Positions 1-45,137 of a DNA stretch of 45,137 bases are shown piece by piece. Within the stretch, counting starts at the first letter, position 1. Each line of letters opens with the position of its first letter. The DNA is taken from IMG/VR virus record IMGVR_UViG_3300049070_000098, positions 1 through 45,137 of that record; one strand, written 5' to 3'. Source of the DNA: a virus. Taxonomy: Duplodnaviria > Caudoviricetes. The notes under the pieces were generated by a model. The model made no database searches and was not told the DNA's origin. It saw only the letters and a list, made by a program, of their open reading frames with translations. Position numbers and translations under genes: made by a program.

Positions 1-171
1 GCCCTGCTTATATGTGGGTAGGACGTGCCAATAAGTTCCCACATGCTCCTGGGATTTGCACGTGCAAAGATTCAATGCCATCAGGTCCTTACCTGCTCGA
101 CGATGCCACACACAACATCCCCTCAACCCGGGGATATTCTGCTGCATGTAGGTCCACGCAGGTATCTGGTA
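1..171. repeat. Terminal direct repeat, left copy (circular assembly overlap)
   Basis: 1-171 is identical to 44967-45137 except T44 vs C45010. Confidence 0.97.
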
Positions 172-210
172 TACCCTGGGCGTATAGTTGAATGGAAGCT
201 CTATCGTCAT
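1..210 (-). CDS. terL: Terminase large subunit, N-terminal part (continues across the junction into 43830..45137)
   Basis: ATG at 210 overlaps the upstream TGA (ATGA). It reads MTIELPFNYTPRVYQIPAWTYMQQNIPG, in frame with the 43830..45113 ORF; the PRxYQ motif precedes the HRRAGKD Walker A. Confidence 0.9.
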   Translation of the reverse strand, partial: MTIELPFNYTPRVYQIPAWTYMQQNIPGLRGCCVWHRRAGKDLMALNLCTCKSQEHVGTYWHVLPTYKQG

Positions 211-689
211 CCGTTCCCTATCTGCTTGGGGTTGAGGTCGAACGTGCGAACCTGGCCCTCTTGGATGTCCCCGAACTTCTTGACGTATACCGTGAGGGTG
301 TGGTCCACAGTGCCTTGAACCTCGATCGACTTAAGCTTGGGCATACGATACTGTAGGAGTTCCGTCCAGATCTTGATCCGCTGGTCGTTGGACAGCTTCG
401 GAGTGCCGTCCGAATTCATCTCGAGTGTGGCCTTGATGAGCTCCTCGGCTGGCTCAATGCCATACTTCCTGCAGATCTCATCAAGTGTCCTGTGGCGGTC
501 AGCTGGCGTCAGCTTCCTAGAGCGCTGCTCGCGCTCGACCTGATCTCGGAGCTCCTGATTCTCCTTCTCGAGGCGGTCCACAGTCCCCAATGCAGCGATG
601 TGCTCCTGTGCTGGAGGCCATGGGCGTCCGGCAGCGAGACACTCTTCCCGCTGCCGGATCTCTTCAACTGTTAGAACGGCCGTTCTCAC
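207..689 (-). CDS. terS: Probable terminase small subunit
   Basis: Directly upstream of and coupled to terL; helical protein with an ELLQYRMPKLKSIEV segment typical of phage small terminases. Confidence 0.65.
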   Translation of the reverse strand: MRTAVLTVEEIRQREECLAAGRPWPPAQEHIAALGTVDRLEKENQELRDQVEREQRSRKLTPADRHRTLDEICRKYGIEPAEELIKATLEMNSDGTPKLSNDQRIKIWTELLQYRMPKLKSIEVQGTVDHTLTVYVKKFGDIQEGQVRTFDLNPKQIGNG

Positions 690-1054
690 TTGCCATCGTC
701 CGTGTGGGAATCCTCAATGTGCTTCGTGAGGGCGCGCGTGTTCTGATATCTCGACCAGCCCGCGACCCCCAGCGCCAAGGCTGATGCAGCAAGCGATCCC
801 CAGGGCCCCATGGTATTCAGGGTTTGGTTGATGCCCGTGATCAGTTGGTCGTTTGGCAGGGTGCCTGGGTGATTGACCCAGTTTGTTGCGTAATAGCCTG
901 GCGACACAGTCCCATCAGGCAGGGGCGTCGGAGGCACATACTTGACTACTGGGGATGACACGGGCGCCTTATACGTGAGGGGCGCGCAGGCGGACAGGGC
1001 TATTAGCGTGATTGCTGCGACGATGGACAGCGTCGCGATTATTCGGACCTTCAT
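686..1054 (-). CDS. Lipoprotein with a C-terminal hydrophobic segment (unimolecular-spanin-like)
   Basis: Start reassigned to ATG 1054 (AGAAAGG SD, promoter at 1133-1105); signal peptide with lipobox LSA-C; C-terminal GPWGSLAASALALGVAGW. Confidence 0.6.
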   Translation of the reverse strand: MKVRIIATLSIVAAITLIALSACAPLTYKAPVSSPVVKYVPPTPLPDGTVSPGYYATNWVNHPGTLPNDQLITGINQTLNTMGPWGSLAASALALGVAGWSRYQNTRALTKHIEDSHTDDGK

Positions 1055-1104
1055 ATGACCTTTCTGGTATGTGGGGTGCTGCCCACGTTTTGTTGCTCGT
1101 GATG

Positions 1105-1133
1105 AGCATAATGTCGGTAAATTTTTCTGTAAA
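1105..1133 (-). promoter_or_regulatory. Leftward promoter TTTACA-N17-TATGCT driving the packaging/structural arm
   Basis: Matches the TTTAC-N17-TANNNT family found 8 times in this genome. Confidence 0.7.
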
Positions 1134-1599
1134 CAGATAAGTGGCGCGGATGTCGAGGGTCTTGAACTAATAACCTCAATTCGGGGGCCACCTAAGTTGT
1201 TCTGAGGGAGGTGCTTATGGCATATTACGGATCTAATAACTTGCACAAAATTTTCCTGGATCGCAGGTCATCCGCATCGTAAATCCTAGAACTTGCAGAT
1301 TTATCCGCATCGCAGGTTGCTAGGAATGACGAGGCAGGAATTTAGGTTGGTTTCCCCATGATGATGATCCTGAAAAGACCCCCTGGGCCCATGTTTTGTG
1401 AATCTTCGATGGGGTTCCTGGCTATTGACGCGCTCGCCGACTAGCACGAACCCCTTGATATGCGATGAGGAGCCGCGATCATGAGTCGGAGCTCATCCAA
1501 CTAGCACCCGAATTGACCTTTTATGATTCAGGACACATGTTACCATCGACCCCTCATCCATCACCAATCGGCCAAAAACAATCAATCGTTTCCAAAACT

Positions 1600-1770
1600 G
1601 TTATTGGCGTTATTAACCCCGTATATTACCCTAATACAATGTCCTCTATATAGGGCCGTGAACGAGTTATTACGGTTATTAGAGTTATTGACCTTTTTAA
1701 AAAATTGATCACTCAAAAATCATGTCTCATTTTATCCTACACCAATATCTCTAATAATAGCACAATACCG
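1600..1770. repeat. GTTATT repeats at 9-bp spacing next to an AT-rich palindrome; candidate replication origin
   Basis: GTTATT at 1600, 1609, 1666, 1675 and 1684; TTTTTAAAAA near 1694-1703; located in the divergent intergenic region. Confidence 0.5.
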
Positions 1771-1783
1771 ACATCCTAAGTAA

Positions 1784-1812
1784 TTGACTGGAATATACTT
1801 ACAACTTATTAT
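1784..1812 (+). promoter_or_regulatory. Sigma70-type early promoter TTGACT-N17-TATTAT
   Basis: Near-consensus hexamers with a 17-bp spacer upstream of the first + strand genes. Confidence 0.65.
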
Positions 1813-1885
1813 CCGAATAATATTCGTAAATATCAACTTAACACCAGCTCCAAACCCTATCAGGGACTAATAAGCTTCTCCTCTT

Positions 1886-2071
1886 ATGCATCTACGAACA
1901 CACTTCCTATATAAGGACCAAGCACACCATTTCGCTTCCCTCATCATATCGTTCCCAAAACTACACACACTATTTTGCTACGAACATCCTGCGCCAACAA
2001 GCCATTATGAAGAGCCGGGCTTATTGTCACAGGATCTTCTACCAAAATTCAACGTTCGTTCCTCACGTTGA
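1886..2071 (+). CDS. Possible small early protein
   Basis: 61-aa ORF downstream of the 1784 promoter; no motif. Confidence 0.3.
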   Translation: MHLRTHFLYKDQAHHFASLIISFPKLHTLFCYEHPAPTSHYEEPGLLSQDLLPKFNVRSSR

Positions 2072-2104
2072 CCGTGTCTGTAGTTTTACTTAAAAAGGAA
2101 CGAT

Positions 2105-2362
2105 ATGATGAGGGAAGCTCCAAAATACAAAATACAAGGTAAAATACACGTCGACCAAGAAGAGGACAACTCCTACACTGTATCGCTCCAACACGCCACC
2201 ATCACCGATAAACGCAACAACAAATATCCCCTCACCAACGACCTCGACAAGTTTAACGTAAACAACCCCAACATTCACCTCGCACGCTCCGAATTCTTTC
2301 AACGCTGGACGCAATACACAAAGCGTCGCTTCGGTTGCTTCATATTCCTAACCCTCGAATAA
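2105..2362 (+). CDS. Hypothetical early protein
   Basis: AAGGA SD upstream; C/A-ending codon bias; tandem gene packing. Confidence 0.65.
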   Translation: MMREAPKYKIQGKIHVDQEEDNSYTVSLQHATITDKRNNKYPLTNDLDKFNVNNPNIHLARSEFFQRWTQYTKRRFGCFIFLTLE

Positions 2363-2366
2363 TCAT

Positions 2367-2585
2367 ATGCAACACGTCATAAATATCGTAATCGACATCC
2401 AAGCTCCAATCACCACTGTACCATTCGCAAAAGCACACCAGGACTTCAAGCACAACATCGCTGAATACGTCCAAGAGCAAATCATCAAGCTCGAAGGATC
2501 CGACACCAAATCAGAAGTTCAAGCACTCCTCATTGACACATACGACTGCATCATCCCACTCGGATACGCACTCACTAAAATTTAA
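2367..2585 (+). CDS. Hypothetical early protein
   Basis: Tightly packed ORF with the same codon bias. Confidence 0.65.
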   Translation: MQHVINIVIDIQAPITTVPFAKAHQDFKHNIAEYVQEQIIKLEGSDTKSEVQALLIDTYDCIIPLGYALTKI

Positions 2586-2589
2586 CCCG

Positions 2590-2618
2590 TTTACAACACT
2601 ATGATCGCAATATACGAT
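2590..2618 (+). promoter_or_regulatory. Promoter TTTACA-N17-TACGAT (leaderless, ATG at 2625)
   Basis: Promoter family match; ATG 6 nt after the -10. Confidence 0.6.
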
Positions 2619-2624
2619 ACAAAG

Positions 2625-2915
2625 ATGGCCAAACCCCAAACCATCTTCCCAGACCTCCTCATCATGCACAAGCTCTATAACGACGCCAAATTTGACGAAT
2701 ACGCGTGTCACTGCACCGAAACCCCAGAACACTGTAGCTGCATCCTTGACTGGTGCACCCAAACCCTAAGCGAAGACGGAACACGCTTCTGCTTCGACAT
2801 ACAATCCAACTTTTGGATCGCGCTTTTCAAACCACCACTCCCCAAGCCATATCGAATCGACCTAATTCACCACACAGCAGACCACCTCTGGATCACCCAC
2901 TTCCTACTCAACTAA
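2625..2915 (+). CDS. Hypothetical early protein, Cys-rich (CHC...CSC), possibly metal-binding
   Basis: Start moved from 2601 to 2625 to fit the leaderless promoter geometry. Confidence 0.6.
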   Translation: MAKPQTIFPDLLIMHKLYNDAKFDEYACHCTETPEHCSCILDWCTQTLSEDGTRFCFDIQSNFWIALFKPPLPKPYRIDLIHHTADHLWITHFLLN

Positions 2916-2916
2916 C

Positions 2917-3081
2917 ATGAAGACGCTACTATCAATCTGCATCCTCATAAATCGAATACAAATCACTTTCCAAATCAAAATGCTTTCGAAGCCGGTCAAG
3001 TCACAGCCGACTCCGATAACACACCACGTGACAATAAACCGCGATCACATTGATCGCTACATCAAAACACACCATGAGTAA
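2917..3081 (+). CDS. Small hypothetical protein (54 aa, not in ORF track)
   Basis: MKTLLSICILINRIQITFQIK...HHE; fills the gap and overlaps the next ATG at 3074. Confidence 0.45.
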   Translation: MKTLLSICILINRIQITFQIKMLSKPVKSQPTPITHHVTINRDHIDRYIKTHHE

Positions 3082-3694
3082 ACCAACCAAATACCAAGGT
3101 CCCGAAATCTATCGCGACCTCAACCAAGACAACAAGAACCTCAAGCTCTGCCTCATCTTTCCCGAGGGCAGCGACCCCAAGTGGCATAAGTATTTAAGCC
3201 GCAAGGACTGCACCCTCACCGACAAGGACATCAAAATGTGCTACGTCGACTGGGATGCCCTCGAACAGGACAAGCAATGGCAACTCCCACAACTCGAAGA
3301 AGAACACAAAAAACTCTTCAACGCACCCATCCCCAACAAGCTAAACCGTGCTGAAGCCACCGTCATCATCTACCACAAATGGTGCGCCCTCGCCATCGAC
3401 CACACCAAAGATGCCAAGTCCTCTGGCAAGAAATCCACACTCGATTCACGCGTCTACACTCGAGTCTTCGTTGACGGAAAAGCTACCACAGCAAACCTCA
3501 AAACTCCCCAAGCAATGGCATGCCTCAAAATCTTCGAAGAATCCATGAATGACAAGCACCAAATTACCGAAGCCGAACTCAAAGCCAAGATAATTGAACG
3601 CGCTGCCGAACTCAAAACCCGACAAGACCCCTGGAGAATCTTCCAATACTATCGACCGCAACTCATCCAGGCCAAACTCATCACCCACAACTAG
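3074..3694 (+). CDS. Early protein with C-terminal putative winged-helix DNA-binding domain
   Basis: C-terminal PQA...TRQDPWRIFQYY domain shared with 5715..6071. Confidence 0.7.
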   Translation: MSKPTKYQGPEIYRDLNQDNKNLKLCLIFPEGSDPKWHKYLSRKDCTLTDKDIKMCYVDWDALEQDKQWQLPQLEEEHKKLFNAPIPNKLNRAEATVIIYHKWCALAIDHTKDAKSSGKKSTLDSRVYTRVFVDGKATTANLKTPQAMACLKIFEESMNDKHQITEAELKAKIIERAAELKTRQDPWRIFQYYRPQLIQAKLITHN

Positions 3695-3739
3695 CCAATC
3701 ACGCGAACGGGGAAGTCACTAACCCTTCGCATCAACAAT

Positions 3740-3982
3740 ATGCAAAATAAAGCTTTTCTCACAATCATTCTTCCAGGACAAATCATCAGTGTCGAAAATA
3801 ATCACATCAAAATTTCCGTCGAACCAGGCCCTCCACCCATTACCGAAAAATTCTTTGACGAAATGCACAAACAACTTGGAGCTACCAAAGCCATACGACT
3901 ACATGATGAATTAGTTGATGACATAACCGAACGCTATATTCAACAACTAATTCGCATCGAATCCACCAAATATGAGTCGTAA
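3740..3982 (+). CDS. Hypothetical early protein
   Basis: ORF with regional codon bias, coupled to the next ORF. Confidence 0.6.
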   Translation: MQNKAFLTIILPGQIISVENNHIKISVEPGPPPITEKFFDEMHKQLGATKAIRLHDELVDDITERYIQQLIRIESTKYES

Positions 3983-4076
3983 ACGCGCATCACGAATCTG
4001 GCTCCTTCTCACCCTCCTCATTCCCCTATGCTTGTGGATACTATGCCAAATTCTCCGGCATAAGATCCTCAAGTAA
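3972..4076 (+). CDS. Small single-pass membrane protein (34 aa, not in ORF track)
   Basis: MSRKRASRIWLLLTLLIPLCLWILCQILRHKILK: basic N-terminus plus a TM helix. Confidence 0.55.
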   Translation: MSRKRASRIWLLLTLLIPLCLWILCQILRHKILK

Positions 4077-4091
4077 CCTTCTCCCTTCACC

Positions 4092-4286
4092 ATGGCGGAA
4101 CTAACCACTCCGCCACTCTTCATTCCAGGACTCGGCCCGCATGTGCGGCTTACCGCTTGTTTTCTGAGCAACAGCGAGGGAAACAGACTGGAAGATGTGT
4201 TACCACAGGACAAAATTGGGCACTCAATTATATACCCTAATTGGCCATGCGGCCCACCTAAAGGTTCATTGCGTGACGACTCGTAA
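4092..4286 (+). CDS. Hypothetical protein
   Basis: 64-aa ORF filling the gap before the next promoter. Confidence 0.4.
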   Translation: MAELTTPPLFIPGLGPHVRLTACFLSNSEGNRLEDVLPQDKIGHSIIYPNWPCGPPKGSLRDDS

Positions 4287-4319
4287 TGCCACAATGATAA
4301 ATGGATCATAACTATGCAG

Positions 4320-4348
4320 TTTACTTGATATGCATCCCGTGATATGTT
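4320..4348 (+). promoter_or_regulatory. Promoter TTTACT-N17-TATGTT (leaderless, GTG at 4355)
   Basis: Promoter family match; start codon 6 nt after the -10. Confidence 0.65.
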
Positions 4349-4354
4349 ACTTAT

Positions 4355-4606
4355 GTGAAAGAACAAGAAAATCAAGTCGATATCGAGAACCCCGGATGGG
4401 AGGCACTGCATGCATATCGACTCTACATATACCCAAATAACCTCGTAGTGCTGACAAATGCCTCTGAAACAGAGTTCAGGGCAGCAGTTACTAGGATGGG
4501 AAAGCTTGCTGAAGAGGGGAATGGCAAGAATATCGAGGAGGTCCTCTACAACATGGGATTCTTCGCGGTAGCGGGTAATTACACGGGAGTGGAAGTGGAC
4601 TTCTAA
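4355..4606 (+). CDS. Hypothetical protein
   Basis: ORF begins at the predicted TSS. Confidence 0.65.
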   Translation: MKEQENQVDIENPGWEALHAYRLYIYPNNLVVLTNASETEFRAAVTRMGKLAEEGNGKNIEEVLYNMGFFAVAGNYTGVEVDF

Positions 4607-4623
4607 CCTTATGAGGAAATCTT

Positions 4624-4854
4624 ATGAGCAACGAACAGCGAGACAGCCGGGAACCCCTGAATCGGACCTTCAATCCGGAGGACATTCGGGTGGGGGATCG
4701 AGTCAGGCTCCGTGACAAGGTCACGGAAAAGCCAACGGGTCCAGTGATGCGAGTGCAGCATGTGGGCGGAACATACAACAATAAGGTGTATTGCGCGGAA
4801 ATCGGACACGAGCTTTACGCGACCCTCTTCAAGAGGGTGGGAGGTGCGAGGTGA
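4624..4854 (+). CDS. Small SH3/KOW-like protein (DUF2158/YodC-like pattern)
   Basis: GAGGA SD; IRVGDRVRL...GPVMRV motif. Confidence 0.55.
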   Translation: MSNEQRDSREPLNRTFNPEDIRVGDRVRLRDKVTEKPTGPVMRVQHVGGTYNNKVYCAEIGHELYATLFKRVGGAR

Positions 4855-5031
4855 AATACACCCTTGCGGACAATGAACGACAAGCTCTGCTTCATCAGGG
4901 ACACTCTCGTTCCTGATCTGCGTGAGAGTGGCAGAGATGCAACAGCAGACGATTTTGAGGTGCTCTGTGACCATGGTGGAGCAATTGGTTGTGGAGGGAC
5001 GACCACCAGAGAACCAACTAACCAACTAACT

Positions 5032-5295
5032 ATGTTTACCATCTGGAAGTTTGAACTCGCTGATGTGGATGAGCAGGTGATTGAGATGCCACAAGATGCG
5101 AAGATCTTGTCGACGCAGGTTCAGGTCAGCACTATTTGTTTGTGGGCGATCGTGGATACGAAAAAACCTCGCGTCGGACGACAATTCATCACGCTTGGGA
5201 CTGGGCAACCATATCCACTGGATTGTGACCTGAAGTTTATTGGAACAGTTCAGCAGGGCTCCCTCGTCTGGCACATCTTCGAGGTTGGGTTGTGA
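5032..5295 (+). CDS. Conserved-looking small phage beta-rich protein; an in-frame upstream extension from 4864/4873 is possible
   Basis: TIWKFEL...ICLWAIVD...GTGQP...FIGTVQQGSLVWHIFE pattern common in phages. Confidence 0.65.
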   Translation: MFTIWKFELADVDEQVIEMPQDAKILSTQVQVSTICLWAIVDTKKPRVGRQFITLGTGQPYPLDCDLKFIGTVQQGSLVWHIFEVGL

Positions 5296-5513
5296 AGCTC
5301 TGGTGCGTCTACCACGTGAGCCTGAGGAGGACCCCGATCTCCCTACTGAGGAGGCACACTCCCATGTTCGCGTGTTCATGGAGGTGGGCGGCAAATCTCT
5401 GGATGACCCTGTATTGGTGGTGGCACTATGAGTCGTGCTACATTCAGGAGGCATTCGAGGATGAGATGCCACGAGCTGATTGGGTGGAGGATCACGTGCA
5501 GGAGGGGCCATAG
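5292..5513 (+). CDS. Hypothetical Trp-rich protein
   Basis: GTGA overlap with the upstream stop. Confidence 0.45.
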   Translation: MKLWCVYHVSLRRTPISLLRRHTPMFACSWRWAANLWMTLYWWWHYESCYIQEAFEDEMPRADWVEDHVQEGP

Positions 5514-5541
5514 TTTGTGGCTACGAAAGAGCATTTCCAAG

Positions 5542-5570
5542 TTTACAGATGAGTTTTTGCACACTATAGT
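5542..5570 (+). promoter_or_regulatory. Promoter TTTACA-N17-TATAGT
   Basis: Promoter family match upstream of the structured leader and 5715 gene. Confidence 0.7.
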
Positions 5571-5580
5571 GTATGCGGAT

Positions 5581-5686
5581 TATGAGTCATCGACAACGTG
5601 GATGGCAGAAAACCGCCATGTGTCCGGCCTTCCCCGGATTCCTCGACATCGCGCTAGTATCCCATCCACGTTCTCGGTGACTCATG
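5581..5686 (+). ncRNA. Rod-like structured RNA / 5' leader
   Basis: 5581-5593 pairs with 5674-5686; 5595-5605 with 5662-5672; inner TCCGG/CCGGA hairpin. Confidence 0.6.
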
Positions 5687-5714
5687 CAACAACAAACCAA
5701 AAGAAAGGTAACGT

Positions 5715-6071
5715 ATGGCAGCTCCAGTAGCCAAGGGCACGAAGGCCCCGGCAACCACAGTAACACCCCCAGCCGCGCCGGATAAGGCCGCCGAGAAGGC
5801 AGCCAAGGAGGAGAAAGCGGCGAAGGATCGATTCATTCGCGTCATGAAGGACGGGAAGGGCGTCGACTCCAACGGGAAGAAGCTCCCGCCCCAGGCGCAG
5901 GGCATTTGCAACATCCTCGAAGCGGCTGGCGACAAGGGCCTGACGCGCGAAGAACTCGTGGCGAAGATGAAGGGCGTCATCCAGACCCGTCAGCCCGAGG
6001 GTCGCATCCTGTCCTATTACCAGAAGGCCATCGTTGCGCGCGGCATGGTGAAGCTCGTCGAGGGCGCGTAG
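5715..6071 (+). CDS. Basic putative DNA-binding (winged-helix-like) protein with Ala/Lys/Pro-rich N-terminal tail
   Basis: Strong AAGAAAGG SD; strongly C/G-ending codons; PQA...TRQPEGRILSYY domain paralogous to 3074..3694. Confidence 0.8.
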   Translation: MAAPVAKGTKAPATTVTPPAAPDKAAEKAAKEEKAAKDRFIRVMKDGKGVDSNGKKLPPQAQGICNILEAAGDKGLTREELVAKMKGVIQTRQPEGRILSYYQKAIVARGMVKLVEGA

Positions 6072-6085
6072 CCCGTCAACAGCAC

Positions 6086-6130
6086 GAGTGGCGTGATCCA
6101 CAAAGGTGAGATCACGCCACTCCTCTGTTT
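6086..6130 (+). terminator. Intrinsic terminator-like hairpin
   Basis: GAGTGGCGTGATC/GATCACGCCACTC 13-bp stem followed by CTCTGTTT. Confidence 0.65.
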
Positions 6131-6156
6131 ACGGATACAATCATCTGTGATATATT
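6128..6156 (+). promoter_or_regulatory. Promoter TTTACG-N17-TATATT (leaderless, ATG at 6163)
   Basis: Promoter family match; ATG 6 nt after the -10. Confidence 0.65.
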
Positions 6157-6162
6157 GCTACT

Positions 6163-6327
6163 ATGGATGAACAACTAATAGCTGAAGCAAAGGCGCATCG
6201 CCTGTGGCCTGCGTTTGAGGATTATGCTGTTGAGGAAAACATAGGCCTCGGGGAGCCTGACGATTGGTTTCCATGGTGGTCATGCTTCAAAGCGGGAATA
6301 GATGCCCAAATAGCGGAGGAATCTTGA
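6163..6327 (+). CDS. Small acidic protein (54 aa, not in ORF track)
   Basis: MDEQLIAEAKAHRLWPAFEDYAVEENIGLGEPDDWFPWWSCFKAGIDAQIAEES; starts at the predicted TSS. Confidence 0.65.
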   Translation: MDEQLIAEAKAHRLWPAFEDYAVEENIGLGEPDDWFPWWSCFKAGIDAQIAEES

Positions 6328-6332
6328 TTTAT

Positions 6333-6451
6333 GCGAGGGTGGCGGAATGGTAGACGCTATGGGCCCGAGGCCGGTGTCAGGATTGGGACCCACGTACGGG
6401 GTATCACCCACATAAATCCAATCCATGCAGGTTCGAGTCCTGCCCCTCGCT
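6333..6451 (+). tRNA. Aberrant tRNA-like RNA (Leu/Ser-type D and T arms, degenerate anticodon arm, enlarged middle)
   Basis: Acceptor GCGAGGG/CCCTCGC; D arm GCG-GAATGGTAGA-CGC; T arm GCAGG-TTCGAGT-CCTGC; 69 nt between D and T arms; no encoded CCA. Confidence 0.75.
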
Positions 6452-6462
6452 TCAATATTTTC

Positions 6463-6559
6463 GAGTGGGCGGGTGGAATGAGCCACGGAGTTCTATGAAA
6501 AGCACGTCTTCGACCGCGGCAAGTTACGTGCTCTCGTCGGTGGCGGCCCAGTCCCACTC
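6463..6559 (+). ncRNA. Putative structured ncRNA (irregular long hairpin)
   Basis: GAGTGGG/CCCACTC, GCCAC/GTGGC, AGCACGT/ACGTGCT and CTT/AAG nested helices; intergenic. Confidence 0.55.
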
Positions 6560-6568
6560 CTTACTTTT

Positions 6569-6778
6569 ATGGGAATGATGCGGAACATTTATCGACGTGC
6601 GCAGAAGATTGAGGCGCTCGTGACGAATCCACACTGGGAGCCGGCTCGCATTGTGCGGCTCAGCCAGCTGATTCAGGATGAATTGAACGTGGTCGAGGAG
6701 TTCATGGCTGGGCGAGTTACTCAGGAGGAGTTGGAGAAGAAGGCGAAGGATATTCAGGAGCGTGAGGATAAGATCTAA
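6569..6778 (+). CDS. Hypothetical helical protein
   Basis: ORF between two structured RNAs. Confidence 0.6.
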   Translation: MGMMRNIYRRAQKIEALVTNPHWEPARIVRLSQLIQDELNVVEEFMAGRVTQEELEKKAKDIQEREDKI

Positions 6779-6782
6779 TTTA

Positions 6783-6900
6783 CTGGGGTCATGAGGAAGT
6801 CAAGTGTGATAGTGTGGGAACTGTACACCTACACCGGCACAAAGCCGTGGTTCGGGACAAGCGGCTGGACCAAACCCGACGGTCCCCTCATGACTCTCAG
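6783..6900 (+). ncRNA. Putative multibranch ncRNA with complementary (kissing) loops
   Basis: P1 6786-96/6886-96, P2 6812-18/6828-34, P3 6843-48/6861-66, P4 6867-71/6881-85; loops TCGGG and CCCGA are complementary. Confidence 0.6.
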
Positions 6901-6906
6901 CTTTTT

Positions 6907-7092
6907 ATGACGCAATACTTCAACATCCGCGTTAAGCGAAACAATACTGGCGAAGAGCTGGCGAGCCCGGAGCTCATCAGCGAACTCTTCGCATACCTAG
7001 TGGAACACCCATACTCGGTAGTCGAAGTAACTGAGGACGTCCAGGCCCGTGGCTTGGGCGAATCTATCGAGGAACCAGAGCGACCGGAGTAG
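6907..7092 (+). CDS. Hypothetical acidic protein
   Basis: Start moved to ATG 6907, after the RNA structure. Confidence 0.55.
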   Translation: MTQYFNIRVKRNNTGEELASPELISELFAYLVEHPYSVVEVTEDVQARGLGESIEEPERPE

Positions 7093-7141
7093 GAACTATG
7101 GTAAGTCAATACAAATGTGATGTCTGTGGCATCAAATCGCT

Positions 7142-8062
7142 ATGAACTCTAACTTCCGACCAATGCTTGCGGTTAACGCGGACGACATCAATGAGCTTAC
7201 CTACCCGCTATATGGGAGCTTTAAGCTTGATGGGATAAGGTGCTACTGTGCGGCACTGGTTCCACCACCAGGAGACTCGTGCGTGCCCCTCACCAGAACC
7301 CTGAAGATCCTCCCAAATGCCCATGTTCGCGACAAACTGGCCAAACTTCCGCCAGGGTTTGATGGGGAGCTGATGTGTGTGGGCGGGTTTCAGGCCGTGC
7401 AGTCCGCATTCATGACGAGGCATGGATTTCCGGAATTCACCTACAACGTCTTTGACTGGGTCCCTGATAGTTGGGAGAGGGCCCCGTATTGTGAACGGCT
7501 GCTTAGGCTTCAAGATATGTGCATCAGGGCTCTGAAGGAGGAACACCATTTCGTTAGGTTCCTCAACCAGCGGACACTACACAATCCCGATGAAGTGCAT
7601 GCGATGACGCAAGAGGCGTGGACCGAGGGCCACGAGGGGTTGATCCTAAGGTCAATGCATGGGCACTATAAGTTTGGTAGATCCACTCTGCGGGAAAGAC
7701 TCCTCCTGAAGGTTAAGCAGTTCGAGGATGCTGAAGCCGAGGTCATAGGGTTTGAGGAGTTGGTGCGCAATGAGAACGAGCCTGAGCGTAATGCGCTCGG
7801 ATATCAGGAGCGGAGCTCCCACAAGGAGAACATGGTTCCAGGTGGGACGCTTGGGGCGCTAAAGGTTCGTGACCACGCTGGAGTTGAGTTCTGCATAGGC
7901 ACTGGGTTTACACAAACACAACGCGACCTGATATGGGCGGAACGCAACAACCATATGGGTAGGATCGTTAAGTATCGTCACCAGCCTCATGGGAGACTCC
8001 ACCTGCCACGAATACCCACGTTCCTTGGATTCAGGGATAGGGAGGACATGTCGTATGAGTAA
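7142..8062 (+). CDS. lig: ATP-dependent DNA ligase
   Basis: KLDGIR adenylation motif, FDGEL, EGLILR, LLKVKQF and an OB-fold GTGF...P.FLGFR end. Confidence 0.95.
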   Translation: MNSNFRPMLAVNADDINELTYPLYGSFKLDGIRCYCAALVPPPGDSCVPLTRTLKILPNAHVRDKLAKLPPGFDGELMCVGGFQAVQSAFMTRHGFPEFTYNVFDWVPDSWERAPYCERLLRLQDMCIRALKEEHHFVRFLNQRTLHNPDEVHAMTQEAWTEGHEGLILRSMHGHYKFGRSTLRERLLLKVKQFEDAEAEVIGFEELVRNENEPERNALGYQERSSHKENMVPGGTLGALKVRDHAGVEFCIGTGFTQTQRDLIWAERNNHMGRIVKYRHQPHGRLHLPRIPTFLGFRDREDMSYE

Positions 8063-8231
8063 GCCCAAGCCAAGAATTCGTAGCGTTGATGTGAAGCCTC
8101 GCGATCAGAAGTGGATTGAGTGGGAGAAGCGATACGCCCAGGGAAAGGTTGAGGAGCATATCAAGTTCGCACCCTCAAAGAAGCCACTTGGCCCGGGGCG
8201 GTCCGCTAAATTGGCATCGAAGGACTGGTGA
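8055..8231 (+). CDS. Small basic hypothetical protein
   Basis: GGAGG SD; overlaps the ligase stop. Confidence 0.5.
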   Translation: MSKPKPRIRSVDVKPRDQKWIEWEKRYAQGKVEEHIKFAPSKKPLGPGRSAKLASKDW

Positions 8232-8452
8232 TGACTCGAGTTCTGGGCCAGTATCACTTTGGGGAGTTCATCGCTGAGGCGCGAGTGACGCACTATGGCA
8301 CGAGCGATAACCTCACCTACAGGATTGAGTGGCTGCCTGACAAGGTATTCACCTATACACTCATTGGAGCATCCCAGCCCCGCGCATCCCATGGCAGGGA
8401 GCTAATGCGTCAGCTGTGGTCACAGGTTAGGGAGCACTACGAAATAACATGA
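8228..8452 (+). CDS. Hypothetical protein
   Basis: Coupled by 4-bp overlaps on both sides. Confidence 0.6.
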   Translation: MMTRVLGQYHFGEFIAEARVTHYGTSDNLTYRIEWLPDKVFTYTLIGASQPRASHGRELMRQLWSQVREHYEIT

Positions 8453-8751
8453 CAAAATTACGCTGGAGGTTGTTACTAGTTCAAGACGCTATTTACTATT
8501 GGTTCTGGGAAAAGGTGGTGGCTTGGCGTAGGAAGCACCATAAAAATTGTCGGTGTGCGTGTGGATATACATGTGGTGGTCCTGGTCGATGCAAAGAGGA
8601 TCTGTTTGAGGTCTGTATTCCTCAGCACTGGAAACGAGACTGTGACCACAATTGGAATGGCCCATACATTAGAGTGGGTCTCGGATTTTCAATAACCTGT
8701 AAGCATTGTGGGTGCACTGCGATGCACCACGACTGTGTTGTTGGCCCATAA
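8449..8751 (+). CDS. Cys/His-rich putative zinc-binding protein
   Basis: CRCACGYTC, CDHNW and CKHCG motifs; ATGA overlap. Confidence 0.6.
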   Translation: MTKLRWRLLLVQDAIYYWFWEKVVAWRRKHHKNCRCACGYTCGGPGRCKEDLFEVCIPQHWKRDCDHNWNGPYIRVGLGFSITCKHCGCTAMHHDCVVGP

Positions 8752-8784
8752 TCCCGTAACGCTGAACCAATGAAAATTTTCAAG

Positions 8785-8813
8785 TTTACAACCCGTTTTT
8801 ACCGATATATACT
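8785..8813 (+). promoter_or_regulatory. Promoter TTTACA-N17-TATACT heading the DNA-modification/polymerase operon
   Basis: Near-consensus family match. Confidence 0.75.
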
Positions 8814-8820
8814 GTCACTA

Positions 8821-8913
8821 TTGAGCACAGCCAATGACCATGTTGTCGAACTACTACTGTTCTGCACCGTGATACTTTGGCTGATCACCCTGAAAGTAAT
8901 CATATATGGCTGA
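8821..8913 (+). CDS. Possible 30-aa membrane peptide (not in ORF track)
   Basis: TTG near the TSS; MSTANDHVVELLLFCTVILWLITLKVIIYG; stop overlaps the next ATG. Confidence 0.4.
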   Translation: MSTANDHVVELLLFCTVILWLITLKVIIYG

Positions 8914-9226
8914 ACAAAATTGGGCGGAGGAACTTTGGAAGGTGTATTATACCCACAAAATTAAGGGCAAGGTCCTGGACCTTGGACGAGTGGGAAAGAT
9001 ACGCGAGGCCTTCATGCAGGGCATGCACGCGGGCGGAGACCTCGTGCTAAAATTCGCCAAACTTTCGGATCAGCGATGCGTTGAATGCATCAAGGAGTTT
9101 CGCGATCAGATCGTGGCTGCCCTCCACGGAGCCAACGTCCTCAATGCCGACATTAGGACGGAGCTTCCATCAGTTATTCGCCCCGGGGGCGGGGATTATC
9201 GTCCTCGAAATGGGAGGCCTCGATGA
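8906..9226 (+). CDS. Hypothetical protein
   Basis: Coupled to the methyltransferase by ATGA; REAFMQGMHAG is a common phage motif. Confidence 0.65.
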   Translation: MAEQNWAEELWKVYYTHKIKGKVLDLGRVGKIREAFMQGMHAGGDLVLKFAKLSDQRCVECIKEFRDQIVAALHGANVLNADIRTELPSVIRPGGGDYRPRNGRPR

Positions 9227-10083
9227 GCAATGCACGAAAGAAAGCCGTCGACACCACTTACCTATCTCTTGATACCGCCGAAGAGCGGGGATTCATCCAC
9301 AGGGACTATATCGCCCACTGCATGCGTTGGTCGCACGTTGTTCGCGAAATCACTGTCAAGCGCAACTATGAGCGAGCCATCCTGCTTGATGTTGGATGTG
9401 GTCGGGAACTCCCCCTCGCCAAACTTCTATATTCGTCTCGATTACACCCACGCCAATATGTGGGGGTTGATTACGGGCCAGTAGAGGACGCGGCGATGGA
9501 GGTCTTCCACACCGGGAAGTTCCCCCTCACAGTGTATGAGAGGACGGACTTCTGTGACCTCATTCCCGAGAATTTTCCTGATGGTCAGCCTAACTGGGTG
9601 ACCTGCTTCGAAGTGCTTGAGCACGTCGAGCCCGAGCACATGGTGAGGATGCTGAAACATCTCAAGACCCTCGTGACCAAGGATGCGCGGCTATTCTTCT
9701 CCACCCCCTGCTACAACCACCAGGACTTGGCCGCCAACCACGTGAGCGAGATCACGTATGAGGCGCTCGGAGCTGTGTTCTCTGCCCTTGGATTTCACGT
9801 CAATGGCGTATGGGGAACATTCGCATCAATACGCGACTATGAGCAGGGGCTATCAACACGAGGAATAAGTCCTGAGCTGTTCAACAGCTTACGTGGCTAT
9901 TACGACGTGAATTTTCTCTCATGTGTTTTTGCACCCCTATTTCCAGCGCAGTCACGGAACTGCTTGTGGGAGTTAGGACTTGAGCCGAAACATACACGAT
10001 ATACTTTTCAGGACTTGGATGCCTGCAAAACCCCCTGGACTTCGTCTGAGAATTGGGAAACCCTAAGGGAGGCCGTCAAGTGA
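9223..10083 (+). CDS. Class I SAM-dependent methyltransferase (small-molecule type, not a canonical DNA MTase)
   Basis: LLDVGCG motif I, YVGVD, CFEVLEHV, FFSTP; no DPPY/NPPY/SPPY or C5-MTase PCQ motif. Confidence 0.9.
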   Translation: MSNARKKAVDTTYLSLDTAEERGFIHRDYIAHCMRWSHVVREITVKRNYERAILLDVGCGRELPLAKLLYSSRLHPRQYVGVDYGPVEDAAMEVFHTGKFPLTVYERTDFCDLIPENFPDGQPNWVTCFEVLEHVEPEHMVRMLKHLKTLVTKDARLFFSTPCYNHQDLAANHVSEITYEALGAVFSALGFHVNGVWGTFASIRDYEQGLSTRGISPELFNSLRGYYDVNFLSCVFAPLFPAQSRNCLWELGLEPKHTRYTFQDLDACKTPWTSSENWETLREAVK

Positions 10084-10406
10084 CTGGAACTTGGAAAGCA
10101 CCCGATAGGACGATACACACCTCGAAGGGGGATGTGACGATTGAAACTTATCACGCAGTGGAGATGTTGATGCGCCTCCCAGGTAAGATGGTCGCGTGCC
10201 ACAGCCTAACCACGGGCCAGATAATCACAGTTGCCGAGGACGAAATAACTTATGATACAAATCGAACCAATGCAGCTGGAGCGGATCCTAAGCCGGCTCC
10301 AGAGAACAGTCAAGGAGAACAGCAACTCCCTATCAGTGGAGGGGCAGATAGTTCAGGCGATAGGCGTGTTGCTTCAGGCGATCCAGCTCCGAAACCAACC
10401 AACTGA
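10080..10406 (+). CDS. Hypothetical protein (3' half overlaps the next gene)
   Basis: GTGA coupling at 10080; low-complexity tail in the overlap. Confidence 0.4.
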   Translation: MTGTWKAPDRTIHTSKGDVTIETYHAVEMLMRLPGKMVACHSLTTGQIITVAEDEITYDTNRTNAAGADPKPAPENSQGEQQLPISGGADSSGDRRVASGDPAPKPTN

Positions 10407-10860
10407 CTTCTTTGGGGACATCGCGCAGTTTCATCACAAATTCGGGCTGGCATATCAGGGAGCACCTCGATTCCTTGATGAGGACACCCAGGAGCATCGA
10501 ATACTTACCCTTGATGAGGAGCTTCGCGAATATGCTGAGGCTATTGTGGCAAAGGACCTCGAGAAGCAATTCGACGCGCTGATCGACCTCGTCTACTTTG
10601 CCCTTGGAACTGCCCATTTGCATGGATTCCCGTTTCGTGAGGGCTGGGTGCGCGTTCATGACGCGAATATGCGAAAAGTTCGCGCCAAGCCTGATGGGTC
10701 AGACAGCAAGCGCGGTGCGGATGGCAAGGGGTTCGCCTGTGACGTGATCAAGCCGCCCGGATGGGTGGTGCCTCGACTCTATGACCTCATGGGGCTGCCC
10801 GAACCAAAACCCAAGATCAAGCTACCTGAAGTTACTGATGAAGAACCTAATAATAGTTGA
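10252..10860 (+). CDS. MazG-like / all-alpha NTP pyrophosphohydrolase (putative dCTPase)
   Basis: FHHKFG, LDEELREY, DALIDLVYFALG, VHDANMRK and KPPGW motifs. Confidence 0.88.
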   Translation: MIQIEPMQLERILSRLQRTVKENSNSLSVEGQIVQAIGVLLQAIQLRNQPTDFFGDIAQFHHKFGLAYQGAPRFLDEDTQEHRILTLDEELREYAEAIVAKDLEKQFDALIDLVYFALGTAHLHGFPFREGWVRVHDANMRKVRAKPDGSDSKRGADGKGFACDVIKPPGWVVPRLYDLMGLPEPKPKIKLPEVTDEEPNNS

Positions 10861-11365
10861 GGGACCCGACTGCTCGGGCAAGTCTACGCTCGCAAAATAT
10901 CTCGTGCACAGGCTAGGGGGCGTATATTGGCATGCATCAGGCCATCGTCACCTCCACGGCGGGATGGGTGCATACCACGCCAACATCATCGAGAATATTG
11001 AGTGGAACTTGCGACACAATCCACAGTGTGCTCCAATCATCCTCGATAGGTCTTGGATCTCGGAATATGTCTATGCGAACATATTTAGGCCCGCTTATCG
11101 TGGTCTATTTCCCTATGAGGCAGTACGAGAACGAATCAAGATCCTCGGGGGAATTTACATCATATGCGACCATGAGAAGATCCTCGAACTTCATGATAAG
11201 GAGCGTAATCCAGAGCATGCCTACACCAACGCTGACTTCTGGCGCGTGGTGCAGGATTATCGAATGTTCTGGAAGGAGCATAGGGACGATGACGACTACG
11301 CACACTACGACATGAATAAGCAGACACATCAGCAGGTCGCTGAGATGATCCTGAGGTGGGAATGA
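10838..11365 (+). CDS. P-loop deoxynucleoside monophosphate kinase (thymidylate-kinase-like)
   Basis: IIVEGPDCSGKST Walker A and ILDRSWISEYVY. Confidence 0.88.
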   Translation: MKNLIIVEGPDCSGKSTLAKYLVHRLGGVYWHASGHRHLHGGMGAYHANIIENIEWNLRHNPQCAPIILDRSWISEYVYANIFRPAYRGLFPYEAVRERIKILGGIYIICDHEKILELHDKERNPEHAYTNADFWRVVQDYRMFWKEHRDDDDYAHYDMNKQTHQQVAEMILRWE

Positions 11366-12174
11366 GCGCAATGTCAGCAACTTGGGAATGGAAGAGGCTG
11401 CTCCAGATCCTCTTCAACACTGGTGTGGACGTTAGTCCTCGAGGACAGCCAACCCTGGAGGTGATGGGCCACGTCTCAAAGATCAACATGCGTCGCCCAG
11501 TGATCAACCTGCCAGCTCGGGGGCTCAACTATCGATTCATGGCCGCTGAAGCCTTATGGACCCTGTCTGGGTCAAACAGGGTTTCGGAAATTGCGCAGTA
11601 TTGCAAGCATTGGGAGAGGTTCTCGGATGATGGCATCTTCCTTAGAGGATCATATGGCCCGATGTTTGTGGAGCAGGTTGGCTATGTGGCGGACTGCTTG
11701 ATTCGGGACCCCTTAACCCGGCAAGCCGTCATGTCGTTTTGGCGGGTTAATCCACGGGACAGTAAGAACATCCCATGCACCCTGACGATTCAATTCCTCG
11801 TTAGAGACGCGATAATTCATGCGGACGTGACGATGCGTTCATCTGATGCTTGGCTGGGTTGGCCGTATGACGTGTTCACGTTTAGTATGATCACGTGGTA
11901 TGTCGCCTTGATGGTGAATCTGAAGCGTGGGAAGGGGTGTATTGCAGAGCTAGGTGACCTGACCATCTTCGCTGGGTCCCAGCACCTTTATCAGGAACAC
12001 TGCATGGTTGCGCGTGAGTGCATGAATGCGAAGTGGTCACCACAGGATGATGTTGTGTATAGTTTGACTCAGTTTAATCATCCTGAGGACATATTGGATT
12101 ATTTGGGTAACGCTATCGTTGAGCCTAATAAGACTTTTGAGAGGAGTCCAACAACAAGGCTTGTTATCCCGTGA
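11362..12174 (+). CDS. Thymidylate-synthase-fold enzyme, predicted dCMP (hydroxy)methyltransferase
   Basis: Catalytic PC, MRSSD..LGWPYD with Asp at the position of E. coli ThyA Asn177, and SQHLY. Confidence 0.85.
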   Translation: MSAMSATWEWKRLLQILFNTGVDVSPRGQPTLEVMGHVSKINMRRPVINLPARGLNYRFMAAEALWTLSGSNRVSEIAQYCKHWERFSDDGIFLRGSYGPMFVEQVGYVADCLIRDPLTRQAVMSFWRVNPRDSKNIPCTLTIQFLVRDAIIHADVTMRSSDAWLGWPYDVFTFSMITWYVALMVNLKRGKGCIAELGDLTIFAGSQHLYQEHCMVARECMNAKWSPQDDVVYSLTQFNHPEDILDYLGNAIVEPNKTFERSPTTRLVIP

Positions 12175-14090
12175 GGCGACGATATAACACCACTAAGTCT
12201 GAGGGCTTGTGCGGCACGTTGTTCGCCCCAACCTCAGATTGGATGCCTCCCGCTCGATTCCCAAATCTTAAGGGCGTCAAGAAGATTGGCCTCGACACTG
12301 AGACCAATGATCCGAACCTCCATGAACGTGGTCCAGGATTCATACGCGGTGATGCCCACGTAGCTGGCGTGAGTGTCGCGACAGATGATGCTAGGTGGTA
12401 TTTCCCAACCAGACACCTTGGTGGGGGAAACATGAATCCTGACGCTGTTAATGCGTTCCTCACGGACCTACTCAAGGAGGAGCGCTGGATCATTGGAGCG
12501 TCGCTCCTATATGATCAGGAGGCGTTGTGGTCGACTGGAATTACGATCAACCCCAAGTCCAGGCTCATCGACGTTCAAATCGCTGAAGCCATCCTCGAGG
12601 AGGAGCGTGACCGCAACTATAAGCTTGAGACCCTGTGTCAGGACTATCTTGACACGGGCAAGGACGAGACACTTTTGAGGGAAGCCGCGAGTGCTTATGG
12701 CGTTTCTACTAAAGAGGGCCTATGGAAGCTTCACTCAAAATACGTGGGGTCTTACGCAGAATTTGATGCGTGGGCCCCACTAAAGATTTTCGAGAAGCAA
12801 TATGAACGACTTAAGAGTGACGACCTACTTCGGATCTTTGAGCTCGAATCACGGCTGCTGCCTCTTATCTGGAAGATGCGACTCAATGGAATTCCTGTGG
12901 ATCTTGAAGCGGCGGCATCCCTTAGTGCGACACTTAAGGAGCGTGAGGGGGAAGCTAGAGTCCAAATGCGGAGAGACCACGGTCATGATGTGGACGTATG
13001 GTCGGGAGATCAGCTGGCAGCTGTATGTGACAAGCTTGGGATCAGCTACCCCAGGACGCCCAAGGGGAATCCGTCCTTTGAGTCAGAGTTCCTGGAATCG
13101 GATGAGCACGAGCACGCTTTCCTTAGATCTGTTGGAAACATTAGAAAGCTTAATCGATTTCGTTCGACCTTTATCGATGACTGGATATTCGGGAATCAGA
13201 TTCGCGGCAAGGTTCACCCGGAATGGCGACAGCTTATGTCTGACGAAGGTGGAACTAGAACCGGACGAATGGCTGCAGCGAATCCTAACCCGCAGCAAGT
13301 CCCCGCCGACAAATTTCGAGATGGACGTCCTAATGCTATTGGCGAGGCCATAAGGAAGTGCTTCGTGGCTCGACCGGATAAGTGGGCGAAGATTGACTAC
13401 TCGCAGCAGGAGCCCCGCATACTGGTCCACTACGCATTCATCTGTGGGATGGCTGGTGCTGAGGCCGCACGCGATGGATACGCGGCTGATCGTAAGATGG
13501 ACATCTACCAGTTCCTTGCGAATGCCGCCCAGATAACTCGGCGCCACTCGAAGGACATGACGCTCGGGCGAATGTATGGCATGGGCAAAAACAAGCTGGC
13601 GTCCAAGATCGGGGTATCCGTCGCAGAGGCGGAAGCCCTACTCCAAAAATTTGACGCACACGTTCCATTCGTTAAGGAGATGGCAGATACGGCAAGCAGA
13701 TTAGCGAATCAGCGCGGATGGGTCCAGACACTGTGCGGTAGGAAGCGTCACTTCAACATGTGGGAGCCACGCTTCCAGAAGGGTGAGCGTCCGATGCCCA
13801 ACTTAGACGCCGCCCGAGCCAAGTGGCCGAATGAGACGCTGACGCGCTATGGTGCCCACAAAGCCCTGAACTCGCTAATCCAGGGTTCTGCTGCTGACAT
13901 GGTTAAGTCTGCGATATTGGCAGTCCATGATCAGATGGGCTTGGTCCCATTCATGGCTGTTCACGATGAGATTGACTATGGAGTTCCGGACGAGGAGACG
14001 GCCAAGAAGATACAGCACATCGCGGAGAATTGCGTTGACATGAAGGTCCCCATTGTGGCGGATCTATCCATAGGAGACCACTGGAAATGA
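12171..14090 (+). CDS. polA: Family A DNA polymerase with 3'-5' exonuclease
   Basis: LDTET exo I, TRTGR, DYSQQEPR (motif A), KDMTLGRMYG (motif B), IQGSAAD and VHDE (motif C). Confidence 0.97.
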   Translation: MRRRYNTTKSEGLCGTLFAPTSDWMPPARFPNLKGVKKIGLDTETNDPNLHERGPGFIRGDAHVAGVSVATDDARWYFPTRHLGGGNMNPDAVNAFLTDLLKEERWIIGASLLYDQEALWSTGITINPKSRLIDVQIAEAILEEERDRNYKLETLCQDYLDTGKDETLLREAASAYGVSTKEGLWKLHSKYVGSYAEFDAWAPLKIFEKQYERLKSDDLLRIFELESRLLPLIWKMRLNGIPVDLEAAASLSATLKEREGEARVQMRRDHGHDVDVWSGDQLAAVCDKLGISYPRTPKGNPSFESEFLESDEHEHAFLRSVGNIRKLNRFRSTFIDDWIFGNQIRGKVHPEWRQLMSDEGGTRTGRMAAANPNPQQVPADKFRDGRPNAIGEAIRKCFVARPDKWAKIDYSQQEPRILVHYAFICGMAGAEAARDGYAADRKMDIYQFLANAAQITRRHSKDMTLGRMYGMGKNKLASKIGVSVAEAEALLQKFDAHVPFVKEMADTASRLANQRGWVQTLCGRKRHFNMWEPRFQKGERPMPNLDAARAKWPNETLTRYGAHKALNSLIQGSAADMVKSAILAVHDQMGLVPFMAVHDEIDYGVPDEETAKKIQHIAENCVDMKVPIVADLSIGDHWK

Positions 14091-14443
14091 CCGAATACGA
14101 GCCAGTTAAAGTTGAGCGTAAATATCCGATTGGCAAGTTTGGGCGTCCAGATAAGAAGCGACGTCCCATACGTGTGTATCGAGCGAAGTTGGAAGAATTG
14201 TCGGAACTGAAGTGGGCCGCGCTACGAGACATCCAATACCTTAATGATCGGATCGCTAATGAAGTTCTTGACGAAGCGGAGCGCAAGTTGATAGATGATC
14301 AGCTTGCAGAAGCAAGGCGATACCTTACTCAGTATGACGACTATATGCGTCAAATACGGACAACCCCGTATCGAGATGCACGTCCCAAGAAGAAGCAGCG
14401 TGAGGAGGCATACAAGACGCCTGAACCATACGAGGGGCCATGA
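14087..14443 (+). CDS. Hypothetical basic coiled-coil protein
   Basis: ATGA-coupled on both sides. Confidence 0.65.
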   Translation: MTEYEPVKVERKYPIGKFGRPDKKRRPIRVYRAKLEELSELKWAALRDIQYLNDRIANEVLDEAERKLIDDQLAEARRYLTQYDDYMRQIRTTPYRDARPKKKQREEAYKTPEPYEGP

Positions 14444-14829
14444 CTGAAAAGGAGCTCTACGCTAAGTTGCGAGAAATTCTGCCCGGGGATTTTCTTCGTG
14501 TTGAGAATGGCGTTGCCCTTGGTGTTCCAGACATTAACGTCTGCTATCAGGGTCTTGAGGTATGGATCGAGGCGAAGCTGGAGCTTCCTCAGGGTGTCCT
14601 CCTCAGGAAATTCCAATATGCTTGGGGTATCAAGAGGACGGGGTTTGGTGGCGTGGTGTTCTTGATCGCGCAGTGTTATACCCGTCCGTCAATATTTCTT
14701 GTGTGGCCGTGGGATGGCATTAAGGTCCAGCCGTATGGAAACTACTTAAAAGTGGTTGCATGCCCTGCAGCCATATTTGATGTAAGGACAAAGCGACAGG
14801 AATTTGTTAACTACATATTTAATGCATAG
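14440..14829 (+). CDS. PD-(D/E)xK nuclease, VRR-NUC / Holliday-junction-resolvase-like
   Basis: E...RVEN...GVPD...WIEAK...Q motif. Confidence 0.85.
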   Translation: MTEKELYAKLREILPGDFLRVENGVALGVPDINVCYQGLEVWIEAKLELPQGVLLRKFQYAWGIKRTGFGGVVFLIAQCYTRPSIFLVWPWDGIKVQPYGNYLKVVACPAAIFDVRTKRQEFVNYIFNA

Positions 14830-14840
14830 ATATTTACATG

Positions 14841-14869
14841 TTTACAACCGTAACACGGAGCATTATACT
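14841..14869 (+). promoter_or_regulatory. Promoter TTTACA-N17-TATACT (leaderless, ATG at 14876)
   Basis: Promoter family match; ATG 6 nt after the -10. Confidence 0.75.
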
Positions 14870-14875
14870 TAATAT

Positions 14876-15463
14876 ATGACCGATGAAATTCTGCTAAATC
14901 CGTTAACCGGGACGCCCATCAGTGATGCGGACGTCCAATCCATTGCCGAACTAGCCCGTCAGCAGTATCGGCTAGAGAAGAGCATCGAACTTCTGGAGAA
15001 GAGCCTCAAGGAAAAGAAGGAGGAGCTTCTCAAGCTTCAAATGGTCCTCATCCCGGCGAGGATGGAGCAGGTCGGTATGCAGGAATTTACCCTCAAGGGT
15101 AAGGAGGTCATCGCCAAACTTCGGGTCGATGACTTCTATTCGGCGAAGATTTCGGAGGAGAACGAGCTCAATGCCTTCAAGTGGCTTCGAGACAATGGTC
15201 ACGCTGGGATAGTCAAGACGCAGGTCGTCTGTAACTACACCCAGAAGGAGCAGGATCAGGTCAAGCGCCTGTTGAGCATACTCAGACGGAATCGAATTGG
15301 ATTCGATAAGAAGGACTCCGTCCATTGGCAAACCCTGCGAGCCTTTGTTCGTGAGATGAAGGAGGGTGGGAAACACATCCCCGATGATTTGTTCGGGGTA
15401 TTCGTGGGGAAGAAGACGAAGTTGACGATACTTTATGAAGCAAACCAAGTCGCGAGCGCTTAG
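14876..15463 (+). CDS. Conserved phage replication-module protein (coiled coil plus WLR.NGH...VH..TL.AFVRE)
   Basis: Motif pattern typical of the gene preceding the SSB in PolA/UvrD/SNF2 phage modules. Confidence 0.7.
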   Translation: MTDEILLNPLTGTPISDADVQSIAELARQQYRLEKSIELLEKSLKEKKEELLKLQMVLIPARMEQVGMQEFTLKGKEVIAKLRVDDFYSAKISEENELNAFKWLRDNGHAGIVKTQVVCNYTQKEQDQVKRLLSILRRNRIGFDKKDSVHWQTLRAFVREMKEGGKHIPDDLFGVFVGKKTKLTILYEANQVASA

Positions 15464-16259
15464 CGCCGCACCGGCGCCTCAAGCGCCCGCACAAGCACCA
15501 GCCGTGGAATACGACTGGAGTCAGGCTCAGGTCACGGGGTTCGAACAAACGGACTCTTCGGATCTGGGGATACCATTCCTTATTATCCTCCAGAAGGGTA
15601 ATCCGGAAGTGGACAAGGCAAACCCGCAATACGCCCAGAAAAAGATTCCTGGCGCTGAGGTCGGGGACATTGCCAACACGCTCTCTCGTGAGGTCGTGTA
15701 TAAGTATGGTGGGGATCCGATGATTTTCATCCCGTGCTTCCACCAGAAGGCGTATGTTGAGTGGCGTCCACGAGACACGGGTGGTGGTATCGTGAACACG
15801 CACCTTGATGAGGGGGTGCTTCAGGGAACGAAGCGCAATGAGAAGAATCAGGACGTTCTTCCCAACGGGAATATCATCGTCACTACGAGCTATTTTTTCG
15901 GAATCATTCCAGGCTCGGATGATAACAAGAAGGCCGTGATTAGCCTCACATCCACCCAGCTGAAGAAGTCTAGGTCATGGCTCAACGTCATGATGAACCT
16001 CAAATTCACTGGTCCTCGTGGTCGCTACACACCACCCATGTTCTCGCACCAGTATGCGATCAGCACGGATCCGGAATCCAACGCGAAGGGAAGTTGGATG
16101 GGCTGGAAGATTGAGCTCGGGGATCCAGTTAAGACGATGACCCTCATCCAAGAGTCGCAGGAATTTGCACAGCAGATCGCCGCTGGTAAGCAGCGACTCG
16201 CCCTGCCTCCTGCGCAAGAAGACGACATACCGGTAGATTCGGCTGCGTCAAAGATGTAA
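15435..16259 (+). CDS. Probable ssDNA-binding / annealing protein
   Basis: GFE...DLGIPFL..LQ...P, aromatic-rich core, acidic C-terminal tail; position in the replication module. Confidence 0.6.
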   Translation: MKQTKSRALSAAPAPQAPAQAPAVEYDWSQAQVTGFEQTDSSDLGIPFLIILQKGNPEVDKANPQYAQKKIPGAEVGDIANTLSREVVYKYGGDPMIFIPCFHQKAYVEWRPRDTGGGIVNTHLDEGVLQGTKRNEKNQDVLPNGNIIVTTSYFFGIIPGSDDNKKAVISLTSTQLKKSRSWLNVMMNLKFTGPRGRYTPPMFSHQYAISTDPESNAKGSWMGWKIELGDPVKTMTLIQESQEFAQQIAAGKQRLALPPAQEDDIPVDSAASKM

Positions 16260-16264
16260 CTCCC

Positions 16265-16306
16265 AGCCCATGGCAGGACGAGCAACCCCTTGCCATGGGC
16301 TTCCTT
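16265..16306 (+). terminator. Terminator-like hairpin
   Basis: AGCCCATGGCAGG/CTTGCCATGGGCT stem directly after the stop codon. Confidence 0.6.
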
Positions 16307-16343
16307 AAGCCATGTGCCTATGATAGACGGGGCGTAACTAATC

Positions 16344-17864
16344 GTGCACACGTTAGCTGCGGAATTCATGAACCTATTCCTGGGCTACACGAAGGCATAC
16401 GGTGTGTATAAGCTTACTGGCAATGAGATTCCAGACGACACGGGCAAGATGAAGGGAGAAGCTTACACGATAAATCGCCCAGTTACAGTGCAGCTGATAA
16501 GTGAGCATTTGCGAGGAAAGCAGGGAATCGGGATCATTCCCATTAATGAGCAGAACCAGGTGAAATTCGCGGCACTCGACATAGACATATATCAGGGTTT
16601 CGACCTTGATGCGTTCAATCGCAGGGTCCTCGCGAGCAAGATTCCCCTATGCCTCTGCCGAACGAAGTCTGGCGGCGCACACCTGTTCCTCTTCATGCGA
16701 GACTTTGCTGACGCGGGACTCGTCCATAGGCGAATGCGTGAATTTGCAGCATACCTCGGATTTGGGAATTGCGAGATATTTCCAAAGAACACGAAGATTC
16801 TTGTCGAACGGGGCGATATGGGCCAGTGGATCAATCTCCCATACTTTGATGATGCGAAGACCCTTCGTTACGGTCTGGGTGACAAGTCGAAACCCCTGAG
16901 TCTTGAGAAGTTCATCGACTATGCTAAGTCACGGTCAGTAACGGTGGATGAACTAGTAGCGATTAGGCTGATCGACGAACGCCTCGAGGGTGGTCCACCA
17001 TGCTTGCAACACTTGCTATCCCAGGGGTTTCCTAAGGGAACTCGTAACAATGGGTTGTTCAATTTGGCGGTATATGCCAGGAAGGCGCAGCCCGATAACT
17101 GGCAGAAGCTGGTGGAAGACTTCAATGCGAATTATATGGACCCGCCACTAACCTCTGAGGAGGTTCTGGGCGTAATCAAGTCGGCGGGTAGGAAGGACTA
17201 TGCGTATACTTGTAAGCAGTCCCCGATTCAGCAGTATTGTAACGCCGCTAAGTGTCGAGGATGCAAGTTTGGCGTGGGGAATAACTCGCTTGGAATGCCC
17301 AAGTTTGGAACCCTCACGAAGCTCAGAACTTCACCTCCCATCTGGTTCCTGGAGGTTGAGGGTGGTGGCAGGCTGGAACTATCCACCGATGATCTTCAAT
17401 CCCCAATGCATTTTCAGAATCGATGCATGGAAGCCCTCAACATCATGCCAGCTATTCCTAAGCGTGAGACTTGGCAGGAATTGGTGGCGGGGCTTCTTGC
17501 GGACGTCCTCATCATTGACGTGCCTGCCGAAGTTACTCCTGAGGGACAGCTCAAGGGATTACTCGAAGAGTTCTGCACTTCTCGTGTGGCTGGCAAGACC
17601 CACGACGATCTACTCCTAGGTAAACCCTGGACGAACAATGGTGCGACCTACTTCAGGTTTCGGGACTTCTTGGACTACCTGTCTAGGCAAGGCTTTAAGG
17701 ACATGAAGGCGAATCGAATCGCCATGTATCTTCGGGACTGGGGTGCGGATAAGGACTTCTTCAACATCAAGGGCAAGGGAGTGAACGTCTACGTAGTCAA
17801 GGAATTTAAGCGCCAATCGGAAGGATTCGATGTCCCGAAGATAGGCGGGGAGGTGTCATTCTAA
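16344..17864 (+). CDS. Archaeo-eukaryotic primase (prim-pol type) with PriCT-like domain
   Basis: HLRG..GIGIIP, LDID, TKSGGAHLF, INLPY, PPCL and GTRNNGLF motifs. Confidence 0.85.
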   Translation: MHTLAAEFMNLFLGYTKAYGVYKLTGNEIPDDTGKMKGEAYTINRPVTVQLISEHLRGKQGIGIIPINEQNQVKFAALDIDIYQGFDLDAFNRRVLASKIPLCLCRTKSGGAHLFLFMRDFADAGLVHRRMREFAAYLGFGNCEIFPKNTKILVERGDMGQWINLPYFDDAKTLRYGLGDKSKPLSLEKFIDYAKSRSVTVDELVAIRLIDERLEGGPPCLQHLLSQGFPKGTRNNGLFNLAVYARKAQPDNWQKLVEDFNANYMDPPLTSEEVLGVIKSAGRKDYAYTCKQSPIQQYCNAAKCRGCKFGVGNNSLGMPKFGTLTKLRTSPPIWFLEVEGGGRLELSTDDLQSPMHFQNRCMEALNIMPAIPKRETWQELVAGLLADVLIIDVPAEVTPEGQLKGLLEEFCTSRVAGKTHDDLLLGKPWTNNGATYFRFRDFLDYLSRQGFKDMKANRIAMYLRDWGADKDFFNIKGKGVNVYVVKEFKRQSEGFDVPKIGGEVSF

Positions 17865-18127
17865 TGAAGACGACCAAGAAGCCAAGGAAGTTCATCTGTG
17901 GCACCTATAGATCATACCAATGCTACTGCATGAACAATAAGATCAGCATGAAGGAAGTTCCCTGGCTTTCTCGTGCTCAGCAACTTCAGGGCCTGCATGG
18001 GGACATGGAGGTCGTGTTCTTGCAAGGGCATAGGCAGCTTGATGAGATATTCCAGATATATGAGCTACTACGAAAGATCGCAGCCACAGGAGCTGAGATG
18101 ACATACAAATATGAGCCAAAATACTAG
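17864..18127 (+). CDS. Hypothetical protein
   Basis: TAATG coupling to the primase. Confidence 0.6.
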   Translation: MKTTKKPRKFICGTYRSYQCYCMNNKISMKEVPWLSRAQQLQGLHGDMEVVFLQGHRQLDEIFQIYELLRKIAATGAEMTYKYEPKY

Positions 18128-18584
18128 CGCGGTAATCTTCATGCAAAACCCCTGGTTCAAGCCGGGGACAAAGCAACGATACATTGACATGTATCGACAC
18201 GACCAGGACTTTCATCGAAGAATCCTTGCGATGTGTATGAGCGGTAAACGCCTGATGCAGGCATTCGGACACCTCTACGAGGAGGTTTGGTGGGATAACG
18301 CAAATCCAGAACCTGTATTCAAGGCGAGTGGAAGACAGGATCCGGACATATACCACATGATGTCCGTGATTACGCGGCTGGCCCCAAAGGTGGTCGTGAC
18401 TATGGGCGGACAAGCCTACGAAGGCATGCAGAGGATTGAGAGGATGGAGCATGAGATTCGCCTGCCACAGTATGTTCGCATGCATTGCCACCACCCAAAC
18501 GCCAGGCATCGGACTCAGTTGGACCTCGATACTTTCGCAAAACAATTGCGAGAAAGGATTTGTGAGCTTAGCGGAAAAAACTAG
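18111..18584 (+). CDS. Uracil-DNA glycosylase superfamily-like protein
   Basis: FMQNP (motif A-like), SGKRL, VVVTMGGQA and HHPNAR (motif B-like). Confidence 0.6.
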   Translation: MSQNTSAVIFMQNPWFKPGTKQRYIDMYRHDQDFHRRILAMCMSGKRLMQAFGHLYEEVWWDNANPEPVFKASGRQDPDIYHMMSVITRLAPKVVVTMGGQAYEGMQRIERMEHEIRLPQYVRMHCHHPNARHRTQLDLDTFAKQLRERICELSGKN

Positions 18585-20082
18585 ACTAGTCGTTGGTCCG
18601 CCTGGAACTGGCAAGACCACGGAACTCCTCAGGCGCGTTGATGAGATGCTTGGTCGTGGAGTTCCTCCAGAAGATATTGCCTTCATTGCCTTCACGAGGA
18701 AGGCGGCGAATGAGGCAAAGCATCGGGCCATGGAGAAGTTTCGATTCACTTCAGAACAGCTCCCATGGTTCAGGACCCTGCACAGTCTCGCGTTCAATAG
18801 GCTCGGGATTCAACGAACACAGGTGCTTGGAGTTAAGGACTATATCGCCATCTGTGGACCCCTTGGTTTGCACATAACGCTCAAGGGGATCAACGAAGAT
18901 GGGACCCTATCCGGGCTCAGTAAGGGGGATCGATTACTATTCACTGAGATGATGGCCCGCGCTAGAATGTGCCCGCTTAAGGAGTATTGGGAAATGCTGC
19001 CTAACGAGGATATATACTGGTGGGAACTAGAGCGGCTTGAACGAACCATCAAGCAATACAAGGAATCGCAGGGCAAGATCGATTTCATCGACATGATTTA
19101 TCGATTCTGTGAGGCTGGGCAAATGCCTAACTACGAAGCTCTCATCGTGGATGAAGCTCAGGACCTCTCAACGGTTCAGTGGAAGATGGTCTCTCGACTA
19201 GCATTCAAGGCGAAGGAGGTTCACATAGCGGGAGATGATGACCAGGCAATCTTTAGGTGGGCTGGCGCAGATGTTGAGGCATTTCAGGAATATCCGCACA
19301 ATGATATGCTTGTCCTCCCCCAGAGTTATCGCGTTCCTAAGAAGGTCCAAGAGATTGCGGACGTGATCATTGGTCGCGTTGACTCACGAATACCCAAGGC
19401 CTGGGCTCCGAGGGATGTTGATGGTGAGGTCCACTACGTTCGAACCCTTGACGACATCGACATGTCTACTGGGACGTGGCTACTTCTTGGTAGGAACATA
19501 TACCTGCTACAAGAATATAACAGCTTCTGCATACGAGCGGGCTGGGTGTTCGAGTCCGTGCTAGGATCTCCCGTCAAGCCGTCAACCATCGAGGCTATTC
19601 GCATGTGGGAGAATCTTAGGAAGGGGAACCACATATCGATCGCCTCCGCCAAGAAGGTCTATGACTTCATGTCAGTCAAGGTGGGCGTTGCCTATGGGTC
19701 CAAGACGAAGCTGGATCGAACACCAGAGGATCAGCAGGTGTGTCTCCAGGATTTACGAACCAATTACGGATTACTCACTGAGGCTATTTGGCACGAGGCC
19801 TTCGATAGAATACCTGTCGAGGAACGTCAATACTTCATAGCCGCACTAAAGAACGGTGAGAAGCTGTTAAAGGAGCCCCGCATCAAGATCAACACCATCC
19901 ATGGCGTCAAGGGTGGTGAGGCAGACAACGTCGTGATCTTTACCGATATGGCCCAGCGGACATTTCGTGAATACCACCAAACCCCTGATGACGAGCACAG
20001 GGTTTGGTATGTTGGAGTAACAAGGGCTCGGGAACGGCTCTTCATAGTGGAGCCCAAGACGCAGATGAATTATGCGATATGA
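18562..20082 (+). CDS. SF1 UvrD/Rep-like DNA helicase
   Basis: GPPGTGKT, FTRKAA, RTLHS, VDEAQD, GDDDQAIF, QSYR, TIHGVKGGEAD and YVGVTRAR; GTG 18562 with AAAGGA SD. Confidence 0.95.
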   Translation: MSLAEKTRLVVGPPGTGKTTELLRRVDEMLGRGVPPEDIAFIAFTRKAANEAKHRAMEKFRFTSEQLPWFRTLHSLAFNRLGIQRTQVLGVKDYIAICGPLGLHITLKGINEDGTLSGLSKGDRLLFTEMMARARMCPLKEYWEMLPNEDIYWWELERLERTIKQYKESQGKIDFIDMIYRFCEAGQMPNYEALIVDEAQDLSTVQWKMVSRLAFKAKEVHIAGDDDQAIFRWAGADVEAFQEYPHNDMLVLPQSYRVPKKVQEIADVIIGRVDSRIPKAWAPRDVDGEVHYVRTLDDIDMSTGTWLLLGRNIYLLQEYNSFCIRAGWVFESVLGSPVKPSTIEAIRMWENLRKGNHISIASAKKVYDFMSVKVGVAYGSKTKLDRTPEDQQVCLQDLRTNYGLLTEAIWHEAFDRIPVEERQYFIAALKNGEKLLKEPRIKINTIHGVKGGEADNVVIFTDMAQRTFREYHQTPDDEHRVWYVGVTRARERLFIVEPKTQMNYAI

Positions 20083-20288
20083 GCAGAGGAATGCTTGAAG
20101 ACACTGATCCGATGCCCTTCGGGGCACATAAGGATAAGCCAATGCAGGATGTTCCTGCGTCCTACTTCCATTACCTGTGGACGAATGGGATGAGTGAGAA
20201 GGTCCGCACAAGTCCAGTGGCGGCCTACATTCATCGTAATCTAGCAGCGCTTAAGAAGGAATACCCCGATGGGATCTGGAATGGCTGA
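20079..20288 (+). CDS. DUF3820-like small protein
   Basis: MPFGAHKDKPMQDVPASYFHYL motif; ATGA coupling. Confidence 0.75.
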   Translation: MSRGMLEDTDPMPFGAHKDKPMQDVPASYFHYLWTNGMSEKVRTSPVAAYIHRNLAALKKEYPDGIWNG

Positions 20289-20607
20289 CCTATCGAAATA
20301 CCTCAGTCCCACAGTTCGGACCATGTTGATCGGGGGACCAGCTCATGGAAGGACGCATGAGAGGCGACGCAATGATTTAGTCATACATACCTGTCATTCA
20401 CCACCTCTCGCATTTGTGGAATATTGCCTGGGAGAGACCATCCAGCACAACACCTACTTCGTGAAGACGATTAGACTGGGAGGCGTTGAGATTCAGCTCG
20501 CAATATTTGAGAAGCTTCTTGATGAGCATGGCTGCGTGAAATCTTGCGACCTCATCTTGGAACTTATGACTGAGGCTTGCCTAAGATCGGAGGATGATGA
20601 TGATTGA
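20281..20607 (+). CDS. Hypothetical protein
   Basis: LIGGPAHG motif common in small phage proteins. Confidence 0.6.
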   Translation: MADLSKYLSPTVRTMLIGGPAHGRTHERRRNDLVIHTCHSPPLAFVEYCLGETIQHNTYFVKTIRLGGVEIQLAIFEKLLDEHGCVKSCDLILELMTEACLRSEDDDD

Positions 20608-20902
20608 TGACGCTGCAGATCCCATAAGAAAGGTAACTGAACGAACCTTCGTTGCTGATAAGCATCAAGGTAGGAGTGAATTAGGGATGCGACCCATAAT
20701 GTGTAGAACCTGTATCTTTTGGGAACAGGGGCCTCACCCGGCAAGGGGTGAATGCAGGCGCCATAGCCCTCCACACGCTGAAACGGACTTTAAGCACTGG
20801 TGTGGGGATTGGGTAGCAAACGACTATTCAATTAGCCTTGAGATGGTCCTTAGGGATTCGGGTTTGAAACCTAGTGACAATCTAGGTAAACCACAGGCAT
20901 AA
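20594..20902 (+). CDS. Cys-rich small protein (CxxC...GECRR.P...WCGDW)
   Basis: Recurrent phage Zn-binding motif. Confidence 0.6.
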   Translation: MMMIDDAADPIRKVTERTFVADKHQGRSELGMRPIMCRTCIFWEQGPHPARGECRRHSPPHAETDFKHWCGDWVANDYSISLEMVLRDSGLKPSDNLGKPQA

Positions 20903-20907
20903 TAGCC

Positions 20908-22386
20908 ATGATAAAAGACATTGACAAATTTGGCCCGACGTTATCGGTCCTTGAGCCCTACCACCACCAATCTGAGGCGCTCGCCCTCACCTGGAATCTC
21001 GAATACTATGGCTTCTTCTGGGAGATGGGCACTGGCAAAAGTAAGCCGATCATAGATACGGCGGCGCGCCTCTTTTCCAAGTGTGAGATCGACGGCCTAC
21101 TGATCTTTTCGGATAAGGGACAGTATCTGAGCTGGTTCTATGAGGAGGTGGTTAAGAACTTGCCTCCAAATATCCCGCATAGGTTGGCATACTGGGGCTC
21201 AAGCATGCCGACCAAGGATGCGAAGGTTGTTGATGAGATGCTTGTCGCTCAGGACGACTGCCTCGACATCCTGTGCATGAACACGGAGTCACTCGCCTTT
21301 GAGCGGGGCTTTGGTGTTGCGAATAGGTTCGTGAGGAGCCACTACACCATGACCGTGATCGATGAGGCGACAAGCATCAAGAATCCCAAGTCCAAGCGCT
21401 GGAAGGGGGCGATGGCTATTGGGAAGTTATCGGATTATCGCCGGGTCTTGACGGGAACACCTATGACACAGGGACCACTCGACCTGTGGGCCATCTGCGA
21501 ATTCCTCAAGCCGGGACGCCTGGGGTTCCAGACATTTTCCGAGTATCGTGCCCACATTGCGGATAAGATAATACAAATACCCATAGGTCGATTCACCCTC
21601 GAAAAGATCGTTAAGTATCGGAACCTGGATCGAATAAGTGAGATCATGCGAGGATTCACTTCCAGGGTCACTAAGGCTGAGTGCCTCGACCTTCCCGCTA
21701 AGGTATACGAGGTCCTTTACGTCGATATGAGTAAGGAGCAGCGCGAGGCCTATGAGCGCCTCGAGACTGAGGCGATCCTCCTCCTGAAGCAGGGAATGGT
21801 CACTGCGATCAATGGCCTCGTCCTCCTCACTAAGCTCCATCAGGTCTGCCAGGGTCACGTCAAGTCCGATGACGGTCAGCCAATACGCCTTGAGAACGCC
21901 AAGATGGGCGCGCTCATAGATCTGGTGGAACGAATTGGGAAGAAGTGCCTGATCTGGTGTGCCTTCCAGGAAGAGGTGCGCTGGATCAAAGAAACCCTGA
22001 ATGAGCACTTTAAGGAGGAGGGGTGGTATGCTATCGACTACTATGGGGAAACGACAAATCAGGCGAGGGTAGAGAACAAGGAATTCTTCCTGAGGGACCC
22101 AAATTGTCTGTGGTGGGTTGGGACCGCGGGTGTTGGTGGCAAGGGACTGAATCTTACGGTCGCCTCACACGCGATCTATTATTCGAACAGCTTCAAGCTT
22201 GAGCATAGGCTCCAGTCTGAGGATCGTGATCATCGAATCGGACAGACGGAGAAGTGCACCTACTATGACCTAGTCTGCAGGGACACGGTTGATCTCCGGG
22301 TAATGAAGGCCCTCAAGGACAAGAAGGATGTAGCGACCGAAATGCTCGATACTACTCGCCTCTTGCGGATGATCCAGGGCGCTTAA
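20908..22386 (+). CDS. SNF2-family (SF2) helicase
   Basis: EMGTGKS, IDEAT, LTGTP, GLNLT and QSEDRDHRIGQ. Confidence 0.93.
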   Translation: MIKDIDKFGPTLSVLEPYHHQSEALALTWNLEYYGFFWEMGTGKSKPIIDTAARLFSKCEIDGLLIFSDKGQYLSWFYEEVVKNLPPNIPHRLAYWGSSMPTKDAKVVDEMLVAQDDCLDILCMNTESLAFERGFGVANRFVRSHYTMTVIDEATSIKNPKSKRWKGAMAIGKLSDYRRVLTGTPMTQGPLDLWAICEFLKPGRLGFQTFSEYRAHIADKIIQIPIGRFTLEKIVKYRNLDRISEIMRGFTSRVTKAECLDLPAKVYEVLYVDMSKEQREAYERLETEAILLLKQGMVTAINGLVLLTKLHQVCQGHVKSDDGQPIRLENAKMGALIDLVERIGKKCLIWCAFQEEVRWIKETLNEHFKEEGWYAIDYYGETTNQARVENKEFFLRDPNCLWWVGTAGVGGKGLNLTVASHAIYYSNSFKLEHRLQSEDRDHRIGQTEKCTYYDLVCRDTVDLRVMKALKDKKDVATEMLDTTRLLRMIQGA

Positions 22387-22639
22387 GCTTGAGGTTATCG
22401 ATTTCGAACTCAGCCCTCGTCAGGCGCTTATCAATGTCCTGTGAGAGTCGCGATCCATGCGTCGTGAGCTCATCCATCTTGATGTTTATCGCCGCGTGAC
22501 TAACCACGAGAGTGTCAAGCTTCGACTGGACCGTAGCTGCCCACCAAATGCTTGCCGATAAAACGGTCAAGCAACCGGTGACGGCGAGAGAAGCCCATAT
22601 CAGTGGAACCCGAGTCTTTTCAGTTATCTCGTTTGGCAT
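22352..22639 (-). CDS. Single-TM coiled-coil membrane protein (holin/spanin-like)
   Basis: N-terminal TM helix plus coiled coil; last gene of the late arm. Confidence 0.5.
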   Translation of the reverse strand: MPNEITEKTRVPLIWASLAVTGCLTVLSASIWWAATVQSKLDTLVVSHAAINIKMDELTTHGSRLSQDIDKRLTRAEFEIDNLKLKRPGSSARGE

Positions 22640-22647
22640 ATGCTAAA

Positions 22648-22678
22648 TCCCTACTGTGGGCGCTCACCCCAGTAGGGA
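22648..22678 (-). terminator. Hairpin between the fibre gene and the membrane-protein gene
   Basis: TCCCTACTG/CAGTAGGGA stem. Confidence 0.45.
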
Positions 22679-22683
22679 AATTG

Positions 22684-23991
22684 TTACGTATAAAGGGCGC
22701 TAACGACAAGAGCTTCGCCTTGAATCGTTACATTTACGTGGGGAGCGCGGTTCGTGCCACTACCCAGGTTCTGGACGTTCTGTGCTGCTCCAGCATAGAC
22801 ACCGTCCGCAAGGGCTGGCGCAATAAGCATGCTTCCCACCAGCTGTAGGCCAGCGCCTGAAACCTCAACTGGCCTGTTAGTGGCAGAGTTGGTATTGCTC
22901 GTGTCGATACGTCCAGAGAATCGGAGTGTTCCACCACTGTGAACAATCCCCTTACCGTTAGTAATCTTTGCACGCGCGACTTGAACGTCGTGCGTTCCGC
23001 CAGAGCACTCTATAAGGTGCGTGGTTCCGGTATTTTCGAGGTGCAACATTCGAATGATGGCATTTCCACCTGTGAGAAGTATATTGGCGTGGGAAGATGA
23101 CGTGATCTTTTGGCCACGCATCCAGAATTCACCAGTTTGCACGAGGCAGCCAATATATTGGGTGGAGTCAATCTTTTCGACGCCTTCAATGTAAAGCTTT
23201 CCACCATTTCCAGTGAACTGCACCGCTGAAAAGGACGAATTGTTTATGATCTGGTGTGGCTTAATCCAGGTCGCCCAGGTGGTTCCTCCAGAAGTGCTTG
23301 TTACTTCAACTGGAGACCTGTGCCTTGAGCGGAGCACGTTCGCGTTAACATAGAGGTTTGTTGTGCCGGCTGCAACTGGCTCGACGCACCACACGGCGTA
23401 ATACTGCCCCCAGATAATGTTAGCATTAACGTGACACTCACCCTTCTCCCAATAGACGCCAAGGACGTAAGAATTTGCGTCTTCCGGATCAGGAGTATCG
23501 AGCGTGTCAACGTGGAATTCAGAGTATTTGCAGTTCAGGACAGCAATGGCTGCGACTGAAACTCCATCATTGGCTCCCAGGTCATTGGCCCTGATGCGTC
23601 GCGCACTAACGTAACACATACTGTTGGCATTATTTAGGCGAATCACGCCCTTGTGCGGAGCTCCTGCGTGGCCAAAAGAAAACTGGATGTCCCCCTCCCC
23701 ACTTACTCGAAATTCCATGGCGGTTCCCTCATCATCGAATAGGCCCACGGGGTTAGCTCCGCTATTACTGCCCTGGATGACCACTCCGCCGTATAAGTGC
23801 CAAGATACCTGGTTCTTAGCGAGATTGGCGTCAGTGACGATATGTGTGCCATCCACTACATGGATCACATCCCCCGCACTAGCTGCATCACGAGCACGAG
23901 TAAGCGAGGTGAACTGCCCTGCTCCAGATAGGCTGACATAGATGCGACGCTGCAATGCAGACAGGGGTGGCAGTTGTATTGGTGTGTTCAT
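22684..23991 (-). CDS. Beta-helix (pectin-lyase-like) spike/fibre protein
   Basis: IYVS..GAGQFTSL..A.DAA..GDVIHV..GTH beta-helix cap; Gly/Asn/Ile-rich repeats. Confidence 0.7.
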   Translation of the reverse strand: MNTPIQLPPLSALQRRIYVSLSGAGQFTSLTRARDAASAGDVIHVVDGTHIVTDANLAKNQVSWHLYGGVVIQGSNSGANPVGLFDDEGTAMEFRVSGEGDIQFSFGHAGAPHKGVIRLNNANSMCYVSARRIRANDLGANDGVSVAAIAVLNCKYSEFHVDTLDTPDPEDANSYVLGVYWEKGECHVNANIIWGQYYAVWCVEPVAAGTTNLYVNANVLRSRHRSPVEVTSTSGGTTWATWIKPHQIINNSSFSAVQFTGNGGKLYIEGVEKIDSTQYIGCLVQTGEFWMRGQKITSSSHANILLTGGNAIIRMLHLENTGTTHLIECSGGTHDVQVARAKITNGKGIVHSGGTLRFSGRIDTSNTNSATNRPVEVSGAGLQLVGSMLIAPALADGVYAGAAQNVQNLGSGTNRAPHVNVTIQGEALVVSALYT

Positions 23992-26270
23992 ATTCCTAAT
24001 CCAAGACCAAGATCTATGGCATCTCCACCGCCGCCCCCGCCAAGGTTCGGTGAGGTAAATGCACCTGCGTCGTTATATCCTTCGGTGCGAGGATTTCCGT
24101 CTATGTCAAATGGCAAAGTGAGATCAGGGGCGGCATTTCTTAGTGGTGAACCAACCTGCGTGCGATAGTCCCCATCTCCCGCGCCATTACCAATGCCACT
24201 ATATGACTTACGATCCACGAACATCGGATAAGTGTGTGCCTGTGGCGTATTTGCTTGATAACTATACACGCCATACCACTCACAAATAAAGGCTCCGTCT
24301 GATCCGATGTTACTAACTTCCGGGTTTATGTTTCCAGAGAAATCCATCCCATAAAGCGGGTCCCAGTTACCTACACGAGCACCGTCGGGATCAGACACTG
24401 CATCGTCGAACAAATCGCTCTTGATGCCCCACGCGTCTATGTAGTTGCCCTTCAAGGACCAGCCACGACGGTGTTTCAACGTGCTGCCTAGGGAGTTATA
24501 CCCGAAGCCAGTTCTTCCACCGATGAGCGTGTTGTGGACGAAGTCATATTCATCCTGTGGTGTATTTGTAGTAACACTCTCACTAGCGCCGATGAAGCCA
24601 AGAGCACCACCACCCGACTGTTGAGTGCATTCAAAGATGTTCTGGATGATGCAGCACCCGTGTGTGCGAGACGCATCAGAGCCCATGGTGATCATGTCGA
24701 ACGACGAAAGGCGGAAGCCATAGAACTTATTGAAGGCAATAATGCAGCCATCGGGATAAGGTGCAGCGGACCCGGTGATTTCGCCAAGGATAAGGGTTTG
24801 AGAGGCTGCGTAATCAGTGGTTCGCTTATTACCTACCACAAGATATGGCAGGATTGAGTGGCCGAAGCCTGTTAGGTCACAACCACGAACGACCGCGGCT
24901 CCAAGATTGAAAGTTGAGAAGGGACGAATCCCCTGGTCCAGGCGTCGCACTAAACAGTGCGTGAACCACATCACCCCGCCAGTTGTGTTGAAGATGCCCG
25001 TTCCACTCGTGTTGAGGTCGCACTGATCGAACCATAAGCCTAGGATGCCAGCAAACGTGTTGTTTGCATTCGCCGTGATCGTGCAGTTCTCAATCTTTAC
25101 TCGATCACTAATGTCGGAGTCGCCACTAGCAGCGTTTATCGTAACAGCTGAACGAGCCACGCCAGCAGTTGGCTTAACAGTAATCACTGCCTTTGGAACG
25201 TTACCATAGGCATTTGACGAACCAAGCCAGGCATAGTTTCCAGCGTTGAGGTAAACGATTCCTCCACCAACGTCGTTCCTTGACCGATTGGCGTTGTTGT
25301 ATGCCGCAATTGCTGACGCTGCTTTTCCAATTGTTAGAAACTTATATGCCGTAGCTGGATTGAATACAGATTCATCATAGACCGTATTAGCGCCGGAATC
25401 GCTGCCAGTGGGATCAACAAGTGCGACCGTCACGCCATACGTCGCATTCTTGTCGCACAGCACCTTCTGCGGAGAATACCTCGGATGGAGGCCAGTATTC
25501 ACCCCATCATTGCTGTCAAGTATAACGTCACCGATCCATGGATAGATCTTGAAGTTCCAGGTAATGGCGTCCCCTTGCGTGAATGAGGTTTGAGCAACCT
25601 GTCCCTTATATTCAATCACCTTTCCGTGATCTGCCATTGCGCTGTCAATGGTTCCATCGGTCACTAAAACAGTGGCTGTGTGCGCACCCTCGTCCACTGC
25701 ATCAAACCTAACAGCCTGCACCATCTTGCGTTGCTGTGCGTGTCGTTCATAGGCGACGACTCGCATGGTGAGCTGCCCAGTCACGCGCTCGAACTGCGCC
25801 CATGCTGCCAATGCCTTTGGCTTCTTATAGGCTACGGTGGAGTTGTTGGTCACGGCGAAATTGGTCACGGCATTATTACCACCAGCCTGTGTGTAGAAGC
25901 CAGCCAATATCGTTACGGTCGGATCGGTTCCAGAGTTTCCACCACCAACCTTGTCCTTGGCGTAGATCAAGCTGCTCAATCGAACTCGAACAATCACATC
26001 AGAGCCACTCACGGTTTCATCCGCTTGCGCATTGTTGGGATAAGCTTTCCTGAGAAATTTGGTCCCCCACACCGTCCGAACCCTGGTCGTGGGCGTATCA
26101 CCGTCAAAGCCTTTACTAACTACTGTGAATACAACTTTAGCTGCACTAGGAACATTATTTCCGGTGTATCCCATCGCATAGGTTCCACCAGTTCCTTTAC
26201 CTTCTATGGTAATTTCCGCTATGTTCCCAGCAGCGGGAATCACAACGCTCAAAATGTCGCCTGCGGCCAT
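23988..26270 (-). CDS. Large fibre/spike protein with beta-helix region and C-terminal Gly linker plus LGLGLGI
   Basis: LTIGKAA...GGIVYLNAGNY cap; C-terminal P.F...DYR...SP...DIDG.PR...DAGAF motif of secreted beta-helix proteins. Confidence 0.7.
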   Translation of the reverse strand: MAAGDILSVVIPAAGNIAEITIEGKGTGGTYAMGYTGNNVPSAAKVVFTVVSKGFDGDTPTTRVRTVWGTKFLRKAYPNNAQADETVSGSDVIVRVRLSSLIYAKDKVGGGNSGTDPTVTILAGFYTQAGGNNAVTNFAVTNNSTVAYKKPKALAAWAQFERVTGQLTMRVVAYERHAQQRKMVQAVRFDAVDEGAHTATVLVTDGTIDSAMADHGKVIEYKGQVAQTSFTQGDAITWNFKIYPWIGDVILDSNDGVNTGLHPRYSPQKVLCDKNATYGVTVALVDPTGSDSGANTVYDESVFNPATAYKFLTIGKAASAIAAYNNANRSRNDVGGGIVYLNAGNYAWLGSSNAYGNVPKAVITVKPTAGVARSAVTINAASGDSDISDRVKIENCTITANANNTFAGILGLWFDQCDLNTSGTGIFNTTGGVMWFTHCLVRRLDQGIRPFSTFNLGAAVVRGCDLTGFGHSILPYLVVGNKRTTDYAASQTLILGEITGSAAPYPDGCIIAFNKFYGFRLSSFDMITMGSDASRTHGCCIIQNIFECTQQSGGGALGFIGASESVTTNTPQDEYDFVHNTLIGGRTGFGYNSLGSTLKHRRGWSLKGNYIDAWGIKSDLFDDAVSDPDGARVGNWDPLYGMDFSGNINPEVSNIGSDGAFICEWYGVYSYQANTPQAHTYPMFVDRKSYSGIGNGAGDGDYRTQVGSPLRNAAPDLTLPFDIDGNPRTEGYNDAGAFTSPNLGGGGGGDAIDLGLGLGI

Positions 26271-26271
26271 A

Positions 26272-26721
26272 TTAGTGTGAGATGGTTAAACGAGAGCGAT
26301 AAAAGCCAGGTTCTGGTGCCTCATAAACAGCCACATGCACACTTGTCCAGGGGCCAATTTGACTGCTTGCACGCTCAACGACGCTTGTCACACTGATGAT
26401 GCGCGGACTACGTGGAGCAATTGGTGCTGTGGCAGTGCCTCGCACGACATGCACAAGCTCTGAGCTATAATCGCTCTCGATCCCTTCTGTGTTGTATGCA
26501 GTGACTGCGATGTAATATGTCTCGCTTGGATAGAGCGGGATGGTGACCTGGGTCCGGTCGCCGCAATTCCTAACGTCCGTGTAAAATCGCGTGGACTTAC
26601 CCCAGTAGATGCGATATCCAGCGAGGTTGGTTTCCGTGTTCGCGTCCCACGCCACAGTCACAGGCACCTGTGCCCAACCCAGAGTGGCTACAAACAACAA
26701 GATGAGCAGCAATCGACTCAT
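26272..26721 (-). CDS. Secreted fibronectin type III domain protein
   Basis: Sec signal peptide; VTVAWDAN...LAGYRIYWG...TYYIAVTAYN..G.ES.YS. Confidence 0.85.
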   Translation of the reverse strand: MSRLLLILLFVATLGWAQVPVTVAWDANTETNLAGYRIYWGKSTRFYTDVRNCGDRTQVTIPLYPSETYYIAVTAYNTEGIESDYSSELVHVVRGTATAPIAPRSPRIISVTSVVERASSQIGPWTSVHVAVYEAPEPGFYRSRLTISH

Positions 26722-26996
26722 GTCTTCAAGCTTGCCTTATAGGCCACCACAGCCCCTGCGGAAAGAGTTATTGTCGAGAATCGACCATAGATGGTGCGTC
26801 CTACAGGCAACGTCCTACCGTTCAAGTTGGCGTTTGCCCCATTAACGCGGCAACGAGATGTTGGTGTGAGGACTGTGAATACAGCATCAACAGCTCCGAT
26901 GCTTGTTATGGCAACCCAGTCACCTGTAACTGGGGTAGCATCAGTAATCCAGTCCATGCCAAGTTGGCCGAATTCCACATCATTATCGCGCATCAT
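26718..26996 (-). CDS. Small beta-sandwich virion protein, head-spike-base-like
   Basis: 92 aa; TLPVGRTIYGRFSTITLSAGAVVAY pattern seen in small proteins preceding LGLG-anchored fibres. Confidence 0.5.
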   Translation of the reverse strand: MMRDNDVEFGQLGMDWITDATPVTGDWVAITSIGAVDAVFTVLTPTSRCRVNGANANLNGRTLPVGRTIYGRFSTITLSAGAVVAYKASLKT

Positions 26997-29536
26997 TCTG
27001 ACCTTTCTGACGGCCTAAAGATGAAACCTTGATGGTTCTTCGCCTCTATGCCACGTTCCATCCTCTCCAAAGATCCGGGTGCTAACATTTCTTGGAGATT
27101 CCAAAAAATAAAGTAGTCCAAGATTGGTCGGATGTAAAACAAATTTATATACGGCGTGTTATTCTGGAAGAATTTTCCTGCCTCAGCAATTCCCTCCTCG
27201 AATTCACCACGCTGAAACCTGGACTTGATTCCGAAAAGCGTGCTGGCCTGCCCAAGCACTGGTCCGAGGGCCGCATCTGAAGCAGAACGATAATTGCGAT
27301 CATACTCAGCGAAGAGGTAATCGCCCATGATGCCCAGGCCACCGCCCCGTGATAGTGCGTCGGTCAGCACATCCTGATGAAAACCCTCTTCGTCAATGAT
27401 CCTCTTTGGTGTTCGTCCCTTAAGCATGTCACGTATCGCTCCAGAGATATACCCAGCGACACCAGTCATGGCAATCAACATGGCAAGATTGAATTTACCG
27501 GCATGGTCGTTCATGAGGAACTGGCCCGGGCCGCTATTGCCTCTACCATGGATTTCACGGGTAAGTATCTTGGTAATGATCGTGACCGGAAATGACTTGA
27601 AGAGCGTAATCAGCCGCAGGCCCTCTCCTAGAGGAGTCCCAGCCTGTGTTCCAAAATGGAGCCACTTCTTTTCGGCCGCACCAGGGGTTGGTAGGGCATA
27701 GTCAACGCGATCAGCGAGGTATGTGCGGAGCTTCGACTCAAGGGCATCACGCACTCGACGAACGTTCCCCACAGTCGGCTGAAGCTTACTCGATCTGGCG
27801 AGCGCCTCGAGCGCCTCCCACGGGATGGTCTCCACCTTATCGGCAGTGATGAGCTTGGTTCCAGCGATGGGATACCCACCCTTCGGCTCCCACGCTGTGG
27901 CACGAACGAGGTCCCATTCCGCCGGACTTATGTCGTAGAGCTCAAGCATGTTCCTGAGTTGGGGATTGATTTTGTCGAATGCCAGGTGTGCATTATCCCC
28001 AAGTTCGGCGACCATGAGCTTGGCCGCGGCGCCCTTGAGGCGGTCCGTCCACCAGTTCATGAAGTTCAGGTCGAAGAACTTCTGTTGCGCGCGATGAAAC
28101 ATGCCAGGCACGGTAGTGTGGAGCGTATATCGTGCAACATTGCTCCCGATCATGCCATCAATAGCAATACCCTGATAGCGAAAGAACTTTTCCTCCTCAC
28201 CGGACCTCACTGCCAGGGACTTGATCGACTCAGCGATGGTCTGCATCCTGGAGATCCCCTGGTGGGCCATCTCCCAATTCATGAAGACCGTGTCAGAGAG
28301 CGCATTCAGCAGAGTCCCACCCATCTTGGCGAGGATGGTGACTGCCTTAACGACATTAAGGTGCTGCGTGAGTCCCCAGTTCTGGGGGATATCCGCCTTG
28401 CCTGAGACGGTCTCGAACGCGGCTCGCAGCTTCCAGGTCTTGAGGGAATCCACCTGTTTATCCGCATCAGCATGTGTGCGATATTCCTCAGCGAGTTCAA
28501 TCGCCACTGAATTCCACGTGAGCTCTGGATTGGGACCCAGATTCTCCATCAGTGCGATGTTCCTAGACCTGAAGTAGACGTCAGAGAATACTGCGTCACG
28601 AAAGCTCTTGATGCCGAAGCGCTGATTGTAGTCGAACGCAGCCTCCCAGTCCTTGAAGTGAAGGACGCGCTCGTGGCTCGCCTTCTGATGAAGTCCCTGC
28701 GTAATGCCCGGGAAACGCATCTGATTCTCATCCCCAGCGGGGCCATGCACCCCCGTGTAGAGCCCCTCATGCACATTCTTGAGGAAGCGTTCGGGATCCT
28801 CGCCCATGAATGTGCGGTCATGGTCTAGGCGATCCCACACAAAGTCGCGCCATGCCTTAAAAGATGCGTCCCTATTCTTGAGGCCAGGGCCTCCGGCAGC
28901 ACGTATTTCGCCTCGATCGTGAGACTGCCTAAGAATCCAACCGGGAAGCTTAACAATGAACGCTCCGGCTCGATTCTGCTGGGCAACCATGTCAGCGGTA
29001 ACAGACTCCACGATCTGGGCGATTTTCTGAGCGGCCTTGTTGTTTGAGCTGCCGGGCTTCCCATTGGGGGTGGAGAGCTCCCACATCTCGTGGAAGACAT
29101 CACGCTCGTGTTCATTGCGTCGGAAATCACCGAGGACGCCGGCTTCCTCCAGCTCGGCGACCAATCGCCCAAAGTATTTTCCATGTAAAGCCTTCGCCTG
29201 ATAATCCACCGAGAGCCTAGCGCCACGGACCTTCTCCTTACCACCCTCCAAGTAGGCAAGGAGTCCTGATCCGATAGTGGGGAAGTTTGACACGAACTTC
29301 TTGATGTGACGCTTCTTTTGGATGGTTAGTAGGGCGGCACGCTTCCTAACGTTGTGGAGCGTAACTTCCTCAGCCTTGAGCTCACCAATAACATCGGCTA
29401 AGGCCTGATCGAGTGCGACTCCCAGGCGTAATGCACGCTGCTCAGCGAGGCGCTTAACGCGAGCGAGGAATGCCTCCGCCTCCTGAGGAGTCATCTGCGA
29501 ATTCTGGTTAACCTTCGTTGCGCAGGGTGTTGGCAT
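26993..29536 (-). CDS. Internal virion (ejection) protein
   Basis: Large helical protein at the end of the podovirus core-protein cluster; LFKSFP and GGGLGIMGD segments. Confidence 0.7.
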   Translation of the reverse strand: MPTPCATKVNQNSQMTPQEAEAFLARVKRLAEQRALRLGVALDQALADVIGELKAEEVTLHNVRKRAALLTIQKKRHIKKFVSNFPTIGSGLLAYLEGGKEKVRGARLSVDYQAKALHGKYFGRLVAELEEAGVLGDFRRNEHERDVFHEMWELSTPNGKPGSSNNKAAQKIAQIVESVTADMVAQQNRAGAFIVKLPGWILRQSHDRGEIRAAGGPGLKNRDASFKAWRDFVWDRLDHDRTFMGEDPERFLKNVHEGLYTGVHGPAGDENQMRFPGITQGLHQKASHERVLHFKDWEAAFDYNQRFGIKSFRDAVFSDVYFRSRNIALMENLGPNPELTWNSVAIELAEEYRTHADADKQVDSLKTWKLRAAFETVSGKADIPQNWGLTQHLNVVKAVTILAKMGGTLLNALSDTVFMNWEMAHQGISRMQTIAESIKSLAVRSGEEEKFFRYQGIAIDGMIGSNVARYTLHTTVPGMFHRAQQKFFDLNFMNWWTDRLKGAAAKLMVAELGDNAHLAFDKINPQLRNMLELYDISPAEWDLVRATAWEPKGGYPIAGTKLITADKVETIPWEALEALARSSKLQPTVGNVRRVRDALESKLRTYLADRVDYALPTPGAAEKKWLHFGTQAGTPLGEGLRLITLFKSFPVTIITKILTREIHGRGNSGPGQFLMNDHAGKFNLAMLIAMTGVAGYISGAIRDMLKGRTPKRIIDEEGFHQDVLTDALSRGGGLGIMGDYLFAEYDRNYRSASDAALGPVLGQASTLFGIKSRFQRGEFEEGIAEAGKFFQNNTPYINLFYIRPILDYFIFWNLQEMLAPGSLERMERGIEAKNHQGFIFRPSERSE

Positions 29537-31446
29537 TACTTAATACTCCTCCTTATGCAGTCCGCCGCAATATCGATCGCCTTAGTCTCTGGGGGAGTGA
29601 CGGCATCAAGCAGGGCTCGCTCCTCAGGGCTCATTGGGACGGACTCATCCATCATGAACAGGGCTTCTTCGAGGGTATAGCGACCCTGATCAAGTTTCAT
29701 GAACTCCTTACTGCCAGGAATGTCGTAACCCTCAGCTTGAAGTTTTTCGGGGTTCTTGGACCACTTGTTCTGGCTACCAGTGATGTCATCGACCTGGACA
29801 TACCCCGGATCTCCCGGCACTTGCGGACGTTGAACAGTTACTCGCCAATTGAGGTCGGGGGCTTTTCTGGGGGCGTCACCACCCTTGGAGGCATCGGCGG
29901 AGGAATCTTCCCCTTCTGATTTGATCCCAAGATCTTTCTCCAATTGCCGAACATCCTCATCAATTGCCGAAGCCGTTCTTTCCAACTCATTTCGTTCGAA
30001 TCCATACTTCCTTATTTGGTCGGGGGTTAATATGCGTCCAAGAATCTTCTGGCGTTCAATCTCGGCAAGGACTTCATCGCTAAATGTCTTAGTAGGGTCA
30101 TATTCCCGCTTACGTGCCTCAACGAATTCAGCAATCCTCTTCTGTCGCTCCACCTCAACTAAGGCAGCAACGTCTGGCCTAGCGAAGAACTCCTCCTCAC
30201 GAATACGTAAATCGCGAACAAACTTAGCATTTAGCGATTGCTCACCCTGTTTTCCAAGCGTGCCCTCAAGGCCCTGGTCGCGCAGAAAATCTAAGTCATC
30301 GGCAGCATCCTCCAATAGGAAGAGGCCGAAATCTTCTGCTCCAGCCTTCTTGGGTCCCAAAGCGCGCGCATCTAAAAACTTAAAAGCTTGTTCACGAGAA
30401 ATGAATTTACCCTTTGCCGTAAAGAATCCATCAACAGAGCCCTGAGTTCCCGCCCCCTCAATTATGTAGTGTATTGGCCCGATATTGATCGTGCCATCAG
30501 ACAGCTTAACGGCTGCTGCCACAACCTCATCGTCGAACTCCTCACGAACCACCCGCCTGATCTCACGCTCATTGAGATTCAAGACTGCCTCATCCTTAGC
30601 CTGAGACGCGTCGAAAGCCACGCGCTCACGAATCCTGGCCTCGTCAATCTCGACGAACTGGTGAACCTTGAAGTCCTCACCCTTGAGGAATTGCTCGACA
30701 GCTTGTTCCGCAAGAACCTTCTTAGTCTCCGGGGATAATCGTCGAAACAGTCGAGCAGCTCCCGTTACACCCAGGTGTATTGCGCCACCGAGTATGGAGC
30801 CCCCAACTATATTCGTGATGGAGTCGAACGTTCCATACTGTTCGAGATTAAGCTCCTTGGCCATCCTAATGGGAACTTCCGCAATAGCCTGACCAACAGC
30901 GCCCTCGATAATAGCCCCCGTAAGCTTAGGGAATGGGACGCGAGACGCCGCTAACGCCTCCTCAGTTATGAGACCTCGAACCAGGGAAGTTCGAAACGTC
31001 CCACGTCCCATGAGGGCTGATGCTCGCGCATACTTCTCCGACCCAACCACGGGCATGAAGTTGAGCGCAAAATCCAGGGGATTGGTGAACGATGACAGGA
31101 CTCCAACTCCCAGACCTCCCCACCAACGTCCGGAGAAGGTCTCGGCAGAATCCATTAAAAGCTCACGGTCCAATCGTCGCTGGTGACGCTCACGCATCAT
31201 TTTGGCGACGGACTCATAAACTGGCTCCTGGAAATTGAGCCCTGGAACAGAATACTTCTTATTAGCCTCCTCAGAACTAATCCTGCGACCTTCGCCATAG
31301 ATGTAGTTCTCGGTCATCTGGGATATGGACGAGAACGCGCTGTCCTCAATCCCCTGATCCCAAGCCGCACCAAGGTATCGTCCGAGTGGAACATCCACCC
31401 GATTAACGACGCCCGATCTACGAGGCTCTACCTGTGAAAAGATCAC
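29536..31446 (-). CDS. Internal virion (ejection) protein
   Basis: Gly/Ala-rich hydrophobic segments; synteny. Confidence 0.65.
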   Translation of the reverse strand: MIFSQVEPRRSGVVNRVDVPLGRYLGAAWDQGIEDSAFSSISQMTENYIYGEGRRISSEEANKKYSVPGLNFQEPVYESVAKMMRERHQRRLDRELLMDSAETFSGRWWGGLGVGVLSSFTNPLDFALNFMPVVGSEKYARASALMGRGTFRTSLVRGLITEEALAASRVPFPKLTGAIIEGAVGQAIAEVPIRMAKELNLEQYGTFDSITNIVGGSILGGAIHLGVTGAARLFRRLSPETKKVLAEQAVEQFLKGEDFKVHQFVEIDEARIRERVAFDASQAKDEAVLNLNEREIRRVVREEFDDEVVAAAVKLSDGTINIGPIHYIIEGAGTQGSVDGFFTAKGKFISREQAFKFLDARALGPKKAGAEDFGLFLLEDAADDLDFLRDQGLEGTLGKQGEQSLNAKFVRDLRIREEEFFARPDVAALVEVERQKRIAEFVEARKREYDPTKTFSDEVLAEIERQKILGRILTPDQIRKYGFERNELERTASAIDEDVRQLEKDLGIKSEGEDSSADASKGGDAPRKAPDLNWRVTVQRPQVPGDPGYVQVDDITGSQNKWSKNPEKLQAEGYDIPGSKEFMKLDQGRYTLEEALFMMDESVPMSPEERALLDAVTPPETKAIDIAADCIRRSIK

Positions 31447-33800
31447 TTGTTCCCCCTACGATCTGGTGGAATAAACTTATCGTCCACCGTGTTCGGAGCT
31501 CCCTTGCGAATCCCAGGTCGAATCCAGTATGGCATTCCAGGCCAATTCGTCACAGTCCTCTTCGTTCCAAACAAGTTTCCAAGACCAAGGAAATTTCCCT
31601 CAGTTGTGTATATGTCCTGATCCTTGGGGAATTCAGGTATGCGACGCACTCCTGAGAGCGGATGCGTAGTGCTGAGGAAGTCTGGAAGCTCATCGAAGTA
31701 TATCCGCAACTCCTGGCCATTCGTATCAGTAACTTGGAATGGTAAACCAGCATCGTCAGGAAAGTAGACTGTCACGCTCTGACCATCAGGACTAAGCTGA
31801 AAGAATGAACGCTCACGAAGCTGCTCATAGAAGTGGTTCCACTTCTGCTCGTCGGTCTGAAACTTCTTAAGCATTGGGAAATTCTGAACGTTCACGTGTC
31901 GAGGATCGAGATGCTCAAGCGCAATCTCGAGGCGACGTCCCAGGTCCTCGACCTCCTCATCAGGACGATCGGTCCCATTGGGACGCTGCTTGGTAATGGC
32001 AAGTGGCTGTCCATTCACGGACGTGAATCCAAGCTCAGAGCTTACAAGCATTCCAATGGACTTCTTAACTGCGTCCTTGGGATCATGCCCCTGATTAACC
32101 ATCAGGGCATTTGCATATGCGAGGATGGCTTCACGATAACCCTCCACCTCATCCGCCCGCTGGGAATTATCAACCACGTGAGTTCTCCGAAACTTAACCC
32201 ACGTCGAATTCTTATCGACCTCCTTACCTAAAGTTTCCTTGGTTTCTGGGTTAAGCTTACCAAGCTCCTTCACCTTGTCGATGGCCCCAATGAGGGAATC
32301 CACCCAGAACTTATTCCGGTGAGTAACAACCATCCGATAATCAGGCCTGAGTGACTGACCAGCAGGAGGCAGCACGGCCAGGTCACGTAACGCGATATGC
32401 TTATCCTGGTCATCAGGAAACTGGGCCAGCAGCGAGTCGATCTGCCCGAGGACCTCACTCGCAGTTCCCTTATTGATGGCATTGGCAGTCTCGGTCGCTA
32501 CGCCAACATCAAGGAGGCTGACGTCATCCGTCGACAGTCCAAGATACCACTCAGGATTGGGCGCCTTCTCCGGGGCACGTCCCTGATACTTCTTGATGGC
32601 GACATTCCTGAGACTAGATGCCTGTTGACGATCAGATTGAGTGGCGGCCTCCTCGACCTCCTTAGTGAGGCGCTTAACCTCTGGATTATGTTGAGTCAGC
32701 CACGCCACTCGATTCGTCTTCTGGAGCTGGACCAGTCCACGAACCTTATCGTCCAGTATCCTCAGAACCGTCCGATCCTCAAGCGTTCGCACATCTTTGC
32801 TCAAGGACTCAAACGCGGCGGATACGGTGTGAGCATTACTTGGGGCGAACTTCTCCATGAATTGATTCGCACGAACATGGACCGCCACATGAAAGTCATC
32901 CTTACGCTTCTGTCGCTCTGCCTCAGCTCCCTTACCATAAACAGCCTCATACAGGCGCAGCGGAAGAGGCTTATCCACGACACCAAATTCAGCCTGAACG
33001 ATGTGATCTTCGCGCGTCTCCTCAAACTTATCCACGAGAAGATTACGGCTCTCCTTGAGGGATTGTTCGAGCTGATTCTTGAGCGAGGATCGACTCCTCT
33101 CATCGAGGAACTTGTCAGTCTCGATGATCATCTTCGCAAAGCCAGGATTCTTGTCCATGGCTCCGAGCGCCATCTCAATGGCAAGATTCTCACGCATCTC
33201 GCGCGACTTTTCCGGGGCCAGTTGTCCGAAGACCTGGTCGATGTATCCCCCGATCCTCTCATATTCCCGGTTTAGTTCACCGAGTGCCTCTGGCATTGCG
33301 CCTGACTCCCTATAGATACCTAGGGCATTCGAGGTCTGTTCATTGACACTCTGTATGGTCTTTTGAATCTTGAGGTCTTGCCCCACCTTCGTAAGAGTCG
33401 TGTATCGAGAAAAGATGAAGTCCCCGATCTGATTTCGGTAAGCTTTCGCGGCCTTAGCGGAAGGTGCACTCGACTCATATTGCGAGATCCTCTCATTCGC
33501 GTGCGTCCAGAAGTTTTCCCCAACATTCTCATCGTTCTTTCCGAGCTCAGCCATGGCCCACGAATGTAGGTAGTGCCGCTCCTGACCAATGCTATCATTA
33601 ACCCAGCGAACCTCCTCAAACTGTCGACGCTGCTGGTCGATCTGAAGCTTAGCCCCCGCAATGGTCTGGACTCCCCTCGACAGTCCCGACAATCCCGACG
33701 CAATGCGATCATCGACCACTAACTCAGACGGATTACCCAACGGACTGGTGGAACCAGACCTTATCGCCGAATCAGACAGAATTGTTGGTATCTTTGCCAT
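31443..33800 (-). CDS. Internal virion (ejection) protein
   Basis: MAKIPT start, long helical body; synteny. Confidence 0.65.
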   Translation of the reverse strand: MAKIPTILSDSAIRSGSTSPLGNPSELVVDDRIASGLSGLSRGVQTIAGAKLQIDQQRRQFEEVRWVNDSIGQERHYLHSWAMAELGKNDENVGENFWTHANERISQYESSAPSAKAAKAYRNQIGDFIFSRYTTLTKVGQDLKIQKTIQSVNEQTSNALGIYRESGAMPEALGELNREYERIGGYIDQVFGQLAPEKSREMRENLAIEMALGAMDKNPGFAKMIIETDKFLDERSRSSLKNQLEQSLKESRNLLVDKFEETREDHIVQAEFGVVDKPLPLRLYEAVYGKGAEAERQKRKDDFHVAVHVRANQFMEKFAPSNAHTVSAAFESLSKDVRTLEDRTVLRILDDKVRGLVQLQKTNRVAWLTQHNPEVKRLTKEVEEAATQSDRQQASSLRNVAIKKYQGRAPEKAPNPEWYLGLSTDDVSLLDVGVATETANAINKGTASEVLGQIDSLLAQFPDDQDKHIALRDLAVLPPAGQSLRPDYRMVVTHRNKFWVDSLIGAIDKVKELGKLNPETKETLGKEVDKNSTWVKFRRTHVVDNSQRADEVEGYREAILAYANALMVNQGHDPKDAVKKSIGMLVSSELGFTSVNGQPLAITKQRPNGTDRPDEEVEDLGRRLEIALEHLDPRHVNVQNFPMLKKFQTDEQKWNHFYEQLRERSFFQLSPDGQSVTVYFPDDAGLPFQVTDTNGQELRIYFDELPDFLSTTHPLSGVRRIPEFPKDQDIYTTEGNFLGLGNLFGTKRTVTNWPGMPYWIRPGIRKGAPNTVDDKFIPPDRRGNK

Positions 33801-34294
33801 TAGCTTATGTCGGGATTTCTTATTCGTGAATATGACCCATACGCGCTTAACGTATCCCCAGTGCCCTCAAAGAGGATGGACGCCGCACGTCGATGAGCTG
33901 ATGCTCTAGCACTTCGACCCTCGAGTCGCGATAACCGAGCACCAGAGCGTTGAGCATTTGCTGCAATTCTTCCGGCATACAGCGCCGACATACGATCAAG
34001 CTCAGCCTCAGAATATGAGTCAAACTCCACATCCTCACGTGAAGCACCAAGAACTCCATTCTTACCAAAACCAGCTCGCTGCTTACCAATAAGTAAACGA
34101 TTACGCTTAACAATCCTATCGGCCTCATACTGGGCCTGCTGGGAAGCAGCAAGTGCGTTATTCTCCTGAACCTGTGCATTAAACTTCGCAACATCTGAGG
34201 CCTGCTCACCCTGCTCAATAGCTGAATGGATACCATACCCAGCCCCCACAGCTGAAACTGCGACTGAGAGTAATGCTATCGTCTCAAGACCCAT
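33800..34294 (-). CDS. Small internal virion protein (T7 gp14-like position)
   Basis: Hydrophobic Ala/Gly N-terminus and Q/A-rich helix with G.QRA.FG..GV; start at ATG 34294. Confidence 0.75.
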   Translation of the reverse strand: MGLETIALLSVAVSAVGAGYGIHSAIEQGEQASDVAKFNAQVQENNALAASQQAQYEADRIVKRNRLLIGKQRAGFGKNGVLGASREDVEFDSYSEAELDRMSALYAGRIAANAQRSGARLSRLEGRSARASAHRRAASILFEGTGDTLSAYGSYSRIRNPDIS

Positions 34295-34718
34295 AAAGCC
34301 TCGCAAATAGGTAACGATCTTCACCGTTCCAGAGATACTTCCTCATGATGCACTCCAAGTGAAAGCCAAGGAATGCAGCCCAGCGACACATCTCCGGAAC
34401 CTTAGGCGTGGTCATCTGCAACCGATGATAGGTCCCCTGGGACTGAACATATTCCAGGGTTTTAAGGACGCCCCGACCCAGCATTAGTGGATGCTTGAGA
34501 AGATCATCAGTCGCTGAGACCCACGCCTCGCCAACGCCCCTCCAGAGATTCACAATGCCACCAATGCCAGTCACTCTACCGTCATCCACGAGTGCCCAGC
34601 CAGGCTGTGCGAGGAGGGCATCCCACGAATAGCGTTCAGCTAACGGAGTTCGACCCACCTCCGCATACTGAACGTGCAGCTCAATGTGCTCGCGATTCAA
34701 TGGAAGTATCACGCTCAT
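34284..34718 (-). CDS. GNAT-fold virion-assembly protein (T7 gp13-like position)
   Basis: GIGG...W.GVGEAW...RW..FLGF..E..MRKY motif. Confidence 0.75.
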   Translation of the reverse strand: MSVILPLNREHIELHVQYAEVGRTPLAERYSWDALLAQPGWALVDDGRVTGIGGIVNLWRGVGEAWVSATDDLLKHPLMLGRGVLKTLEYVQSQGTYHRLQMTTPKVPEMCRWAAFLGFHLECIMRKYLWNGEDRYLFARLYGS

Positions 34719-37435
34719 TGGTTAGTGTGCAAGTGAGGCATATGCGCCACGAGGGTGAAGGGGTAGGGCGTATCGCCATAAAGGTAGTAGCCCATGTGGG
34801 ACTCCCACTGCCCTTCGACATTAACCTCATAATCTCCCGTGAAGAGGGTTCCCTCATCCGGCTTCATTAGGTGACCACCTGAGGCGAGAGCCTCAGTAAG
34901 CCCATGCCTAAACTCAATGGTCTCATCGAGTCGGACATCGGCCTTAACGATGGTCTTGCGCTTACCTTGCGCGCTGCCAAACGGCGAACCACCTTCAGGG
35001 GGAAGAAACTTGAGGTGCCACTTAAATGGTAATCCCACACAGATGGTTCCAGTGAAGTCCTGACCACCAACTGTAACGTTTCCACCAGCAACCACCCCGG
35101 TCGAGATGAACACGCCATTCTTCATGATCTGGACCGTTTCACCATTAAGGTGCGCCAATCCAGAGAGTGTGGCACCACCTGGGCCAGCAAAGATCTTGTG
35201 GCAGTCCATGTAATTGAACCCGGATCGATCAGCTGCATCAGTCGGATAATCCTCTGCCGCGAGTGCCTCAACGTATCTAACAACCGACCCGTTGATGGTC
35301 CTCTGAACGACCATGAAGAGCGTATCCTCGTCCTCATCGGTTGATTCAATCGCACAGATGGATTCCACAACAGGAGCCACGCCGTCATTATCAACGAAGG
35401 TGTGCCAATGCCAGCCAGCAACCTCCTGATCCCTAACGTATGTTAAGGCGCAGAGAGTTCCATCCGCGCAGAGAACCCACACCACACTATTAGGCTCCTG
35501 CTGGTAGACGATGTCTATCGCACCACCATGGTCACGAATGATGTGCTCACTAACGATCGTCAAATCCCTCGAGATCCAAGAGTCCTGTTCAAAGCTATAG
35601 GTCAGCTCCAGAACCTTCCTACCAGTCTTGTCGATGTGCAATATGGCAGAACCTGCTCGAACAGACCAGCACACTGCGGAACCCCCAGTCGTCTGGGGCT
35701 GGGCAATGATGTTCGTTGGTGAGATTGGCTCTTGCACCGAGGAGGCTGAACGAACCTGCCATTCACCAGTCTTGGTTCCAACCATCAGGACCGTTCCAGA
35801 ACGCATCCAGCAGATTTCCTGCGGACTAGACGAGGCGATAAGGTATGAGATGCCACAATCATCTGGAACGCTCGAGTCCGGCTCAGTCGGGGACATGGTC
35901 TCGAAATCCAACGAACGACTCATCCAGAAAGACTGTGGCTCTGCTGGAGTGGATGCCCAAACAGTCCGCTGCTCATGGATAGTAACGGCTTGTGGATACC
36001 CAGTGCGACCAGACCATGAACCATACCGCCAAATGTCCGTGACTCCCTTATTCGGCAACTCGCGCGCGTCTTGCGGTCCCAGTGGAAGTGAGTCGTAAAA
36101 TGTAATCGTAGCTACGGTATTGCTGGTTCGTGCAGTAATCTTGCCCCAGATCTGCTGGCCCCCGAAATTGAATCGGATGTGGCGTCCGATGTCGTTTGGG
36201 TGAAATATCTCAGTTCCGGGATATGCTAATCCCGGAACAAATCCCGTCGATGACGTGCACGTTGCGGTAATTACACGAGTTCCAGGAGTCACGGCCACTG
36301 TGTCTGGAGCCGCCACAGCAAGGAATACGATCCCAGTGTTGTCGTATGCCATGTTGGCATCATTCTTGAAGGTGACCATCAACTTCCAGTCGTTAACGGC
36401 CTTACGAATAAACTTACCAACATCCGCACGCGTGAAGACCTGTCCATGTGTGGTTGTAAGAACACCAACAAATGTTGACGTAATATCTCCCGTCGCACCA
36501 GCCCCAATCGTAAGCGGGGTGGCAGGATCTAATCCCTGGGACGTGGAGTAGGGCGTCATCTTATCCGCCGTTCCAAAGCCTGTTGGAATTCGATATGACC
36601 CGGCAAGATGCCTCTGTAGGGCAAGAACTACCGTGGTAGCTATCGACGTTCCAGACGTGGGCGTTCGTGGGGTGCCAGCGACCTTGGTGCTTAAGCCAAT
36701 GACAGGATCCACGCCGATGAAGACGTTGTCGACGATGTCCACTGTGCAGGTATTGGTGGCTACGCCCCCAGGGATCGCCGTAATCTTCGCCAAGCGCCAC
36801 TCACCGTCTTGAAAGAACTCCACATACTTGCCCACATCTGCAGCTGGATTAAACTGCGTCGCAAGGGACGACGTCATCGTAGCTGTATCCGACACATTCG
36901 TCAGTGCCATGCGAATGTTGTATGGGAGCAGAGGCATATACGGACCATCCTTGAACGGAACGTCCTCGAACACCCAGCCCTGAGTCGCATCCACATCAGA
37001 TGGAACTCCTCCAACCGACTTTGCTAAATTCCACAACTTCTTTGGGTGAAATCCCTTACAAGCAATATACATGACATTGCCCACAGACTCCCAAGAAATC
37101 TTCGGCAGATCTGACTCCCCATAGGTGGTAACAAGCTCAACGGTAGATCCAGACTTTATGCTTGCATACTTACGGTCATAGATTCGAAGGTAATTCACAC
37201 CAAACTCAATGACGTAGGTGTTATTGAGGGAGATCAACCGGGCCTTGGTGGCTGTCTGCTTAGCTGCTATGACATACTCAGTTCCAGGACGCCTACGAAG
37301 GGGTCCCTGTGGACGCACGATAAGATTCTTGAGGACCTCACAACCATTCGCATACTTAGACGTATCAACTCTACCGCGAAGGTATGGTGATACTTCACCC
37401 GCAGTAAAGTTCGTCTGTATGGGATTAGCCTTCAC
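34715..37435 (-). CDS. Tail tubular protein B / nozzle
   Basis: QTNFTAGEVSP, RRPGT, EFG..YLR, GYP..V..HEQR and QEVAGWHWH motifs. Confidence 0.9.
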   Translation of the reverse strand: MKANPIQTNFTAGEVSPYLRGRVDTSKYANGCEVLKNLIVRPQGPLRRRPGTEYVIAAKQTATKARLISLNNTYVIEFGVNYLRIYDRKYASIKSGSTVELVTTYGESDLPKISWESVGNVMYIACKGFHPKKLWNLAKSVGGVPSDVDATQGWVFEDVPFKDGPYMPLLPYNIRMALTNVSDTATMTSSLATQFNPAADVGKYVEFFQDGEWRLAKITAIPGGVATNTCTVDIVDNVFIGVDPVIGLSTKVAGTPRTPTSGTSIATTVVLALQRHLAGSYRIPTGFGTADKMTPYSTSQGLDPATPLTIGAGATGDITSTFVGVLTTTHGQVFTRADVGKFIRKAVNDWKLMVTFKNDANMAYDNTGIVFLAVAAPDTVAVTPGTRVITATCTSSTGFVPGLAYPGTEIFHPNDIGRHIRFNFGGQQIWGKITARTSNTVATITFYDSLPLGPQDARELPNKGVTDIWRYGSWSGRTGYPQAVTIHEQRTVWASTPAEPQSFWMSRSLDFETMSPTEPDSSVPDDCGISYLIASSSPQEICWMRSGTVLMVGTKTGEWQVRSASSVQEPISPTNIIAQPQTTGGSAVCWSVRAGSAILHIDKTGRKVLELTYSFEQDSWISRDLTIVSEHIIRDHGGAIDIVYQQEPNSVVWVLCADGTLCALTYVRDQEVAGWHWHTFVDNDGVAPVVESICAIESTDEDEDTLFMVVQRTINGSVVRYVEALAAEDYPTDAADRSGFNYMDCHKIFAGPGGATLSGLAHLNGETVQIMKNGVFISTGVVAGGNVTVGGQDFTGTICVGLPFKWHLKFLPPEGGSPFGSAQGKRKTIVKADVRLDETIEFRHGLTEALASGGHLMKPDEGTLFTGDYEVNVEGQWESHMGYYLYGDTPYPFTLVAHMPHLHTNQ

Positions 37436-38259
37436 GTCATTGGGTCTCGAACAAATCCACGATTTTGTGAGAAGCGCTGCTCAATGATCCAATCATCCCG
37501 AAGCTTATCGGGGATGTCCTCATTCGCGTCGATGTTCTTACACTTCTTCAGCTCGTCCTTCAGGGCCTTAAGCAACCCCTCCTGCTTCTCAGTAGATCGA
37601 GTAACGGCCTCACAAATGTCCCACGCAAGATAGATCTGGAAACATTCATAAGCCGCTGAATCCCACTTAGAATAGGTGGTATTGTCGTAGACATACTTAA
37701 TGTTCGCCGTGCTATCATCAAGCAGAAGCATCCCATCCTCAACGCGAAACTTTTCGTCATTCTCATTGACCTGAACCACCTTCAAACAATCCGTTGGGAG
37801 CGTAATCTGATAAGTATAGTCAAATGCTGGAGCAAGTGTAGCACGCCCACTAGCGGTATACGTCCCCGAAAATAACGAATCGTCCAGGTCAAAATTGTTG
37901 GCATCAATCACCGTGATGTATCTTGACCCATTAGCTGAGGTAACGCCCGCAACTTCGACGATGGTTACACGATCCCCAGTTGCCCAGCCATGAGCTGCGA
38001 TGGTGATCCGGATCTTTGATCCCGCACCAGCTGCAACATTCGTGATCGTCTTATACGTGGGAGTGAGGCGCTTTCGTCGAATCGCAAAATTCCAGTGATG
38101 CTTCCGTAGGAAGGCTTGACGACAAGATGCCAGACGTTCCTTGCAGATCTTGCCCGACTTAGAGGTGTCCGCATTAAGGTCCGTAATGAAGGGTGCACCC
38201 TCGCCAAGCTTAACGAGCGCGCCATTCGCAATCTCTTCAACTGTTCTTGCAGTAGACAT
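37432..38259 (-). CDS. Tail tubular protein A / adaptor with an inserted beta domain
   Basis: IANGAL.KLG, H.WNFA.RR and Y.Y...LP.DCL; roughly 75-aa insertion containing HGWATGDRV. Confidence 0.85.
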   Translation of the reverse strand: MSTARTVEEIANGALVKLGEGAPFITDLNADTSKSGKICKERLASCRQAFLRKHHWNFAIRRKRLTPTYKTITNVAAGAGSKIRITIAAHGWATGDRVTIVEVAGVTSANGSRYITVIDANNFDLDDSLFSGTYTASGRATLAPAFDYTYQITLPTDCLKVVQVNENDEKFRVEDGMLLLDDSTANIKYVYDNTTYSKWDSAAYECFQIYLAWDICEAVTRSTEKQEGLLKALKDELKKCKNIDANEDIPDKLRDDWIIEQRFSQNRGFVRDPMT

Positions 38260-38269
38260 GCATTAAGTT

Positions 38270-38311
38270 GGGAAGGAGTCCCAGCCCGAACCAAGCCAGG
38301 ACTCCCGTCCC
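38270..38311 (-). terminator. Hairpin after the capsid operon
   Basis: GGAGTCC/GGACTCC stem with GGGA/TCCC extension, downstream of the capsid accessory gene. Confidence 0.5.
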
Positions 38312-38334
38312 CTGAGCCGCGTTGCCGGACGCGG

Positions 38335-38760
38335 TTAATCCACGACGTATTTCAGAATGACCATCAGCTTCGTCGCATTGGTGGGGTTGCCACCGCCAAT
38401 CGTCGAAGTAATGACCGTCTCCGCCGAGAACTCATACCCTGCGGAGAGCGCATAGGTATTGGCAACTTCCGTTGTCGTAGCCGCGTTATACGCGGTAGCA
38501 GCAAGGAAGCGAGCCGCCGATCCTGTATCACCCAAGGTAAAGGTGACACCGGCGCCGTTCGCGTTACCGATCAAACGGCCACCAACCAAGCGCGCACCCT
38601 TCGGAAGCGTGCCCCACAAGATGACGTCCCCATTGAGGGCGCCACTGAACACGATTTCAGCGAAGAATATACGCTCACGTCCCTCCTTCTCGTTGGGCTT
38701 GAGCGGCGCATAATTGGGCGGCTTAACTTGAGTGTATTGCGTTGAACGAATGTCTGCCAT
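38335..38760 (-). CDS. Capsid cement/decoration protein
   Basis: Follows the MCP; GDVI...LPKGARL jelly-roll pattern; GAAAGGA SD. Confidence 0.7.
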   Translation of the reverse strand: MADIRSTQYTQVKPPNYAPLKPNEKEGRERIFFAEIVFSGALNGDVILWGTLPKGARLVGGRLIGNANGAGVTFTLGDTGSAARFLAATAYNAATTTEVANTYALSAGYEFSAETVITSTIGGGNPTNATKLMVILKYVVD

Positions 38761-38785
38761 ACAAGTATCCTTTCATTAGCCGCGG

Positions 38786-39679
38786 TTAAACCGTCTCGTC
38801 GCACTTTACGCGAATGACCTTCTCCTCCCACATGCGGGAGGCGCCAAATGATCCACAGACGTAGACCTGAACTGAATTACGCTTATCGCGTCGAGGACCG
38901 ACATCAACCATGACCTCGCTCGCGGTAGCAAGGAGCAAACCTTGCCGCTCAAAGAAGAGGCACTCACGAAGATTGCCAGTCTTAGGTAGACGATTGGACT
39001 TGATGAAGCGGAAACCCATGAAGGTATCCACTTTGCCTTCCACGAGGGCCTTCACCTGATTGTAATCAGACGAAGTAACCTCAGTCTGGCGAAGGAGAGC
39101 CTGTGTCTGCTTCGGATCAACGATGGCCGTCAAATCCGCCTCATCTTCAGCAGCCGCTTCCTCCTTATCCAGGAGGTAACGAACCTGACGAAGTTTTCCA
39201 ACCGTAAGGTTAGATGAGAGGGCAGCGCCATCCTCAACGAATGTCGCAGCAACCTCGGAACCAGCTGCAAACGTCACTTCAGTGTCGCCCTTCTTCCCAG
39301 TCCACGCCGAACCAAAGGCCGCCTCAATAAGGATGTCATCCATCTTGCGCCCAAGGGCGTAGACGGCGTTGGTCACATACGAGGAGGTTGGATCAGCCAA
39401 CATGCGAAGCTTGTCCTTGCGATCGATCAGGTCTGCCCAATCAAAGTCGCGCAAAGCCACGCGCCGACGGTCATGTGGAGTCCCAATTAAGGGCGTATCA
39501 CCATGTCGAGTGGTGACTTCCACCGCGTCTGTGGGCCCGATGCGGTCATAGAACTCAAACTCCGCATTCTGACTCTCATTCCGCACCCATGGGCGGAGGC
39601 GAGAACCCTTCTGCTGAAACTTGAGATTTATGTTCCGACGATAGGCCTGCACTAACGCCTTATCAATTTCGAAACTCAT
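38786..39679 (-). CDS. Major capsid protein
   Basis: QQKGSRLR, TPHDRR, DKLRMLADP.S.Y, ALGRKMD, ALVEG.VDTFMGF.F and GASRM.E.KV. Confidence 0.92.
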   Translation of the reverse strand: MSFEIDKALVQAYRRNINLKFQQKGSRLRPWVRNESQNAEFEFYDRIGPTDAVEVTTRHGDTPLIGTPHDRRRVALRDFDWADLIDRKDKLRMLADPTSSYVTNAVYALGRKMDDILIEAAFGSAWTGKKGDTEVTFAAGSEVAATFVEDGAALSSNLTVGKLRQVRYLLDKEEAAAEDEADLTAIVDPKQTQALLRQTEVTSSDYNQVKALVEGKVDTFMGFRFIKSNRLPKTGNLRECLFFERQGLLLATASEVMVDVGPRRDKRNSVQVYVCGSFGASRMWEEKVIRVKCDETV

Positions 39680-39713
39680 AATTCTTGAGTAAGGATGCTG
39701 ACAATTAGCGGGA

Positions 39714-39806
39714 GGGCTGCCCTCATCGGACCCGACCTGGCGAACACGTTCGCTTGGACGTCAGGAAATTACCTGAAGTAACGCTGGACCGGATGGCTAC
39801 CCAGCG
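39714..39806 (-). promoter_or_regulatory. Structured 5' leader of the capsid gene with two copies of a GG-GYAG-CC/GG-U-CC internal loop
   Basis: Hairpins at 39782-39806 and 39714-39733 share the loop; two simple hairpins lie between. Confidence 0.55.
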
Positions 39807-39824
39807 AAATGTTGCTCAGGCCAC

Positions 39825-39853
39825 ATGTTAACATGGCCTGAGCTTCTTGTAAA
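39825..39853 (-). promoter_or_regulatory. Capsid promoter TTTACA-N17-TAACAT overlapping an inverted repeat
   Basis: Family match; GCTCAGGCCA/TGGCCTGAGC (39814-39843) brackets the -10. Confidence 0.6.
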
Positions 39854-39868
39854 TACCAAAGATTACGA

Positions 39869-40723
39869 TCAGTTATTTTCCTGTTTTCCTGGATACGCCT
39901 GGTAATGGGCGGCTTTCCAGCGCTCAAGGGCCTCGACATGTCCTGGGGCTGCTGGATCCTGAAGAGCCTTCTGGAATTCAGCATCCTTGGATAGGCGGTC
40001 AATCTCGAGAGCGGCCTGGGCAGCGGAACCCTTGAACTCCGTGCTACTGCCACCGTTAGCGCGATCCTCCATCACCATCTCCCCGACCTTGGAGAGTAGG
40101 ATAATGAACGCCGGATCATTATCAAGGTTCTTACGATCCAAGAACGTTAGGAGGGATTCGAACTGCTTCTCATCCCCACCCAGCTTCTGGAGCGCGGCCT
40201 TGGCCCGATCAAGAGCGAATCCCAGCTTATCCTCCGACCCGAAATGGTCCCGAAGCTTGTTCATGCCCTCGGCGTGCGACACCTTGCGCCGCTCCTGATC
40301 AGACTTGTAGGCGGAATCCAGGTCCGTGAAGTGATGCTTCAGGACACCCTCTACCTGGGGTTGCGTCAATCCCAGGTCATGCAAAACCTTTAGGGAGCCC
40401 TTCAACTTGTCCTCGGCTATTTGAGGAAAGCCGTCGGCGAATTTGAATTCCGGCAACTTATACTTGTCCGGAGCATCAGGACGCCCCAGCCGAGTCCAAT
40501 GCTCCGACCACTGCTCAGGCTTCCAGTCCGATTTCGGCAGCGGGAATCGATCACCAATCATCCGCTGCGAATGGAGATAATTCTTTGCAAGCGTGGGCAC
40601 ATCAGGGACCTGAGCCAGTGACTGATCGGCACGCAGCTCAGGGGGCAGCACATCCCTCCAATTCGAAGTTCCCCCGCCTCCCCCATCATCGGCGGCCATT
40701 AATATCGGTTTGTATGTTAGCAT
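39869..40723 (-). CDS. Capsid scaffolding protein
   Basis: LAKNY...Q..IG, LGRPD.PDKY and LGLTQ.Q; located between portal and MCP. Confidence 0.8.
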   Translation of the reverse strand: MLTYKPILMAADDGGGGGTSNWRDVLPPELRADQSLAQVPDVPTLAKNYLHSQRMIGDRFPLPKSDWKPEQWSEHWTRLGRPDAPDKYKLPEFKFADGFPQIAEDKLKGSLKVLHDLGLTQPQVEGVLKHHFTDLDSAYKSDQERRKVSHAEGMNKLRDHFGSEDKLGFALDRAKAALQKLGGDEKQFESLLTFLDRKNLDNDPAFIILLSKVGEMVMEDRANGGSSTEFKGSAAQAALEIDRLSKDAEFQKALQDPAAPGHVEALERWKAAHYQAYPGKQENN

Positions 40724-41009
40724 GTGTTTCCATTCCATCCTCAAGAATCTTGAGGAGTTCTTGCGGGTCCTTATTTACGTATTTTAGTATGTCCAGCGCA
40801 AGCCACCGCCGACCCTCATTAAGCAGTGTTCGTTCTGGTTGTCCGGGGACGAAGGTCGTCCGGAAAAGGAAGCCACTCTTCGCAATGTGCCTAAGCACGA
40901 GCTTACCCTCAGGGCTCTCGAAGATGTGCTTGTAAATTTGGTGTGTGCTCTGACGCTTCCAGATAGGAAGTAGGTGCCTCGCCTTCTGAAGTAACTCACC
41001 CATCCTCAC
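40686..41009 (-). CDS. Bbp19-like small head-module protein
   Basis: F.SPEGKLVL...T..NEGRR motif between portal and scaffold. Confidence 0.7.
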   Translation of the reverse strand: MRMGELLQKARHLLPIWKRQSTHQIYKHIFESPEGKLVLRHIAKSGFLFRTTFVPGQPERTLLNEGRRWLALDILKYVNKDPQELLKILEDGMETHANIQTDINGRR

Positions 41010-42637
41010 GCGGACCTCCCAGCATCAGCGGCATTCTTAACCGCCTTGGAGAGTGGCTCAACAGCCGCCATTGCTTGCTGTGCCACCTGGGCCTGGGCTC
41101 GCTTCTCACGAATCGCCTGAATTTCCTGAGGTGACCTGATGACCTTGCGAGTAACCGAGCGGCCCCGCGCAGCCTCCTTAACCACCTCATCCATGTTAAC
41201 GACGTCCAGGGCAGACGGGTCAACCTGCGCCACGGGAGCAACATCCTGCATGAACCTGGAGAGATTCATCGTCTTGACACCCTCCTGAGCCTTAGCCGCC
41301 GGACCAATGTAGACGATGCGCAGTGAAGCACCGAGTTTACGTAAACTCTCAGGTGCTGGGGGAATGACACCGTGCTCATCAAGAAGGGCATAACTCCTGC
41401 TGATGGATGGCCCCAGCTGCTCAGATGCCACACGACCCAGAAGCGGAGTCATTAGGCGAAACTTCTCATCGCGTCGGTCCTGAACCTCAAACGCGGTCAT
41501 CTCCACATTCTCCTTCTCCATGTGGATCCAGTCAGCGTAAAAGCCCTCCATAATGGATTGACGCTTCTGATTCGCCTGCTCCAAACCAAAGGGCAAATTG
41601 CCCTCATGAACGAGCGCCTCGATCCGCTCAACCATCGGATCGTGCCAGATGATAGCACCCGGTCCCGTATCGATTGGGGTAGTGAACCCATCATCTGGAA
41701 CCTGGAGGGGAGGATCGACGGCCTTCATGCCCGCCTTGATCATCACATACTCAAACTTATTAAGCATGCGAATATCGGGCAGCATGTCAATCGCCGGACC
41801 TCGTCCATAAACCTCTCGCGGCATAACCGTCCATCGCCCAAAGTGATATGGGAGCGAATCATATCCCGACTCCTTGATGACCTCCTTTGTGTCTTCGCAG
41901 AGCCAGAAGGATGCGAAAGCTTTAGACGTAGCAACACCCAAACCAGGGTTTTGTGGGGACCTCGGAAGCACGAGGTGGATCACCGAATATTCGCGATCAC
42001 CCGACTTGTTCTGGATGCGCTCATCCTGCAAACCTGGTGGAAGCTTATCCCCAAACTCCTGGAGAATCTGCCTCATGGTGTAGTTGCACTGACGAGCAAC
42101 GGTGTCAACTCGCCCCTTATAGTTGAGCTTGACGAACACTTCGGAGAGGGAAAATTGCTTGAAGAGTAGGTGCTTACCCTCGTAGTCCCAGTCCTGATAG
42201 ATGCACCCATTCCCAAATGCCCCGAGGTCGAGGAAATTCTCGTGAAAAGTGATCGTGTGATTGGATTCCGCGACCTGATATTGGGAGAAGATCCTGTCAG
42301 ACACGTCCTCAAGCCAGGCGAGGGACTCATCATCAAGATCCTCGTCACTAACACCTCGCACCGCGAGAGTGAACCACCTGTCGTGCGGATTGACGAGGTA
42401 GCCATGCAGTGCAGACGCGAACGTTGCGCACGCCTTCACGGCGGTGGAGTCGTAGATGTCGTCACTCTGTGCAGATCCAGGCGCAGACTGTCGCTGGAAG
42501 TTCCCACCACCAGGACGCACGTAGTCCTTGATCTGCTGCCAGTTATTCTCATAGCTAGCGCGGAGCGTCTTCATCTGCCCAAACATCTGGAGCAGCTCAA
42601 CTGCCTTAGGATCTTCTTGCTTCATGTTATTGGCCAA
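41006..42637 (-). CDS. Portal (head-tail connector) protein
   Basis: YDST...A...AS.L, DLGAFG, YGRGP...LPD...L, PPL and MTAFEV..R..E. Confidence 0.93.
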   Translation of the reverse strand: MANNMKQEDPKAVELLQMFGQMKTLRASYENNWQQIKDYVRPGGGNFQRQSAPGSAQSDDIYDSTAVKACATFASALHGYLVNPHDRWFTLAVRGVSDEDLDDESLAWLEDVSDRIFSQYQVAESNHTITFHENFLDLGAFGNGCIYQDWDYEGKHLLFKQFSLSEVFVKLNYKGRVDTVARQCNYTMRQILQEFGDKLPPGLQDERIQNKSGDREYSVIHLVLPRSPQNPGLGVATSKAFASFWLCEDTKEVIKESGYDSLPYHFGRWTVMPREVYGRGPAIDMLPDIRMLNKFEYVMIKAGMKAVDPPLQVPDDGFTTPIDTGPGAIIWHDPMVERIEALVHEGNLPFGLEQANQKRQSIMEGFYADWIHMEKENVEMTAFEVQDRRDEKFRLMTPLLGRVASEQLGPSISRSYALLDEHGVIPPAPESLRKLGASLRIVYIGPAAKAQEGVKTMNLSRFMQDVAPVAQVDPSALDVVNMDEVVKEAARGRSVTRKVIRSPQEIQAIREKRAQAQVAQQAMAAVEPLSKAVKNAADAGRSA

Positions 42638-42902
42638 GTAAAGATTTCAGTATCGATGGTGATTCCCCGGGAGGCGTCCCAAGCGCACGCCTTCGACTAG
42701 CCGTGCCTTGCCCGGTTGGACTCCCAGTGAGGATTGACTCAGCATTTACAGCACGTCGCTGCCTGGCAATTCGCAAAATCTTGTTGGCATTATCGGCGGC
42801 TTGTGATGGTGCTGGTGGTAGTGGGGGCGCTGGGGCTTTTGGCATTCCACCATTCTTAAAGCACTTGGTCGCCCGCTCAATAAGTTTACTCGTCGTTCGC
42901 AT
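42627..42902 (-). CDS. Small Pro-rich virion-associated protein
   Basis: CFK.GG.PKAPAPP...ILTG...SLLG pattern typical of the gene before podovirus portals. Confidence 0.7.
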   Translation of the reverse strand: MRTTSKLIERATKCFKNGGMPKAPAPPLPPAPSQAADNANKILRIARQRRAVNAESILTGSPTGQGTASRRRALGTPPGESPSILKSLLGQ

Positions 42903-43231
42903 AATTCAATGACGCGTTGAAGGTTGTGGTATCGTAACTTGTTATCGACTTCCCACGCAACCCACGCATATACGTGAGGCATGAGCTCAATAAGGCGAGA
43001 AAGATCACCAGCTGCAAGAAACACAAGCCAGCAATCAGCAGTTGTAAAGACGACGGCCGGATCAACCACGAGGATGGTCGGCGCCCTACGTAAGACAGGG
43101 CGAGCGAGGCAAAATACGCGATCATCAGAGAACACAACCCCACTACGGAGATGTAGAGCAAGATCCTCATCAAATGTTCTTCCACAAAGTTCGCGTTCAT
43201 ATACTTCCCTCGCCCTGTCGATTGGCCTCAT
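42746..43231 (-). CDS. Hypothetical protein (possibly GNAT-like)
   Basis: ATGA coupling; F.LARPV...DCW.V.LAAG...WVAWE pattern. Confidence 0.65.
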   Translation of the reverse strand: MRPIDRAREVYERELCGRTFDEDLALHLRSGVVFSDDRVFCLARPVLRRAPTILVVDPAVVFTTADCWLVFLAAGDLSRLIELMPHVYAWVAWEVDNKLRYHNLQRVIELCERRVNLLSGRPSALRMVECQKPQRPHYHQHHHKPPIMPTRFCELPGSDVL

Positions 43232-43455
43232 GGTGAATCGGTCTTAAGCGGCGTTAACACATTGGCGTCAAGATCCGATGTGATGAGATTTTCATTCGAA
43301 TCATCCATCACAATGGCATGTGTTGACACTGTGCGTGAACTCTTGGTTCCACTGGTGTGGTATTGCTCACCACCCGCCTTCTTTAGCCCAAGCCATGGGG
43401 GCTTCTGACCGAGCGGATACTTTTGCACGGTCACAACGTATATTGCCTTCGCCAT
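43228..43455 (-). CDS. Hypothetical protein
   Basis: GAAAGG SD; coupled to the next gene. Confidence 0.6.
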   Translation of the reverse strand: MAKAIYVVTVQKYPLGQKPPWLGLKKAGGEQYHTSGTKSSRTVSTHAIVMDDSNENLITSDLDANVLTPLKTDSP

Positions 43456-43482
43456 ACTATTACCTTTCGTTAGTGTTTCTCC

Positions 43483-43827
43483 TCAGTATCCCGGAACTCC
43501 CAGGACATGAAGCCTGTCGTGGATTGCCTGAATAGGCTGCGTGGGATCAACTCCCAGCGCCGCATACAGGCGACTCAGTTCCTGCTGCGCCACAGATGCG
43601 TCCGCATTCTGAAGCTTCTGAACCTCGCCTTCGGACGTAACGAGCGCCTGCCTGAGCTGCTCACGCTCCGAATTGGACGCAGCCAACTCCGACTTGAGCT
43701 CAGTGTTCTGGCCCTGATGGCCAAGGAGCTTATTCTGCAGGTCAAGGATCCTGTTCTCGACCTCCTGAGCGGCCTGTGCAACGTCCGCTACCTCCTTTGA
43801 CATATTAATGCTAGCCTCTTCATCCAT
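43483..43827 (-). CDS. Coiled-coil hypothetical protein
   Basis: Heptad-rich; GAGG SD after terL. Confidence 0.65.
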   Translation of the reverse strand: MDEEASINMSKEVADVAQAAQEVENRILDLQNKLLGHQGQNTELKSELAASNSEREQLRQALVTSEGEVQKLQNADASVAQQELSRLYAALGVDPTQPIQAIHDRLHVLGVPGY

Positions 43828-43829
43828 AA

Positions 43830-45137
43830 TTACCTCGCATAGTTGAATGTGTCTACCGCCTTTCGTTGACGATCGCTCCCATCCCTCGGCTTATGCCGAA
43901 TCGAAGTGGCCATCGTCCGAAAACCATCCGCTCCATGAGTGGCCCAGTCCCGAACCGGCCTAGTCGAGAAGCATAAATTAATGTCGTCCCACTCCTTACG
44001 ATACTCCTTCAAGCACCTGATCCCCTGCTTGCATCGGTCCTTATCAAAGATGCATCGGCTAAAGATCGACCGAACCGCCTGAATCCCATCAAGGAGCTCT
44101 ATTTTGGGGCAGATTCGGAACTTGATCCCCAGCCTGGCCGCGGCCTCAAGCCTCGACTTACCACCACCCCACTCACGGACCTTGATGTCATGAGGAGCCG
44201 TGTGGGACCCATAATTGTAGAAGCTCCTGTGCCTCGAGTGCTGCTCCTCTCCGAACAATACCGACGCATAGTGGGCCGCGCCCTCACCCGAACACTCGTA
44301 GTAGTCAATTAGCCTGATCTCGTTCATCACGAACTGAACGAACCAGATCGTGGTCGAGTCGTCCATCCCCAAATCCCAGTAGGTATGGACCGGGAGATCC
44401 GACTCGTGAAGCACTTTGCAGATTCGTCCCTCGAGGTCCGCGCGCGTCATCTCATTGCTATAGTAGGATCCCACGAGCGGTGACTCAAACGACCCAAAGA
44501 ATTCCTGCTGGACGGTCTCCTCAGGCATTCCTTCGTCCCGCTCCTTCTGGATCGCCTCATCACTCACCACCGGCGTTCCATCGTGACGCTTGGTGCCATT
44601 ATTACCAGCGATCAACTTCTCGCAGAACCACTGGCGGTTGTTCCTCGCCATCTCATAGAGGTCATAGCCATGGTTCTTTCCGCGTGGTGTATAGATGAAC
44701 AGCGCCCACCCACCATTTTCCGCAAGGATCGGCCTGATGTAATCCCAGGCGCCAGGGTCTTGTAGGGAATACTCAGACAGGACCACACCTATTGGGTTTG
44801 TCCCAACCAGCCGATTAACGTCGTCTGACCCAACCACCTGGTAGAAGCTCCCATTCTTGAAGTCCACCCTCATCTCCGTTGAATTGAAGCCCTTCGTTAG
44901 GGGCTCAGGTATGAACGACAGGAAGGATCGCTCCTCCTTCGTAATACCATTCCACACGATCGCTCGGCCCTGCTTATATGTGGGTAGGACGTGCCAATAA
45001 GTTCCCACACGCTCCTGGGATTTGCACGTGCAAAGATTCAATGCCATCAGGTCCTTACCTGCTCGACGATGCCACACACAACATCCCCTCAACCCGGGGA
45101 TATTCTGCTGCATGTAGGTCCACGCAGGTATCTGGTA
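43830..45137 (-). CDS. terL: Terminase large subunit (start at 210, across the junction)
   Basis: HRRAGKD Walker A, VVLSEY Walker B, YTPRG, WDLG..DST nuclease and H.ADGFR. Confidence 0.95.
   Translation of the reverse strand, partial: YQIPAWTYMQQNIPGLRGCCVWHRRAGKDLMALNLCTCKSQERVGTYWHVLPTYKQGRAIVWNGITKEERSFLSFIPEPLTKGFNSTEMRVDFKNGSFYQVVGSDDVNRLVGTNPIGVVLSEYSLQDPGAWDYIRPILAENGGWALFIYTPRGKNHGYDLYEMARNNRQWFCEKLIAGNNGTKRHDGTPVVSDEAIQKERDEGMPEETVQQEFFGSFESPLVGSYYSNEMTRADLEGRICKVLHESDLPVHTYWDLGMDDSTTIWFVQFVMNEIRLIDYYECSGEGAAHYASVLFGEEQHSRHRSFYNYGSHTAPHDIKVREWGGGKSRLEAAARLGIKFRICPKIELLDGIQAVRSIFSRCIFDKDRCKQGIRCLKEYRKEWDDINLCFSTRPVRDWATHGADGFRTMATSIRHKPRDGSDRQRKAVDTFNYAR
44967..45137. repeat. Terminal direct repeat, right copy
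   Basis: Matches 1-171 with one mismatch. Confidence 0.97.

Follow-up and report, generated by a model that had tools for sequence, protein, structure and literature searches.

A clade-conserved, G-depleted early block of a tailed phage genome that co-occurs with a small first gene and a covarying leader element

What could strip a single base from the first genes of a phage? The question is raised by a virus of the Caudoviricetes (Duplodnaviria; IMG/VR record IMGVR_UViG_3300049070_000098, positions 1 to 45,137), of which the whole 45,137-nt stretch analysed is called the window hereafter. From position 1491 to about 4127 its plus strand is C/A-rich with 14.2% G, against 28% downstream (features in Table 1). 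The interval 1780-4320, first singled out in a preliminary description, exhibits A 33.1, C 30.7, G 15.2 and T 20.9%, compared with A 25.7, C 23.8, G 28.3 and T 22.3% in 4321-22400, and the four hand counts that had suggested the skew are exact (G8/C22 at 2161-2220, G7/C22 at 3301-3360, G19/C9 at 4501-4560, G25/C9 at 5461-5520). Maximum likelihood places the change points of G at 1491 (2-log-likelihood interval 1477-1516, gain 52.6) and 4127 (interval 4093-4493, gain 63.7); the depletion is real and not due to chance. The region was therefore correctly recognized, but its left edge lies about 290 nt further left, in non-coding DNA. Similarly, the flip proposed near the promoter at 4320 falls inside the right-hand interval, but the best edge is about 190 nt before it, just past the last early ORF (end 4076). 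All real ORFs on either side of 4320 are on the plus strand, as had been claimed. Non-coding parts of the tract are G-poor to the same degree as coding parts, which excludes a tRNA-level cause acting alone.

Table 1. Features of the G-poor tract and its surroundings, in window coordinates
Feature	Position	Strand	Remarks
Promoter-like site TTTACA-17-TATGCT	1105..1133	-	Heads leftward late operon (lysis-like gene, small terminase)
G[GA]CCCC(C)TGG motif	1377..1390	+	Family-wide; putative genome-end/terminase signal
G-poor tract	1491..4127	+	G 14.2%; putative immediate-early transcription unit
Five GTTATT[AG] repeats beside A/T runs	1600..1690	+	Candidate protein-binding array (origin or operator)
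Sigma-70-like site TTGACT-17-TATTAT	1784..1812	+	Position not conserved in relatives
Conserved branched RNA/ssDNA element	1934..2118		z -10.8; ~185 nt; covers gp1 start
gp1, 84-85 aa	2105..2362	+	Predicted beta-beta-beta-alpha fold; only in skewed relatives
Three small non-conserved early ORFs	2367-2585, 2601-2915, 2917-3081	+	Promoter-like site at 2590-2618
Core early gene (3074 gene), 206 aa	3074..3694	+	Family-wide, 110 homologues; predicted C-terminal winged helix
Last two G-poor ORFs	3740..4076	+	80 aa; 34-aa hydrophobic peptide
6-bp hairpin, weak pyrimidine tail	4094..4114	+	Candidate degenerate terminator; fails strict rule that relatives pass
Family-type promoter-like site TTTACT-17-TATGTT	4320..4348	+	Heads normal-G middle genes
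Paralogue of winged-helix part of 3074 gene	5715..6071	+	Normal G; just past tract in relatives
Cytosine-modification cassette	9223..12174	+	SAM methyltransferase-like, nucleotide pyrophosphohydrolase, kinase, dCMP-type TS homologue; outside tract

The observation that early codons end mostly in C or A also holds: four-fold sites carry G in 13 of 244 cases (1 of 79 within the 3074 gene) versus about 27% in middle genes, and among Lys/Glu/Gln codons 32 of 127 have a final G versus 75%. Third-position T is lowered as well, and TAA stop codons are more frequent in tract genes (35/48 vs 45/107). When the early proteins are re-encoded with middle-gene codons, 404.5±8.8 G are expected; 279 are observed, a value reached in none of 2000 simulations. 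The depletion is mainly synonymous, though about half of the deficit relative to middle genes (28.5% to 21.5%) is at the amino-acid level, with fewer Gly, Val and Arg and more Ile, Thr and Lys; the synonymous remainder goes from 21.5% to 14.8%, the floor being 12.0%. Orthologues of the 3074 gene, which is syntenic throughout the family, differ chiefly at position 3 (0.144 vs 0.313). Location in the genome also has an effect on unrelated genes: three families (c19, c27, c32) have 5-12% G at third positions inside the tract and 26-39% outside.

The preliminary description had named two circumstances that could make the skew trivial, namely amino-acid composition and recent transfer from a donor with such codon usage. 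Composition accounts for the half of the deficit just mentioned, but as a full cause it is contradicted by the synonymous component. Recent transfer is contradicted too, since the skew is conserved between relatives at about 35% protein identity. The synonymous depletion and this conservation together imply that neither explains the tract; a by-product of protein content or of a C/A-rich donor is already largely refuted, and its probability is negligible.

The loss is also indifferent to neighbouring bases. In nine pooled loci four-fold G is reduced in all eight boxes and all neighbour contexts (log2 odds -0.6 to -2.8). Pause motif, palindromes, GATC, CG/GC and deaminase-type contexts were considered, none of which accounts for the skew; palindromes are avoided less, not more, inside the tract.

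Among relatives, the distribution of the skew is sharply defined. When 49 loci are ranked, the 12 most skewed are exactly the 12 with both gp1 and the leader element, their tracts being 2.6-4.6 kb long with about half the usual coding-strand G. A locus nested in the skewed clade (L001) lacks skew, gp1 and element together, and another (L278), retrieved by the element pattern alone, exhibits the same upstream skew. This co-occurrence reflects a single clade and a single loss rather than repeated independent events. A terminase-anchored scan returned mostly unrelated phages, and loci L002-L087 contain no comparable C-rich, G-poor window except a partial one in L007. A host scan of genomes yielded two MAG contigs that lack the skew, and neither is a credible host. 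No description of such a tract was found in the literature, taken largely from the main texts of open papers; the available sections of PMC11551762 and PMC12360218 contain nothing relevant to base bias.

The leader element is closed by a perfect outer stem of 22 bp (1934-1955 with 2097-2118) that spans the start codon of gp1 and is anchored on the gp1 ATG in every case. Two-sided changes occur in 22 of 29 pairs (0 of 500 shuffles), and pairing reaches 91% versus 31-44% in slid controls. No Rfam family matches at gathering threshold in the window, or at E<=5 over the element. Judged from sequence comparison, this is an uncatalogued, covarying element. In its inner helices the wobble pairs fit the minus strand better (16 G-U vs 2 A-C cells), and this strand is the better folded one in 11 of 11 cases; no minus-strand promoter for the element is conserved. 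Ribozyme, riboswitch, sigma-54 and Frpo-like identities found no support by eye against consensus features. Neither the element nor gp1 was mentioned in the preliminary description.

The predicted fold of gp1 weakly resembles many dsRBD/HPF entries (Z 4-5.8, rmsd 2.1-3, 55-66 residues aligned), none of them at Z of at least 8; natural proteins stay at Z<=5.8, below the level that the tool calls reliable. The weak neighbours include HicB-N, HPF and T7 Gp1.2, all Foldseek matches have E>0.001, and there is no Atlas match. A dsRNA-binding-like fold is thus weakly suggested by the model. The early proteins match no Pfam/PHROG family and have no significant Foldseek counterpart.

Both edges of the tract make it behave like an early transcription unit. 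It begins just inside the G[GA]CCCC(C)TGG motif, a putative genome end; C-runs within the first 40 nt are also present at the left ends of T7, SP6, phiKMV and LUZ24. Were the tract itself a long direct terminal repeat, doubled read depth and read ends at both edges would be expected; in assembled contigs, summed depth over 1357-4121 looked 2.4x, 1.5x and about 1.1x that of downstream bins in three low-cover runs, but these values include contigs of other organisms, do not allow the parts to be ranked and are given no weight. The leftward promoter-like site has a counterpart in 6 of the 10 skewed loci listed. Five of the eight forward GTTATT[AG] copies of the whole genome lie in the repeat array, and in 7 of 8 tracts no 7-mer is commoner than GTTATTA. 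Across relatives no canonical promoter is conserved upstream of gp1, so that transcription may not cover 1491-1818; in that case a force at the DNA level would be indicated. On the right, 12 of the 13 skewed loci examined have a terminator-like hairpin with U-run past the core early gene; the exception is the window, where no strict intrinsic terminator is found at the tract end. G climbs by at least 3 points across this hairpin in 11 of 12 loci; in L093 and L135 the step comes 500-700 nt past it.

The preliminary description offered three causes. In the first, template-strand C is depleted to suit host RNA polymerase on a genome with modified C; on this reading the modified base would slow the unadapted enzyme until an early protein intervenes. 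G loss on the plus strand is indeed C loss on the template, the sharp end at the early terminator would suit this reading, and the phage carries a cytosine-type TS cassette: the TS homologue has the CMP hydroxymethylase MilA as best PDB match and an Asp at the E. coli N177 position, which the available part of PMC13326640 gives as the criterion for cytosine-modifying homologues. However, this Asp is present in 34 of 34 readable relatives, 11 skewed and 23 not, and no relative lacking the TS was found. (At the L143 position, where such homologues are expected to have Asp or Glu, Asp occupies 33 of the 35 loci listed and Asn the window, one being unreadable.) The sister pair L088 (skewed) and L001 (unskewed) have a common ligase-MTase-MazG-kinase-TS-deaminase cassette, and the skew lacks context dependence. 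With bacterial RNA polymerases, C5 modifications act chiefly at initiation rather than elongation, and phenyl-C left in vitro elongation unslowed, according to the accessible part of PMC4838386. These data disfavour the proposal, which we regard as highly improbable.

The second cause, avoidance of hairpins and R-loops in unstructured RNA, fared better in part. Predicted folding per 120 nt is -19.5 kcal/mol for the sense strand, -29.5 for the antisense and -31.0 for middle genes, in agreement with hairpin avoidance. Native early genes fold slightly more stably than their synonymous shuffles (z 0.1 to -5.5), so that only the composition, not the arrangement, is unstructured. The R-loop term is near neutral on both strands alike. 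A fast, hybrid-free elongation for transcription-driven genome entry would fit the tract's probable place at the leading end and its low density of the pause consensus (8.4 per kb vs 38.3). It would also fit the difference between RNA:DNA and DNA:DNA energies, which is about -0.01 kcal/mol/nt in the tract compared with -0.01 to -0.09 in middle genes, the tract having the weaker value in 8 of 8 loci. But the pause motif is not avoided beyond composition (z +0.9), YG is enriched, the antisense is equally R-loop-neutral, U, the best anti-hybrid base, is reduced, and six model phages have no multi-kb G-poor tract at their left ends; we consider this very improbable.

We tentatively favour, at rather less than even confidence, selection for unpaired immediate-early RNA tied to a gp1/leader switch. 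The clade-conserved block would be the phage's first transcript, a single unit that starts close to the left genome end and stops at the first terminator. Selection would strip it of G and some U, leaving the RNA unpaired except for a single structure, the stem over the gp1 start codon, which would act as the switch. Unpaired start regions may let ribosomes load without Shine-Dalgarno sequences: SD-like 4-mers precede 2 of 40 early starts (background 7.4%), a deficit that is weakly informative because middle genes also use them little (26/104 vs 15.7% background). If gp1, as its modelled fold hints, binds paired RNA, either within its own leader or in the form of a complementary antisense strand, the message would suffer from being paired anywhere else. 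Middle and late genes, expressed later from canonical TTTAC-type promoters, would be free of the constraint.

The third cause was Rho. Rut tracts are characteristically enriched in YC dinucleotides and need tens of bases only. For the phage, the leader stem would block gp1 translation and the C-rich RNA would load Rho for conditional premature termination, or titrate Rho. The unstructured, C-rich, G-poor RNA of rut sites and Rho-dependent terminators, as outlined in the available portion of PMC4496710, is matched in composition: 487 of 1271 78-nt windows in the tract have C/G of at least 2, versus 29 of 2367 in middle DNA. The absence of a strict intrinsic terminator in the window agrees with it, as does the P4 CI RNA/seqA-seqC immunity system (with IsrK/SeqA-like leaders), where a structured first-gene leader with complementary arms controls by pairing and leads to premature termination (PMC4825925, sections available). 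Relatives, however, close the unit with intrinsic-type terminators, YC is below synonymous-shuffle expectation (z -4.7), and the tract extends over kilobases, mostly coding and including genes behind internal promoters. Like antisense immunity RNAs of the P4 CI / P1 c4 type, which are processed small RNAs that act in trans and cause premature termination, the phage element is a structured leader with arms complementary to the start region of the first gene. It gives no Rfam match, and it differs from P4 CI in arms that pair perfectly together over a start codon and in wobble pairs favouring the opposite strand; the phage shows no integrase or repressor, and the accessible text of PMC4825925 describes no operon-wide bias. 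The Rho idea is weakened, and we hold it unlikely.

A DNA-level alternative is that the minus (template) strand is long single-stranded, through resection, strand displacement or ssDNA entry, and becomes G/T-rich by deamination, the element being a folded priming site or promoter. The direction fits minus-strand C to T and A to G changes (G and T down, C and A up on the plus strand), the skew sets in within non-coding DNA close to the putative end, both wobble pairs and G-A pairs point to the minus strand, and the phage encodes an AEP-PriCT primase and a family A polymerase. Against this, the right edge follows terminators, four-fold sites lose 13 points of G but gain just 7 of A, no deaminase-type context is found, G climbs slightly rightwards (14 to 17-18%), the outer stem keeps to the gp1 ATG, and unskewed relatives have the same replication genes. 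This appears quite unlikely. The vertebrate mitochondrial light-strand skew, likewise an A/C-rich, G-poor strand with very low four-fold G and a family A polymerase, is genome-wide and mutational, whereas the phage tract is confined to one unit and tracks the terminator and the gene/leader module.

Self-protection is very unlikely as well. Here an early factor or host response would cut RNA at unpaired G or drain GTP, the leader stem limiting the toxic factor; such a G-directed shut-off would require co-expressed RNA to be G-poor. Avoidance of G in every context, a halved density of unpaired G (0.044 vs 0.081 per nt), a paired fraction of the residual G slightly above that of shuffles (0.74 vs 0.719±0.008) and the weak fold neighbours of gp1 would suit it; however, no nuclease or GTP-acting protein is recognised among early genes, middle genes have a similar paired-G excess (0.69 vs 0.679), and GG is not singled out for avoidance (z -0.7).

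Other phages offer partial parallels. The T7 early region is also an end-proximal early unit, read by host RNA polymerase and closed by terminator TE, and contains RNase III stems; long perfect stems like that of the element could be such sites. T7, however, is G-poor in its first 500 bases only (G16/C24), and the present phage lacks an RNA polymerase gene; no virion RNA polymerase is annotated among 13 late or other proteins scanned. In the Autographiviridae leading region, first-entering DNA is likewise under its own sequence selection, but there a type I RM motif is avoided (PMC12455610, in the part available), whereas the present tract is short of a single base whatever its neighbours.

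In a more speculative vein, and with low probability, gp1 might discriminate self from host RNA by base-pairing: made first, it would target paired RNA, both that of host messages or ribosomes and, by way of feedback, that of its own leader, while the G-purged early transcript would escape; or the folded minus strand might be an ssDNA promoter or primer at the entering end. Either, if true, would make an operon-scale nucleotide alphabet a regulatory device. The tract indicates that a phage can tune the base composition of a single transcription unit, reshaping synonymous sites, amino acids, stop codons and any incoming gene. The family provides a built-in control, as members with the same cassette differ in whether they have the gp1/leader/tract module, and synonymous recoding could separate the effects of RNA structure, Rho, modified bases and single-stranded entry. 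Besides yielding an uncatalogued covarying element, the tract may allow the likely leading end of uncultured genomes to be recognised from sequence alone.

The window, a complete podophage-like genome of about 45 kb, assembled as a circle with an end overlap of 171 bases carrying one mismatch. The large terminase gene spans this overlap. Early and middle genes occupy the + strand to 22.4 kb and late genes the - strand, and no RNA polymerase gene is annotated in this genome. The runs carrying its DNA are soil metagenomes, and one of them may be where it came from. The sole public phage record matching the early region is L001, which is uncultured.

All four hand counts of G and C per 60 nt in the preliminary description were exact on recount. 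Its sharply bounded G-poor region was retained as a tract of 14% G between two change points, with revised edges (see the table). The seven early ORFs (627 codons) contain 279 G, against 404.5+-8.8 expected for the same proteins in middle-gene codons (lowest of 2000 simulations, 373). Amino-acid choice takes G from 28.5% in middle genes down to 21.5%, and codon choice lowers it further to 14.8%, close to the 12.0% floor. Non-coding tract DNA is equally G-poor. In nine pooled loci, G is lost in every four-fold box and every neighbour context. Where a gene family lies within the tract in one genome but beyond it in another, its composition follows position. Given this codon-level loss, the skew shared by the clade and the position effect, neither amino-acid content nor recent import, both raised beforehand as possible refutations, explains the skew.

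The core early gene (206 aa, predicted C-terminal winged helix) has 110 homologues; scanning with both the gene and an alignment of it recovered 104 loci that carry a near-full copy, 68 of them non-redundant. Among the 41 of these 68 with at least 800 nt of middle genes, the log2 odds of third-position G in this gene versus middle genes were <=-0.5 in 12 and >0 in 29. In a midpoint-rooted FastTree phylogeny of 35 loci (MTase+TS+MazG), the 11 skewed loci cluster together, with the unskewed L001 nested within as sister to locus L088 (support 1.0); locus L180 adjoins the group with weak support. Preference for C-ending codons in the core early gene also occurs in many unskewed relatives, and the clade-specific trait is G loss. 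Winged-helix paralogues number two here and three in some relatives, share an invariant TxQxxxRI..YY motif, and have no Pfam or PHROG family.

The tract measures 2.6-4.6 kb in the eight loci with both edges covered. Its left edge lies 258-541 nt before the leader element, and a conserved G[GA]CCCC(C)TGG motif sits about 150-200 nt further left. Measured from motif matches picked by eye as anchors, skew in 10 skewed loci lies between -0.2 and -0.4 from +200 onward; 21 unskewed loci give +0.06 to +0.28 from +100 onward. Since four short-repeat model phages carry a C-run within their first 40 bases, we infer that the motif is a putative genome-end mark. At the right edge, 12 of 13 skewed loci have a hairpin and U-run 3' of the core early gene. 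This feature falls within the change-point interval in 5/7 and 500-700 nt before it in 2/7; the window itself has a weak hairpin alone. A TTTAC-type promoter-like site and then the second winged-helix gene come beyond this edge. Terminator-like sites in seven unskewed controls show no consistent G step, and no canonical promoter upstream of gp1 is conserved among relatives.

Features of the early region and of related loci (window positions unless a locus is named)
Feature	Coordinates	Remark
G-poor tract (+)	1491-4127	change-point intervals 1477-1516 and 4093-4493
Non-coding tract DNA	1491-1818; 1819-1933	12% G; 10% G
GTTATT[AG] repeats	1600-1690; 1168; 1234	inverted copies flank AT-rich core near putative end; conserved word ACAACTTA follows in several relatives
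Leader element	1934-2118; L093:8976-9163; L278:28-178	uncatalogued covarying three-way RNA/ssDNA structure
Perfect 22-bp inverted repeat	1934-1955 with 2097-2118	over gp1 start
gp1 (+)	2105-2362	
L121 element	L121:97-515	~240-nt insertion, highly paired; anti-start stem retained
Second perfect repeat, 34 bp	L093:8925-8958 with 9186-9219	encloses element, pairs into gp1 coding region
Winged-helix genes	3074-3694 (core early, +); 5715-6071	
Weak hairpin	4094-4114	
Promoter-like site	5542-5570	
40-nt inverted repeat (80%)	5582-5685	right after promoter-like site, upstream of second winged-helix gene
SAM-methyltransferase-like gene cassette	9223-12174	methyltransferase-like gene fixed family-wide beside MazG-like, kinase and cytosine-type TS genes
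Homologue of L001 gene annotated G:T/U glycosylase-like	18111-18584	homologues also adjoin MTase-TS genes in unrelated loci L002-L005
End overlap	1-171 with 44967-45137	

The preliminary account overlooked gp1 and its leader. The region around the leader repeat folds at z -10.8, and in 12 of 20 regions examined a perfect stem of 13-22 bp spans the ATG, its sequence differing each time; most regions lacking it are truncated or lack gp1, and a 17-bp equivalent is present in L172. Covariation is seen in the inner three-way structure, with two-sided changes in 22/29 pairs (matched by 0/500 shuffles; slid alignments drop to 31-44% paired), a result that leans to the model because the alignment was fitted to it. 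A covariance model hits only skewed sources, 13 of the 98 scanned (10 training sequences, 2 near-copies and the new L172), and also 4 of 94 IMG/VR pattern matches, including the new L278 with the same upstream skew. Rfam gave no match for the element. The gp1 HMM matches in skewed loci only. Among 49 non-redundant loci with at least 1.1 kb upstream, skew is -0.18 to -0.37 in the 12 with gp1/element (L121 scored by gp1 and stem, given its insertion) and -0.12 to +0.30 in the other 37; this co-occurrence amounts to one clade and one loss and is therefore weak as independent evidence. The predicted gp1 model (pLDDT 84.6) resembles dsRNA-binding domains, HPF and HicB-N, all at Z<=5.8, under the reliable level. 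Mitochondrial, RNase III, Frpo/ssi and HicA systems serve as comparisons.

Avoidance of template C bearing a modified base, as proposed earlier, is highly improbable. The window TS is cytosine-type (criteria in the available part of PMC13326640), but so are all 34 readable TS among 68 loci (in 4 the TS is unreadable and 30 have none in the stretch), skewed and unskewed alike, 23 of them unskewed; the accessible text of PMC4838386 also assigns the C5-group effect to initiation. The window TS carries Asn at the L143 position, Asp in relatives. An undescribed C modification may be a candidate product of the methyltransferase cassette.

Of the earlier proposal of unstructured RNA during genome entry, the hairpin part holds: the sense strand folds singularly weakly, through composition only. 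Fast, R-loop-free elongation for genome entry is very improbable: G-10 Y-1 G+1 pauses (as defined in the portion of PMC4496710 available) are few without avoidance beyond composition, and both strands are close to neutral in R-loop energetics. Rho-linked control is unlikely: the proposed loading tract does have a rut-like composition, but YC dinucleotides are depleted and relatives carry intrinsic-type terminators.

The left ends of T7, phiKMV, LUZ24, T5, N4 and SP6 all lack a comparable multi-kb tract, and our literature search of main texts found no published description of one. The nearest published case, from the part of PMC12455610 available, is motif avoidance in a first-injected region.

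Predicted low self-pairing of the sense strand is the property that is both strand-specific and unit-wide, and it travels with a module of start-codon RNA pairing; on this ground we tentatively propose selection for unpaired immediate-early RNA under gp1 leader control. The DNA where the skew begins may be untranscribed, and the skew there would be left unexplained, as is the minus-strand preference of the element's inner pairs: the minus strand gives the better fold in 11/11 (16 G-U vs 2 A-C cells), with no minus-strand promoter visible for the element. As the basis of the skew, a single-stranded minus strand is quite unlikely and a G-directed shut-off very unlikely. SD-like 4-mers occur at 2 of 40 early starts, and SD-less starts rely on low structure, according to the available text of PMC6847099. 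Under selection for unpaired early RNA, low self-pairing would be a selected property across the whole unit, the gp1 leader, pairing over the start codon, would govern the early RNA, and SD-less starts needing low structure would extend the pressure along the entire unit.
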